A stretch of 64,000 bases of DNA from Alphaproteobacteria bacterium (GTDB taxonomy: Bacteria; Pseudomonadota; Alphaproteobacteria; Micavibrionales; Micavibrionaceae): contig JAJFGV010000008.1 of the NCBI GenBank assembly GCA_021775965.1, positions 4,662 through 68,661 on the forward strand. The letters run 5' to 3'. The translations under genes were made by a program, and so were the position numbers. Below the pieces are notes generated by a model. The model ran no database searches and was not told the origin of the DNA. It saw only the letters and a list, made by a program, of their open reading frames with translations. This document shows positions 1 through 64,000 of the stretch, piece by piece (positions within the stretch are counted from its first letter, which is position 1; every line of letters begins with the position of its first letter).

Positions 1-775
1 GCAGGGCCGGCATGTCGTCAACGCGGCCGAGCCACTCAACGGGGTTGTCTTTGACCATCGTTTCCATTTTCTGTGCGGAGATTGCTTTCGGGTTGTGCGT
101 GGTTTCACCGCCGGCGATCTGGAATTTTGCATTTATTTTTTTGTTTTTGAGTATACGTGCTGCTTCGATAAAAATATCGATGCCTTTTTCCTGTACCAGC
201 CGTGTTGGCATGAGGATAAGCGGAATTTCATTTTTTGGTTCGGGTGTATATTGGAATTTCTTCAGATCAACGCCGGATCCGCGCACCAGAAACGCGTTGT
301 TTTCTTTGACGTAACCTTGTCTGCGCATAAGCTCTAGATCATCGGGGTTTTGGAAGATAAGACTGGTGTTTTTCCCCCGTAAAACCAGGATAAGAAGCGG
401 GCTGAGCAGCATTTGCAGTAGGGCGGCTTTGATGCCGGTTCCATAGAACAAATAACCAAGACCAGCCATGGTGTATATTTTCTTGTGGTGTAAGAACAAC
501 GATGCCAGGCCGCAGATGAAAGCATATTTTATTGTGACGGTGTGGAGGAGGTCTGGTTTTTCAGCTTTGATGGCTTTGCGTGCGACGTTAATCAGTGAAA
601 ATGAATTGAGTGTGCCGGACGGTTTGGGCAGGTTGACGGTTTTGAAATCGCCTAATGTTTCGCCCCCGCCAATCAAACCAATGGTGACGTCATAACCTTG
701 TTCTTTGGCGCCATAGGCCAGCGGCAGGCGGCTTTGTATGTCGGCAGCGTCGAAGATGTAAAGAATTTTGCTCAT
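1..775 (-). CDS. glycosyltransferase, GT-B family 1/4 type (5' part only; gene runs off the left edge)
   Basis: Absent from the ORF track because it has no stop in the window. My own translation from the ATG (cat at 773-775) reads MSKILYIFDAADIQSRLPLAYGAKEQGYDVTIGL...LILMPTRLVQEKGIDIFIEAARIL with no stop down to base 1. The N-terminal domain looks like a typical GT1/GT4. Confidence 0.6.
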   Translation of the reverse strand, partial: MSKILYIFDAADIQSRLPLAYGAKEQGYDVTIGLIGGGETLGDFKTVNLPKPSGTLNSFSLINVARKAIKAEKPDLLHTVTIKYAFICGLASLFLHHKKIYTMAGLGYLFYGTGIKAALLQMLLSPLLILVLRGKNTSLIFQNPDDLELMRRQGYVKENNAFLVRGSGVDLKKFQYTPEPKNEIPLILMPTRLVQEKGIDIFIEAARILKNKKINAKFQIAGGETTHNPKAISAQKMETMVKDNPVEWLGRVDDMPAL

Positions 776-779
776 GGCT

Positions 780-1514
780 TCACAATATGAGTTTCAGGGA
801 AACAATCAACAAGAATACAGCCAATATGCGTCTAAACCAAAGCTCAGGGATTTTGTAGTGAGCCTTATTGCCCAGATAAATACCGATACTCAGACCGGGT
901 AAAAGGCAGAGACCATAAATCAGGATTTGGGCTGTAAATAGTCCGTTTGCAACATAAGTCAGAGTCTGGGCGATTGCAGCGGGCAGATATGCCAACACAA
1001 AAAAGCGCCGCAGATATTGTTTGTTTAAAAACCGACCGAAATATGTGGCCATGATTGGCACGTTGATTCCAATAAATCCGCCAGCCAGTCCGGCAACCCC
1101 GCCGGTGAATATATCTGTGGCGCGTGCTTTGTCGGGTGTGCCGTCTTTGATTTGGCCGGGTTTTGGTGTTCTTAAAATAAACCATAGGGCGAGCACAATG
1201 AAGACGCAGCCCAATAACAATGAAAAGACATCGCTATCGACTATTTTCAAGGCCATAGCCCCAAAGATAGAGCCAATAAGCATGAGTGCGGCAATAGGTA
1301 TCCAGAATGTTTTACTGATGGGAGCTGGGTCAATTTTTAACATTGCCATGCCGCCAAAAATATTTGCAAAAGCGGTTAGAACAATTGCAAGCTTAGGGTC
1401 TATAACGAGTGCGGTTATTGATAGTAAAACGGTTGTTGTGCCAATGCCCATCAGGCCTTTAATGTAAAAAGCCAAAAACCCGGCGATGGTAATGACAAGG
1501 TATTCAAATTCCAT
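780..1514 (-). CDS. TSUP/TauE-SafE family membrane transporter (DUF81)
   Basis: 244 aa and highly hydrophobic with multiple TM segments. Gly-rich motifs (GLMGIGTTTV, GGVAGLAGGFIGI) are typical of TauE/SafE permeases. Confidence 0.8.
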   Translation of the reverse strand: MEFEYLVITIAGFLAFYIKGLMGIGTTTVLLSITALVIDPKLAIVLTAFANIFGGMAMLKIDPAPISKTFWIPIAALMLIGSIFGAMALKIVDSDVFSLLLGCVFIVLALWFILRTPKPGQIKDGTPDKARATDIFTGGVAGLAGGFIGINVPIMATYFGRFLNKQYLRRFFVLAYLPAAIAQTLTYVANGLFTAQILIYGLCLLPGLSIGIYLGNKAHYKIPELWFRRILAVFLLIVSLKLIL

Positions 1515-1572
1515 GAATGGAGTTTAAAGGGTTTTTGAGGTTAAAAGTATAAAAAACCCAGAGTTGTTTATC

Positions 1573-1938
1573 CTATTTAAATATAGGGTCTTGATTTGGG
1601 CTTTGGGGGACAGGTTCTTCAGAAGTTGGAGCGACTTCAGGTGCCGGACCTTCAGGTTGTTGTTGATCCATGCTATTAAATTTTTTGGACCATTCACCTT
1701 TTTTGCCGGAAGATAGCCCTTTTTCAATATCCATGCTGTGAGGATCTTGTGGCTCTTCAGTTTCAGCGAGTGGTACAACGGGATTTTCAGATTTTGAATC
1801 GCTTTGGAGCACACCGTCAATAGCTTGATATGCGTTACGAACACCGTCCAAGATAGACTCACCTATGTACCAAAACGGGCCCTTACTCGGTTTGATTATC
1901 TTTTGGTCTTGTCCCTGTTCTTCCTCTGCCATAGCCAC
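1573..1938 (-). CDS. hypothetical small acidic/Pro-rich protein
   Basis: 121-aa ORF in an otherwise empty gap. No recognisable motif. The overlapping alternative ORF 1524..1862 looks less protein-like. Confidence 0.3.
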   Translation of the reverse strand: MAMAEEEQGQDQKIIKPSKGPFWYIGESILDGVRNAYQAIDGVLQSDSKSENPVVPLAETEEPQDPHSMDIEKGLSSGKKGEWSKKFNSMDQQQPEGPAPEVAPTSEEPVPQSPNQDPIFK

Positions 1939-2004
1939 ACCCTTTTTTACTTATAAAAACTTATGACCATGATACGGAAATTTAATTAACAATTTGTTAA
2001 GAAG

Positions 2005-3942
2005 TTAGAGCCACCTCTCCTGCCAGGCCTGGAACATCAGCACGGTCCAGAGTTGTCCGGCGTGGTTGCTATGGCCGTCCAGATAATGTGCCCAGATATC
2101 GCGGATGATTTTGGTGTTTAGATAGCCTTCTTCATCCAGACGTTTTTCATCGAGTAAATTTTCTGCCCAGTCGCGTAAATCGCCGCGCAGCCATGTTTCA
2201 ATTGGCACGGAAAATCCCTGTTTCGGGCGATCAGTAAGCTCTTTGGGGACATGGCGATTTAGCACCTGGCGCAGCAGCCATTTGCCCTGACCGTTTCTGA
2301 TCTTCATGTTTTCGGGCAGGGTCCAGACGTAATCATAGATGCGCCGATCAAGAAGCGGCGCACGTGTTTCCAGTGAAGTGGCCATGCTCGCGCGATCGAC
2401 TTTCACCAATATATCATTCGACAAATAAGACAGGGCATCCCAATACATCATCCGCTCCGCAAAACTTATACCCTCCGGTTGCCATTCGGGATCGGTGAGA
2501 GGGGTGTGCACTTCACCGCCGCCAATGACCAGATCGGCAGGCGCGTCCCACTGGCTGATCAGTTTTTGATAAATTTCTTCTTGTGAATTCATGCCGAGGA
2601 TGCTGGCGACTTTGTGCATACGTTCGCCAAATTGTGGCTTTGAGGGTGCCAGGGCGTTCCATTTTTCTATGGACGTATTGCCCAGAATGCCGGCCAGCAT
2701 GCGGCGCACGGGTTGTGGCATGAAACGCATACTGCGCCAGAGTTTTGGGCCGATAAAGTGACGGTTATAACCGCCGAGCATTTCATCGCCGCCATCTCCG
2801 GATAAAGCCACAGTGACATTTTCACGCGCGTATTTTGAGATTAGATAGGTTGGTATTTGCGAAATATCGGCAAAGGGTTCGTCATAAATATCAGGCAACT
2901 GCGGAATAATATTCAACGCGTCTTTCGGCCCCAGATAATGTTCATGATGTTCAGTGCCGAGATGTGCGGCAATTTTTTTGGCGTGACCTGCTTCGTTATA
3001 TCCGGGTTCTTCAAAACCGATGGAATATGTTTTGACCGGTGTGGTTGATATTTTTTGCATGAGGGCAACGATTGAAGAGCTGTCTACACCGCCGGATAAA
3101 AACGCGCCCAGTGGTACATCGGAAATCATCCGATCTTTAACGCATGTGGTTAATAGTTCTTCAAATTCATTGATGGTTTCCTTGTCAGATTTTTTGACGT
3201 ATTTTTGTTGTTGTTCTTCCAGTGCGCGCAAGTGATGCCAGTAGCTTTCCATGAAGTTTTCAAGATCAGAGCCGGGGGAGATGAGATCGGCGCAAATGCT
3301 CATTCTAAACCCAGCCGGCAGGCTCCAGACACCTTCATAAATACACAAAGGCGCGGGCATGTAGCCATAGCGCATAAAGGATGTTAGCGCTTTGCGGTTA
3401 ACGATGGGTTTGAAATCAGGATGAGCCTGAAAGGCTTTGAGCTCTGATGCGAAAACCAGAGACTGTCCTGCCCAGCCGACATAAAGTGGTTTTTTACCAA
3501 GACGGTCGCGTACCAAATGCAGTTGTTTTTCTTTGCGGTCCCAGAGAGCAAAAGCAAACATGCCTTCGATTTTTTGTAGTGCAAGATTCAAACCCCAGTG
3601 ATCGATCGCCGCTAAAATAACTTCGGTATCGGAGCGGCCACGAAAGGTGACGTGCGCTTTTTCCAGCTCTGCCCTGATTTCAAGATAGCGAAAAATTTCA
3701 CCGTTATAACAGATGACATAGCGCCCGGACTCTGATTCCATCGGCTGGTGTCCGAGCTCGGAAAGGTCAAGAACGGCGAGGCGGCGATGACCGAAGACAA
3801 GCGGCAAATCCGGGTCCTGCCATGTGCCTGTGCCGTCGGGGCCGCGATGGGATAAGGTGGCTGTCATCGCGCCTGCCAGCCTGTCCAGGGCCTGCCGGTC
3901 CGATACATCTTTCGCGCTGTAAATGCCTATTATTCCACACAT
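2005..3942 (-). CDS. asnB: asparagine synthase (glutamine-hydrolysing), AsnB-type amidotransferase
   Basis: MCGIIGIY Ntn-amidotransferase start, SGGVDSS PP-loop, 645 aa. It sits next to a glycosyltransferase, as in polysaccharide loci. Confidence 0.9.
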   Translation of the reverse strand: MCGIIGIYSAKDVSDRQALDRLAGAMTATLSHRGPDGTGTWQDPDLPLVFGHRRLAVLDLSELGHQPMESESGRYVICYNGEIFRYLEIRAELEKAHVTFRGRSDTEVILAAIDHWGLNLALQKIEGMFAFALWDRKEKQLHLVRDRLGKKPLYVGWAGQSLVFASELKAFQAHPDFKPIVNRKALTSFMRYGYMPAPLCIYEGVWSLPAGFRMSICADLISPGSDLENFMESYWHHLRALEEQQQKYVKKSDKETINEFEELLTTCVKDRMISDVPLGAFLSGGVDSSSIVALMQKISTTPVKTYSIGFEEPGYNEAGHAKKIAAHLGTEHHEHYLGPKDALNIIPQLPDIYDEPFADISQIPTYLISKYARENVTVALSGDGGDEMLGGYNRHFIGPKLWRSMRFMPQPVRRMLAGILGNTSIEKWNALAPSKPQFGERMHKVASILGMNSQEEIYQKLISQWDAPADLVIGGGEVHTPLTDPEWQPEGISFAERMMYWDALSYLSNDILVKVDRASMATSLETRAPLLDRRIYDYVWTLPENMKIRNGQGKWLLRQVLNRHVPKELTDRPKQGFSVPIETWLRGDLRDWAENLLDEKRLDEEGYLNTKIIRDIWAHYLDGHSNHAGQLWTVLMFQAWQERWL

Positions 3943-4026
3943 GAGCTTAAATAGTTTTCTTTCTTTATCGACGTTCTGGTAGAATAAGGTTTATACCGGA
4001 AAACGGTAGGTTTGAGGAAATAATTA

Positions 4027-4611
4027 ATGGATATTGATCTTCTTTTTACGCCCGAGGGTGAAAGCGGGCTTATTTCAGGCGGTAATCTCGTTCAGAAAGT
4101 GGCCGGGGTTATTTTCAGTCTTGAGATGGGCACTCTCTCGCTGGAATTTGTTGATATGGATTATATCGATCTCAATATTCCGGTGGAAAAAGATTTCCAC
4201 GACGCGCTGGATTTTAGTCATTTGATCCATATCGGCGCCTATAGCAAAGACCATATCGCCCAAGCCTATCAGGTGCCTTTTATGATTGCCGATGATCCTT
4301 ACCGCGTTGAAAATGCTGGCGCGGCGGCGGCTGGTAATCCGCTCTTGGCGTTTGAGGCGTTTATCAAGCGTTGTAAGTTCGGCCAGCCTGTCCATCGTGA
4401 AGACCTTGGTGATGAAGATAAGATGGGCTGTATTCTTGGTGATGCTGTGCCTTCAAGCTTGGAATTTGCACCGCATCTGGCAAGACGGCGGAACTTTGAG
4501 GCCGCACCGAAACTGGCGCCAAGTGCACCCGGTATGGGGCTTGGTACGTCAGGCGGTGGGGGTGGCACGGTTTCGCGTGGCACGCGCAAGGATCCGAAGG
4601 ATACGGAGTAA
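4027..4611 (+). CDS. hypothetical protein with Gly-rich basic tail
   Basis: 194-aa ORF filling the asnB-mltG gap. No motif recognised. Confidence 0.45.
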   Translation: MDIDLLFTPEGESGLISGGNLVQKVAGVIFSLEMGTLSLEFVDMDYIDLNIPVEKDFHDALDFSHLIHIGAYSKDHIAQAYQVPFMIADDPYRVENAGAAAAGNPLLAFEAFIKRCKFGQPVHREDLGDEDKMGCILGDAVPSSLEFAPHLARRRNFEAAPKLAPSAPGMGLGTSGGGGGTVSRGTRKDPKDTE

Positions 4612-4614
4612 AAC

Positions 4615-5685
4615 TTATTTTCCCTGACTACGCCTGATCTTCCGCCACTCAGCCACGTTGCGGTTATGTTCTGCTAACGTTTTTGCAAAGATATGGCCGC
4701 CGCTGCCGTCTGCGACGAAGAAGATATATTCATGCTCTTCGGGATCCAGCACGGCTTCGATGGAGGCGCGGCCGGGATTGGCGATTGGGCCGGGTGGTAG
4801 GCCGGGATATTTATAGGTGTTGTACGGGCTGTCGATTTGGAGGTCTTTTCTCAGCAGGCGCCGCCCGAGTGGTCCCTTGCCTTCGTTCTTATGTTTGCCT
4901 TTGGTGATGGCGTAAATCACAGTCGGATCGGTTTGCAGTGCGATGCTGCGGTTCAGGCGGTTGATGAATACACCGGCAACGCGTTTGCGCTCTCCGGCGA
5001 CGCCGGTTTCTTTTTCAACAATGGAGGCCAACGTTAAAACATCGCGAACGGTTTTAAGCGGCGCGGGCGCGGGTGCGCACTCCATATCCATCATATCTTT
5101 GAGGGTTGAACCTGCCACTCTTTCCAGCAAAATACGGCAAGCGGGCAGTACGGTTTTTTCCATTTCGTTTTCCAGGCGTGTCAGGATTTCGCTGCGGTCT
5201 TCGCTGCGGCGGTAATCATAGGTGTTGGGCAGGAGAATGCCTTCTGTCGGAATGTTGGTGACTTCGCCGCTCAGCTCTTTAATGCCGTTTAAGATTTGTA
5301 CGACTTCATAGCTGGTCAGCCCTTCGCGGATGGTAAAGCGCCGGCCAAAGGTGGTGCCTTTGCGCAAGTTGTTCATAATTTGCTGTGCGCTCATGCCGGG
5401 CTGTAATTCATATTCACCGGCTTTGAGATGGCCCTGCGCACCCGAAACCATGGTGCCGATGATGAAGATGAAAGGATCGTGGACGGTTTTTTCGTCGTAG
5501 AGCGAATAGCCAATGTCGTTGAGGGGCATGCCGCGTTCGACTTCAAACAGATGTGCCTGTGTCAGTGGGCCGGGCCGCGTGAACTCATGATTTAACCACA
5601 CTATAATGATAAGCGCGAGCAGAACCGCCAGCGTAAAAGAGTAAACGAGGAAGCCGAGAATCAGTTTTCCAGCTTTGGAAGACAT
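4615..5685 (-). CDS. mltG: endolytic murein transglycosylase MltG (YceG family)
   Basis: N-terminal TM helix followed by a YceG-like domain (ASIVEKET, VFINRL, LQTDPTV, YNTY..GLPPGPI.NPG). The position downstream of fabF is conserved. Confidence 0.9.
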   Translation of the reverse strand: MSSKAGKLILGFLVYSFTLAVLLALIIIVWLNHEFTRPGPLTQAHLFEVERGMPLNDIGYSLYDEKTVHDPFIFIIGTMVSGAQGHLKAGEYELQPGMSAQQIMNNLRKGTTFGRRFTIREGLTSYEVVQILNGIKELSGEVTNIPTEGILLPNTYDYRRSEDRSEILTRLENEMEKTVLPACRILLERVAGSTLKDMMDMECAPAPAPLKTVRDVLTLASIVEKETGVAGERKRVAGVFINRLNRSIALQTDPTVIYAITKGKHKNEGKGPLGRRLLRKDLQIDSPYNTYKYPGLPPGPIANPGRASIEAVLDPEEHEYIFFVADGSGGHIFAKTLAEHNRNVAEWRKIRRSQGK

Positions 5686-5688
5686 GTC

Positions 5689-6960
5689 TCAAACAGCCTG
5701 CATAATTAGTGACGCATTGGTGCCACCGAAGCCGAAGGAATTTGTCAGGACGGTTTTGATCTTTTTCTCGCGCGCTTCGCCGGGAATGAGGTCGATACCG
5801 GCGCATTGCTCTGACGGGTTTTCGAGGTTCAGCGTTGGCGGCAACATGCCGGTCTCCAAAGCTTTCATTACGAAGATGGCTTCAACCGCGCCGGCTGCGC
5901 CGAGCAAATGGCCGATGGCCGATTTGGTAGAAGACATGCATATTTTATCCAGAGAATTACCGAATAGTTTTTTCACGGCGATACATTCAATGCCGTCACC
6001 GACGGGTGTCGATGTGCCGTGGGCGTTGATGTAATCGATATCTTCGGGATTGAGTTTGGCACGTTTAAGTGCGGCCTCAACCGCACGACGACCACCGGAG
6101 CCGTCTTGTGCCGGGGCAGTGATGTGATTGGCATCACCCGACATGCCGTAGCCGGTAATTTCGCCGTATATTTTTGCACCACGTTTTTTCGCGTGCTCGT
6201 ATTCTTCCAAAATGACAACGCCGGCGCCTTCGGCAATGACAAAGCCGTCACGGTCCATATCGAAGGGACGAGATGCCTCAGTGGGATTATCGTTAAAGCC
6301 GGTTGATAGCGCGCGCACGGCGGCAAAGCTGGCCACGCCCAAACGATTGACCCCGGCTTCTGCGCCGCCGGCGACCATGACATCAGCATCATCCAGCGCG
6401 ATCATGCGGCTTGCATCGCCAATGGCATGCGTTCCCGTTGCGCATGCGGTCACAACAGCGTGATTGGGGCCACGAAAACCGTATTTAATCGAGACATGAC
6501 CAGAGGCGATATTGATCAGCATCGCCGGGTTGGCAAAAGGCGATATGCGCCGCGGGCCTTCATTTGCAAGAACCATGGCTGTATTGTTCATCGTCTGCAG
6601 GCCGCCAATACCGCTGCCGATGATCACGCCGGTGCGCTCGAGATCTTCGTCTTCTGTCGGTTTCCAGCCGCTGTCTTCGACGGCCTCATGCGCGGCGGCT
6701 AGGGCAAAAATTGTGAAGTCGTCAATTTTGCGCTGTTCTTTTGGTGGAATAAAAAGATCGGCGTTGAATGCGCCGTCTTCTGGATTTTCATCTTTGCTGC
6801 GGGGAACAATTCCGGCGATTTTTGATGTGATGTCAGAGACATCGAAATGTTCGATTTTTTGAATACCGCTTTTTCCGGCGATCAGTTTTTCCCAATTGCC
6901 GGAGACCCCTGCACCCAGAGGCGAAACCATTCCCATGCCTGTGATAACAACCCTACGCAT
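5689..6960 (-). CDS. fabF: 3-oxoacyl-ACP synthase II
   Basis: ACATGTH active-site Cys region, HGTSTPVGD, NSFGFGGTN. Confidence 0.95.
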   Translation of the reverse strand: MRRVVITGMGMVSPLGAGVSGNWEKLIAGKSGIQKIEHFDVSDITSKIAGIVPRSKDENPEDGAFNADLFIPPKEQRKIDDFTIFALAAAHEAVEDSGWKPTEDEDLERTGVIIGSGIGGLQTMNNTAMVLANEGPRRISPFANPAMLINIASGHVSIKYGFRGPNHAVVTACATGTHAIGDASRMIALDDADVMVAGGAEAGVNRLGVASFAAVRALSTGFNDNPTEASRPFDMDRDGFVIAEGAGVVILEEYEHAKKRGAKIYGEITGYGMSGDANHITAPAQDGSGGRRAVEAALKRAKLNPEDIDYINAHGTSTPVGDGIECIAVKKLFGNSLDKICMSSTKSAIGHLLGAAGAVEAIFVMKALETGMLPPTLNLENPSEQCAGIDLIPGEAREKKIKTVLTNSFGFGGTNASLIMQAV

Positions 6961-7071
6961 TTTTTAACCTCCAAAAACAGACAGCCGCTAACGCGGCTGA
7001 CTTACTGGATCCCGTTTGTTTGTGTTCATTTTCGTTTTGCTCAAATTCACCAACGGGATGACGACGCTCTA

Positions 7072-7314
7072 TTATTCGCCAGCGTTTTCCTTGATGAAGT
7101 TGATGGCGTCGCCAACATTTTGAATTTTTTCGGCGGCATCGTCGGGAATTTCTACGCTGAATTCCTCTTCGAAGGCCATGACTAGCTCGACCGTATCAAG
7201 CGAGTCTGCACCCAGATCATCGATAAAGCTGGCTTTCTCGGAGACTTTGTCGGCCTCGACACCAAGATGTTCAACAACGATCTTCTTTACACGTTCGGCA
7301 ACGTCACTCATCAC
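7072..7314 (-). CDS. acpP: acyl carrier protein
   Basis: 80 aa with the [19 protein letters not shown] phosphopantetheine-attachment motif. Confidence 0.95.
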
Positions 7315-7434
7315 ACTTCCTTTATCTTTGTTTTCGTCAAAATTATTGGTTTAAACCTTAATGGCTCAGGACTTTATCAGCCCTAAATCTTATTGCAAGT
7401 CATTTAACCCCAGCTCAGAATAGGTAGCATAGCA

Positions 7435-8124
7435 TCACCTGTTTTTCCAGCCTTTTCCGTGCTTTAGGATGGCCGGAATGTGGATAAGGGAGTCAATAAT
7501 TCCGTGGGCTCCGGCCTCATTCAGCCTCGTTTCATGGCTTTCAGGATGATGGGCTGTGCCGGTAAAGCCGGCCACATCCATTCCGGCGGCTGTGGCGGCC
7601 ATAATGCCGACATGGCTGTCTTCGATCACCAGGGTGTTCTCGGGGGCGGCTTTCATGATTTCAGCGGCATGTAGGAACAGATCAGGGGCCGGTTTGGGGT
7701 TTTCGACCTGGATCCTGGTGAAAATATGCGGCTCGTGGAAGAAATCGATAATATTCGTGATTTTGAGGCTTTTGAGGACGTTGGTACGCTCGCCATTCGA
7801 TGCCACGCAGATTTTTATGCTGCCCTGAATATCGGTGAGGATTTCATGCGCGCCGTGTACCACTTTTAATTCGGTGTCCATACGCTCGCGGGCGATATCG
7901 GTATAGCGCTCAATGAGGTCTTCTGGCATGGGCTGGCCGTGCTTTTCCTCCAGCCATATGCGAATCTCGGTCCAGCTTAGCCCGGCAAAAAGCGAATTGC
8001 ACAGGGCCGGGGTGTATTCGGCAAAGCCGGCTTCGTTGAGAAGTTCAGAGGTGATCACGCTGTAGACGCTTTCACTGTCGACCAGTGTGCCGTCACAATC
8101 AAAGATAATGAGGTCGTAGGTCAT
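7435..8124 (-). CDS. HAD-superfamily hydrolase (beta-phosphoglucomutase/phosphatase-like)
   Basis: DLIIFDCDGTLVDSE motif I and the later VIEDSHVGI motif. The start codon abuts the fabG stop with no intergenic base. Confidence 0.85.
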   Translation of the reverse strand: MTYDLIIFDCDGTLVDSESVYSVITSELLNEAGFAEYTPALCNSLFAGLSWTEIRIWLEEKHGQPMPEDLIERYTDIARERMDTELKVVHGAHEILTDIQGSIKICVASNGERTNVLKSLKITNIIDFFHEPHIFTRIQVENPKPAPDLFLHAAEIMKAAPENTLVIEDSHVGIMAATAAGMDVAGFTGTAHHPESHETRLNEAGAHGIIDSLIHIPAILKHGKGWKNR

Positions 8125-8862
8125 TTAAATCATGGCCATGCCGCCATTCACATGAATGGTTTGGCCGGTGATGTAGGCGGACTCATCGCTGGCAAGGTAA
8201 ATGGCGGCCGCGGCGATATCTTCGGACGTGCCCATTTTTCCGGCTGGAATTGTCGCGTTGATTTTATCTTTTTGATCATCGTTGAGCGCATCGGTCATCG
8301 CCGTGGCGATAAAGCCCGGTGCGATGCAGTTAATGGTAATGCCGCGGCTGGCGACTTCCTGCGCCATGGCTTTGCTCCAGCCGATCATACCGGCTTTGGA
8401 GGCCACGTAATTGCACTGGCCGGGATTGCCGGTGACGCCGACAATGGATGAGATGTTGATGATGCGGCCCTGGCGGCGTTTCATCATGCCGCGCTGTACC
8501 GCCTTGGCGAGTTTAAACGGTGCGGTGAGGTTTACATCTAAAACGTCCTGCCATTCCTCATCCTTCATGCGCATCGAAAGATTGTCGCGGGTGAGGCCGG
8601 CATTGTTTACTAGAATATCAATCTGACCCATAGCCTCTTCGGTGCGCTTCACCAGATCAGCAATCGCGTCGTCGCCAGATAAATCGGCCGCCAGAACGTG
8701 GACATTGTCGCCCAGCTCACCAGCCAGCGCGTTTAACTTTTCCTCATTGCGGCCAGAAATGCCGATGGTCGCGCCTTGGGCGTGCAGGGCTTTTGCGATG
8801 GCACCGCCAATACCCCCCGTCGCGCCGGTGACCAGAGCTGTTTTACCGCTTAAATCGAACAT
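8125..8862 (-). CDS. fabG: 3-oxoacyl-ACP reductase
   Basis: TGATGGIG Rossmann motif, NNAG, YVASKAG catalytic motif. Confidence 0.95.
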   Translation of the reverse strand: MFDLSGKTALVTGATGGIGGAIAKALHAQGATIGISGRNEEKLNALAGELGDNVHVLAADLSGDDAIADLVKRTEEAMGQIDILVNNAGLTRDNLSMRMKDEEWQDVLDVNLTAPFKLAKAVQRGMMKRRQGRIINISSIVGVTGNPGQCNYVASKAGMIGWSKAMAQEVASRGITINCIAPGFIATAMTDALNDDQKDKINATIPAGKMGTSEDIAAAAIYLASDESAYITGQTIHVNGGMAMI

Positions 8863-9062
8863 ATTTTTCTTCCTTTTTGATTATCAAAGCGCCTGATTTT
8901 CGGCGCATTTGTGTCTGAATGTCAACAAGGCTGAAAAATTATTGACATATTGCGTGTGCGGAGGGTATGGTGCCGCCAATTCATAAAAAATAACGTGTGA
9001 CTTAAGAAAAGTTATTGGGGACTTGTAGAAACCCTAAACGCAGTAAAAGGCGGTAAAAGCTT

Positions 9063-9617
9063 ATGAGTGAATTATCTGAAACATTAAAAACAGCCGCAGA
9101 ACTTGTGGAAGACACTCTTGTTCCAGTTACAACAGTTCCTTTAAAGGTTTTTTCTGATATCTGTGGTGTGTTTTGTGATGGCAATCCCTATGCTCCGGAT
9201 CATGATGTGGCTGAATCCTGGAAACAAATGACAGGTACTATAATAGGGGGACTTAATATAAGAAATAAAAAACGCTGGGCCCATCATAAGGCGGGGCTAT
9301 CGGAGATGGGTGCAGTGAGGCAACAAATTCAAGTAACTGAGGCATTGAAAAGTATTCATGCTGCACTGATTGGCCATCAATATGAATCTAATGATGTTCC
9401 TGTGATTGTTGGGAAGGATGCCCTTACCTTACTCTCAAAAAGCGATAACAAGTATTTATTGCTTGATGCTGCTTATGGCATGTCTTTAGCAAAAAGAAGC
9501 GAAGATGCTGAAAAAATTCGTGATGTTGTCATGCCCTTTATGTGCACGGCTGCCAGTAAGGGCTGGAAAGAGCCTGTAAAAAAACCGCGTGTTTTGGCTG
9601 AGCAAACTCACGGCTAA
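9063..9617 (+). CDS. hypothetical protein
   Basis: 184-aa ORF on the opposite strand, inserted between fabG and fabD. No motif recognised. Confidence 0.4.
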   Translation: MSELSETLKTAAELVEDTLVPVTTVPLKVFSDICGVFCDGNPYAPDHDVAESWKQMTGTIIGGLNIRNKKRWAHHKAGLSEMGAVRQQIQVTEALKSIHAALIGHQYESNDVPVIVGKDALTLLSKSDNKYLLLDAAYGMSLAKRSEDAEKIRDVVMPFMCTAASKGWKEPVKKPRVLAEQTHG

Positions 9618-9628
9618 TTTCTTAAGCG

Positions 9629-10573
9629 TTACTTCAATTTCTCAATCAAAGCCTCAATACCTTCCGGTGTTGAAACGCTTTCGCAAGTGATCTCTTTATC
9701 GATCCGGCGTGCGAGGCCGCTGAGGACTTTGCCGGCGCCGATTTCCACCATATCGCTCACGCCCTGATCGCGCATCCAGAGCACAGATTCGCGCCAGCGC
9801 ACGAGGCCCGTCATCTGATCAACCAGCAAGCCACGTATACGGTCCGTATCGTTTTCACCTTGTGCGGTAACATTGCACATCACCGGAATCGGCGGCGCGA
9901 TCATATCCGTTTCCGCCAGCGCCCCAGCCATAATTTCAGCGGCGGGTTGCATCAATGAAGAATGAGAGGGAACGGAGACCGGTAAAATAAGCGCGCGCTT
10001 GGCGCCTTTTTCACTGGCCAGAGCCACGGCGCGTTCAACCGCACCCTTGTGGCCGCTGACGACAATTTGACCGGGGGAATTGTCATTGGCGCATTCGCAA
10101 ATCTCGTCGTCCGCCGCTTCTTTGGCAATGGCTTCGACATCATCCATCTCTAATCCCAAAATCGCCGCCATCGCACCGGTGCCGATGGGCACGGCTTTTT
10201 GCATCGTCTGACCGCGCAGTTTTAAAAGCCTCGCCGTATCGGAAAGCTTTAAAGCGCCAATTGCAGTGAGGGCCGTATATTCGCCCAGAGAATGCCCGGC
10301 AACAAAGGAACAGGTCGTAGCGATATCGATGCCGCCTTGTTTTTGCAGGACCGAGATGATCGCCATAGACACCGCCATCAAAGCCGGCTGGGTGTTTTCC
10401 GTGAGGTTGAGTTCATCCTCCGCCCCTTCAAAGATGATTTTCGACAGGTTTTGCGAAAGCGATTCGTCAATTTCCTCAAAAACCGCGCGGGCCTCGGCAA
10501 AAGCCTCAAATAAATCTTTTCCCATATTTACAGATTGAGACCCCTGGCCGGGAAAGATAAAAGCTCTGCTCAT
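9629..10573 (-). CDS. fabD: malonyl-CoA:ACP transacylase
   Basis: FPGQGSQ start and GHSLGEY active-site serine motif. Confidence 0.95.
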   Translation of the reverse strand: MSRAFIFPGQGSQSVNMGKDLFEAFAEARAVFEEIDESLSQNLSKIIFEGAEDELNLTENTQPALMAVSMAIISVLQKQGGIDIATTCSFVAGHSLGEYTALTAIGALKLSDTARLLKLRGQTMQKAVPIGTGAMAAILGLEMDDVEAIAKEAADDEICECANDNSPGQIVVSGHKGAVERAVALASEKGAKRALILPVSVPSHSSLMQPAAEIMAGALAETDMIAPPIPVMCNVTAQGENDTDRIRGLLVDQMTGLVRWRESVLWMRDQGVSDMVEIGAGKVLSGLARRIDKEITCESVSTPEGIEALIEKLK

Positions 10574-10835
10574 TTCATATCCAATACGTTGTTATTCCAA
10601 AAACATTAGTGAAATATTGTTTTAATCCAAAGGTCTGTAAAGACCGTCTATGTCGCGGCGCATCACAAAAACTTCGCCCAAAAGTTGCAGAGCGTTTCGA
10701 ATTTATGGCACGCTGTATCTACTACTAAATAAAGAGTTCCTGAGTGGCAAGAGCGGAAGTTTACTTTCGTTCCTGCCTGAAGAGATACTTATAAAAAATG
10801 AGGCCTGATCAGGGCACTTTAAGGGGAGAAGACCG

Positions 10836-11162
10836 ATGAGCGTTTCAGTTCATTACAGGATCAAGGAATTGATCGAGGAAACCAACGAGGCCTTTGATAT
10901 TTGCGCCTCCTATGAGCACGTTAATACCGATTATGCCGAGTTTGCGGCGATGTCTATATCGGATTTCAAGCGAGCACTGGACAAGCCTGATCTGACGGAC
11001 CGTCAATTGACGCAAATGTTACGAAAAGGTGGCAATAAATACAGAAAAAGCACGCCAAAGAACCATTGGGCGATGTTTTTGGCCGGTTATGTGACCAATC
11101 AGTCAAATGGCAATGATAAAGCGCTTAAAGTCAGGGATTCCTGGCTACAGGGAAATAAATAA
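10836..11162 (+). CDS. hypothetical protein
   Basis: 108-aa ORF with an upstream GGGGAGAAG Shine-Dalgarno-like sequence. No motif recognised. Confidence 0.4.
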   Translation: MSVSVHYRIKELIEETNEAFDICASYEHVNTDYAEFAAMSISDFKRALDKPDLTDRQLTQMLRKGGNKYRKSTPKNHWAMFLAGYVTNQSNGNDKALKVRDSWLQGNK

Positions 11163-11293
11163 AACCCTTGCTTTTATTGCTGTATTTCGTTAATAGTCCT
11201 CCCAACTTTGAAAAACCCTCGCCGACAGGCTTTGATTTTGTCGGCTTACACCGGGCCTAAAGGGCTTTGGTGGAAAAACCAGGAGGAGCTTAA

Positions 11294-11701
11294 ATGCCTT
11301 TTTACGAAACCGTCTTTATTGCACGGCAGGATCTGACCGAAAAACAGGTTCAGGAACTGACCAGCCTTTTTTCCAAGATCATCACCGATCTGGATGGAAA
11401 AATTCACAAGACAGAACAATGGGGTCTGCGCAACCTGGCGTACCGGATTAAAAAGAACCGGAAAGGCCATTATACGTTGATCGAAAGCGATACGCCGGCA
11501 CCGGCGATGATCGAGATGGAGCGTCAGATGCGTCTGCATGAAGATGTGCTGCGTTATCTCACGATCCGCGAAAAGGAACTGTCCAAGGGGCCGTCGATTA
11601 TGGTGGAGAAAAGCGGTGGTCGTGATTCTGATGAGCGCGATTCCAAGCCTGATTTCAAATCTAGAGACGAGAAAAAAGATACCAAAGAGGAGGCTGCATA
11701 A
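11294..11701 (+). CDS. rpsF: 30S ribosomal protein S6
   Basis: [14 protein letters not shown] start, GGAGG RBS, acidic C-terminal tail. Confidence 0.95.
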
Positions 11702-11982
11702 TGAGCACCGAAGCAACAACAAAACGTCCGTTTTTTCGCCGCAAAAAAACCTGCCCGTTTACCGGGCCGAATGCGCCGGCGATTGACTGGAAAGATGCGC
11801 GCACATTGGGCCGTTATATTTCCGAGCGCGGCAAGATGGTTCCCAGCCGTATTACATCGGTTTCACAAAGCAAACAACGTGAGTTGGCCCGCGCCATTAA
11901 ACGCGCCCGTTTTATGGGGCTGCTGCATTATGTGCGCCATGACAACGACAATGGTGGACATGGTGGACATGGCGGACGCTAA
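11701..11982 (+). CDS. rpsR: 30S ribosomal protein S18
   Basis: ATAATG overlap with rps[11 protein letters not shown] and [22 protein letters not shown] motifs. Unusual GGHGGHGGR tail. Confidence 0.95.
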
Positions 11983-12003
11983 TATATAAAGAGGATTAAG
12001 ATT

Positions 12004-12798
12004 ATGGCACAGACACAGGTTATTTTACTCGAGCGTATCGAGAAGCTAGGCAAGATGGGTGACACCGTCACCGTTAAGCCGGGCTATGCACGCAATTATC
12101 TTTTGCCGGAGAAAAAAGCGCTGCGGGCGACCAAGGATAATGTTGCTTATTTCGAAGGTCAGCGTAAGAATCTGGAAGCAGAGAACGATAAGCTTAAGAA
12201 AGAAGCCGAAAAATTGGCCAAGAAGCTGGAGGGTCTCAAGATTCCTTTGATCCGTCAGGCTTCCGAAGCCGGGCAGCTTTTCGGCTCAGTCACATCACGC
12301 GATATCGCGACAGGGGCTGCGGAGCTTTCCAAGGAAACAATTACCCGCGAAATGGTTTATTTGAACCGCAATTTCAAATTAATCGGGTTGTTCCCTGTTG
12401 ATGTCGTTCTTCATCCGGAAGTAAAGGTTGAGGTGACAATTAACATCGCGCGCACAGAAGAAGAGGCCGAGACTCAGGCTAGGACCGGTAAAGCTTTGAT
12501 TGCTGATGGCGGCGCGGATGAGCGGGCTACGAAACAACAGGATGCTGAAAAAGAAGCCGCGTTAGAAGGGGTTCTGGAAGAAGGCGCTCTGGAAGCTGAA
12601 AAAGAAAAACAGGCGGACGCTGAAGAAGCGGCCAAAGTCAAAGAGCAGGCCGATAAGGAAAAGGCTGAAGCCAAAGCAGCTGAAGCGGCTGCCAAAGCCG
12701 CCGCTGCTGAAGAAGCTGGCGAATCTGCTGAAGAGCCTGCTGAAGAAGAGGCCGACAAAGACGCAGAGGCTAAAGACGCCGATAGCGATAAAGAGTAG
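12004..12798 (+). CDS. rplI: 50S ribosomal protein L9 with long acidic/Ala-rich C-terminal extension
   Basis: MAQTQVILLERIEKLGKMGDTVTVKPGYARNYLLP is the L9 N-domain. Roughly the last 110 aa are E/A/K/D low complexity. Confidence 0.9.
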   Translation: MAQTQVILLERIEKLGKMGDTVTVKPGYARNYLLPEKKALRATKDNVAYFEGQRKNLEAENDKLKKEAEKLAKKLEGLKIPLIRQASEAGQLFGSVTSRDIATGAAELSKETITREMVYLNRNFKLIGLFPVDVVLHPEVKVEVTINIARTEEEAETQARTGKALIADGGADERATKQQDAEKEAALEGVLEEGALEAEKEKQADAEEAAKVKEQADKEKAEAKAAEAAAKAAAAEEAGESAEEPAEEEADKDAEAKDADSDKE

Positions 12799-12829
12799 TC
12801 CCCGCTATTCACAGGGGTCAGAGATCAGA

Positions 12830-12867
12830 AACCTAGCGAGGGCTTATAAGCTCTGCTAGGTTTTTTT
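12830..12867 (+). terminator. rho-independent terminator after rplI
   Basis: AACCTAGC(GAG)...(CTC)TGCTAGG stem followed by TTTTTTT. The U-tract runs directly into the annotated dnaB ATG at 12868. Confidence 0.6.
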
Positions 12868-14367
12868 ATGGTTCAATACACCGCGTTAAAAGACAGGTCC
12901 GAGGCAGGGCAGGAACAGACGACCTCTCAGGAATCGACCGGGGCCGAATCGTCTTATCGTATGATGCCGCATAATCTTGAGGCTGAGCAGGGATTGCTGG
13001 GCGCTTTGTTGGTTGATAATCGTGCGTTCGAGAAAGTCGGTGATTTTCTGCGCGCCGGACATTTCTTTATGCCAGCCCACCAGCGCATTTATGAAGCAAT
13101 TTTAACGCATATTGATCGCGGGCAAAGCGCCTCACCGGTCACGCTCAAAAACTTTTTTGAAAAAGATGAAGACTTATCCGATGTTGGCGGTGCCGAATAT
13201 CTGGCTGATCTGGCGGGCTCGGTTGTCAGTGTCATTAATGCCGGAGATTATGGGCGCACGATTTATGACCTGCATTTACGCAGGGAGCTTATTACTCTGG
13301 GTGAAGAAATCGTCAATGAATCTTTTGATCATAATTTGGAGGCCGATGCCAAGGACACGATTGAGCAGGCCGAGTCTCGTTTGTTTACTTTGGCCGAAAG
13401 CGGCGAGGTTAAGGGCAGCTTTATCACCTTGCGCGATTCTGTTTTGACGGCGATTGAACATGCGGAGAAAGCTTTTAAAACCGATGGCCATGTGACCGGG
13501 GTGACAACGGGTCTGACCGATATGGATAAAAAGCTCGGCGGTTTGCAAAAATCTGATCTTCTTATCCTCGCTGGGCGTCCTTCGATGGGCAAGACGGCGC
13601 TGGCTACGAATATCGCTTTTAACGCCGCGAATAAATATGCAGAGAGTGGCGGCGAGGAGGGTGCGATTGTCGGGTTCTTCTCACTCGAGATGTCGGCGGA
13701 CCAGCTGGCGACACGGATATTGTCTGACGTGTCGGGTGTGTCGGGTGATGATATTCGTAAAGGAAATATCAAGCAGGATGATTTCCGCCGCTTTGTTGAG
13801 GCCAGCCAGAAACTTTCACAGATCCCGCTTTATATTGATGACACTCCGGCGCTGACGATCAGTGCCGTGCGCACGCGGGCACGGCGTTTGAAGCGGCAAT
13901 ATGGTCTCAGCATGCTGGTGGTTGATTATCTCCAGCTTTTGCGTGGGACCGGTTCAAAACGCGGACAAGAAAACCGTGTGCAGGAAGTATCGGAAATTAC
14001 GATGGGTCTGAAGGCGATTGCGAAAGAGCTTGAGATTCCTGTGTTGGCGCTGTCGCAGCTTTCGCGGCAGGTCGAGCAGCGCGAAGATAAAAAGCCGATG
14101 CTTTCTGACTTGCGTGAATCAGGTTCGATCGAGCAGGATTCTGATATTGTGATGTTTGTGTACCGCGAAGAATATTATCTCTCTCGTACCGAACCCGAAG
14201 CCGGCACCGAAAAACACATGAAATGGCAAGAGAGCATGGAAAAATCACATAATGTTGGTGAGTGTATTATTGCCAAGCAACGCCATGGCCCGATCGGCAC
14301 AGTGCGTCTGCACTTTAATCCGAATCTCACGCGCTTTTCAGATCTCGATCAGCTACACGAGGGTTAG
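12868..14367 (+). CDS. dnaB: replicative DNA helicase DnaB
   Basis: NLEAEQGLLGALL N-domain and GRPSMGKTA Walker A, 499 aa. The true start may be the internal MMPHN, because no RBS precedes 12868. Confidence 0.93.
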   Translation: MVQYTALKDRSEAGQEQTTSQESTGAESSYRMMPHNLEAEQGLLGALLVDNRAFEKVGDFLRAGHFFMPAHQRIYEAILTHIDRGQSASPVTLKNFFEKDEDLSDVGGAEYLADLAGSVVSVINAGDYGRTIYDLHLRRELITLGEEIVNESFDHNLEADAKDTIEQAESRLFTLAESGEVKGSFITLRDSVLTAIEHAEKAFKTDGHVTGVTTGLTDMDKKLGGLQKSDLLILAGRPSMGKTALATNIAFNAANKYAESGGEEGAIVGFFSLEMSADQLATRILSDVSGVSGDDIRKGNIKQDDFRRFVEASQKLSQIPLYIDDTPALTISAVRTRARRLKRQYGLSMLVVDYLQLLRGTGSKRGQENRVQEVSEITMGLKAIAKELEIPVLALSQLSRQVEQREDKKPMLSDLRESGSIEQDSDIVMFVYREEYYLSRTEPEAGTEKHMKWQESMEKSHNVGECIIAKQRHGPIGTVRLHFNPNLTRFSDLDQLHEG

Positions 14368-14368
14368 A

Positions 14369-17300
14369 TTAACCTATTCCTGAACCGGGATCGATTTTCG
14401 GCGCTGCACTCGTACTTGTGAGCACCAGTTCTTCCGGTTCAACTTTTGTTTGTTTGTGATCATGCTCATCTTTAAATGTTTTGGCCAATCCGGTTTTGTC
14501 TTCAACGGCGACGCCGATCTGTGCCAATAACGTTGACGCTTCTGGATTGCCTTTCAACTGATCGACATAGGAGGCCATGATCAGCTCTTTATTGCTGTCC
14601 ATGTCTGGCCTGTAGTCCTTGCTTAGTTCGGCTACAGCTTGCAGTCCGGCCCAATTTACGGCGGCTTCGTCGACAGTCTTTGCGTTTCCTATGCCTGTTA
14701 AAAAGCTTTGCTCTACACCCTTGTAATAATCTTCGTAGGGGTAGGTTCCGTCGCTGGAGCTATCAAACATTCCCTCTATATCGAGTTTAATTTGCACAAT
14801 GTTGTCTGGATTCTTAGACCAGGAAACGGCTGCGCCTTTGCTAAAGTCTTTTGGTTCAAGGGGGTTGCCGACTGAAAATGCAACGATGCCGTATGTCTCC
14901 GGTTGTTTGGCGGTGACCACTTTCTGCGGTTCTGTTATTTTTTTCGCCTCTTCCCTAATCAATTCGGCTGGTTTTGGTAAAACTTCTTTTTCCTTGCTTA
15001 CCAGTTTGGCAAGCTGAGCATCTTCTTCGAGTGTTTCGGCTTCTAATGCGAATTCTTTTTTCTCCAATGAAGCCACATATTGTGTCACCGGCGCCTCATC
15101 ATTCGTACCAACAAGAATTATATTTTCCTCATTAGTATCAATCGTAGGAGGTGTGCCGGTTTTGGTCTCAGCCGCAATTTCCTCTTCGATTTTTTGCGTG
15201 TTGGCTTGAACTATGGCTGCAACTGGTTCCAAGTCGATATTAACCTCAGGGCTCCCTATTTTATTAAAATCTTTCTGAACCCTTGGGGGCATGGCTGTGG
15301 CCACTAGTGGCTCCGTATGTTGGAGAGCACCGCCAAGAGTAGAGGTGTACAGAATGGGATCGGCAACGGATTGCTGACCGGTTAATATCTCTGTAGCGGT
15401 GGTGAATTCTTGTTTTATATAACCTGCGCCAAAATTGTTAAGAATCTCTGCCGGGGTGTTGCCTGCAAAGTTTTGGTAACCCCTGTTGTCCTTTCCGGCC
15501 ACTTTCGTGGGTTCGGGTGTGTTGAGATCTTCGGTTGTTTCTTTTACAAGCACAGCGGCGTCAGATCCTTCGTCCGTTGGATTTTCTTCTTTCTGTGCAA
15601 ACACTGTGCTCTCGAGCAGGCCTTCCTGCGTTTCGGCAGCCGCAAAATCGGAAAAGTTGCCGCCCTCGATTTTGTTTAAAGCCAACAATACTGTAGAGCC
15701 CAACCCATTTAGTTTTTGTTTTGGTGATAAGTCATTGCCTTTAAGGCTTTCCATTGATTGGCTTAATGCCACGAAACTGGTGTCTTCCGGCGCGTTTTGA
15801 ATTGCCTCGTCAAGAGCCTGATGCATCTCTTCAGGTGTCGCTTTTGCAAGAGACCCCCTCGTTTTTAAAGTGCTGTCTTCAACAAATACGTCGAAATTTA
15901 ATTTTGGTTTTTCGGCCTCGGCAAACAAGATTTCTGTTTGTGTGTCACCTGGTTTGATCATTGCCAGTGCTGTGGCGTACATATTCTGGTTATCTGAGCG
16001 TTGTTTCTCCGGAGTTCCTCCAACCGCACTCTCTATGGATTTTGTAAGTTTTCCCAGATCGGTTGCGGCGGGAAGTTCCTTAAACAAGACCGCTAATTGC
16101 CGATCAATTTCATTCGGATCGGCATTGTTGAGGGAACCTTTAACGCGCAATGCACTGTCTTCGTTGACGAAGAGTTTAAATTTTGTGTTTGTCTTTTCCG
16201 CGTCGTTTTTTACGATCTCAGTTTTGGGTTCAACGGCCTTTGGCTCAACGAACACAGGTCCAGCAAACTCTCTAAGCCATTTCCAGGTCCCTGAGAAAGG
16301 TTGGAATATTTCTTCTTTTTTAGGTTTTGTTGCTGTTGGTTTTTCTTCCTCAGCCATTGGTTCCACTCCCTTTAATGTTTCTGTTTCTTGTTCTAAATTT
16401 TTTGTTGTAAATTCCCCTGTCGGTGGTTTGTCTGCTCCATACGCGGTACCTGATCCGCCTAAAGGTGCAAAAACTGTCTCCAGGGTGGTTCTCACGGTAT
16501 CTTCTGCGTCAGAGCTTGGGTTTGTCTGGTTTGCGGCTTCTTCAGGTTTTTCCATTAACCCTGCCGTCTGTAATCTTTGATCAAGATCAGGAATAATTTT
16601 TTCGATATATTTAAGAGTTCTTTGGTCCCAAAGATTATGTTGGTCGTACATTTTTCTGTCGGAACCTCTAACCTCGGGCCAGTCTTTTGGATCAATCCCC
16701 TTATTCAATTCATTGTTGCGCCACTCACTGCGTTCTTTCATGAATTTAACCCATTCGAGACCGGTGATATTGTCTTTGCCAAGTTCATCTTTCACGTCGT
16801 TGATAGCGCCCTGTCCGGCGTTATAACGGACGAGTTTTAAAATCGGATCATTGTTGTTGGCTTCAAGGGCCTTAACGCTAAATTTTATATAGGCTTGGCG
16901 GGCTTGGACCGGATCGTTTAGCTCTGCAACAGAGTTCAGCCCATATTCTTTTTCCTTTGCCGTTTCCAGTGTAAATTGGTACATGCCGTAAGAATTTTTC
17001 TTCGGATCATTCTCAAAGATGTTGGCGGCTGTCGGATTAAATGTAGATTCCTTAAAAACCTGATTGGATGATATGGCGATATCTATCTGAGTTGCACCCG
17101 GATTGCTGTTATGGTCGGCAAGCGCTTCTATATGATCACGGGCATATTCGTTAATTTTCTTGTCATTGACCATGGCTTCGAGCAGATCGGTGCGCAGGCC
17201 TAGAGCGTTGACGCCAAATTCGTCCTGTAACACAAGACCCATGGCCGTGCGTTTTGTTTGCGGACCGATAATGACTTTACCGTCTTTGTCGACATCGATG

Positions 17301-17422
17301 TCAAAGCCAAGGCCCTGTGTATCTTTTTGGAATTTTTGGATGACATCGTCACTTAAAGAATCTCCATTGAGAATCTTCTCAGCTGTTGTCAATAATTCTA
17401 TAGGAATAGCGATAGCCGCCAT
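14369..17422 (-). CDS. large (1017 aa) protein with N-proximal SLT-type lytic transglycosylase domain, acidic low-complexity body and internal repeat
   Basis: aa ~105-215 carry FKESTFNP (catalytic Glu-Ser), YGMYQF and RYNAGQG, the order seen in soluble lytic transglycosylase domains. The N-terminus MAAIAIPIELLTTAEK is not a signal peptide. Confidence 0.8.
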   Translation of the reverse strand: MAAIAIPIELLTTAEKILNGDSLSDDVIQKFQKDTQGLGFDIDVDKDGKVIIGPQTKRTAMGLVLQDEFGVNALGLRTDLLEAMVNDKKINEYARDHIEALADHNSNPGATQIDIAISSNQVFKESTFNPTAANIFENDPKKNSYGMYQFTLETAKEKEYGLNSVAELNDPVQARQAYIKFSVKALEANNNDPILKLVRYNAGQGAINDVKDELGKDNITGLEWVKFMKERSEWRNNELNKGIDPKDWPEVRGSDRKMYDQHNLWDQRTLKYIEKIIPDLDQRLQTAGLMEKPEEAANQTNPSSDAEDTVRTTLETVFAPLGGSGTAYGADKPPTGEFTTKNLEQETETLKGVEPMAEEEKPTATKPKKEEIFQPFSGTWKWLREFAGPVFVEPKAVEPKTEIVKNDAEKTNTKFKLFVNEDSALRVKGSLNNADPNEIDRQLAVLFKELPAATDLGKLTKSIESAVGGTPEKQRSDNQNMYATALAMIKPGDTQTEILFAEAEKPKLNFDVFVEDSTLKTRGSLAKATPEEMHQALDEAIQNAPEDTSFVALSQSMESLKGNDLSPKQKLNGLGSTVLLALNKIEGGNFSDFAAAETQEGLLESTVFAQKEENPTDEGSDAAVLVKETTEDLNTPEPTKVAGKDNRGYQNFAGNTPAEILNNFGAGYIKQEFTTATEILTGQQSVADPILYTSTLGGALQHTEPLVATAMPPRVQKDFNKIGSPEVNIDLEPVAAIVQANTQKIEEEIAAETKTGTPPTIDTNEENIILVGTNDEAPVTQYVASLEKKEFALEAETLEEDAQLAKLVSKEKEVLPKPAELIREEAKKITEPQKVVTAKQPETYGIVAFSVGNPLEPKDFSKGAAVSWSKNPDNIVQIKLDIEGMFDSSSDGTYPYEDYYKGVEQSFLTGIGNAKTVDEAAVNWAGLQAVAELSKDYRPDMDSNKELIMASYVDQLKGNPEASTLLAQIGVAVEDKTGLAKTFKDEHDHKQTKVEPEELVLTSTSAAPKIDPGSGIG
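15623..16189 (-). repeat. two tandem ~95-aa protein repeats inside the 1017-aa ORF
   Basis: KFKLFVNEDSALRVKGSLNNADPNEIDRQL...KSIESAVGG aligns by eye with KLNFDVFVEDSTLKTRGSLAKATPEEMHQAL...QSMESLKGN. Confidence 0.6.
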
Positions 17423-17605
17423 TGTCTACACCCTTTTTCTCTATTTTTTCGGCCCTCATCTTTTTAATTTGTGAGGTGCCGATTATTACACTACCGTTTA
17501 AAAGTGCTATTTTTTTATTTATTATTCGTTACTTTGGATTATACAGGAAAACGGCGAGTCATTGCAAAATTAATATGCTAAATACACCCTAACCAATTGG
17601 TTTTA

Positions 17606-18721
17606 ATGGATAAATACCCCTCTACACTCGTGATTGACCTGGACAAAATCAGGCAAAATTACCGTATTTTTTGTGATTTGGCGGGGCCGGATTGCGCCGT
17701 TTCTGCGGTGGTTAAAGCCGATAGTTACGGGCTGGGTGCTGCGCCCGTTGCTGCCTCTTTATATGAGGAAGGGTGCCGCGAATTCTTTGTTGCAACGCCC
17801 GAAGAAGGCGCGGAACTAAGAGAAGTCGTGAGCGATTCCAGAGTTTTCGTTTTGAATGGCTATTATAAAGGGTATGAGGCTGATTATTCTCACTATGATT
17901 TGATTCCGGTTTTAAACTCCTTGGAAGAAATCGAGCGTTATAAGAGTGGGCCTTGTGTTGTTCATTTTAATACCGGCATGAACCGTTTGGGTTTGAGCGC
18001 TGGTGAGACGCAAAAATTGCTCGATGATAAATCGCTTTTGGATGGGCGGGATGTGCAATATGTGATGAGCCATTTTGCCTGCGCCGACGAAGCGGACAAT
18101 TCGATGAACCAGGAACAATTTGAAAAGTTTTTTGAAATTGCCAGTCATTTCCCAAGCGCAAAGAAATCCATGGCCAATTCGTCGGGTAGCTTCAGAAGTT
18201 CCGATTATCATTTCGACATGATCCGCCCCGGTATGGGGATTTACGGTTTGAACCCGGTGCCGGAACAAGAAAATCCAATGTGTGATGTTGTCGGTTTGAA
18301 TGCACAAATTCTTCAGATCCGTGACGCGAAGAAGGGCGAGAGCGTTGGCTATGGTGCTGCTTATACATTGGAGAAAGATTCAAATCTGGCTACAGTTTCA
18401 CTTGGTTACGCCGATGGTATTTTGTGGAGCCTTGGCAATCAGGGGCAGTTGTTTTGGCAGGGGCAGGCGCTGCCGATACGGGGACGGGTGTCGATGGATT
18501 TGTTGAGTGTTGATTTAAGTGAAGTGGCTGAAAATAATTTGCCGGTGATAGGTGATGAACTGGAAGTGATTGGTCCGCATCAAAGCGCTGATGATCTTGC
18601 CAAAGCCGCCGGGACGATTGGCTATGAAATTTTAACGGCGCTGGGTTTGCGTTACGAGCGCATCTATCGCTATCAGGCCGAGGTTAAAACTTTGGCCAGC
18701 GCTTCATCAATGTCGTCGTAA
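17606..18721 (+). CDS. alr: alanine racemase
   Basis: AVVKADSYGLG PLP-lysine motif, 371 aa from the ATG at 17606. The ORF-track start at 17597 is a TTG. Confidence 0.9.
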   Translation: MDKYPSTLVIDLDKIRQNYRIFCDLAGPDCAVSAVVKADSYGLGAAPVAASLYEEGCREFFVATPEEGAELREVVSDSRVFVLNGYYKGYEADYSHYDLIPVLNSLEEIERYKSGPCVVHFNTGMNRLGLSAGETQKLLDDKSLLDGRDVQYVMSHFACADEADNSMNQEQFEKFFEIASHFPSAKKSMANSSGSFRSSDYHFDMIRPGMGIYGLNPVPEQENPMCDVVGLNAQILQIRDAKKGESVGYGAAYTLEKDSNLATVSLGYADGILWSLGNQGQLFWQGQALPIRGRVSMDLLSVDLSEVAENNLPVIGDELEVIGPHQSADDLAKAAGTIGYEILTALGLRYERIYRYQAEVKTLASASSMSS

Positions 18722-19464
18722 ATTTTTTCTTTGAGAGATTCAAAATGTGCATCGGGAAAATCTTCCGGCTCGGCAATGTTCATATAGTCGTCTGTCATGC
18801 GCATTTGAACGGGCAATTCTTCATCTGATAGTGGCGCGTAACCCTGGTATATTTTTTGCGGCAGGCGAAAGTCCCACCATTCTTGCGGGAGCGGTAAGAG
18901 TGGAGTTTTGAGACTGTTTGCTGATGTCTTCATTGCGGATTCCAGTTTTTTTCGGTTGTCTTTTATCTCGTCGCTTAAATCCGCATAGTCACGATGGGCT
19001 GCATTAAATTCTGCGCCCGGACGGGCTGCGAGATAATCAAATTCTGTACCCATCTCGACCAATTTGCCGTCCATGGTCTCCAGCGACAGATCAATGGCCA
19101 TGCCGCGTGGATGCCCACCACCGCCGGGCGGGGACAACAATCTGTTTGGTTCTTCCAGCCAATTCGGATTTTTCTCAACAATTGGTGATTTTCTCATACG
19201 TTTTTGGGCCTGAGTGGTGCGCAGGCCGTCATAAAGCACGAATTGCAGCCTGTGATCCTTGAAACAGGCGGCTGAGGCCAGCAGGACGATTTTGGCCAGA
19301 TGCTTATGCAGCCAGAGCCGCGCGCCTTTGCGATATATAACGCCGAATATGTTGTCAGGTGCCGGTTTACGGTAGGCTAGATCAATCCGCAGTGGAAAAT
19401 CTTCTATAAAAATGTCCATCGGGACGAGATTTTCGGGTGTTATCTTCTTCATGACATAATGCAT
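18673..19464 (-). CDS. VanX/DdpX-family D-Ala-D-Ala dipeptidase-like protein (M15D) with C-terminal extension
   Basis: GGGHPRGMAIDLSL matches the SxHxxGxAxD zinc motif. QEWWDF lies where VanX has EWWH. The 3' end overlaps the alr 3' end by 49 bp. Confidence 0.75.
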   Translation of the reverse strand: MHYVMKKITPENLVPMDIFIEDFPLRIDLAYRKPAPDNIFGVIYRKGARLWLHKHLAKIVLLASAACFKDHRLQFVLYDGLRTTQAQKRMRKSPIVEKNPNWLEEPNRLLSPPGGGGHPRGMAIDLSLETMDGKLVEMGTEFDYLAARPGAEFNAAHRDYADLSDEIKDNRKKLESAMKTSANSLKTPLLPLPQEWWDFRLPQKIYQGYAPLSDEELPVQMRMTDDYMNIAEPEDFPDAHFESLKEKIYDDIDEALAKVLTSA

Positions 19465-19559
19465 AGCATGGGTTCAAAGTTGATGCTAGACGCGTACGCC
19501 TATTTCCTTTAATCTCAGCGGAAATCCTGGCTCCGAAATAACAATAAAAAAGACATAAT

Positions 19560-20414
19560 ATGAGTGCACAATCCGAAGACGCGGTGGTAGAAGAACTGGC
19601 AGAAAGCATATCTGTTCGTAGAAAGTTACCTTTCGATTATATTCTGGATATTTTTGAGGCCGTTGGTGCCACCGTGCTTGGTTTTTTTGGTGCCGTCGGC
19701 AGGCTTTCGTCTTTTATCGGCAAGTCTGTGGCGCATTGTTTTTTGCCGCCTTTCTTCCCGGCCCAGCTTGGGCGTCAGATTATTGATATCGGTTATTATT
19801 CCCTGCCTGTCGTTGGCATGACGGCTTTGTTTACCGGCATGGTGCTGGCGCTGCAAAGCTATACTGGTTTTTCCCGCTTTAATGCGGAAGGGGCGGTTGC
19901 CGGGGTTGTTGTTTTGTCGGTGACGCGAGAGCTGGCGCCGGTGCTGGCCGGTTTGATGGTGGCTGGGCGGGTTGGTGCGTCGATTGCTGCCGAGATTGGT
20001 ACGATGCGTGTGACAGAACAAATTGATGCGCTCGCGACCTTATCTGTCAATCCGTTTAAATATCTTATTGCGCCGCGCGTCATTGCCGGGACAATCATGC
20101 TGCCTTTGCTGGTGTTTGTCGGTGATATTATCGGCGTGTTTGGTGGTTATATTGTCGGGATTTATAATCTTGGTTTTTCACCGGGCAGCTATCTTTCGCA
20201 GACCTGGGACACGCTGGAAGCTATGGATGTGATTTCTGGTCTTGTAAAGGCGGGCGTGTTTGGTTTTATCGTGGCGACGATGGGGTGCTATCACGGTTTT
20301 AATTCACAGCGCGGTGCACAAGGTGTTGGCGCGGCGACGACAAACGCAGTTGTTTCGGCTTCGATTTTGATTTTGATTTTCAACTATATTCTGACCCAGG
20401 TGTTTTTCTCATGA
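19560..20414 (+). CDS. mlaE: MlaE-type ABC transporter permease
   Basis: TRELAPVLAGLMVAGRVGASIAAEIGTMRVTEQIDAL signature region. Confidence 0.9.
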   Translation: MSAQSEDAVVEELAESISVRRKLPFDYILDIFEAVGATVLGFFGAVGRLSSFIGKSVAHCFLPPFFPAQLGRQIIDIGYYSLPVVGMTALFTGMVLALQSYTGFSRFNAEGAVAGVVVLSVTRELAPVLAGLMVAGRVGASIAAEIGTMRVTEQIDALATLSVNPFKYLIAPRVIAGTIMLPLLVFVGDIIGVFGGYIVGIYNLGFSPGSYLSQTWDTLEAMDVISGLVKAGVFGFIVATMGCYHGFNSQRGAQGVGAATTNAVVSASILILIFNYILTQVFFS

Positions 20415-21178
20415 GTGATTCCAAGCTTCAACTGATCGGCGTTAAAAAAGCTTTCGGTTCGAAGAAAGTTTTGGAGGGTGTCGACCTTGAGGTGCCGACA
20501 GGAAAGTCGCTGGTTGTGATTGGTGGCTCGGGCACAGGCAAGTCGGTCATGCTGAAATGCGTGCTCGGTCTTTTGCATCCTGATGATGGTACGATCAAGG
20601 TCGATAATCAGGATATAAGCCGTCTGGATGCCAAGGCGCGTGAGCGGATGATGCAAAAATTTGGCATGTTGTTTCAGGGTGCCGCACTGTTTGATTCTAT
20701 GAAAGTTTGGGAAAATGTTGCGTTTGGCCTTGTGCAGGGACGTGGCATGGACCGTAAAAAAGCCCGTAATATTGCGATTGAAAAAATCACAGCTGTTGGC
20801 CTTAAGGCCGAAACCGGCGATCTTTATCCGGCAGAATTATCAGGCGGTATGCAAAAGCGTGTTGGGCTTGCGCGCGCTGTTGCGGCTAGCCCGGAGATTA
20901 TTTTCTTTGATGAGCCGACGACGGGTTTGGACCCGATCATGGCTGATGTCATCAACAAACTGATTGTCGAGCAGGTGAAAGGTCTGGGTGCAACGGCTTT
21001 ATCGATCACCCATGATATGGCGAGCGTGCGCACAATTGCTGATTACGTGGCGATGATCCATGAAGGCACAATCATCTGGACGGGGCCGGTTGAGGATCTT
21101 GATGATTCCGGCAACCCATATGTTGAACAATTTATCCATGGCCGCGCCGACGGACCGATAACGCGGCGTGTTGCTTAG
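20411..21178 (+). CDS. mlaF: MlaF-type ABC transporter ATP-binding protein
   Basis: ATGA overlap with mlaE. GGSGTGKS Walker A, LSGGMQKRVGLARA signature, IIFFDEPT Walker B. Confidence 0.9.
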   Translation: MSDSKLQLIGVKKAFGSKKVLEGVDLEVPTGKSLVVIGGSGTGKSVMLKCVLGLLHPDDGTIKVDNQDISRLDAKARERMMQKFGMLFQGAALFDSMKVWENVAFGLVQGRGMDRKKARNIAIEKITAVGLKAETGDLYPAELSGGMQKRVGLARAVAASPEIIFFDEPTTGLDPIMADVINKLIVEQVKGLGATALSITHDMASVRTIADYVAMIHEGTIIWTGPVEDLDDSGNPYVEQFIHGRADGPITRRVA

Positions 21179-21191
21179 ATAAGACTGGCAA

Positions 21192-23657
21192 ATGAAATAT
21201 CTCTGGTATGCATTTTTGGGACTGTTTTCGCTGGGCTGCCTTGGCTTGATTGCCGGCATTGTTGGCTTCGTTTATATCATTAGTTATTACGGTCAGGACC
21301 TTCCCGATTATTCTCAGCTTAAGGACTATCAGCCGCCGATTGTCACGCGTCTTTATGCCGGTGACGGACGATTGATGACCGAGTTCGCGCAGGAAAAGCG
21401 GGTTTTTGTGCCAATTGATGCCGTGCCGGATCTGGTTAAAAATGCTTTTATTGCTGCCGAGGATAAGAATTTTTATACGCATGAAGGTGTGGATTTTTTA
21501 GCGGTCATGCGGGCGGCTCTTAGCAATGTAAAAAATATGGGCACGGGGCGTAGACCAAAAGGGGCTTCAACCATCACGCAACAGGTGGCAAAGAACTTTC
21601 TGCTGACCAATGAAGTCTCTTATGAGCGGAAAATCAAGGAAGCTATTCTGGCCTATCGTATTGAGCGGGCGCTTACGAAAGAGCGCTTGCTTGAACTTTA
21701 TATGAACGAAATTTATCTGGGTCTTAACTCATATGGCGTGGCGGCGGCGGCGCTTAATTATTTCAACAAATCATTGGAGGAACTGGAGCTGCACGAAGCG
21801 GCGTTTCTCGCGGCTTTGCCGAAGGCACCGAATAACTATCATCCGGTGCGCAAGCATGATGCGGCGCTCACGCGGCGCAACTGGGTGCTGACGCGGATGC
21901 TTGAAGATGGCTATATCACCAGAGCAAAGGCCGATCTTGCGAAGCTGGCACAGCTAAAAATGTCAGAGGATCAGGACCCAGGCATTACCAATGCTGATTA
22001 TTTTGCCGAGGAAGTGCGCCGGGAGCTGAAAGACCGTTATGGTGAGGAAGCCCTTTACGGCGGCGGTCTGGTGACGCGGACAAGCATTGATCCGAAAATG
22101 CAGGACATTGCCATCCGTGTTTTGCGCGAAGGGTTGATGGCATATGACCGTCGTCACGGATGGCGCGGCCCGGTAACGCATATCAAGGATGCTGAGGACT
22201 GGCAGGTGAAATTGCGCAATTACGGCCGGCCTGAATCATTGCTGCCTGAATGGGACATGGCGGTGGTTCTTAAGGTTGAAAACGTCAAAGCCGAAATTGG
22301 TTTTGTCGGTGGTGGTCGTGAGAATTTGCCGCTCAAAGGTGTTGCCTGGGCGCGTAAATGTCTGAGCGATTGTTATGCGCTGGGGCCTGAAATTATTCGG
22401 ATGGACCAGGTTGTTAAAACCGGCGATGTGATTATGGTCGAAAAAGTTCCTGCCAAAGATGCAGAAGGCAACGAAACAAAAGAAAGCACATATGAGCTGC
22501 AGCAAGTGCCGAACATTCAGGGCTCTATTATTGCGCTTGATCCACATACGGGCCGTGTGCTGGCGATGCAGGGTGGCTGGCGTTATGATTCCAGTGAGTT
22601 TAACCGCGCCACACAAGCGCAGCGCCAGCCCGGTTCGGCTTTTAAGCCGTTTGTTTATCTGGCTGCGCTGGAAAACGGGTTTACGCCGGCAACGCTTGTG
22701 CTTGATGCGCCTTTCGTGATTGAGGATCGTCCGGGTAATATCTGGAAGCCAACCAATTATTCCAATGATTTTTATGGCCCGACGCCCATTCGTGTTGGCG
22801 TAGAAAAATCACGGAACCTGATGACGGTGCGCCTGGCTGATTATATCGGCATGGAAAAAATATCTGATTATGCGGAGCGCTATGGTATTACCGATGACAT
22901 GCCGCCGCTATTGGCCAATGCACTCGGTTCGGGCGAGACGACGTTGCTACAGTTAACCGCGGCTTACGCAATGTTGGTCAATGGCGGTAAAAAAGTAACG
23001 CCGACTTTTATTGACCGTATCCAGGATCGTCGTGGTCTGACCGTGTTTAAACATGACAAGCGACCTTGTGAGGGTTGTGGTCATTTGGTGCGTTGGGAAG
23101 ATCAGGATGTTCCTGATGTTCCTGATATTCGTGAGCAGCTGGCCGATCCGAAAACATCATACCAGATTGTTTCAATCCTTGAAGGTGTGGTCCAACGCGG
23201 TACTGGCGTTCGTATTAAATCACTGGGAAGGACGCTGGCGGGCAAGACGGGCACGACGAATGAATCCAAAGATACATGGTTTATTGGTTTTTCCCCTGAT
23301 TTGGTGGTTGGCGTTTTCGCTGGTTTTGACGATCCTAAATCTTTGGGAAAACGTGAGACAGGGTCATCGGTTTCTGTGCCGATTTTTAAAGCCTTTATGG
23401 AAGCAGCGCTGGAAGGGCAGCCGCCTTCGCCATTTAGAATTCCGCCCGGCATCAAGCAGGTGCAAATTAATGCTGCGACCGGTGTGCGCGCTCGCCCGGG
23501 TGATCAGCGTGTGATCTGGGAGGCGTTTGTGGCTGGCAGCGAACCAACGGAAGAGATGTTTATTCTTGATGGGCGCGGTATCAACACCGTGCCGGAATCG
23601 ACCGGCAATGACAACGTCGGTGAATCGGCAACGACCGGCACGGGTGGAATTTATTAA
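21192..23657 (+). CDS. mrcA: penicillin-binding protein 1A (bifunctional transglycosylase/transpeptidase)
   Basis: AEDKNFYTHEGVD and RKIKE GT51 motifs; SAFKPF (SxxK) and KTGTT transpeptidase motifs. Confidence 0.95.
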   Translation: MKYLWYAFLGLFSLGCLGLIAGIVGFVYIISYYGQDLPDYSQLKDYQPPIVTRLYAGDGRLMTEFAQEKRVFVPIDAVPDLVKNAFIAAEDKNFYTHEGVDFLAVMRAALSNVKNMGTGRRPKGASTITQQVAKNFLLTNEVSYERKIKEAILAYRIERALTKERLLELYMNEIYLGLNSYGVAAAALNYFNKSLEELELHEAAFLAALPKAPNNYHPVRKHDAALTRRNWVLTRMLEDGYITRAKADLAKLAQLKMSEDQDPGITNADYFAEEVRRELKDRYGEEALYGGGLVTRTSIDPKMQDIAIRVLREGLMAYDRRHGWRGPVTHIKDAEDWQVKLRNYGRPESLLPEWDMAVVLKVENVKAEIGFVGGGRENLPLKGVAWARKCLSDCYALGPEIIRMDQVVKTGDVIMVEKVPAKDAEGNETKESTYELQQVPNIQGSIIALDPHTGRVLAMQGGWRYDSSEFNRATQAQRQPGSAFKPFVYLAALENGFTPATLVLDAPFVIEDRPGNIWKPTNYSNDFYGPTPIRVGVEKSRNLMTVRLADYIGMEKISDYAERYGITDDMPPLLANALGSGETTLLQLTAAYAMLVNGGKKVTPTFIDRIQDRRGLTVFKHDKRPCEGCGHLVRWEDQDVPDVPDIREQLADPKTSYQIVSILEGVVQRGTGVRIKSLGRTLAGKTGTTNESKDTWFIGFSPDLVVGVFAGFDDPKSLGKRETGSSVSVPIFKAFMEAALEGQPPSPFRIPPGIKQVQINAATGVRARPGDQRVIWEAFVAGSEPTEEMFILDGRGINTVPESTGNDNVGESATTGTGGIY

Positions 23658-23674
23658 TTTTATTTACCGAGATT

Positions 23675-23695
23675 AATGGAGCGAGTGAAGAGATT
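23675..23695. repeat. distal att repeat (copy of the tRNA-Gly 3' end)
   Basis: AATGGAGCGAGTGAAGAGATT is identical to 34977-34997. Confidence 0.9.
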
Positions 23696-23808
23696 GGGCT
23701 TCGCCCCTTGTCCTTACTCTACACTTTGTTCCGAGAAGGCCGGATTTCCTATACTTTCACAGATACTTACGTCTTAACGCATAATACCTATAACCTCTCA
23801 AATTATAG

Positions 23809-23833
23809 CATTGCAGTAGCACTCGCAGTAGCA
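23809..23833. repeat. 25-bp arm repeat, left copy (tandem GCAGTAGCA motif)
   Basis: CATTGCAGTAGCACTCGCAGTAGCA is identical to 34877-34901. Internally it is a tandem 12-bp motif, GCAGTAGCACTC then GCAGTAGCA. Confidence 0.85.
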
Positions 23834-24077
23834 CTAATTGAAAAAATATGGAGTCACCTGCCGGATTCGAGCTCAGGGTATGAAGCCATATTCAGAAGGG
23901 GGGGTAGGAAGAATTGGGGGTGGTCGGTTTGTTAAGATAAGGCCTGCTGGAATTTTTAGTGTATTTTTCAGAATAATTATTTTCTTAAAAGCTTGCGCCG
24001 GCAATGCTATTTTAGGTAAGACTCACTTATAAGTTGAAAAACGTAACTAGCCTAGCTTTTTCGGACGGAGAAAAATT

Positions 24078-25943
24078 ATGAGTTTCGATATAAACAAATT
24101 CAAAGCAGAAAAACATTTAAGCAATAGGTATGCAAAAAGAATTCAGGCCTTAAAAGATAAAGGTAGGCAAACAGACTGCATAGAAAAGACCGTTAATGAA
24201 TCTGTGGAAAACATTCAGGGTAGCGGGCGCTCATTCATAGTTTATGGGGAACCCCAAAGCGGTAAGACAGAAATGATGATTGCCCTTACAGCCAAGCTGC
24301 TGGATGAGGGGCACAAAATAATTATTCATCTGCTGAATGACAATGTTTCTCTTTTGGAACAAAACTTATTAAGATTTCAACAGTCGGGACTTTCTCCTGC
24401 TCCATACAATTTTCTAGAAATCATGGATCCTGTTATTGAGATTGGGGATAAGGAATGGGTGATCTTCTGTAAGAAAAATGGGAGCAACCTTAGAAAACTT
24501 ATAGAAAAAGTAGGTCATATAGGTGGCAAGATCATTATTGATGATGAGGCGGATTATGCTTCCCCTAATGCAAAAATAAATAAGGAGGGGGAAAAAACAC
24601 CGATAAACGAACTGATTGAAACTCTTTTAAAAAATGGAGGCACATACGTTGGTGTCACAGCAACGCCGGCAAGGCTTAATCTAAATAGTACGTTTGAAAA
24701 TGACCATACGAAATGGGTGGATTTTCTCCCTCATAGTAAATACACAGGTCAAGACACATTTTTTCCCATCACACATAGCTGTGAATTTGGTATGACGTTT
24801 GTTCCAGATGGTGCTGGTGACGATCCTAAATGGTGCCGTAATGCCTTGTTTGGTTTTATGGTGAATGTCGCATATTTAAATTTGCATCCTGAGATACATG
24901 GAGAAGAAAACTATAGCTTTCTTGTTCATACAAGCGGGAAGAAGGCAGACCATAAGATTGATTATCAAACCATACAAAAAGTGTTTGGTACTTTGTCGGA
25001 CACAAGCGACAAGAATTTTGCTAAGTACGTTGAAAAAGTGTGGGCATTAGCTAATAAGCGTTATCCCGGCGAGGCGGATAAGATTACAGATTATATTTTA
25101 GAGAACATAGGACGCCGGAATACTGTTGTTATGAACAGCGCTAAAGAGTTTGAAAAAAATCACAAAAGTGCCACTTCTCCTTCAACGATCTTTACTATTG
25201 TCATCGGTGGTAATATCGTTTCCAGAGGTATGACCTTTGATAATCTTCTGTCAATGTATTTTACTCGTGACGTTAAGCATAAAATTCAGCAGGATACTTA
25301 TATCCAGCGAGCGCGTATGTTTGGTACCCGCGATTACCTCCCTTATTTCGAGCTTACAATTCCCGAGAACCTCTATTTAGACTGGCATAGGTGTTTTATC
25401 TTTCATAGGCTTGCCCTTGCGGCCGTCCGTGCTGGAAACGCACCCGTATGGCTGGAAAGTAAGAGAATTTCTGCTGCAGCATCTGCGAGTGTGGACAAAT
25501 TGAATGTTTCTATAGATGCAGGTGAGATGAGCTACGGCATTTTTGATTACAATGGCGTTAAGACGGATGCAGAAGGCATAGTGAGTTCGGAAGACAGTAA
25601 TATTTCTAAACTAGAAAAGCTGCAGAGTTTGTTGGGAGAGGAGAATTTCCCCGCATACGTGCTCTCCTATATTCGAGAATTTAGTCCGCAGGGCGATAAT
25701 TCAATTACGCTTCATTCCTCACATTCCATTGCGAATATGCACGATGCTGATCAGCAAAACATCAGTCGTAAAAGAGGTTTTATGGGTGGTGCTAATTTCT
25801 CAAAGAACTCACCGGTAGCACATCATTTAAGGATTTCTCACAATGCGATAGGGCAGGCTCGTTTGTTCTATAAGTATAACGGCAGCATAAAGTTCCTGAA
25901 AAATTTCAAGACCATCAAAGGGCCGAAAGAAAAAGCTGCGTGA
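24078..25943 (+). CDS. Z1-domain NTPase (SF2-helicase-like), putative restriction/defence component
   Basis: GEPQSGKT Walker A, IIIDDEADYASP DEAD-like box, GVTATPAR motif III. Then IVSRGMTFDNLLSMYFTR...DTYIQRARMFGTRDY, which matches the remembered Z1 pattern (SRGLTLEGL..SYF.R....DTL.QMGRWFGYR). Confidence 0.7.
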   Translation: MSFDINKFKAEKHLSNRYAKRIQALKDKGRQTDCIEKTVNESVENIQGSGRSFIVYGEPQSGKTEMMIALTAKLLDEGHKIIIHLLNDNVSLLEQNLLRFQQSGLSPAPYNFLEIMDPVIEIGDKEWVIFCKKNGSNLRKLIEKVGHIGGKIIIDDEADYASPNAKINKEGEKTPINELIETLLKNGGTYVGVTATPARLNLNSTFENDHTKWVDFLPHSKYTGQDTFFPITHSCEFGMTFVPDGAGDDPKWCRNALFGFMVNVAYLNLHPEIHGEENYSFLVHTSGKKADHKIDYQTIQKVFGTLSDTSDKNFAKYVEKVWALANKRYPGEADKITDYILENIGRRNTVVMNSAKEFEKNHKSATSPSTIFTIVIGGNIVSRGMTFDNLLSMYFTRDVKHKIQQDTYIQRARMFGTRDYLPYFELTIPENLYLDWHRCFIFHRLALAAVRAGNAPVWLESKRISAAASASVDKLNVSIDAGEMSYGIFDYNGVKTDAEGIVSSEDSNISKLEKLQSLLGEENFPAYVLSYIREFSPQGDNSITLHSSHSIANMHDADQQNISRKRGFMGGANFSKNSPVAHHLRISHNAIGQARLFYKYNGSIKFLKNFKTIKGPKEKAA

Positions 25944-26461
25944 CAAAGGAATTTGAACAATACCACGGTGTCGTATTTTCGCGCTTGTTGCACGCTTCTC
26001 CTGAACCTTTGTGTTTTAAATTTTATCCAACAAAAAGCAACTCATCTTACGTAATCAATGATGTGGCAGGCCTCTATATCAAACATTCTACGAAGCGCGT
26101 CTCACCGTGGCGGTTCACTTTTTCTAAAGCTCACCAAGATGAGATTTTTGAAATGTATGAAACGTTCGGAGAAGTCTTTGCGGCCTTTGTTTGTCACCAT
26201 GATGGTGTCGCCGTTCTCAATTTCGAAGAATTAAAGCAAATACTTGATGAAAACCATGAAGATTCTGAGTGGGTCAGCGTGGCAAGACGCCGGCGGGGCC
26301 AGTACACTGTCGCAGGTACAGATGGAAAATTAAGTTTTAAAATTACCCAAAAAACTTGCCCCGATAAAATTCTTGAATATTTAGCGGTTAATTCGCAAAA
26401 GTCTGGACAATCTCGTAGCGCATCCTTTTTCCCAAAGACTCTTTCTTTCCTTTCGGGATAG
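25940..26461 (+). CDS. hypothetical protein translationally coupled to the Z1 gene
   Basis: GTGA start/stop overlap with the Z1 ORF, 173 aa. No motif recognised. The 3' end overlaps the convergent methyltransferase by 74 bp. Confidence 0.5.
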   Translation: MTKEFEQYHGVVFSRLLHASPEPLCFKFYPTKSNSSYVINDVAGLYIKHSTKRVSPWRFTFSKAHQDEIFEMYETFGEVFAAFVCHHDGVAVLNFEELKQILDENHEDSEWVSVARRRRGQYTVAGTDGKLSFKITQKTCPDKILEYLAVNSQKSGQSRSASFFPKTLSFLSG

Positions 26462-27575
26462 GCAGGTATCTTCTGTTTTCAGGCAATTCGCGCTTTTGGG
26501 AATCAATAAGATTCAAGTCGAAAATGCTTCCTGCACGCTCAAATATTTTTGAATTCTCAATATAGGTTCCTTGCAAACAAGAATTACCTACAACAAAGAC
26601 TGCCTTCCCTTTTTTGTTAAGAACCCTTGAAACTTCAGACATAAGGCCGATAGCATCACCAATATAACGCTCTATCATTTTAATCTGCCTTTTGGGTAGG
26701 CTTTCTTCCGTCACTATCTCTTCCCTAATTTCTTTTATAATATCATCGTTTTTGCACTTCTCTTTTGCCTTTTCTGCTCCAACAGAAATAGATCGGATAC
26801 CTCGAATTTCAGGAATCGTATACCCAAACCACACCAGCGAAAATTTATGGCCCCTAAGATAGTCTATTGCATTAAGGTATGGGGGAGACGTTATAACAGC
26901 ATCTATTGATTTATCTTTTATGCTGTCCAAAAATCGGGCATCACCAAGTGAGACGTTTGCTTTTCCAATTTCTTTACCTTCGAACGAAAGCTGTTTAACC
27001 AATTTTTCAACGGAGCTTTTATATCCTGCGAATACATCATAATCATTTTCCTCTCTAACTTTGTGCGGTCGACTGTGTGATATATCCCACGCTAAAGAAG
27101 CCCCAACTTTTTTTGTGATAATGATGCGGCTCAACGCTAACTTCAAAGCATCAACTATTTCACGATCTTTGCCTTGTTTTTCGTACTTGTGCAGGAAGTA
27201 TGCAATTTTTTTAAGGTCTCTCTTTTGGGGGTTACTAAACCAAAAATCTATGAATTCTCTTGTTTCTTTATCTTTATCAATCCAAGGCAGCTCAATATCG
27301 CTTAACCGGGCATTGGACGCGTTTGTTATTAATCGGTCAAACTTCTTTTCAAGTTTCTCTAGGTCAATTTTACGTGTCCATACGTTTGAAATAAGAACAG
27401 CCAGAGGATCGAGATCATAACCATAAGCATCATGACCTTGCATAACCGCTTCTCTCAAAACTGTTCCCGATCCTGTCATGGGATCAAGAACTTTAGCACC
27501 ACTAGGTAAATCGGATATTGCCTTTAAAGCTATTTCAGGTGCCATACGGGCAGGAAAGGGGTGAATTGCGCGCAT
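26388..27575 (-). CDS. DNA methyltransferase (N4-cytosine or N6-adenine; SPPY motif IV)
   Basis: HPFPARMAPE N-terminus, VLDPMTGSGT AdoMet motif I at aa 29-38, ITSPPYLNAIDY motif IV at aa ~229-240. Confidence 0.85.
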   Translation of the reverse strand: MRAIHPFPARMAPEIALKAISDLPSGAKVLDPMTGSGTVLREAVMQGHDAYGYDLDPLAVLISNVWTRKIDLEKLEKKFDRLITNASNARLSDIELPWIDKDKETREFIDFWFSNPQKRDLKKIAYFLHKYEKQGKDREIVDALKLALSRIIITKKVGASLAWDISHSRPHKVREENDYDVFAGYKSSVEKLVKQLSFEGKEIGKANVSLGDARFLDSIKDKSIDAVITSPPYLNAIDYLRGHKFSLVWFGYTIPEIRGIRSISVGAEKAKEKCKNDDIIKEIREEIVTEESLPKRQIKMIERYIGDAIGLMSEVSRVLNKKGKAVFVVGNSCLQGTYIENSKIFERAGSIFDLNLIDSQKRELPENRRYLPIPKGKKESLGKRMRYEIVQTFAN

Positions 27576-28480
27576 TTAAAATTTCCGTGTCAACTACAGA
27601 TGGTATTGACACTAGCAAAACCAACAGTTCGTTGAAAGCTTGTTTATTGATTAAGTCTTTATTTTTATGAGGATTTTGTAGAGAAATGACAAAACTACAT
27701 AAACACTACATCACACTCCATATAGGTAAGACCAATAAACCAAGGAAAACGGGGGAAATAGCCATATATAAGGGCTATATAACTACGATCCTGCCAAACA
27801 CGCAGTGTATTTTTGTCCATTCAAAGGCTCTTGGGTGGCCCCATCCATAATGTTTTACCGAAATCGCCCTAAGACTGTATGTGTAAACAGTTAGAAGCTT
27901 GTCGGTCAGGCTTTATGGAGTAAGTATAATTTTAAGAGTAAGAAGGAAAAGTAAACAGCAGTAAATGGTTTTTTTGTTTTGTTATTTTTAGTTTTACTTC
28001 CCCATTCACCCCCCATCACCTAGGGAGACACAGATTTATTCCCCCCCTAAGAAACTAAGAATAAAAAATAGATACACTGGTAGTATATCTTTCTTAGTCC
28101 CTTAAAGGGGAGGTATGATTGTTTGTGTGTCTTCACCTGAGGGCTTTACACATCATCTAGTAATTGAATCTCAAACGGCTAAGGGCAGTGACCATTATTC
28201 CCTGTCCATCGATTCAGTATCCACTGTCACGGTTACAATTATAAATAATTGAGCATACTTAGGAGCCATTACTAGCGACCCATAAGCATCCAAAGTTGTT
28301 ACGCCTAGAACATTGCTTTGGTTCTTTTCATTCCTGTGATCTTGTTCTTTTGAGGGGTGGTGGTCTATGGCTAGTAACTTAAGCTCTTAACCCACCGATC
28401 TTTGTTTAAACAGGCTACTGCCCTCTGTTTTATTGAACTATTTAACTTCTATTACGTCTATTATACAGCATTCAATCTGG

Positions 28481-28545
28481 CTATACCAAACCCACGAAAT
28501 GTGAATATGGCCCGTTTGGTATAGGGGCTGTGAACTTGGTATAAT
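28481..28545 (+). promoter_or_regulatory. candidate promoter with overlapping inverted-repeat operator upstream of the AlpA-like gene
   Basis: CTATACCAAAC (28481-28491) and GTTTGGTATAG (28514-28524) form a perfect 11-bp inverted repeat. A third TTGGTATA half-site overlaps a perfect TATAAT at 28540-28545. TTGGTA at 28516-28521 gives an 18-bp spacer. Confidence 0.45.
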
Positions 28546-28611
28546 ATAGGTAAATTCAATTGATTTTACGCATAGTAACGCAAATAAGCGCTAGAAAGGC
28601 GCTCTAATATC

Positions 28612-28845
28612 ATGGACAAAAAAGAAGTCTCTCAAAACAAAATGAAGCTGCTAAACGATCACTCACTTGCAGAGCTATTGGACGTATCAGTGGCATGGGT
28701 TCGCCTACAAAAGCACCTCAGGAAGTATGGCAAAGAGCACTCTCTCGGTGTTGATCCTATTCTCATCGGTAAAACCAGACGCTACAGGTTATCCGATGTA
28801 GAAGCGTGGTTGGCTAAACAGGAGCATGAACAGGCTGCTAATTAA
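28612..28845 (+). CDS. AlpA/excisionase-family (MerR-like) helix-turn-helix protein
   Basis: 77 aa. LLNDHSLAELLDVSVAWVR...RRYRLSDVEAWL matches the pattern of prophage AlpA/Xis DNA-binding proteins. Confidence 0.7.
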   Translation: MDKKEVSQNKMKLLNDHSLAELLDVSVAWVRLQKHLRKYGKEHSLGVDPILIGKTRRYRLSDVEAWLAKQEHEQAAN

Positions 28846-29087
28846 GTGCCCTTTCCTGACTCGCAGAAGGTCACTGCGTCCAGTTTAATTCCATAATGGT
28901 AGTGGGGTAGCCTTGAAAAAAGAACGAGTCACCGAGCTTCCACGGGCAAAGAAGAGTCACTTTTATTTCTGAGGAATAACAACGAGAAACCACTAAAAAC
29001 AAACAGCATTCTAAAGTGGTCTTGGTAAGGGTATTGAGGAATTTAATTATATATTAGGGAGGTAGTAAATGAATAGTTGATTTGGTA

Positions 29088-37279: not shown

Positions 37280-37333
37280 ATGAACAGACAAGCAGAAAAT
37301 CTAAACCTATTACTGCTCTTACTTCGCCCCTGA
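37280..37333 (+). promoter_or_regulatory. candidate leucine leader peptide (MNRQAENLNLLLLLLRP) upstream of leuA
   Basis: 17 codons, 7 of them Leu, 6 consecutive and using 4 different Leu codons. The stop codon is embedded in the 5' arm of a long nested stem-loop (37327-37372). Confidence 0.55.
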
Positions 37334-37425
37334 GCGGGTATGAGGCGCTTGGCTGCGCCTGCGCTCCAGGGGAACAAAACTCCAAACATTGATAAACAGA
37401 CAAAAGCGCTTTAAAAGGGGCAGCT

Positions 37426-38985
37426 ATGACCAATAAAGACCAAATTGTTATATTCGACACGACATTAAGAGACGGTGAACAATCGCCGGGCTGTTCGATG
37501 AATCTCGAAGAGAAGCTGAAAATGGCAAGGCTTCTCGATGAGATGGGTGTCGATATTATCGAAGCCGGGTTTCCTGTCGCTTCACCCGGCGATTTTGAAG
37601 CGGTGCATGAAATCGCCAAGACCGTCAAAAACTCTGTTGTCTGCGGATTGTCACGCGCCAAAAAGGCCGATATCGAAGCCTCTGGCGATGCGATCAAACC
37701 GGCAAAGCGAAAACGCATTCACACCTTTATCTCCACCTCACCGTTGCATATGAAGCACAAACTGCAAATGCCGCCGGAAGAAGTTCTGGATGCCGTATCC
37801 GAGAGTGTGACTTTCGCGCGTAAGTTTACCGATGATGTCGAGTGGAGCGCCGAAGATGCCAGCCGCACCGAAGATGATTTTCTGTGTCGTGCGGTTGAGA
37901 TTGCAATCAACTCTGGCGCAACGACAGTGAACATTCCCGATACGGTTGGCTACACCATTCCCGAAGAATATGGCGCCAAAATTGCAATGCTGTTTGAACG
38001 CGTGCCGAACATCGACAAAGCGATTATCTCCACGCATTGTCACAATGATCTTGGCCTCGCTGTGGCCAATAGTCTGGCTGGCGTAGCAAATGGCGCGCGG
38101 CAGATTGAATGCACGATCAACGGTATTGGCGAGCGCGCGGGCAATGCGGCGCTCGAGGAAATTGTTATGGCGCTGCGCACGCGTCACGACATGATGCCTT
38201 ACACCACCAATATTGAGACGGAAAAAATTACCAAAATTTCACGCACCCTTTCGTCGATTACCGGCTTTGCCGTGCAGCCGAACAAGGCGATTGTCGGGGC
38301 CAATGCCTTTGCCCATGAAAGCGGCATTCACCAGGATGGTATGCTTAAGCACGCCAATACCTATGAGATCATGACGCCGGAATCGGTGGGACTGACCGAG
38401 AGCAAACTGGTGATGGGAAAGCATTCGGGCCGTCATGCGTTTAAAACCAAACTGGCGGAACTGGGGTTCGATCTTGGTGACAATGCGCTACAGGAGGCAT
38501 TCGCGCGGTTTAAAAATCTTGCCGATAAAAAGAAAGAAATTTTTGAAGACGACCTCATTGCGCTGGTCGAAGATGAAGTTGTGCGCGAAAATGAAAGTAT
38601 AAAGTTTATTTCCCTGCAGATACAGGCCGGGACGACGGGCCCACAAACCGCCGACATGGTTCTTGAAATTGATGGCGAAGAGAAAGCGAAGAAGGTCGAA
38701 GGCAACGGCCCTGTCGATGCGATCTTTAAAGCCATCCGCGAAATCGTTCCGCACCCCGATGCGCATCTGCAACTTTACCAGGTGCACGCGATTACCGGCG
38801 GTACAGACGCGCAGGCCGAGGTGACGGTGCGGCTGGAGGAAAATGGCCGGACGGTGAACGGGCAAGGCGCTGACGCCGATACACTGGTTGCCAGCGCGCG
38901 GGCTTATATTAATGCGCTCAACAAACTTATGATGAAACGCGAAGGCTTCAATCCGCAAACCGCGAGTGAAGCGGTAGCACCTTAG
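37426..38985 (+). CDS. leuA: 2-isopropylmalate synthase
   Basis: IFDTTLRDGEQSPG and HCHNDLGLAVAN motifs. C-terminal LeuA dimerisation/regulatory domain. Confidence 0.95.
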   Translation: MTNKDQIVIFDTTLRDGEQSPGCSMNLEEKLKMARLLDEMGVDIIEAGFPVASPGDFEAVHEIAKTVKNSVVCGLSRAKKADIEASGDAIKPAKRKRIHTFISTSPLHMKHKLQMPPEEVLDAVSESVTFARKFTDDVEWSAEDASRTEDDFLCRAVEIAINSGATTVNIPDTVGYTIPEEYGAKIAMLFERVPNIDKAIISTHCHNDLGLAVANSLAGVANGARQIECTINGIGERAGNAALEEIVMALRTRHDMMPYTTNIETEKITKISRTLSSITGFAVQPNKAIVGANAFAHESGIHQDGMLKHANTYEIMTPESVGLTESKLVMGKHSGRHAFKTKLAELGFDLGDNALQEAFARFKNLADKKKEIFEDDLIALVEDEVVRENESIKFISLQIQAGTTGPQTADMVLEIDGEEKAKKVEGNGPVDAIFKAIREIVPHPDAHLQLYQVHAITGGTDAQAEVTVRLEENGRTVNGQGADADTLVASARAYINALNKLMMKREGFNPQTASEAVAP

Positions 38986-39002
38986 GATTCCCATAAATTT
39001 TC

Positions 39003-39031
39003 TTGACATAACTGCAAGTGTTACTTAAAGT
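39003..39031 (+). promoter_or_regulatory. candidate sigma70-type promoter
   Basis: TTGACA (39003-39008), 17-nt spacer, TAAAGT (39026-39031), ~30 nt upstream of the 39064 ATG. Confidence 0.4.
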
Positions 39032-39063
39032 GCCTTCTTTTCAATCTATTGAGTAAAAGAATA

Positions 39064-40185
39064 ATGGCTTTAAAAAAGGTTCTTAATCAATTTGTAGCGG
39101 TGGGTTTATCTGTATTGCTTTCAACAGCGGCCTTCGCGGGCGATCTCTCTGGAAAATTTATGGCCGTCGCAGGGCATGAAGATGTTGGTGGTGGTGCTTC
39201 CTTTGCTCCAATGCCAAATCTGCGGGGAAGTTTGACTGCAAACCATGGTAAAAGTTTTCTCTGGGAATCTACGACATTTAGAAGTGCCTTTAATGCTACT
39301 ACCCAAAATAATAAAACAATGTTTCAGGCTGGCGCTGGCTTAAAACCGCGAGAAGCAAGAGTGACTTTCAAAGGTATAGGTGGTTGTACAGATTTAAGCG
39401 GCGGGTTGTTTGAGCCGGTCAATTATTCTCCATCGAGAGCATGGGAACTGGACTTTTATGGGCTTACACCGCCATCAGCAGCGGAGGATATTCCAACCTT
39501 TCAGAATTTAATTACACAGAGTCTTATAGGCGGCGCCTTGAAGCATAGATTCCATTGTAAACGAGACGGAAATGCAATTCTTGATGTTGCTTTGTTTAAA
39601 GTGGCACCAAAGTCTTTACGCAAAATTTATGGTCAGGGCGTAGATCCTTTGCCAACTAAAAATATAGTTGGTGGTTCCGATACACTTTCTATACGTGTTG
39701 ATGCAAGGAACAAACATATCCTGGGGTCTGAAACATCAATAGGATACGGTGGTAATTTTACGCATCTACAGGCGGGCGAAACAACATCTGCGCAAACGAC
39801 TTATCTTGCCCATACTGTTTTTGATCATTCTATTTATCGTGTCTTTTTTGAAGGGGGATATGCCAAGAATCTTAAAGGTAATCCTAAAAACACAGGAACT
39901 TATCTTTATGGTTACGCGCAGGCTGTTTTCCCAACACCTGTGGAAAGTATAAAAATACCTTTCTCCGTTTTTGCTGCTAAAAATGTTGTAACCGATTTTC
40001 TTGGTAAGGAAGTGTATGGCGCAGAAACGGGTTTTGAATGGAAAGCCTATGAAGGTAATGGTCATAGTCTAAGTTTTGCGACTAAAGGTGGTTTACGGAG
40101 CGGTGGACCCGGAAAAAAAGTTGAACCGCTTGTTCAGTGGCTGATGAGATACGATTTTGACACTAACCTCGCATATGTTCGTTAA
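39064..40185 (+). CDS. secreted / probable outer-membrane protein, function unknown
   Basis: Signal peptide MALKKVLNQFVAVGLSVLLSTAAFA|GD. The body has alternating Gly/aromatic-rich beta-strand-like character. Confidence 0.6.
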   Translation: MALKKVLNQFVAVGLSVLLSTAAFAGDLSGKFMAVAGHEDVGGGASFAPMPNLRGSLTANHGKSFLWESTTFRSAFNATTQNNKTMFQAGAGLKPREARVTFKGIGGCTDLSGGLFEPVNYSPSRAWELDFYGLTPPSAAEDIPTFQNLITQSLIGGALKHRFHCKRDGNAILDVALFKVAPKSLRKIYGQGVDPLPTKNIVGGSDTLSIRVDARNKHILGSETSIGYGGNFTHLQAGETTSAQTTYLAHTVFDHSIYRVFFEGGYAKNLKGNPKNTGTYLYGYAQAVFPTPVESIKIPFSVFAAKNVVTDFLGKEVYGAETGFEWKAYEGNGHSLSFATKGGLRSGGPGKKVEPLVQWLMRYDFDTNLAYVR

Positions 40186-40801
40186 TCTTCTCAAAAACAT
40201 CTTCAAACATCTCCGTCGTCAAGCGCTTCGTATTGGTGTTGTAGCGTGAGCAGTGGTAGCTGTCGATTAAAGTGATGCCGCCCATATCATGCATTGCCCC
40301 ATGTGCAAATTTATGCGCGCTGATTTTCTGGCCAAAGGTTTTGACAACCGCATTATGCGAGATTAGGCCAAGAGAGAGAATGGTTTTCAAATTCTCCATC
40401 GTCTCAATCTCATCCACCAAAAAAGGGCGGCAGGTATTCATCTCTTCTGTGATTGGTTTGTTTTCCGGCGGCACGCAGCGCACGGCATTGGTGATACGGC
40501 AGTTCTTTAATTCCAGCCCGTCATCTGCGCGGGCTTCATAATTTCCTTGCGCAAAGCCGAACTTCAAAAGCGTCGCATAGAGCAAATCCCCGGCATAATC
40601 GCCGGTAAACGGCCTGCCGCTGAAATTGGCGCCTTTCAGGCCCGGTGCCAGTCCAACTATCAATAATTCAGCTGTTTTCGGCCCAAAAGACGGCACCGGC
40701 GCATTGAATTTATCCGGGAATTTCCCCCGGTTTTCTGCGCGAAAACCTTCCAGGCGCGGGCATAAATTGCAGTCTTTCTCTGGTGCTTTCTCCGGGATCA
40801 T
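40163..40801 (-). CDS. uracil-DNA glycosylase superfamily protein (family 4/5-like)
   Basis: Start taken at MIPEK. CNLCPRL Fe-S Cys region and GLAPGLKGANFSGRPFTGDYAGDLLY active-site motif, resembling the UDGb GLAPA..G.N.TGR.FTGD motif. The 3' end overlaps the previous gene by 23 bp. Confidence 0.75.
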   Translation of the reverse strand: MIPEKAPEKDCNLCPRLEGFRAENRGKFPDKFNAPVPSFGPKTAELLIVGLAPGLKGANFSGRPFTGDYAGDLLYATLLKFGFAQGNYEARADDGLELKNCRITNAVRCVPPENKPITEEMNTCRPFLVDEIETMENLKTILSLGLISHNAVVKTFGQKISAHKFAHGAMHDMGGITLIDSYHCSRYNTNTKRLTTEMFEDVFEKINEHMRG

Positions 40802-40881
40802 GATTTTCCACCCCAATGCTTGCTTTTTAAGGAAAAACTGACTATAAAGCCATCTCTGGCAAAAGCAAAAGGACATTATTT

Positions 40882-41277
40882 ATGGCACGCGTTACCGTAG
40901 AAGATTGTATCGACAAAGTAACAAACCGTTTTGAACTGGTTATGGTTGCAGCACAAAGAGCCCGCAAAATCGGCTCTGGCGCGCCGCTGACGATTGAGCG
41001 CGACGATGACAAAAACTGTGTGGTTTCGCTGCGCGAAATCGCCGGCGAAAATGTTGGCGTTGAAGATCTCAAAGAGGAGCTCACCCGTTCTCACCAGCGC
41101 ATTATCGCGCAGGAAGAAGAGGAGGAGCCCGCTGACCTCATGGATGGCGAAGAGGAATGGAACGCCATGGCAGCGCGCAAGGTTGATCCGGATTTGGATA
41201 TTAATGACGATGATGACTCTGATGATGGTAGCGAGCCGTCACTGGAAGATCTTGCGGGTAAACCAGCAGAAGAATAA
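40882..41277 (+). CDS. rpoZ: DNA-directed RNA polymerase omega subunit
   Basis: [30 protein letters not shown], with an acidic tail. Confidence 0.95.
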
Positions 41278-41302
41278 TTGTTCTGCCCTAATATAATCAC
41301 CA

Positions 41303-41330
41303 AAGCCGGGTCGTTTTACCCGGCTTTTTT
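41303..41330 (+). terminator. rho-independent terminator after rpoZ
   Basis: AAGCCGGGT / ACCCGGCTT 9-bp stem, 6-nt loop, then a T-run. Confidence 0.75.
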
Positions 41331-41429
41331 ATGTGGTCCAAATCATTCATGATTTTTACAGCTTTTCATGCTACTTTAAGTCTATGGAATATACTGATAA
41401 ACCCGGACTCAGAGCATGATTGAGCGTCT

Positions 41430-43592
41430 ATGATTGAACAAAGTGATCTTGTCGACCAGATAAAAGCCTATAAGCCTGATCTCGACCCTGCAATGGTTGA
41501 GCAGGCCTATGACTATGCCAAAAAAATGCATGACGGTCAGACCCGGGCGTCGGGTGAGCCTTATTATACCCATCCGGTCGAGGTCGCCAGTATTCTCGCC
41601 GACATGAAAATGGATACCGGCACGATTATCACGGCGATTTTGCATGACACGCTTGAGGATACAGAGGCCACCTACGAGGATTTGAAAAAGATATTTGGTG
41701 AAGAGGTTGCTGATCTGGTCAACGGGGTTAGCAAGCTAACACGGATCGAAAGCCAAACCGTCGAAGGCAAGCAGGCCGAAAATTTTAGGAAATTATTATT
41801 GGCGATGTCGGAAGATATTCGTGTTTTGTTGGTGAAGCTGGCCGATCGTCTGCACAATATGCGCACGCTTGATGGTTTTAAAAATAAGGAAAAACAGCGC
41901 CGCATCGCACTTGAAACGCTGGAAATCTATGCGCCGCTGGCCGAGCGCATTGGTGTTCATCAGATCAAGGAAGAGCTGGAGGATTTGGCCTTTAGTGTTT
42001 TAAATGCCGAAGCGCGTGGGAGCCTTGCCAAGCGTCTTGATTTTTTACGCAGCGAAGGCACGGGCATTGTCGACACTATTATTAGCGAGCTGACAAATCT
42101 GTTTAAAGATGCCGATATTGGTGCCGAGATCACGGGCCGTGAAAAAACGCGCTATTCGATCTGGAAAAAAATGCAGCGTAAAAATGTAACCTTCGAACAG
42201 CTCTCCGATGTGATGGCGTTTCGTATTGTCGTGGAGGACGTTGGGGATTGCTACAACGTTCTTGGTCTGTTGCATAGTCATTACCCCAGCGTTCCCGGAC
42301 GGTTCAAGGATTATATCTCGACACCCAAACCCAATGGCTACCGCTCGATTCACACCACAGTGATGGGGCCGGAGCAACAACGGATCGAAATTCAAATTCG
42401 TACCAGGGAAATGCATTACGAGGCCGATCTCGGCGTTGCCGCGCATTGGGCGTATAAAGAAGGTGAGATGCCGAGCCTCAAGGATGTCAAAAAATATCGC
42501 TGGCTGCGCGAGCTTCTCGAGATTCTGGAACAAGAACAACGGCCCGAAGATTTCTGGGAAAATACAAAGTTAGAATTGTTTCAGGAACAGGTCTATGTGT
42601 TCTCACCCAAGGGCGATTTGATTGAGCTTCCCAATGGCGCGACGCCAATTGATTTTGCCTATGCCATTCACTCCGATGTTGGTGACAAATGCGTTGGCGC
42701 CAAAATAAACGGCCGCATCGCGCCGCTGAACACCGCGCTCAGCAATGGTGACCAGGTCGATATCATCACCGCCAAGACCCAGAATCCGTCACCGACATGG
42801 GAACGGTTCGTGGTCACTGGCAAGGCACGCTCACATATCCGCAAATTTATTCGCAACCAGCAGCGCGGCGAATATGTGACACTCGGCAAGGCGATGCTGC
42901 AGAAAATTTTCCGCCAGGAAGGCTATGATTTCACCGAAAAGGCTGTGAATGGTATTCTTAAGAAATTCAAGGCAGAAGAAAGCGATGACATCTATGCCAA
43001 TATTGGATCAGGCGTACTGGTTGCACGCGATGTTTTCAAAGCTATTTTTCCAGCGCATAAAACTGAAATTGCAAAGCGGCCGGCCTCGGATATGGATCAC
43101 GCTGCGATGTTCCGCCCGCCCGAAGCCGGTAAGGACGCGCCGATGCCGATCAAGGGGCTTATCCCTGGTATGGCGATGCATTTTGCGCGTTGCTGTCACC
43201 CGCTTCCGGGGGACCGTATTGTCGGCATCGTGACAACTGGCAAGGGCGTGACCATTCATACGATTGATTGTGAAACGCTCGAGACTTTTGCTGATACGCC
43301 CGAAAGATGGTTAGACGTGTCATGGGGTGAGGGGTCGGATACGCCGGAATCGCATGTTGGACGGTTGAACCTTACCTTTATCAATGAGGCTGGTGCGCTC
43401 GGCACCATTACAACGGTGATCGGAATTAATGGTGGCAATATTACGAATTTGAAAATCACCAATCGCTCGGTTGATTTTTGGGATATCGTTATTGATATCT
43501 ATGTGAATGATACCAAGCACCTCAATAATCTTATCGCCGCTCTGCGTGCCACACCGATTGTCGCGAGTGTTGAGCGGGCGCGAGGACGATAA
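41430..43592 (+). CDS. spoT: bifunctional (p)ppGpp synthetase/hydrolase (RelA/SpoT homologue)
   Basis: HD domain (HPVEVA...ILHDTLEDT), RelA/SpoT synthetase region (YRSIHTTV), TGS and ACT domains. 720 aa, in the conserved position after rpoZ. Confidence 0.95.
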   Translation: MIEQSDLVDQIKAYKPDLDPAMVEQAYDYAKKMHDGQTRASGEPYYTHPVEVASILADMKMDTGTIITAILHDTLEDTEATYEDLKKIFGEEVADLVNGVSKLTRIESQTVEGKQAENFRKLLLAMSEDIRVLLVKLADRLHNMRTLDGFKNKEKQRRIALETLEIYAPLAERIGVHQIKEELEDLAFSVLNAEARGSLAKRLDFLRSEGTGIVDTIISELTNLFKDADIGAEITGREKTRYSIWKKMQRKNVTFEQLSDVMAFRIVVEDVGDCYNVLGLLHSHYPSVPGRFKDYISTPKPNGYRSIHTTVMGPEQQRIEIQIRTREMHYEADLGVAAHWAYKEGEMPSLKDVKKYRWLRELLEILEQEQRPEDFWENTKLELFQEQVYVFSPKGDLIELPNGATPIDFAYAIHSDVGDKCVGAKINGRIAPLNTALSNGDQVDIITAKTQNPSPTWERFVVTGKARSHIRKFIRNQQRGEYVTLGKAMLQKIFRQEGYDFTEKAVNGILKKFKAEESDDIYANIGSGVLVARDVFKAIFPAHKTEIAKRPASDMDHAAMFRPPEAGKDAPMPIKGLIPGMAMHFARCCHPLPGDRIVGIVTTGKGVTIHTIDCETLETFADTPERWLDVSWGEGSDTPESHVGRLNLTFINEAGALGTITTVIGINGGNITNLKITNRSVDFWDIVIDIYVNDTKHLNNLIAALRATPIVASVERARGR

Positions 43593-43602
43593 AGTAGGGT
43601 GG

Positions 43603-44133
43603 TTAGGCCGGGCAGGTGAGCAGTGCTTCAAACGGGCAGGGGATTTTATCGCGGCCGCCGAGGCCTTCGAGCTCGATAATGCAAATACCGGCCGAGACTT
43701 TCGACCCGGCCTGTTCGATTAAATTCACCGCCGCGGCCATCGTGCCGCCGGTGGCCAGAAGATCATCAACCAGCACAATATTGGAATTCTTTTCGATCAA
43801 ATCTGTTTGCAGTTCAATCACATCCGATCCGTATTCAAGATCGTACTCATAGGACAAAACTTCACCCGGCAATTTGTCTTTTTTGCGGATCATGCCAAAG
43901 CCGACCCCCATTTCCATTGCTAGTGGGGCGGCAACCAGAAACCCCCGCGATTCAATGCCCATCAACATGTCGGGTTGGTAGAATTCCACTTTCTCGCGCA
44001 GCTGGCCGATGGTTTCGCGCCACGCGGCCGGGTCAGCCAGCAAGGTGGCGATATCATAAAAATTAATGCCCGGTTTTGGGAAATCGGGAACGATGCGGAT
44101 CGAGTCCCGAATATTCATAGCGTCCTTATTCAT
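43603..44133 (-). CDS. apt: adenine phosphoribosyltransferase
   Basis: VLVDDLLATGGT PRPP-binding motif, 176 aa. Confidence 0.93.
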   Translation of the reverse strand: MNKDAMNIRDSIRIVPDFPKPGINFYDIATLLADPAAWRETIGQLREKVEFYQPDMLMGIESRGFLVAAPLAMEMGVGFGMIRKKDKLPGEVLSYEYDLEYGSDVIELQTDLIEKNSNIVLVDDLLATGGTMAAAVNLIEQAGSKVSAGICIIELEGLGGRDKIPCPFEALLTCPA

Positions 44134-44174
44134 AGCTTCCTTGCCCTTCGCCCTTAAGTTTTATTGCTTTTAGC

Positions 44175-44783
44175 ATGGACCGTCCTTATGTTCCAATAAT
44201 GTTTAAACGACGCAAGCCGCGCAGCCTTTTGGGCCATGCAAGAGAAATTTTCTGGCCGTCCATGGGATGGCTGCGGGCAATTAAGTATGCGCGCCACCGC
44301 GTTGTGCGCCTGTCCGACAGCACGCATAAGATTGCCGCCGGGCTGGCGGTTGGTGCGGCAATGTCCTTTTCGCCGCTGGTTGGCCTGCACTTTCTCCAGA
44401 CCGCGATTGTTTGTTATTTGCTGCGTTTAAATATTCTGGCCTCTTTCGTCGGTACGGCCGTTGGCAATCCCTGGACCTTTCCCTTTATCTGGTGGGCCAG
44501 CTATACGCTGGGCAGTTATATTTTCGGCCTGTTTGGCTGGAGCGGCGCGGCGGACCTTCCCGATGAAATGACGCTCAGTATTTTATGGGAGATCATCAAA
44601 ACCCAGCCGATGCAGATTTTCCTGCCCTGGATGCTGGGTGGTTATCTGATCGGCTTTGTTGTATGGTTTCCGGCATATTTCGCGTTTTATCCAATGATAA
44701 AAGCAGGCCGGGCCGCGCGGCGCCGCGTCCGTTTGAAGCGGATGCATGCAGCGGCGAAAGAATTAACGGGACAGGCAGAATAA
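44175..44783 (+). CDS. DUF2062-family membrane protein
   Basis: [19 protein letters not shown] and NPWTFPFIW motifs typical of DUF2062. Located upstream of acpS. Confidence 0.7.
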
Positions 44784-45184
44784 TGATTGTTGGTATTGGC
44801 AGTGATTTAATCGATATCCGGCGTGTCGAAAAGGTGATGGGGCGTTTTGAAACGCGTTTTATTGCGCGCTGTTTTACGGATACCGAGCAGAAAAAAGCCG
44901 AGCGCCGCCGTGGCGCCGGTACTCATATTGATACCTATGCCAAGCGCTTTGCCGCCAAGGAAGCGTGCTCAAAGGCTTTGGGCACCGGCTTTAATCAGGG
45001 CGTATATATGAAAGATATCGGTGTGGTCAATGATGCGTCCGGGCGGCCAAGCCTTGAGCTTACCGGCGGTGCGCGCGGGCGGCTGGAGGCAATGGTGCCA
45101 AAGGGTCTCAAGCCCTCCATTCATCTGACCATCACCGACGAGCCGCCTTTGGCCAAAGCCGTTGTTATTATTGAGGCCCTCTAG
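44783..45184 (+). CDS. acpS: holo-ACP synthase
   Basis: TAATG overlap with the upstream gene. [14 protein letters not shown] start, 133 aa. The longer ORF-track start at 44585 is rejected. Confidence 0.9.
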
Positions 45185-45240
45185 GGTTGAAGCTTAATTC
45201 TAGGCTGGTTTTCACCAGAGCTTTGCTATAGAAAACAATC

Positions 45241-46104
45241 ATGATGGAAGAACAACTTCAGAAAACAGAAGAAAAGCCGCATGAGCCTCCCATGAGCGCC
45301 AAGGAAGAGCTGTCTGAATTTTTTAGAACGGCCCTGATTGCCGTCGTGCTGGCCTTGCTGATCCGCACCTTTATGTATGAGCCGTTTAATATTCCATCCG
45401 GTTCGATGAAACCGACACTGGAGATTGGCGATTATCTGTTCGTTCACAAGCCTGCTTATGGCTACAGCAAACATTCTTTTCCTTTTAGTATTGCTCCGAT
45501 GGAAGGGCGTGTCTGGTCAAAGCCACCGCAGCGCGGTGATATTATTGTTTTCAAACTGCCTTCAAACACACGCATTGATTACATCAAACGTGTTGTTGCT
45601 TTGCCGGGTGAGACGGTACAGGTGAGAGAAGGGCGGCTTTATATTAATGGCGATCTTGTCCCGCGTGAAGCTGTCGTTCTTCAACGTGTTGACGATCAGT
45701 ATCGCGGAGAAGTTAAGGCGATGGAATATATCGAAACCTTGCCTGGTGGGGTCATACACCGCATCTACGAAGAAGACGATGACCGTCCTTATGATAACAC
45801 CGAGCTGTTCACGGTGCCGGAAGATCATTATTTCGTTATGGGCGATAACCGCGACAATTCGCAGGACAGCCGGGCACCGGGCGCTGGTGTGGGCTATGTT
45901 CCGTATGAAAATATTGTTGGTAAGGCGGACTTTATATTCTTTTCCACCAACGGTCATGCGCGGTTGATGGAAATCTGGAAATGGCCGTGGAGCATTCGTT
46001 ATGACCGCGTCTTTGTTAATCTTGATCCTGTGCGCCCTGATCATGAGGCGTTGGAAGAAAACGCTTTAGAAGAGAGCACTATGAAAGACTCTCGAAGTGA
46101 ATAA
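45241..46104 (+). CDS. lepB: signal peptidase I
   Basis: PSGSMKPTL (catalytic Ser), KRVVALPGE, GDNRDNSQDSR boxes. Confidence 0.95.
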   Translation: MMEEQLQKTEEKPHEPPMSAKEELSEFFRTALIAVVLALLIRTFMYEPFNIPSGSMKPTLEIGDYLFVHKPAYGYSKHSFPFSIAPMEGRVWSKPPQRGDIIVFKLPSNTRIDYIKRVVALPGETVQVREGRLYINGDLVPREAVVLQRVDDQYRGEVKAMEYIETLPGGVIHRIYEEDDDRPYDNTELFTVPEDHYFVMGDNRDNSQDSRAPGAGVGYVPYENIVGKADFIFFSTNGHARLMEIWKWPWSIRYDRVFVNLDPVRPDHEALEENALEESTMKDSRSE

Positions 46105-46771
46105 GCCTATCGAAGCCCTCGAAGAAAAAATTGGCCATCTTTTTGGTGATAAGGACTTGCTCCGCACCGCTCTTACCCATTCAAGCACAGGCCACAAAAC
46201 CAACTATGAACGGCTTGAATTTTTGGGCGATCGGGTGCTGGGCCTGGTCGTGGCGCAGCTTCTCTACGAAAAATTCCCCGAGGAAAACGAAGGTGATCTT
46301 GCCAAGCGGCTGTCTTCGCTGGTGCAGGGCTCAATGCTGGCCGAAATGGCAGCCAAAATAGATCTTGGCGGTTATATCCATTTTTCTGATGCTGAGCGCA
46401 GCGCCGGTGGCAGCGAAAATGATAATATTCTGGCTGATGTCTTTGAATCTCTGATCGGAGCGCTTTATCTGGAGGGTGGGCTGGAGCCGCCGGAAAAGCT
46501 GATCCGTGCGCTTTGGGCTGATGTTCTGGACACCATGAAGACCCCGCCGCAGCACCCGAAAACGGCGCTGCAGGAATGGGCGCAGGGAGAAGCTCTGCCG
46601 CTGCCCGTCTATGAGATTGTGGGCCAAAGTGGTCCAGACCATGCACCTGTTTTTGATATAAAACTTGAGGTCAAAGGATTTGATCCTATTGTGGCGCAGG
46701 GACGCACGCGTCAGGAAGCTGAAAAGGAAGTGGCGCACGCGTTTTTAAAAAAAATAAAAAAGGATCAGTAG
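46097..46771 (+). CDS. rnc: ribonuclease III
   Basis: GTG start overlapping lepB. ERLEFLGDRVL signature and a C-terminal dsRBD. Confidence 0.95.
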   Translation: MNKPIEALEEKIGHLFGDKDLLRTALTHSSTGHKTNYERLEFLGDRVLGLVVAQLLYEKFPEENEGDLAKRLSSLVQGSMLAEMAAKIDLGGYIHFSDAERSAGGSENDNILADVFESLIGALYLEGGLEPPEKLIRALWADVLDTMKTPPQHPKTALQEWAQGEALPLPVYEIVGQSGPDHAPVFDIKLEVKGFDPIVAQGRTRQEAEKEVAHAFLKKIKKDQ

Positions 46772-46774
46772 ACA

Positions 46775-47674
46775 TTGTCTGAAGAAACGTCTTGTGGGTT
46801 TGTAAGTGTACTCGGTTTGCCCAATGCTGGGAAATCGACTTTGATTAACGCGCTGGTTGGCGCCAAGGTTTCTATCGTTTCCCGAAAAGTTCAAACCACG
46901 CGTAGCCGCGTTTTGGGAATTCTTATTCATGACAAAGCGCAAATTGTTCTGATCGATACGCCCGGAATTTTTGAGCCTAAAAAGACGTTGGAAAAAGCAA
47001 TGGTCACGGCTGCCTGGGGAAGCGTTAAAGATGCCGATATTATTTTTCATCTGGTTGATGCCAGTCAGAAAAATACAGCAGCGCAAAACCAGATTATCAT
47101 TGATGGCCTACAAAACTCTAAAAACTGTATCCTGGTTTTGAACAAAACAGACAGGGTTGCCAAGCCTGATTTGCTGGCGCTTGCGCAGGGTTTAAACGAA
47201 AAACTCCCTTATCTGGCAACGTTTATGATTTCGGCTTTGAAAGGCGATGGCCTTTCGGATCTATTGCAGGATACGGCTTTGCGAATGAAAAAGAGTCCAT
47301 GGATGTTTCCTGAAGATCAGATAACCGATATACCGATGCGGATGCTCGCCGCTGAGATCACACGCGAGAAACTTTTTGATCAGCTGCATCAGGAACTTCC
47401 ATATGCGGTGATGGTCGAAACAGAGAACTGGGAAAAATTTGATAACGGCAGCATAAAAATTGATCAGGTTGTCTACGTTCAAAAAGATAACCAAAAAGGA
47501 ATTGTTCTTGGTAAGGGCGGCTCGCGCATTAAAAAAATCGGACAGGATGCGCGATTGGAACTTGAAGAGATGATGGGCGAGCGCGTTCACCTCAAACTCT
47601 TTGTAAAGGTCAAAGAAAACTGGACCGAGAATGCAGAGAGTTATCAAATGATGGGACTTGATTTGCCAAAATAA
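46775..47674 (+). CDS. era: GTPase Era
   Basis: TTG start. GLPNAGKSTL G1 motif, DTPG, NKTD, C-terminal KH domain. Confidence 0.93.
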   Translation: MSEETSCGFVSVLGLPNAGKSTLINALVGAKVSIVSRKVQTTRSRVLGILIHDKAQIVLIDTPGIFEPKKTLEKAMVTAAWGSVKDADIIFHLVDASQKNTAAQNQIIIDGLQNSKNCILVLNKTDRVAKPDLLALAQGLNEKLPYLATFMISALKGDGLSDLLQDTALRMKKSPWMFPEDQITDIPMRMLAAEITREKLFDQLHQELPYAVMVETENWEKFDNGSIKIDQVVYVQKDNQKGIVLGKGGSRIKKIGQDARLELEEMMGERVHLKLFVKVKENWTENAESYQMMGLDLPK

Positions 47675-47699
47675 AAAGCGGGTATGGGCGGCCCCTTTT

Positions 47700-47708
47700 T
47701 GTGGATAA
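47700..47708 (-). promoter_or_regulatory. consensus DnaA box (TTATCCACA on the minus strand) upstream of gcrA
   Basis: The plus strand reads TGTGGATAA, an exact 9/9 match to the DnaA-box consensus, ~134 bp upstream of the gcrA ATG. Confidence 0.45.
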
Positions 47709-47841
47709 AGAATTTTTTTTAACGTGGGGGCTTGGCATTCTTATCATCATGCTGTTAGAGTATGGGCTTCTACACCATAGCGGTTATTTAATGTTCAAAA
47801 TCAGGTTTTAAACCTGAGGGAATTTTGTGAGGATTAATAGA

Positions 47842-48354
47842 ATGAGTTGGACTGACGAGCGGGTAGCACTACTGACAAAATTATGGAGCGAAGGCAAAAC
47901 GGCTGCGGAAATCGCATCGGCTCTTGGGGGGGTTACCCGTAACGCAGTTATTGGAAAAGCCCATCGCCTTAAACTCTCCAATCGGGTTTCACCCATTCAA
48001 CAGAACAAGAAACCGGTCGCGCCGCCGCCAAGCGCTCCGAGTAAAGTTGAACGTAAATCCGCTCCGGTTCCTATTGCTACAAATAACGATGGTACAGGGA
48101 TTAAGCTGACAGAGCTGGAATCACAGATGTGTCGCTGGCCTTATGGTGACCCCAGGGATGATGATTTTGGCTTCTGTGGTGCCGAGAAAATGAACGGTGT
48201 GCCTTATTGTGAAGAACACGCCAAAATGGCTTATCAGGCCGCTAGCCGTAATCGCATCCTCAAGGCCAAGGAATTTGAAGAAAAACAGGATAAGGAAGCC
48301 GATTCAAACGAAGATCAGGCTCAGGAAGAAGTGAAAGCCGCTGTAAGCGCCTAG
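47842..48354 (+). CDS. gcrA: cell-cycle regulator GcrA
   Basis: MSWTDERVALLTKLWSEGKTAAEIASALGGVTRNAVIGKAHRL and the C-terminal CRWPYGDP...FCG...YCEEH region. Confidence 0.93.
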   Translation: MSWTDERVALLTKLWSEGKTAAEIASALGGVTRNAVIGKAHRLKLSNRVSPIQQNKKPVAPPPSAPSKVERKSAPVPIATNNDGTGIKLTELESQMCRWPYGDPRDDDFGFCGAEKMNGVPYCEEHAKMAYQAASRNRILKAKEFEEKQDKEADSNEDQAQEEVKAAVSA

Positions 48355-48381
48355 TTTTCTCTCCATAAACATTTTATTTAA

Positions 48382-48405
48382 AGCCGCCCTTTTGGCGGCT
48401 TTTTT
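48382..48405 (+). terminator. rho-independent terminator after gcrA
   Basis: AGCCGCC / GGCGGCT stem, CTTTT loop, TTTTT tail. Confidence 0.75.
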
Positions 48406-48467
48406 ATTTCTTGATAACCATGTAAGATGCCCCAAATTATTGGTTTAAGAGAAAGATCTTATAGAAT

Positions 48468-49553
48468 ATGAAATCTTCAAAGATAATCGCCGTTGTTATT
48501 GCCATCGTAGCCTTGGCCTGGATTTTGTCGGGAGTGCTGTTCTCCGGCCCGGAGGAAGCGCCTGCGCAAAAAGTAGCCATGAAAAAGGATACGGCTCCAA
48601 AAACCATGGAAGTGCGCGTCAGGCACCTAACAGCGGAACCCTTCACCAATGATGTGATTGTGACGGGTCGCAGCCGCGCCTCACGTACAGTGGAGATCAA
48701 GGCCGAAACTGACGGACAGATATCAGAGCTGTTAAAAGAAAAAGGTCATCAGGTCGAAGACAAGGAAACGCTTGCCCGGCTTGAATTGCGCGATCGCTCG
48801 GCCAAGGTCAAGGAAGGAAAGCAACGCCTGTCACAAAGGCAGATAGAATATAACGCTGCCAAGAAGCTGGCCAATAAGGGTTTTAATTCCAAAGTACGAC
48901 TGGCGCAGGCGCAGGCAGATTTGGAAACGGCACGGTCCGAATTAAAAAATTCCGAAGTGTCACTGGGCAAAACAAAGATCATTTCACCGTTTGAAGGTGT
49001 GATCTATGAGCAGGTCATAGAGATCGGTGATTTTGTCTCTGTTGGCGATCCGTTGTTTACAGTGGTTGATCTTGATCCGATCGAATTGGTGGCTTTTGTG
49101 TCCGAGCGCAATATTGCCGAGATTACGCTGGGACAGAAGGCGAGAGCCGAATTCCTCGATGGGCAGGTTCTTGAAGGCGAGGTCAGTTATATTGCACCAG
49201 CCGCTGATTCAAATACCAGAACGTTCCGTGTCGAAATTTCAGGTGACAATGTTGATTTTACAATTAAAGAAGGCATGACAGCCAATATGTTTATGCCGGT
49301 GGCGGAAAAACAGGCGCATAAAATTTCGCCGTCGGTTTTGTCCTTGAATGATGTTGGTCAGGTCGGCGTTAAAATCGTTAATGACAAAAACGAAGTTGTC
49401 TTTGCGCCTGTTGCTATTCTTGCCGATACGCCCGAGCATATGTGGGTTGGTGGTCTGCCGGATAAAGTCCGTCTGATTACGGTCGGGCAAGATTTCGTAT
49501 CCGGCGGTCAAGTTGTTAAACCAGTTAAGGCCGAAGGAGATGGCCTGCTATGA
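48468..49553 (+). CDS. RND efflux periplasmic adaptor (HlyD/MFP family)
   Basis: N-terminal TM/signal anchor, coiled-coil hairpin region, beta-barrel motifs. ATGA overlap with the RND pump gene. Confidence 0.88.
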   Translation: MKSSKIIAVVIAIVALAWILSGVLFSGPEEAPAQKVAMKKDTAPKTMEVRVRHLTAEPFTNDVIVTGRSRASRTVEIKAETDGQISELLKEKGHQVEDKETLARLELRDRSAKVKEGKQRLSQRQIEYNAAKKLANKGFNSKVRLAQAQADLETARSELKNSEVSLGKTKIISPFEGVIYEQVIEIGDFVSVGDPLFTVVDLDPIELVAFVSERNIAEITLGQKARAEFLDGQVLEGEVSYIAPAADSNTRTFRVEISGDNVDFTIKEGMTANMFMPVAEKQAHKISPSVLSLNDVGQVGVKIVNDKNEVVFAPVAILADTPEHMWVGGLPDKVRLITVGQDFVSGGQVVKPVKAEGDGLL

Positions 49554-52500
49554 CCGGTGCGGTGATCCATGCGGCCATTCATCACAGCCGGACGGTTTTA
49601 TCTATTCTCGTTCTTTTGCTCATCGCCGGGGCATATTCTTATATTGCGATCCCGAAAGAATCCTCGCCCGATATCGATATTCCACAAATTTATATCAATA
49701 TGAATCTGGAAGGTGTGTCCCCCGGTGATGCTGAACGTCTTTTGCTGCGGCCGATGGAGCAGGAGCTCACCGCCATCGAAGGTGTCAAGGAGATGAAGTC
49801 CACGGCCTTTCAGGGCGGCGGCTTTGTATTGCTCGAGTTTCAGGCCGGGTTTGATAAAGATCAGGCACTGGACGATGTACAAAAGGCCGTGGATCAGGTG
49901 CGCCCCGATCTGCCCGATGATGTTGATGAGCCCAATGTTACGGAAGTAAATTTCAGCCTGTTCCCTGTTCTCGTCGTTACCTTGTCGGGAAATGTGCCCG
50001 AGCGGACCTTATTAAGGCTCGCACGTGGTTTGCAGGATAAAATCGAGGCGGTGGGCTCGGTATTGGAGGCTGGTATTGCTGGCGACCGCGAGGAGCTGGT
50101 TGAAATTCTGGTCAAGCCGGAGCTGATGGAGAGCTACGGACTGAACGGCACTGATATTTTGACGTTCTTTAATCTGTCTAACCGTCTGGTTGCGGCTGGC
50201 AAGCTTGATACCGGCGCTGGCGCTTTTGCTATCGAAGTGCCGGGCTTGTTTGAAAGTGTCTATGACGTGATGAATATGCCGCTGCGTACCAGTGGCGATT
50301 CCTCAATCAAGGTTAGCGACATTGCCGAGATCCGGCGCACCTTTAAAGACGCCACAAGTTTTGCTCGCTTAAACGGCGAGCGCGCCATCGCGCTGGAGGT
50401 TGTCAAACGTTCCGGTGAGAATATTATCGATACGATCGCGGCGGTGCGTGCAACGGTGGAGGTGGAGCGTAAGTTTTGGCCCGAAGGTGTTGTGGTTTCC
50501 TACACGCAGGATGAATCGGAGAGTATCAAAACCATGCTGCTCGACCTGCAGAACAATGTCATCAGTGCGATTTTACTGGTGATGATTGTTGTGGTGTTTG
50601 CGCTTGGTGTGCGCTCGGCGGCGCTGGTGGGGATTGCGATCCCCGGCGCTTTCCTGACAGGCATACTTTTTCTATTCGCCGTCGGTTTCACGGTCAATAT
50701 CGTTGTGCTGTTTGCGCTGATCCTGTCCGTTGGCATGTTGGTCGATGGTGCGATTGTTGTCACCGAGTTTGCAGACCGGAAAATGGCCGAAGGTCTGCCG
50801 AGGGCCGAAGCCTACGGCGCAGCGGCAACGCGGATGAGCTGGCCGATTATTGCATCAACCGCGACGACGCTGGCGGCGTTTGCCCCGCTGCTCTTCTGGC
50901 CGGATATTGTTGGCGAGTTCATGAAATATATGCCGATTACGTTGATTGCGGTTCTCGCGGCGTCATTGCTCATGGCGCTGATCTTTGTGCCAACATTGGG
51001 TGCGATCTTTGGCAAAGCCGGAGCGGCGGGCGATCCGAAAATGATGGCGATGCTGAGCGCATCGGAAAACGGTGATCTCAAAACCATCAAAGGCTTTACG
51101 GGTTTCTATCTATGGCTTCTCGAGAAGGCTTTGAAATTTCCCGGTACAATTCTGCTTATCGCTGTTGCCTTGCTGATCGGCGTACAATTCTCCTACGCTA
51201 AATTCGGCAAAGGTGTCGAGTTCTTCCCTGATATCGAACCGGAATTTGCCTCCGTTCTCGTTCATGCGCGCGGCAATCTTTCAATTTATGAGCAGGATTA
51301 TCTGGTGCGCGAGGTTGAGGCACGTATTCTCGATACAAAAGGCATTGAAACTTTTTACACTCGCGCTGGCAAGCCGCCCCAAAAAGGCTCTAATCTGGCC
51401 GAGGATGTGATTGGGCAAATACAGGTTCAGTTCGAAGACTGGGGCGGGTCGCGGCCTTCAATTGATGAAATTCTTGATGATATCAGGATGCGTACCGATG
51501 ATTTGGCCGGGATTTCTGTTGAAGCACGCAAACAGGAAAGCGGGCCACCGACCGGTAAGGCTGTTCAGGTTCAACTCTCAACGCGCTTTCCTGAAAAACT
51601 GGGACCGGCGGTCAAACAGGTTCTGGAAATTTTTGAAGAGCTTGGCGGTTTCGTAGATATCGAAGATAGTCGGCCGTTGCCCGGTATTGAATGGCAGATG
51701 AATGTTGACCGTGCGCAGGCGGCCAAGTTCGGCATCGATATCACGACGATCGGTTATTACATTCGTATGGTCACAAATGGTTTGATCGTCGCAGAATACC
51801 GCCCCGATGACAGTGAAGATGAGATTGATATTGTCATCCGTCACGCGGCGGAACAACGCACGCTCGATCAACTTGACCGTGTGCGGATCGAAGGCAGTGG
51901 TGGCTCGGTGCCGATCAGCTCCTTTACCGAGCGCAAAGCAAAACCGGCCGTAGGCGTGATTAACCGCTCCAATCAAAAGCGCACCATCACCGTGCAGGCC
52001 GAATTGCCGCCCGGCATAAACACTGCTGCGAAAGTCGAACAGATCAAAGCCTGGCTGGCTGCCAACAAGGACAAGATTGATCCAGAGCTTGAAATCACTT
52101 TTAAGGGTGAAGATGAAAAGCAACGGGAGTCACAACAATTTCTGATGAAGGCGTTTGTCATCGCTTTGTTTATCATGGCGATTATTCTGGTCACTCAGTT
52201 CAACAGTTTTTATAGCGCGCTTCTTATTCTAAGCGCTGTCATCATGTCAACCATTGGCGTTATGATTGGCCTGATGGTTACCGGTCAGCCCTTTGGCATT
52301 ATCATGAGCGGGGTTGGCGTAATCGCGCTCGCCGGGATTATTGTGAACAACAATATCGTTCTGATCGACACCTTTGATCATCTGCGTCGTGAGTACAGCG
52401 ATAAAATGGATATACGCGAGATTATCCTGCGTACTGGGGCGCAACGTTTGCGGCCTGTGTTGCTCACGACAATTACAACCGTGGTCGGCTTGATGCCGAT

Positions 52501-52735
52501 GGTATTACAGATGAATATCGATTTTGCTTCACGTGAGGTCAGTATTGGTGCGCCCTCGACCCAATGGTGGGTGCAGCTTTCAACAGCCGTTGTTTTCGGG
52601 CTTAGCTTTTCAACCGTTTTAACATTGGTGGTTACACCGGCGGCTTTGATGTGGCGTGAAAATGTTGCTCATGTTTTTGTAAAGCTGAAGAATTTCAGAA
52701 GAAAAAGCCCTCAGGAAACTTTGGATACGCCCTAG
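49550..52735 (+). CDS. RND family efflux permease (AcrB/AcrD/AcrF type)
   Basis: 1061 aa, 12-TM architecture with two large periplasmic loops, conserved AcrB-family TM4 region. No outer-membrane factor gene follows. Confidence 0.92.
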   Translation: MTGAVIHAAIHHSRTVLSILVLLLIAGAYSYIAIPKESSPDIDIPQIYINMNLEGVSPGDAERLLLRPMEQELTAIEGVKEMKSTAFQGGGFVLLEFQAGFDKDQALDDVQKAVDQVRPDLPDDVDEPNVTEVNFSLFPVLVVTLSGNVPERTLLRLARGLQDKIEAVGSVLEAGIAGDREELVEILVKPELMESYGLNGTDILTFFNLSNRLVAAGKLDTGAGAFAIEVPGLFESVYDVMNMPLRTSGDSSIKVSDIAEIRRTFKDATSFARLNGERAIALEVVKRSGENIIDTIAAVRATVEVERKFWPEGVVVSYTQDESESIKTMLLDLQNNVISAILLVMIVVVFALGVRSAALVGIAIPGAFLTGILFLFAVGFTVNIVVLFALILSVGMLVDGAIVVTEFADRKMAEGLPRAEAYGAAATRMSWPIIASTATTLAAFAPLLFWPDIVGEFMKYMPITLIAVLAASLLMALIFVPTLGAIFGKAGAAGDPKMMAMLSASENGDLKTIKGFTGFYLWLLEKALKFPGTILLIAVALLIGVQFSYAKFGKGVEFFPDIEPEFASVLVHARGNLSIYEQDYLVREVEARILDTKGIETFYTRAGKPPQKGSNLAEDVIGQIQVQFEDWGGSRPSIDEILDDIRMRTDDLAGISVEARKQESGPPTGKAVQVQLSTRFPEKLGPAVKQVLEIFEELGGFVDIEDSRPLPGIEWQMNVDRAQAAKFGIDITTIGYYIRMVTNGLIVAEYRPDDSEDEIDIVIRHAAEQRTLDQLDRVRIEGSGGSVPISSFTERKAKPAVGVINRSNQKRTITVQAELPPGINTAAKVEQIKAWLAANKDKIDPELEITFKGEDEKQRESQQFLMKAFVIALFIMAIILVTQFNSFYSALLILSAVIMSTIGVMIGLMVTGQPFGIIMSGVGVIALAGIIVNNNIVLIDTFDHLRREYSDKMDIREIILRTGAQRLRPVLLTTITTVVGLMPMVLQMNIDFASREVSIGAPSTQWWVQLSTAVVFGLSFSTVLTLVVTPAALMWRENVAHVFVKLKNFRRKSPQETLDTP

Positions 52736-52915
52736 AAAAGCAGAACCAGGACCGTTTAAACCAACGTAATATTTTAAACTGTTTTATTTCAATGACTTAG
52801 AGTTATCTAACGCTTGAATTTTTCTAAAATTTTAAGTAAATTTTATTTTTTTTGGTACACTATAATAAGAGGGGAAATTTTTCTCCGGTTTGCGCGTGGA
52901 AAACGATTTAATATC

Positions 52916-54103
52916 ATGAGTAACAAGGGATTTTCATTAATAGAACTGGCGCTTGCGCTGATCGTGATCGGATTGCTGGTCACGCCCTTCATGCATGATT
53001 ACAATTTATACTCCAAGCGTAAAATTTCCGAGCAGACTGAATTATCTCAGCGTACCGTACTTCGAGCGATGAATGATTTTTTTGAGGCCAATGACCGTTT
53101 TCCGTGTCCGGCCAATTTGGCTCTTGATGAGGATGATCTTAATCATGGCGAGGAAAACTGTACGCTGCCCCCCGGCGCGCCGGCCCCTGGCGCATGTATT
53201 TTCGGTGGTGGTGTCTGCCGCGCTTCCGGGCGTGATGCTGATGGCGTCATTGGTCCCGATCCTATTTTAATCGGTGGTGTTCCCTATGCGACATTAAATA
53301 TTCCAGTAAACATGTCTCTGGATGGTTACAGAAGGAAGATGACTTATGCGGTCACAGAGACCATGACCGATGCTGCAACCTATAATGAATCATCCGGCGC
53401 CATTACCATTCAAGAGTGGGATGGTGATGACTTATCACCACCAATACCCGGTTCACCGCCAATACCCAATAGCCAGCCTTATCTTGTTGTTTCCCATGGC
53501 AGCAATGGTGTCGGGGCTTTTACGGCCAGCGGTAATCTTGTGCAGGCTTGCCCCAACCCGGCAGTTAGTGCAGAGGATGAAAATTGTGACAACGACAGCA
53601 CGTTCGAAACGCCGGGACTATATATAAATACCGCCGGTAGAGAAGTGGGAGCAAGATCACTGGCGGCAGGTGTTGATTATAACGACGACGAAGTCCTTTT
53701 TAATATATCTGGCGGCACTGGGCTTTGGGTTTATACGCCTGCCGATCCCGAGGATATTCACTTCAACAATGAAGGCAATGTTGGGATCAATCAGGATGAT
53801 CCACAAGAGAAACTCGATGTCGGCGGCAATATTAAGGCCGATACCGTTCATGCTATCACTTATTGTGATGATGCTGGAAATTGCTTTCCGCCCGAAATGA
53901 TTGGCGGCGACGGTATAAGATGTTCCAATGCCCCTAACGAGGCCATGACAGGTGTGGCCAACAGCAATTCACTTTGTAATATTGCGCTGCCCGCAGGCAG
54001 CGTTACCAACCCCGGAGGGGGGGCTGGCGATCCGCCATGCCCGGCCGGTTCGTTTGCGACTGGATTAAAAGGAGGAGTCATACAATGTACAGCAGCACCA
54101 TAA
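52916..54103 (+). CDS. large prepilin-type protein, paralogue 1 (395 aa; GspG/pseudopilin-like core plus Cys-rich C-terminal region)
   Basis: MSNKG|FSLIELALALIVIGLLV is the class III signal (G/F, Glu at +5). DGYRRKMTYAV resembles the pseudopilin D.WG..Y motif. 12 Cys. Confidence 0.8.
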   Translation: MSNKGFSLIELALALIVIGLLVTPFMHDYNLYSKRKISEQTELSQRTVLRAMNDFFEANDRFPCPANLALDEDDLNHGEENCTLPPGAPAPGACIFGGGVCRASGRDADGVIGPDPILIGGVPYATLNIPVNMSLDGYRRKMTYAVTETMTDAATYNESSGAITIQEWDGDDLSPPIPGSPPIPNSQPYLVVSHGSNGVGAFTASGNLVQACPNPAVSAEDENCDNDSTFETPGLYINTAGREVGARSLAAGVDYNDDEVLFNISGGTGLWVYTPADPEDIHFNNEGNVGINQDDPQEKLDVGGNIKADTVHAITYCDDAGNCFPPEMIGGDGIRCSNAPNEAMTGVANSNSLCNIALPAGSVTNPGGGAGDPPCPAGSFATGLKGGVIQCTAAP

Positions 54104-55932
54104 GAAATAATATGAAACGCAAGGCCCAGAGAGAAACCGGAAATTTGCTAAAATCGGCAGGTTATACATTGGTGGAATTGGCGGTTGTGGTGCTTGTTGT
54201 AGGGATTGTACTCGCTGCATTCTTTTCTTCTTACGAGATATATCTCAACAACCAAAAGGTTATTAAAACGGAATCCAATCTGTCGCATCTGACCGGTGCC
54301 ATTGGTAATTTCCGGGCGCAATATGGGCGCTACCCCTGTCCGGCATCGTTGATTTTGCCAAGGAACGATCCGCAATATGGGCGGGAGAGCCTTTGTACGG
54401 ACGATATAACTGTTGCGGTTGGAACCTGCGATGTTGGTGGTGGCGGCACGGGCTATTGTGTAGAGCAAAGCGCAGGAACAATTGATCATGATAATGATGG
54501 CGCAACAGGGATGCCGCCAACGCCTGAAATTAACCCGCGGGTACGGCGCGGTGCTTTACCGTTCAGGAATTTGAATCTTCCGGAGGAATATTCTTATGAT
54601 GGCTATGGCAACCGTGTGACTTACGTGGTGACAGAGCGCCTTGCCGTTGCCGATACCTTTCAGGTAAATCATGGCGGGATATCGATTGTTGATGATACGC
54701 CGGGGGAACAATCGCTTTTGGAGGTTGCTGATAAAGGACATTTCCTTATTTTTTCCCCTGGGGAAAATAATGCCGGGGCTTATAATAATAATGGCGTACT
54801 GGTTCAGGCCTGCCCCAACCCGGCCTTAAGTGCAGAAGGCGAAAACTGCAACATAAACGCTACAGATGCAAAATATGTGCAGACGGCTATGCGTACAACA
54901 AATGATAATACTCGTTTCGATGACCGGTTGTCTTTCTTTTCACAGGTTGAATTGTCGCTTTGGCAAAGAACGCCGGCCAACAGAAACCATATCGAACAAC
55001 GCCCCGATGGCTTTGTTGATTTTGGTGATTTTGCTGTTAAGGCGGCGGACGACATTACCGAAGTTCTCGGTGATGTAAAGGCAGAGGATAAAATACACAC
55101 GACGGATGGAATATGTGATTCGACAGGAACGCTAAGTTCTGCCGGCAAGTGCTTTGGACCTTCATTGATTGGCGGTACCGGCATGATGTGCCCGAATGGT
55201 GAGTATATGGTTGGTATTAAAGACGCCGCTCCAGATTGTGAACCTTTTGTCTCCGCTTCATGTCCAGAGGAGGGCGATTTTGTGACGGGCGTGAATGATG
55301 ACGGGACATTGATATGCAGTGGCAAAGGATGTGCATCCAAGAATCACAAATTTTGTGACGGCGTCATCGACCCGCTTCCTTCCGGGCCTGAAGGCGGCAC
55401 CACTACGGGTTCTGTTAGCGGTGTTGACTTTGTCTGTAAAAGTGAAAGATGGCGGCCAAGATCGTCCGCTGACGCCTGCTGTGTCCCTAGTACCAAGGTA
55501 CGGACAACAGAATGCCGTCCTGGTTTTGAAGGGGAAATAGTAAAAACAACGACAATAACATGTTTTCCGCGGACAAAGACGAAGGATACAGATGAAAGTG
55601 GCTGCAACTGCGTTGGTGGTCCGACAACCAAAGAGGTAAGTTGCCCGCCCGAAAAGCCGGCAGGAACCAAAATAATAGGGGGAACCTTTGAGTGTCCTGG
55701 TGGCGCGACGAAATGGGGAGATCCTGTCTTTGATGACTGCCATGTGCCGCCTGTTGTTTATTGTTCATGGCAACCCATTAATCAAACCGGGACGGTGCAG
55801 GCCAATAGTATGCCTGATCCGAAGGCCGGTTCCGGTTGTGCCTGCGGTGCGGCCAATAAATCATGTTTTACGGTTGGTATCCCCGGCAGTTCGTATGACA
55901 AACACAACTGCCGTTGCAGTGTAAATCAGTAA
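54085..55932 (+). CDS. large prepilin-type protein, paralogue 2 (615 aa; long leader, extra ~200-aa Cys-rich tail)
   Basis: AAGGAGGAG RBS 7 nt upstream of the ATG at 54085. Leader MYSSTIRNNMKRKAQRETGNLLKSAG|YTLVELAVVVLVVGIV. Shares the PCPA, DGYGN..TY and ACPNPA.SAE.ENC blocks with paralogue 1. Confidence 0.75.
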   Translation: MYSSTIRNNMKRKAQRETGNLLKSAGYTLVELAVVVLVVGIVLAAFFSSYEIYLNNQKVIKTESNLSHLTGAIGNFRAQYGRYPCPASLILPRNDPQYGRESLCTDDITVAVGTCDVGGGGTGYCVEQSAGTIDHDNDGATGMPPTPEINPRVRRGALPFRNLNLPEEYSYDGYGNRVTYVVTERLAVADTFQVNHGGISIVDDTPGEQSLLEVADKGHFLIFSPGENNAGAYNNNGVLVQACPNPALSAEGENCNINATDAKYVQTAMRTTNDNTRFDDRLSFFSQVELSLWQRTPANRNHIEQRPDGFVDFGDFAVKAADDITEVLGDVKAEDKIHTTDGICDSTGTLSSAGKCFGPSLIGGTGMMCPNGEYMVGIKDAAPDCEPFVSASCPEEGDFVTGVNDDGTLICSGKGCASKNHKFCDGVIDPLPSGPEGGTTTGSVSGVDFVCKSERWRPRSSADACCVPSTKVRTTECRPGFEGEIVKTTTITCFPRTKTKDTDESGCNCVGGPTTKEVSCPPEKPAGTKIIGGTFECPGGATKWGDPVFDDCHVPPVVYCSWQPINQTGTVQANSMPDPKAGSGCACGAANKSCFTVGIPGSSYDKHNCRCSVNQ

Positions 55933-55946
55933 AGTGAAAAGAGAAG

Positions 55947-57260
55947 ATGATGAAACATAGGGATAATGGTTTTACATTGGTCGAAGTGGCAATCGTCATG
56001 CTGGTTTCCGGGATTTTGTTAACCGCAGCGGTGCGGGGCTACGATTTGTTTTCCCGTGATAAAGAACGCCGGGTCACCGTGGAAAATATAGAGGCTGTAA
56101 ATTCAGCCATTGCCTTGTTTCAGGCTGCACATGACCGCTTTCCGTGCCCGGCCCGATTGACGGCGCGGCTTGGCGATCCTGATTACGGTCAGGAAATTGA
56201 TTGTAGCGCTGCTATTCCTATTGTGCCGCCTATCGGCGTTGACACAGTGGCGGCCCACCCCGACCGTGATCCTGATGATGATCCGGCCACGCCTCATAAT
56301 ATTTTGATTGGCGGGGTACCATTTGTCACGCTGGAGATGGAGGTGGATGAGTTTGATCTTACGATTTTCCACCCGGTCCGGCTGGATTTATCTTCGACGC
56401 AAATTCTTGATGGTTGGGGAAACAAGCTGACCTATGCGGTGAGTGAGAGCCTTGTGCAGCAGGATACCTTTAATGATGATTTGGGAGTTGTCAGCGTTTC
56501 GGATGAATTTGATCAAAGTCTTGTGGATCCGGAGCACAGTGCGCATTTTGTTGTCTTGTCCCATGGCAGCAATGGCCGGGGCGCCTATACCACAACCGGT
56601 GTCCGGATTGGTAATCCCTGCACAGGTGGATCTGTTACCTTGCCGTCACCGCCTGCGCCACCGGCGCCTCTGAATGGTGGCACAACAACGATCGAATATG
56701 AGAACTGTAATGGTGACGAATTGTTCATCAGTGCACTTAGAAACGACGTTCCCGGCAATGCTTATAATGATGACATCGCAAGTTTCCAGCTTTTTATCAG
56801 CTCTGATTTGTGGGAATTCGCGCCCGGTCCGCCTGGTGCACCTCCGACAGCTCCGGGCAGTATCGTCAATAAGAATTTTGGCAATGTTGGTATAGGGACG
56901 GATACACCGACAGAAAAATTGCATGTTGAGGGTAAATTGAAGGCCGAGAGTTCTAAATCTGTCAGAATTTGTAGTGCAGCCGGTGAGGCTGATTGTTTTG
57001 AGCCCGGTCTTCTTGGTGGCGGTGCAAATCCTTTTGATCACGCAAAAGATACGGATCCTCCCTCTCCTGATGGTTTAACGGGCAAACAGGGTATGTCATG
57101 TAGCGATCCTACACATGCCATGATTGGTATCGTTGACAACAAGCCCGTCTGCGCCAGTCCTTTTGTTGGCTTTGGCGGTATCACCGACAAGTGTGATCCC
57201 GGGGAGTATATGATAGGGATTAAGAGCAATAACACAGTCGATTGTGAGCCCTTTAATTAG
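55947..57260 (+). CDS. large prepilin-type protein, paralogue 3 (437 aa)
   Basis: MMKHRDNG|FTLVEVAIVMLVSGILL. DRFPCPA, GGVPFVTL, DGWGNKLTYAV, SHGSNGRGAY and NVGIGTDTPTEKLHV blocks. 10 Cys. Confidence 0.8.
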   Translation: MMKHRDNGFTLVEVAIVMLVSGILLTAAVRGYDLFSRDKERRVTVENIEAVNSAIALFQAAHDRFPCPARLTARLGDPDYGQEIDCSAAIPIVPPIGVDTVAAHPDRDPDDDPATPHNILIGGVPFVTLEMEVDEFDLTIFHPVRLDLSSTQILDGWGNKLTYAVSESLVQQDTFNDDLGVVSVSDEFDQSLVDPEHSAHFVVLSHGSNGRGAYTTTGVRIGNPCTGGSVTLPSPPAPPAPLNGGTTTIEYENCNGDELFISALRNDVPGNAYNDDIASFQLFISSDLWEFAPGPPGAPPTAPGSIVNKNFGNVGIGTDTPTEKLHVEGKLKAESSKSVRICSAAGEADCFEPGLLGGGANPFDHAKDTDPPSPDGLTGKQGMSCSDPTHAMIGIVDNKPVCASPFVGFGGITDKCDPGEYMIGIKSNNTVDCEPFN

Positions 57261-57439
57261 GACATTGGCCAGAAAAAATAAGCTATTCAGCCCCTACAAC
57301 CTGCCAAAGTACATAATTTATGCACTTTTATAATATTTTTATACATTTTATCTTGACATTGTTTTTCCATGCTTGGTACAAAGCAATAGAATTTATGGCT
57401 GGACTCCATAATTTGTTAAGATTTCCCACACAGAAACGG

Positions 57440-57481
57440 AAGCCGTTCTTCATTTCATGAAGGGCGGCTTTTGTTCTTTTT
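57440..57481. terminator. strong hairpin between convergent genes (candidate bidirectional terminator)
   Basis: AAGCCGTTCTTCAT / ATGAAGGGCGGCTT 14-bp stem (two G-U pairs), 3-nt loop, followed by TTGTTCTTTTT. Confidence 0.6.
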
Positions 57482-57488
57482 AAATAAA

Positions 57489-58343
57489 TTAAAGCGTTTT
57501 ATTGGCCGGCCTGAATGGCCCGAATATTGACGGCTTTTCATTGGGTTTGAGATAGCGCCCGGCGGCGATGATGTGGCCGCTTTCACGGTTTTGTGCAAAA
57601 ACCACAAAGCCTTTATGCTTATCCTTTAAATTGGCGGCGATGCGTATCGCCTTTTTATTTGTGCTACCAATATCCAGTTTTGTCATCGCACTGACGATAT
57701 TGTTGTAGACAATTTGTTTTCCCTTATTGCGGCCACCTGTAATGCTCAAATGATGCGGCTTGTCCGTCGTTGCTAGCCATATATCATAGTTGTCAATGCC
57801 TATACCTTCTTTTGTCTCGGGAAGAACAAGGTTAAACTGATTTTCTTTTTCTGCTTTTATAATTTCAATCCGGCCAATTTTTTGATCCGCAGCTTTCCGC
57901 ATTTTTTTTGAAACCTCATCAAGGCGGTAACCGACCGTTTCGTAAGTACCGTTAATCACCATTTGCGGCGTGTAATTTGGCCCGCTGCGCAAGATTGATT
58001 TATAACGGGTCTGACGTTTGCTGCAAAACGGCCTCGATAGCGATCCTTCCCGCACATCGAAATAATCAACATGGCAGGCGAAACCAATCACATTTTCCAT
58101 TTGCGACAGGTCATCCAGCAGGCGATCCGCTTTGGGACAAAACACACAGGCCTGTGATGAAAAAAGCTCCAGCACCACCAGCCCGCCCATTTCCGGTTGT
58201 AACGCTTCGGCCTCAACGGCGACGGGCGGCACAGCGGGCGGTGTGTTTTGTGCTTTGACTGGAGTTGGGGCGGTACCAGCATAAACCATCATAATACAGG
58301 CGAGAGATAAAACGAGTTTGAGGAGTATAGGGCGGCGTATCAT
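57489..58343 (-). CDS. DUF1223-family thioredoxin-fold protein (secreted)
   Basis: Signal peptide. VVLELFSSQACVFCPKADRLL (CxxC) and CHVDYFD match my recollection of DUF1223. Confidence 0.7.
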   Translation of the reverse strand: MIRRPILLKLVLSLACIMMVYAGTAPTPVKAQNTPPAVPPVAVEAEALQPEMGGLVVLELFSSQACVFCPKADRLLDDLSQMENVIGFACHVDYFDVREGSLSRPFCSKRQTRYKSILRSGPNYTPQMVINGTYETVGYRLDEVSKKMRKAADQKIGRIEIIKAEKENQFNLVLPETKEGIGIDNYDIWLATTDKPHHLSITGGRNKGKQIVYNNIVSAMTKLDIGSTNKKAIRIAANLKDKHKGFVVFAQNRESGHIIAAGRYLKPNEKPSIFGPFRPANKTL

Positions 58344-59152
58344 CAGGATAATTTTTCTTCCAGCAATTTGCGCATTGCCTTCATTTCTTTTTTTATGCTG
58401 AGGATTTCCTTGTCGACTTCAATTTCTTCTTTGTCGTGAACGAAATTCATCGCATCGACAATAATCCCGATAAACAGGTTTAAAACCGCGAAGCTGGTCA
58501 CAATGATAAACGGTATAAAGAACATCCAGGACCAGGGATAAACCGCCATCACTGGCCGTACCACCTCTTCGGACCAGCCTTCTAGCGTCATGATCTGGAA
58601 CAGAGTATACATCGAGGCGCCAATCGATCCGAAAAGTTCCTCGAATGCCGGGCCGAAGAGTTTTGTTACCAAAACCGAGGCCACATAAAAGATAATGAGC
58701 AATACGGCAATGATCGAAGCCATGCCCGGGATTGCGTGAAACAAAGCGGCGATCACCCGGCGCATTTGCGGCACCACGGAGACAAGTCGTAAAACGCGTA
58801 AGACCCGTAAGGTTCGTAGAACTGAAAGTGGTCCAATCGCAGGAAGCAGAGCAATCGTCACAATAATGAAGTCAAAAATATTCCACCCGGCACGGAAAAA
58901 CGACAACCCGTAGACGATGAGCTTCAAACAGATTTCGACCACAAATATAACCAGGGCAATGCTGTCGATGATTGTCAGAAAACTGCCAAAGCGTTCTACC
59001 ATGGCGCCATCGGTCTCTAAACCGAGCGTTACGGCATTCACCAGAATAACGAATGTGATAAAGCCCGAGAAACGTTTGCTTTCAATGAATTTGGCGAGGG
59101 AGCCGCGCCAGCCTGTAAATTGATTGTCTTGAAGATTGGACGGTCTGACCAT
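58343..59152 (-). CDS. bacterial voltage-gated cation channel (NaChBac/BacNav family)
   Basis: 6-TM single-domain architecture. S4 with LRTLRVLRVLRLVS Arg repeats. Pore LFQIMTLEGWSE, compared with the NaChBac TLESW filter. Confidence 0.85.
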   Translation of the reverse strand: MVRPSNLQDNQFTGWRGSLAKFIESKRFSGFITFVILVNAVTLGLETDGAMVERFGSFLTIIDSIALVIFVVEICLKLIVYGLSFFRAGWNIFDFIIVTIALLPAIGPLSVLRTLRVLRVLRLVSVVPQMRRVIAALFHAIPGMASIIAVLLIIFYVASVLVTKLFGPAFEELFGSIGASMYTLFQIMTLEGWSEEVVRPVMAVYPWSWMFFIPFIIVTSFAVLNLFIGIIVDAMNFVHDKEEIEVDKEILSIKKEMKAMRKLLEEKLS

Positions 59153-59256
59153 ATACTTTTCTACTCTGCCTTTTGCTTTGACGTTAAGGAGAAACTAAAA
59201 TTACCGAGTCCATCATAACAGAAAAAACCACCATTCATGCAAGCAAAAACCAAGGC

Positions 59257-59976
59257 TTGGACGCGCTTTACTGCAAGCCGAAGAGGGCAGTGCCGTCGGC
59301 GCTGCGCAAAACATTGGTCATTATGGCGCACGGCTTTCCCGGGCATAGGGCCGGCAATAATGATCTTTACGGCGATGTTGAATTCCTGCTGGCGGAAAAG
59401 GGCCTGCACACCCTGCGTTTTGATTTCAGAGGTTGCGGCGATAGTGACGGCTTGCCCGAAGATTTTACCATGAGCAGCGCCATAGAGGATTTTCAAAACG
59501 TCATGTATTGGGGCCGCGATAAAGGGTTTAAAAATTTTATTCTGATTGGCGAAGGGCTGGGCGCCAGCCTTGCTGTTTTGAATATGGAGCTGAACGTGAA
59601 CGGCCTGATTTTGCTTTGGCCGGTTCTGGATATGAAGGCTCATTCACAACATGTCTTTGGCAAACCTGATTCTGAAGCCAAAAAGAAGGGCTATATCGAG
59701 CATGAAAGCCAGCGCGTTGGGCTTGATTTTCTCCGCGAGCTTGAAAAAGTCGATATGGTGCATGGTCTGGAAGTGGTGCGCGCGCCGACGCTCATTCTGC
59801 ATGGCGCCGAGGATAAAATCGTGCCGGTGGGCCAGCTCGATCTGGCCCGCAAGCATATCCGCTCGGACCGTATCGAAATCACCACCTTCCATGATGGCGA
59901 GCACGGGCTGCCAAAGCTTAATCACCGCAAGATGATGTTTTACCACATCACCCAGTTTATTGAGAAATATGCTTGA
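59257..59976 (+). CDS. alpha/beta-hydrolase-fold protein lacking the canonical nucleophile serine
   Basis: VIMAHGFPGH oxyanion region, nucleophile-elbow position reads GEGLG rather than GxSxG, LHGAEDKIVP (acid), DGEHGL (His). Confidence 0.7.
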   Translation: MDALYCKPKRAVPSALRKTLVIMAHGFPGHRAGNNDLYGDVEFLLAEKGLHTLRFDFRGCGDSDGLPEDFTMSSAIEDFQNVMYWGRDKGFKNFILIGEGLGASLAVLNMELNVNGLILLWPVLDMKAHSQHVFGKPDSEAKKKGYIEHESQRVGLDFLRELEKVDMVHGLEVVRAPTLILHGAEDKIVPVGQLDLARKHIRSDRIEITTFHDGEHGLPKLNHRKMMFYHITQFIEKYA

Positions 59977-60088
59977 TTTTTGGGCTCCTGGCCGTGTATA
60001 AACCATCTCATTACAAGTATGGTCTGGCGAAACTCGGCTGCCTCGGCCATAAAACAACAAAAAGATATTATATATCAAGGAGATAGAA

Positions 60089-60334
60089 ATGCCGAAAATG
60101 AAAACCAAATCTGGTGCCAAGAAGCGATTCAAGGTCACTTCCAGTGGTAAAGTGAAGGTCAAACAGTCCTTTTCTCGCCACATGATGATGAACAAGCCCA
60201 AAAAGATGAAACGCAAGGCCAAAGGCACAACTGTGCTTTGTAGCGCCGATGAGCGCATCGTTTTGCGCAATTTCCTGCCTTATTTGCGCAGAAAGAAGAA
60301 AAAGACCAATCCTAAAGCAGTGGGAGAGAAATAA
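60089..60334 (+). CDS. rpmI: 50S ribosomal protein L35 (with ~15-aa basic C-terminal extension)
   Basis: [23 protein letters not shown] start and AAGGAGA RBS. Confidence 0.93.
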
Positions 60335-60711
60335 TGGCACGCGTTAAAGGTGGGCCACGCGCTCACGCCAGACATAAAAAAGTTATCAAGCAAGCCAAAG
60401 GCTATTACGGTCGTCGCAAAAGCTGTTTCCGCACGGCCGTACAGGCTGTCGAAAAAGCCGGTCAATATGCGTATCGCGATCGTCGCGTCAAAAAACGTAA
60501 TTTCCGCGCGCTTTGGATTCAACGCATCAATGCCGCCGCAAGGCTGAACGACCTGACCTATGGCACGTTCATGCACGGCTTGAAACTGGCCGGGATTGAG
60601 CTTGATCGTAAGGTTCTGTCCGACATCGCCATCCATGATGAAAAAGGCTTTGCCGCGATTGCGAAACAAGCCCAGGATGCGCTGGCAAAGGTTGAGAAGA
60701 AAGCGGCTTAA
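60334..60711 (+). CDS. rplT: 50S ribosomal protein L20
   Basis: [17 protein letters not shown] start. TAATG overlap with rpmI. Confidence 0.95.
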
Positions 60712-60913
60712 GGATGACTGTACTGAGTACTGTAACATTCGCGGTTGCGACCACTCTTAGTTTCTCATCTGCAGGTGATACGCCATTGTATCCCCAACAA
60801 CCAGAATCAGACCAAAGAAACGAAAGACGTATGCCTTTTTTGGAGTCACGCCCTGAAGAAATCAAAAAGCCCTTGCCTGAAGTGAAGATACTTTAGTTTT
60901 AGCGTGTGCTGAC

Positions 60914-61369
60914 TTAACGGCTGGCTATTAATTCCTCAATGAGGCCCTTCATGCCTTCACGCATTTGAGAGGTAGAGCTAGCGATATTTCCTTCTCTCTC
61001 AGGATCGTCGAACGTCGAATTCTCTATATCTACGATATAGGCGGCGACTCCAAATATTCTGTGTGCGAGCTTGGATTCAGCAAGGTCTGCAAGTTTATGA
61101 TTACTGCCTGCCGACAGCCGTTCTTTTCTTTTTGTCAGTCTTGTTTTTTGGTTGTTGCTCGGTACGTAGTCTTGGCCAAACATAGACAAATTGCGACTAT
61201 ACTGATATTTGTTCTGATCTCGCACCTGAACCCAAAAATCTGGACCCAGTGACGGTCTGCCATCTGCCACCTCTTGAAAGGCAGCATCTAGTTTTTCGAT
61301 TGTTTGGGCGCCCTGCGTTTTGAAATTGGCGTTATTGGTTTTAAACCTGCCCCGTTCTCTATATTTCAT
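60914..61369 (-). CDS. hypothetical protein inserted between rplT and pheS
   Basis: 151-aa ORF in AT-rich context on the opposite strand. No motif recognised. Confidence 0.45.
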   Translation of the reverse strand: MKYRERGRFKTNNANFKTQGAQTIEKLDAAFQEVADGRPSLGPDFWVQVRDQNKYQYSRNLSMFGQDYVPSNNQKTRLTKRKERLSAGSNHKLADLAESKLAHRIFGVAAYIVDIENSTFDDPEREGNIASSTSQMREGMKGLIEELIASR

Positions 61370-61506
61370 GACTTATCCCTTACTTAATAATTCCATAAGA
61401 TCATAGTTTTATACATCTCTATATTATATGTCAAAATATATTTTTTCTTTACAAATTAGGAAAAATATCCTATAATATTTGCATGAAAAATAATAACAAA
61501 AACACC

Positions 61507-61668
61507 GTCATTGCGAGTACCCAAAAGGGCATAAACTTCGCGAAGCAATCCAGAGTCACATCGTATTTACTGGATTGCCGCGTCGCTACAAAGCAAAACG
61601 AAGTTTTGTTTGTGCTATTACAGAAGCGAACAAACCTGCGGTTTGCTTCGCGTGCTCCTCGCAATGAC
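61507..61668. repeat. MITE-like nested palindromic element (~160 bp)
   Basis: Terminal inverted repeats GTCATTGCGAG (61507-61517) / CTCGCAATGAC (61658-61668). Inner inverted repeat CGCGAAGCAA (61549-61558) / TTGCTTCGCG (61643-61652). Local 9-bp hairpin GCAATCCAG...CTGGATTGC (61555-61588). Confidence 0.6.
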
Positions 61669-61890
61669 AACCCGCAGTTTCTAAATATGAAAATGCGTTT
61701 TCCACGGAACCAACTATTAAGGAGACATAATACAGCCCCACCCCCTCCCAATAAAAATGAGGAACGAACTTACGAACTCGAATAACGAAGGAAAAACAAA
61801 GAGATAAAATGAAAATTATGGCTTCACCAAACCAACTATTAAAGGAAAACGCTTGGTGTCCCCACCCCTTAATGCTAAAAACGCTGGGTT

Positions 61891-62973
61891 ATGACTGATA
61901 TCGCAAGTTTAAAAACCGAATTGACCACGATGATCGAGGCTGCCAATGATTTGCAGTCCCTCGACGAAGCGCGCGTCACCGCTCTGGGCAAAAAGGGCAG
62001 AATTACCGGCCTGATGAAAACCCTGGGCGGCATGGACCCGGAGGAGCGCAAAACCACGGGTCAGGCTCTGAACGCTTTGAAAGATGAAATCGCCGGTTTG
62101 ATATCCAAGCAGGAATCTGCCCTGCGCAAACAGGAAATGGCCGGGCGGCTGGCAACCGAAACGATTGATATCACTTTGTCGCCACGGCCAGAGAAAAAAG
62201 GTCATATTCATCCGGTTAGCCAGACGATGGATGAGCTGGTAACAATTTTCGCCGATATGGGTTTTGAGGTCGTTGAAGGACCGGACATCGAAGACGAGTA
62301 TCATGATTTCACAGCGCTGAATTTTCCGATTGGTCATCCGGCGCGTGAAGAGCACGATACATTTTATCTCCCCGATGATCCGGATGAAAAAGGTGAGCAT
62401 GCAAGAAAGCTTTTGCGTACTCATACATCTGCTGTTCAAATTCATACGATGCTCAAGCGCAAGCCGCCTTTAAAGGTCATGTATATGGGTCGTACCTATC
62501 GGGCCGATCATGACATGACTCACACGCCGATGTTTCATCAGTTTGAATTTTTGCTGGTTGATAAAGGGTCGCACATGGGTCATCTCAAAGGTTGCCTGAT
62601 GGATTTCGTTCGCAAGTTTTTTGAAATTGATGATTTGCCCGTGCGTTTTCGCCCGAGCTTCTTTCCGTTTGTTGAACCGGGCGCTGAAATGGATATTGGT
62701 TGTTCGCGCAAAGATGGCGGCTTAAAAATTGGCGCCGGTGATGACTGGTTGGAGATTCTTGGTTGCGGTATGGTGCACCCGAATGTTTTGAAGAATTGTG
62801 GTATTGATCCGGATGAGTATCAGGGTTTTGCCGCGGGTATGGGCGTCGACCGTTTGGCCATGCTGAAATACGGTATTCCTGATCTGCGTACTTTCTTTGA
62901 AAGTGATGTGCGCTGGCTGGAACATTACGGTTTTGATCCTCTGGAGCGCCCCAATAACGCGACTGGAAAATGA
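61891..62973 (+). CDS. pheS: phenylalanine-tRNA ligase alpha subunit
   Basis: [15 protein letters not shown], class II motifs 2 and 3 ([26 protein letters not shown]). Confidence 0.95.
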
Positions 62974-63404
62974 ACAAGCTAACCATCCGTCCTCTGGTGC
63001 AAAATGACTTTCCGCAATGGTTGCCCCTTTGGGATGGCAACAATATGGACCAGCGCAACGAAGATGTCACGACAGAAACCTGGTCGCGGCTGCTGGACCC
63101 GAAATATCCTGTTCACGGATTATGTGCGATGCAGGATGATAAGATGCTGGGATTTGTTCATTACGTTATTCATCCGACCACAGGATCAATTGAGCCGGTT
63201 TGTTACATGCAAGATGTCTATGTCGATCCCGAGCAGCGCCGCAAAGGCATTGCGCGCGCGCTCGTCGAAGAAGTGGCGAAGGTCAAGACCCGCGAAAACT
63301 GGGCGCGGATTTACTGGCTGGCTGAAGGTGATAATGAAGCTGCGCAGGAGCTTTACAAAGATATCGGCGTGAAATTAAGTTTCACACTTCATGTTCTGAT
63401 ATAG
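62970..63404 (+). CDS. GNAT-family N-acetyltransferase
   Basis: ATGA overlap with phe[16 protein letters not shown] acetyl-CoA-binding motif (Q/RxxGxA). Confidence 0.85.
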
Positions 63405-63413
63405 ATTTTATGA

Positions 63414-63923
63414 TTATCCGATAACTTTGAGATCAACCGCTTCGCGGCCTTTATCGACACCGCGCAAAGTAACACGAACGCGTTGTCCGGCTTGCAGCTC
63501 TTCAAGCTCCAGTTTATCGAGACAGCTTTTATGGATGAACACATCCTTCATACCGTCATCAGGAATGATAAAACCAAAGCCTTTATCTGGCTTGTACCAT
63601 TTGACAATACCACCCATGGTTATAGTGCCATCTTCTTCATTGGATTCCGGCATGGTACTGATTGAACCCTTATCAAGGACTTCAGTGACGTCCTTCACCT
63701 GCTTGCCTTTTGGGCCGTCGTAAACCGTGCACATCAAAATGGCGCCTTCACCAATAGAGTGAAGGCCCGCTTCCTGCAGCGTTGTAATGTGCAGAAAAGC
63801 ATCAAAGCTTTCATCATCAGGTACAACGAAACCAAATCCCGTGGTGCCGTTAAACCATTTCAGATGCATCTTTATCGGTACGAGTTCTTCCTCGGACGAG
63901 GACTCGGGGTGGACGTTCTCCAA
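63414..63923 (-). CDS. cold-shock protein with two tandem cold-shock domains
   Basis: Two CSDs: [16 protein letters not shown] and [18 protein letters not shown], with RNP1-like GFGF motifs. Confidence 0.9.
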
Positions 63924-64000
63924 CTTGACAATCCCTTAAGCAAAAAACAAAAAAATGAAACGCAGTGGGAAAAAACGCAGTAGAGTATCGTTAGGGATAT

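Follow-up and report, generated by a model that had tools for sequence, protein, structure and literature searches.

A triplet of large modular type IV pilin-like proteins in a Micavibrionaceae genome, with a possible role at the pilus tip

Closest described systems

The concept of large, modular minor pilins that sit at the tips of pili is established (PMC8179133, PMC6048534, PMC12075869). In modular type IV pilins, an extra module is grafted C-terminal to the pilin module, and it is predicted to be compatible with a tip position only (Raynaud et al. 2021). CofB (ETEC CFA/III) and TcpB (V. cholerae TCP) are proteins of about 420-520 aa, coded by single genes inside type IVb operons. They form homotrimers via their C-terminal domains, which initiate assembly, and they bind from the type IVb pilus tip. 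GspI-GspJ-GspK of the T2SS and PilA-PilB-PilC of S. sanguinis are tip complexes of three minor pilins, one of them much larger or modular, with an alpha-domain, vWA or lectin as modules. KilL, KilM and KilN of the predator Myxococcus xanthus are coded in a three-gene cluster and are modular, disulfide-rich minor pilins; these Tips are the predicted heterotrimeric spearhead of the Kil (Tad) pilus and are implicated in prey range. The MAT proteins of Bdellovibrio are homotrimers of about 1000 aa exported by the Sec pathway; they share a beta-rich domain at the N-terminus, contain many repeats, and carry S74 or other tips.

The three proteins described here, designated g1, g2, and g3, have parallels in all these systems. 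As in CofB and TcpB, which are of similar size, the pilin module has a class III signal and precedes C-terminal domains rich in beta structure, but the triplet consists of three diverged paralogues with another C-terminal module, usually lies away from machinery, and has a type IVa-type link; neither CofB nor TcpB was matched in a PDB profile search with the family profile. When compared by description with the Kil Tips, several of whose clusters also lie away from machinery, the triplet members all belong to one family, in which the signals are of N_methyl type and the capping motif is MAT-like, whereas KilLMN are three unlike Tad-type proteins. Some long paralogues of the family are without Glu5, like GspK, but the modules are a fibre motif and Cys knobs. 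The trimeric beta-helix capping-loop motif is shared with Bdellovibrio MAT fibres and S74 phage tail spikes, but only one copy is present, placed after a pilin module, and the Pfam scan of g1, g2, and g3 gave no S74 domain. The extra module has no InterPro/Pfam signature and would therefore have gone uncounted in a survey of the Raynaud type.

Locus, gene family, and hypervariability

The window, i.e., the whole stretch of 64,000 nt analysed, codes for three co-oriented, back-to-back genes with lengths and ORFs as claimed in an earlier note on this DNA (Table 1). That note did not mention the conserved ratio of short to long genes (2:1), the orthogroups, the capping-loop motif, the hypervariability, or the family size described below. 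A longer g2 ORF starts at 54037. AGGAGG lies 9 nt before the RBS-supported ATG, and the overlap of g1 with the ORF from this codon was verified. The same 19-nt overlap is present in related genomes L001 and L002, and overlaps in other triplet loci range from a few to about 20 nt. This layout of the g1/g2 junction suggests translational coupling. The strong hairpin noted after the triplet was found as well and is probably the end of the operon transcript; its distance is 175 nt to the g3 stop codon and 14 nt to the end of a convergent gene.

Table 1. Features of the triplet locus (positions within the window)
Feature	Coordinates	Strand	Details
g1, short-type modular pilin	52916..54103	+	ORF, 395 aa, 12 Cys
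g1 leader peptide MSNKG	52916..52930	+	predicted cut after Gly5; mature start FSLIE; TIGR02532 residues 4-23
g1 fibre capping-loop motif IHFNNEGNVGINQDDPQEKLDVGGNIKA	53756..53839	+	residues 281-308
g1/g2 junction	54070..54103	+	AGGAGG 54070-54075, g2 ATG 54085, 19-nt overlap with g1 end
g2, long-type modular pilin	54085..55932	+	ORF, 615 aa, 30 Cys
g2 leader peptide, end ...LLKSAG	54085..54162	+	26 aa; mature start YTLVE
g2 degenerate motif copy IEQRPDGFVDFGDFAVKAADDITEVLGDVKA	54991..55083	+	residues 303-333
g2 C-terminal Cys-rich extension	55336..55929	+	~residues 418-615, 19 Cys; long paralogue only
g3, short-type modular pilin	55947..57260	+	ORF, 437 aa, 10 Cys
g3 leader peptide MMKHRDNG	55947..55970	+	mature start FTLVE
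g3 fibre capping-loop motif IVNKNFGNVGIGTDTPTEKLHVEGKLKA	56862..56945	+	residues 306-333
Terminator-like hairpin	57435..57475	+	19-pair stem, 3-nt loop, T-run
Convergent gene	57489-58343		3' end close to hairpin

The family profile search revealed thousands of relatives, the majority of them from uncultured bacteria. The E-values of the family HMM are 2.6e-123 for g1, 7.9e-93 for g2, and 1.1e-109 for g3, and g2 has a second, partial match in a Cys-knob near its C-terminus. No Pfam or NCBIfam model covers the family outside the N-terminal methylation motif. The earlier view that no characterised pilin family can be assigned holds for these true class III-signal pilin-like proteins; they belong to a widespread but uncharacterised family of large type IV pilin-like proteins. 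Some homologues are called PulG in JGI annotation.

Exactly two short genes (~400-470 aa) and one long gene (600-840 aa) were present in all 13 independent full-length loci, with overlapping or tight junctions, and no other neighbour gene is conserved around the triplets in the loci compared. The long paralogues are monophyletic, and g2 groups with those of all other loci. Short paralogues form clades that are specific to gene position, and on this sequence phylogeny the triplet members are assigned to three ancient orthogroups. With orthologues in Micavibrio sp. DHS20C02, the triplet has 53-59% identity, whereas most flanking genes have 87-99% and the DUF1223 gene immediately downstream has 72.5%. 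At the nucleotide level, identity is 54-68% over most of the triplet, with one 250-nt stretch of 78%, versus 80-90% in most of the flanks. The triplet locus is hypervariable.

Such variability would also be shown by three independent alternative adhesive pilins, located at the tip or along the pilus and having three specificities but forming no heterotrimer. Further in line with this possible but rather unlikely reading, the paralogues share one architecture, CofB and TcpB act as homotrimers, and a lone family member was found in one mobile-element-like region, so that a single copy can persist. Redundant alternatives, however, should vary in number, and this is contradicted by the constant two short and one long genes and by the three orthogroups; the gene overlaps, moreover, suggest equal co-expression.

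Prepilin signals, protein architecture, and the capping-loop motif

The class III prepilin signals with Glu at +5 proposed for g1, g2, and g3 agree with the predicted cleavage sites, and all three N-termini match PF07963 and TIGR02532 (N_methyl match at residues 23-46 in g2, and 28.6 bits, above the cut-off, in g3). Glu+5 and the complete alpha1 helix are kept in 158 of 162 family sequences. Both matter for filament packing. The +5 residue is always Glu in the short paralogues and Gln in the long paralogue of 3 of 12 loci; GspK, the tip-most pseudopilin, is likewise without Glu5.

The genes are paralogous and collinear, as had been stated, with pairwise identity of 37-38%. Every motif block listed earlier was found, but the consensus of the third and fourth needs small corrections: the third reads DGYRRKMTY in g1, without the noted (G/R)N, and the fourth starts with S in every copy (SHG or SPG). 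The ACPNPA..ENC block is indeed conserved at the nucleotide level between g1 and g2 (80% over 45 nt versus 50% gene-wide), as a consequence of the conserved amino acids. No pair of the three genes shares an exact nucleotide match longer than 17 nt, so that recent gene conversion has not taken place.

Each protein combines a pilin helix and a disulfide-rich head of pilin type with a single capping-loop motif and Cys-bonded hairpin knobs. The AF2 model of g1 has a 52-residue alpha1 helix (residues 8-59) and a beta-sheet head, with good confidence to about residue 260 (pLDDT mostly 84-97). Its best Foldseek matches, although weak, are pilins and pseudopilins, and the family profile matches solved type IV pilins in the alpha1 region (E 6e-11 to 1e-5). 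Foldseek found nothing significant for the C-terminal module (best E 0.55 in PDB and 0.08 in BFVD), and Pfam gave no match in the g2 C-terminal extension and no domain in the C-terminal part of long paralogues from nine other loci.

The single copy of I.N.N.GNVGIG...P...LDV.G in each paralogue fits V-G-G/N-pi-x-x-P-x-x-x-L, the consensus of the capping loop in MAT fibres and S74 spikes, which are obligately trimeric. Profile positions 262-318 match five Bdellovibrio MAT-fibre PDB sequences, 8OND (E 2e-8), 8OL4 (E 7e-6), 8OML, 8OJN, and 8ON4, and weakly MyRF (7DC3, E 0.33). With g3 as phmmer query, Bd2133 (8OND) was matched directly (E 2.3e-5) and 8OL4 more weakly. The motif segment is the part that monomer AF2 models fail to fold (residues 264-312, pLDDT < 50). 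Being single, short, and degenerate in g2, it could on its own be a structural loop that contributes nothing to trimerisation.

Pilus machinery and the proposed tip complex

The window is without prepilin peptidase, secretin, T2SSE ATPase, or platform gene, as the earlier note had it, according to synteny annotation of 44-64 kb and to Pfam scans of positions 1-44000, which covered 30 of the 36 ORFs with 150 aa or more (the remaining six overlap longer ORFs or are nested in them). This distance is no anomaly: for type IV pili, a minor-pilin operon remote from the machinery is the normal case. Directly upstream are the membrane-fusion and pump genes of an RND pump with no outer-membrane factor gene beside them, as described; the adjacency is limited to the closest relatives and carries no functional weight, and this neighbour is a coincidence.

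The suggested dependence on machinery encoded elsewhere is very probably correct. In the metagenomic lineage L020/L021, a type IVa pilus cluster stands immediately before the homologous triplet. The cluster consists of PilD, two PilT/PilU ATPases (480 and 420 bits versus a cut-off of 319), secretin, AraC, and a 272-aa pilin; such linkage was seen in only one of about nine distinct genomic contexts of the triplet. In Micavibrio aeruginosavorus ARL-13, machinery genes are listed in the same order at GMV_1530-1544. At a separate site this genome has a prepilin triplet of 391, 692, and 377 aa (GMV_742-744), assigned to the family by length, order, and annotation only. In ARL-13 RNA-seq, this triplet is low (0.2-3) versus the GMV_1530 pilin (34-196).

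The ARL-13 paper reports no annotated GspC, G, H, or K, and the proteins might be pseudopilins of a type II secretion-like endopilus for protein export that replace the GspG/H/K reported missing in Micavibrio. The PulG name and weak GspG/GspH matches in the N-terminal helices are in line with this, but it is improbable. The GspG resemblance noted earlier is confined to the N-terminal helix (TIGR01710 12-25 bits versus a cut-off of 88.85). In g1, g2, and g3, none of the GspH/I/J/K models of NCBIfam and Pfam reached its cut-off. The sole linked machinery includes a pair of PilT/PilU retraction ATPases, as is typical for type IVa pili, and modules of 400-840 aa that carry disulfide knobs and a fibre motif suit an exposed tip better than a periplasmic piston. 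Similarly doubtful, and slightly more so, is the reading that the proteins are no filament subunits and that the class III signal only anchors or exports large proteins of the surface or periplasm, as it does for archaeal bindosome-type substrates. The absence of machinery near most loci and the unassigned C-terminal fold would agree with such proteins, but the conserved Glu+5 and full alpha1 helix, the pilin-like head predicted by AF2, and the linkage to type IVa pilus genes in L020 argue against them. A Tip for killing or lysis on a Tad/Kil-type pilus, delivering toxic activity instead of simply adhering, as in Myxococcus, is very improbable. The Kil Tips of that predator are likewise coded in clusters of three genes for modular, disulfide-rich minor pilins, and Micavibrio has a highly expressed Tad/Flp locus, but the signals of the triplet are of GFxxxE/N_methyl and not TadE/Flp type and the only linked machinery is type IVa.

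On balance, the three genes may well code for a heterotrimeric adhesive tip complex of modular minor pilins, perhaps for prey. The new class of pseudopilin-anchored surface proteins considered earlier is not needed, as modular tip minor pilins are already established. In the proposed mechanism, one operon would code for three modular type IV minor pilins that sit in the inner membrane, a PilD-type peptidase encoded elsewhere would cut after the conserved Gly, and the N-terminal helix would take each subunit into a type IVa pilus. Two short subunits and one long subunit, distinct and non-redundant, would form a 1:1:1 heterotrimer that primes and caps the filament, with the subunit helices bundled at the base and one capping-loop segment per chain forming a short three-chain beta-helix. 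The exposed tip would be made of disulfide-bonded hairpin knobs and the Cys-rich extension of the long subunit. It would bind a surface ligand, plausibly on prey of a Micavibrio-like epibiotic predator if the lifestyle of cultured Micavibrio is a guide, and PilT-driven retraction would then draw the predator and the bound cell together. The CofB/TcpB trimers, GspIJK, the Myxococcus Kil Tips, and S. sanguinis PilABC are parallels of the triplet and precedents for the proposed trimeric tip.

Gene organization and genomic surroundings

The proteins g1, g2, and g3 (Table) are collinear paralogues with 37–38% pairwise identity. They were described in the earlier note as three back-to-back giant proteins with class III prepilin signals, and the ORFs, the cleavage motifs, and the model matches all agree with this. 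The signals are MSNKG↓FSLIE in g1, a 26-residue leader ending in SAG↓YTLVE in g2, and MMKHRDNG↓FTLVE in g3. Both models suggested for the N-terminal methylation motif, PF07963 and TIGR02532, match all three proteins, and no other match was obtained for them in Pfam and NCBIfam. All the motif blocks listed earlier, for which no characterized pilin family had been named, are present, but the DG(Y/W) block reads DGYRRK in g1 and the fourth block starts with S in every copy. The ACPNPA..ENC block is conserved also in nucleotides, with 80% identity over 45 nt versus 50% gene-wide. Exact matches shared by two of the genes never exceed 17 nt, and recent gene conversion among them was therefore ruled out. 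The ATG of g2 is situated inside the end of g1 (overlap of 19 nt) and is preceded by a strong Shine-Dalgarno sequence, and a strong hairpin follows the triplet, both as claimed before.

Features of the window, including the triplet and the low-GC island
Feature	Position	Strand	Remark
SLT-domain protein	14369–17422	-	1017 aa
Low-GC island	24000–35053		G+C 39–43% vs about 48–52%
Z1-domain protein	24078–25943		within low-GC island
DNA-methylase-like gene	26388–27575		within low-GC island
Tyrosine integrase	33518–34909	-	bounds low-GC island
tRNA-Gly(GCC)	34979–35053	-	bounds low-GC island
Hypervariable island	52750–57500		compared with locus L001
g1	52916–54103		ORF, 395 aa; co-oriented with g2 and g3
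Shine-Dalgarno	54070–54075		AGGAGG; before g2 ATG
g2	54085–55932		ORF, 615 aa; co-oriented with g1 and g3
g3	55947–57260		ORF, 437 aa; co-oriented with g1 and g2
Hairpin	57435–57475		19-pair stem and T-run
DUF1223 gene	57489–58343		downstream of the triplet

In positions 1–44000, 30 of the 36 large ORFs were scanned with Pfam (the remaining six overlap or nest in longer ORFs), and 44–64 kb was annotated by synteny; this revealed housekeeping genes and a genomic island linked to tRNA-Gly. Neither a prepilin peptidase, nor a secretin, a T2SSE ATPase, or a platform protein was found in the window by these two approaches, in line with the first reading of the sequence. The flanking genes (acpS, lepB, rnc, era, gcrA, the RND pair, pheS, and others) are in the same order as in the Micavibrio sp. 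DHS20C02 MAG and are 87–99% identical to it in protein, which identifies the source of the window as a Micavibrio-like alphaproteobacterium. The low-GC island is probably an integrated mobile or defence island, and several of its ORFs have no match in Pfam. The SLT (soluble lytic transglycosylase) domain of the 1017-aa protein is located near the N-terminus, and the remaining ~800 residues are without a domain recognized in Pfam.

The layout of an RND pump followed by the triplet is confined to the window and the two genomes closest to it (Micavibrio sp. DHS20C02 and one other). In more distant relatives, the triplet adjoins polyprenyl synthase and Suv3 helicase, trigger factor, MazG, or type IV pilus genes, and no conserved neighbour gene was found when the flanks were compared all against all in BLAST. 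The sole other RND system nearby, at locus L024, is 22% identical and therefore unrelated. A link between the RND pump and the triplet was rejected on these contexts, and the adjacency is incidental. The RND neighbour and the missing machinery had been viewed as an anomaly, which did not stand.

Modules and extent of the family

The AF2 model of g1 is a confident pilin lollipop with a long N-terminal alpha1 helix (residues 8–59) and a beta-sheet head (strands 93–193), with pLDDT mostly 84–97 up to about residue 260. Residues 264–312 have pLDDT below 50, and two C-terminal beta-hairpins come after them. Type IV pilins and pseudopilins were the best matches in Foldseek, but with weak E-values (≥0.09). 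The family profile matched the alpha1 region of solved pilins in PDB with E-values from 6e-11 to 1e-5.

Profile positions 262–318 match five sequences of mosaic adhesive trimer (MAT) fibres of Bdellovibrio in PDB, with example chains 8OND (E 2e-8), 8OL4 (E 7e-6), 8OML, 8OJN, and 8ON4. The match of these positions to MyRF (7DC3) is weak (E 0.33), and g3 matches 8OND directly. By the definition of Caulton et al. (PMC10769870), this segment is the capping loop (V-G-G/N-pi-x-x-P-x-x-x-L) of a beta-helix that is obligately trimeric and also found in S74 phage spikes. The corresponding motif of the triplet is present in one copy in each of the three orthogroups and is more degenerate in the long type (paralogues of about 600–840 aa, such as g2) than in the short type (about 400–470 aa). 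Marginal tail and tail-fibre matches on this motif were obtained in the PHROGs search (E 0.01–0.02). The C-terminal module was modelled separately with moderate confidence (pLDDT 68.7, pTM 0.30, hairpin knobs about 80), and no significant structural neighbour was found for it in PDB and BFVD using Foldseek. Weak Foldseek matches to TNFR-like Cys-rich repeats and viral fibres were not accepted as evidence. No domain was identified by Pfam in the C-terminal extension of nine long paralogues.

The consensus drawn from 162 sequences starts with G↓F(S/T)LIE and the alpha1 helix, followed by nGRYPCPAD, three Cys, VLIGaVPyaTL, and DGWGnKlTYAVTe. The middle part comprises VSHG.DG.GAY, PC...ENCDnD..F, YfDD, LW, and I.N.N.GNVGIGT..P..kLDV.G.i.A, and the C-terminal part CD..G.nCF.P..IGG.G..C..G..M.GI.....C and then CP.G.y..GI...G..iC. 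Twelve Cys are conserved in this consensus; short paralogues have 10–12 and long ones at least 30. The C-terminal module is a graft onto a pre-existing pilin type, because the pilin head is the only part in common with relatives of ~250 aa and with the tandem arrays of MAGs labelled Rickettsiales.

When 1.84 billion cluster representatives were searched exhaustively with the profile, the result was 4,536 clusters (50% identity) at E ≤1e-30, a share of which may be fibre-repeat proteins. Among the best 150 of these 4,536, about 145 are full-length matches of 366–500 aa with E <1e-87, a few are long forms of 615–1209 aa, and three are giants. The giants P0029, P0045, and P0154 (5875–7453 aa) contain 39–52 tandem matches to the capping-loop segment (profile positions ~249–318) and are presumably very long fibre adhesins. 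Word-indexed searches with 28, 16, and 23 matches had suggested a rare family, which was overturned by the profile search; the candidates from the 144-sequence alignment were probably saturated by generic pilin helices. No curated model covers the family beyond the signal.

Conservation and variability of the triplet

Exactly two short genes and one long gene are present in all 13 independent loci with full-length members. The tighter alignment used to find related loci yielded one pattern and 13 loci, so that taxa are sampled narrowly. The gene order is short-long-short or short-short-long, with overlapping or tight junctions. Long paralogues from every locus group in a single clade of the neighbour-joining tree, and the short ones in position-specific clades; the triplication is therefore ancient, with each copy kept. 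The +1 residue of the long type is Tyr in most loci, and its +5 residue is Gln instead of Glu in three of 12 loci, while the short types always have Glu. Three independent alternative adhesins are a less likely reading than a joint assembly. The fibre motif together with the invariant triplet suggests trimerization.

The triplet proteins are only 53–59% identical to those of Micavibrio sp. DHS20C02, whereas most neighbours are 87–99% identical; the product of the downstream DUF1223 gene, with 72.5% aa identity, is below the other flanks. In the second relative, the values are 42–48% for the triplet and 72–94% for its neighbours. When aligned with L001, the locus of one of the closest relatives, the triplet region is a sharply bounded hypervariable island with nt identity mostly 54–68% (one 250-nt stretch reaches 78%), and most of the flanks are 80–90% identical. 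This pattern is typical for exposed ligand-binding or antigenic surface structures.

Several related loci differ in their surroundings. An identical triplet was present in two metagenomic contigs (L003, positions 1147–9645, and L004); in one of them, polyprenyl synthase is separated from the first pilin gene by an inserted element with genes for a tyrosine integrase, DUF736, an OLD-family nuclease, and unknown products. P0019 (435 aa) is a lone family member in a mobile-element-like region by a phage-type integrase (L028, 2868–4175; L029, 8489–9796), and in L029 a DGR-like (diversity-generating retroelement) cassette with a 390-aa reverse transcriptase and bAvd is 4–6 kb from it. A related shorter cassette in L006 (6093–10981), flanked by large unknown proteins, encodes pilin-like proteins of ~325–420 aa that kept the head and the GNVGIG motif and are without Cys knobs. 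Similar in size, according to the gene table only, are GMV_901–905 of M. aeruginosavorus ARL-13, which are expressed in attack phase (20–62 vs. 3–18). The genus Micavibrio is placed under Bdellovibrionota/Pseudobdellovibrionaceae in NCBI taxonomy, and MAGs labelled 'uncultured Pseudobdellovibrionaceae' (L010, L013) may be Micavibrio-like alphaproteobacteria; presence of the family in true Bdellovibrio can therefore not be claimed.

Pilus machinery and the proposed tip complex

A role of the three proteins as T2SS-type pseudopilins is less likely. The resemblance to GspG remarked on before was not borne out beyond the N-terminal helix: g1–g3 reached 12.1, 24.6, and 20.8 bits with TIGR01710, all below the curated equivalog cut-off of 88.85 and restricted to model positions 1–61 of 134, and identity as the GspG major pseudopilin was rejected. 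The GspH/GspJ models matched only the helix, with 12–15 bits versus cut-offs of 80–295, and the Pfam scan gave no T2SS minor-pseudopilin match in g1–g3, so an assignment to GspH/I/J/K was rejected as well.

In the loci L020/L021, a triplet of 446, 428, and 741 aa is located directly 3' of a pilus gene cluster. The first gene of the cluster codes for a TPR protein and the next for a PilD-type peptidase with Peptidase_A24 and its N-terminal domain; then come two ATPase genes, a secretin gene, two genes for membrane or unknown proteins, and those for an AraC regulator and a 272-aa pilin. Both ATPases score above the PilT/PilU cut-off of 319 bits, with 480 and 420 bits. According to the supplementary gene table of the ARL-13 genome paper, this order is repeated at GMV_1530–1538, with PilC- and PilB-like genes at GMV_1543–1544, and an uninterrupted run of three prepilin-type genes (GMV_742–744; 1176, 2079, and 1134 nt) occupies a separate site. 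Judging from size, order, and annotation, GMV_742–744 would belong to the triplet family; their RNA-seq values are 0.2–3 versus 34–196 for the GMV_1530 pilin. No type IV filament machinery was found within 10 kb of the triplet in the window or in contexts other than L020/L021, an arrangement compatible with a class III signal used for anchoring only, but this is less likely than use by a pilus. The core idea of the earlier note, a filament or adhesin family served by machinery encoded elsewhere, is upheld, with linkage to a type IVa cluster in one lineage.

In the Kil Tips of Myxococcus, which are tied to prey range, three disulfide-rich modular minor pilins from dispersed three-gene clusters are predicted to make up a heterotrimer. 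The triplet resembles KilLMN as a three-gene cluster of modular, disulfide-rich minor pilins, but its signals belong to the N_methyl/GFxxxE type and the sole linked machinery is type IVa, not Tad/Kil; judged on signal type and linked machinery, Tad membership was rejected and a Tad/Kil-type killing tip is less likely.

The reading with the best support is that the operon supplies three modular minor pilins of type IV to a type IVa pilus. After processing by a PilD-type peptidase, the pilins would join a pilus whose genes are located elsewhere, most likely assembling 1:1:1 into a tip and priming complex. The capping-loop segments of the three chains would form a short three-chain beta-helix, and the Cys knobs with the extension of the long subunit would be the adhesive end. 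The analysis establishes that the proteins are pilins, their family, the two-to-one gene stoichiometry, the motif, and the linkage in a single lineage, while a place at the tip, the heterotrimer, adhesion, and any part played in predation are inferred. Strong precedents are the heterotrimers GspIJK and PilABC of S. sanguinis, modular pilins in general, the Kil Tips, and CofB, a homotrimeric initiator located at the tip of the type IVb pilus. CofB and TcpB were absent from PDB profile matches (E up to 1) and from Foldseek lists. The capping-loop motif is shared with MAT fibres and S74 spikes. MAT proteins combine a Sec signal and a conserved ~130-aa N-terminal beta-rich domain with a long fibre of many repeats and a trimeric tip, which may be an S74 chaperone, whereas the triplet proteins have a pilin module at the N-terminus, the motif only once, and no match in Pfam to Peptidase_S74 or to another family besides PF07963. 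A wider proposal, which is tentative and rather doubtful, is a pilin-anchored heterotrimeric beta-helical mini-fibre that would combine a type IV tip with a phage-spike/MAT capping module. Micavibrio-like epibiotic predators would use it as a rapidly evolving head for recognizing prey, its variability tracking prey range.

Trimeric tips of modular minor pilins are already known as a kind of system. No description of this sequence family, of its two-short-plus-one-long paralogous design, or of a pilin-borne MAT/S74 capping motif was found in the libraries and literature searched, and a 2025 review on epibiotic predators (Micavibrio and relatives) states only the presence of type IV pilus genes. 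The triplet defines a large pilin family without a curated model, to which domain-based surveys of modular pilins are blind. It would be a natural heterotrimer of three paralogous pilins, intermediate between the homotrimer of CofB and the heterotrimer of GspIJK. With three conserved subunits, hypervariability between close relatives, a motif in common with proven predator adhesins, and a link to a retractile pilus in one lineage, the triplet is a concrete, testable candidate for prey recognition or holding in Micavibrio-like epibiotic predators.
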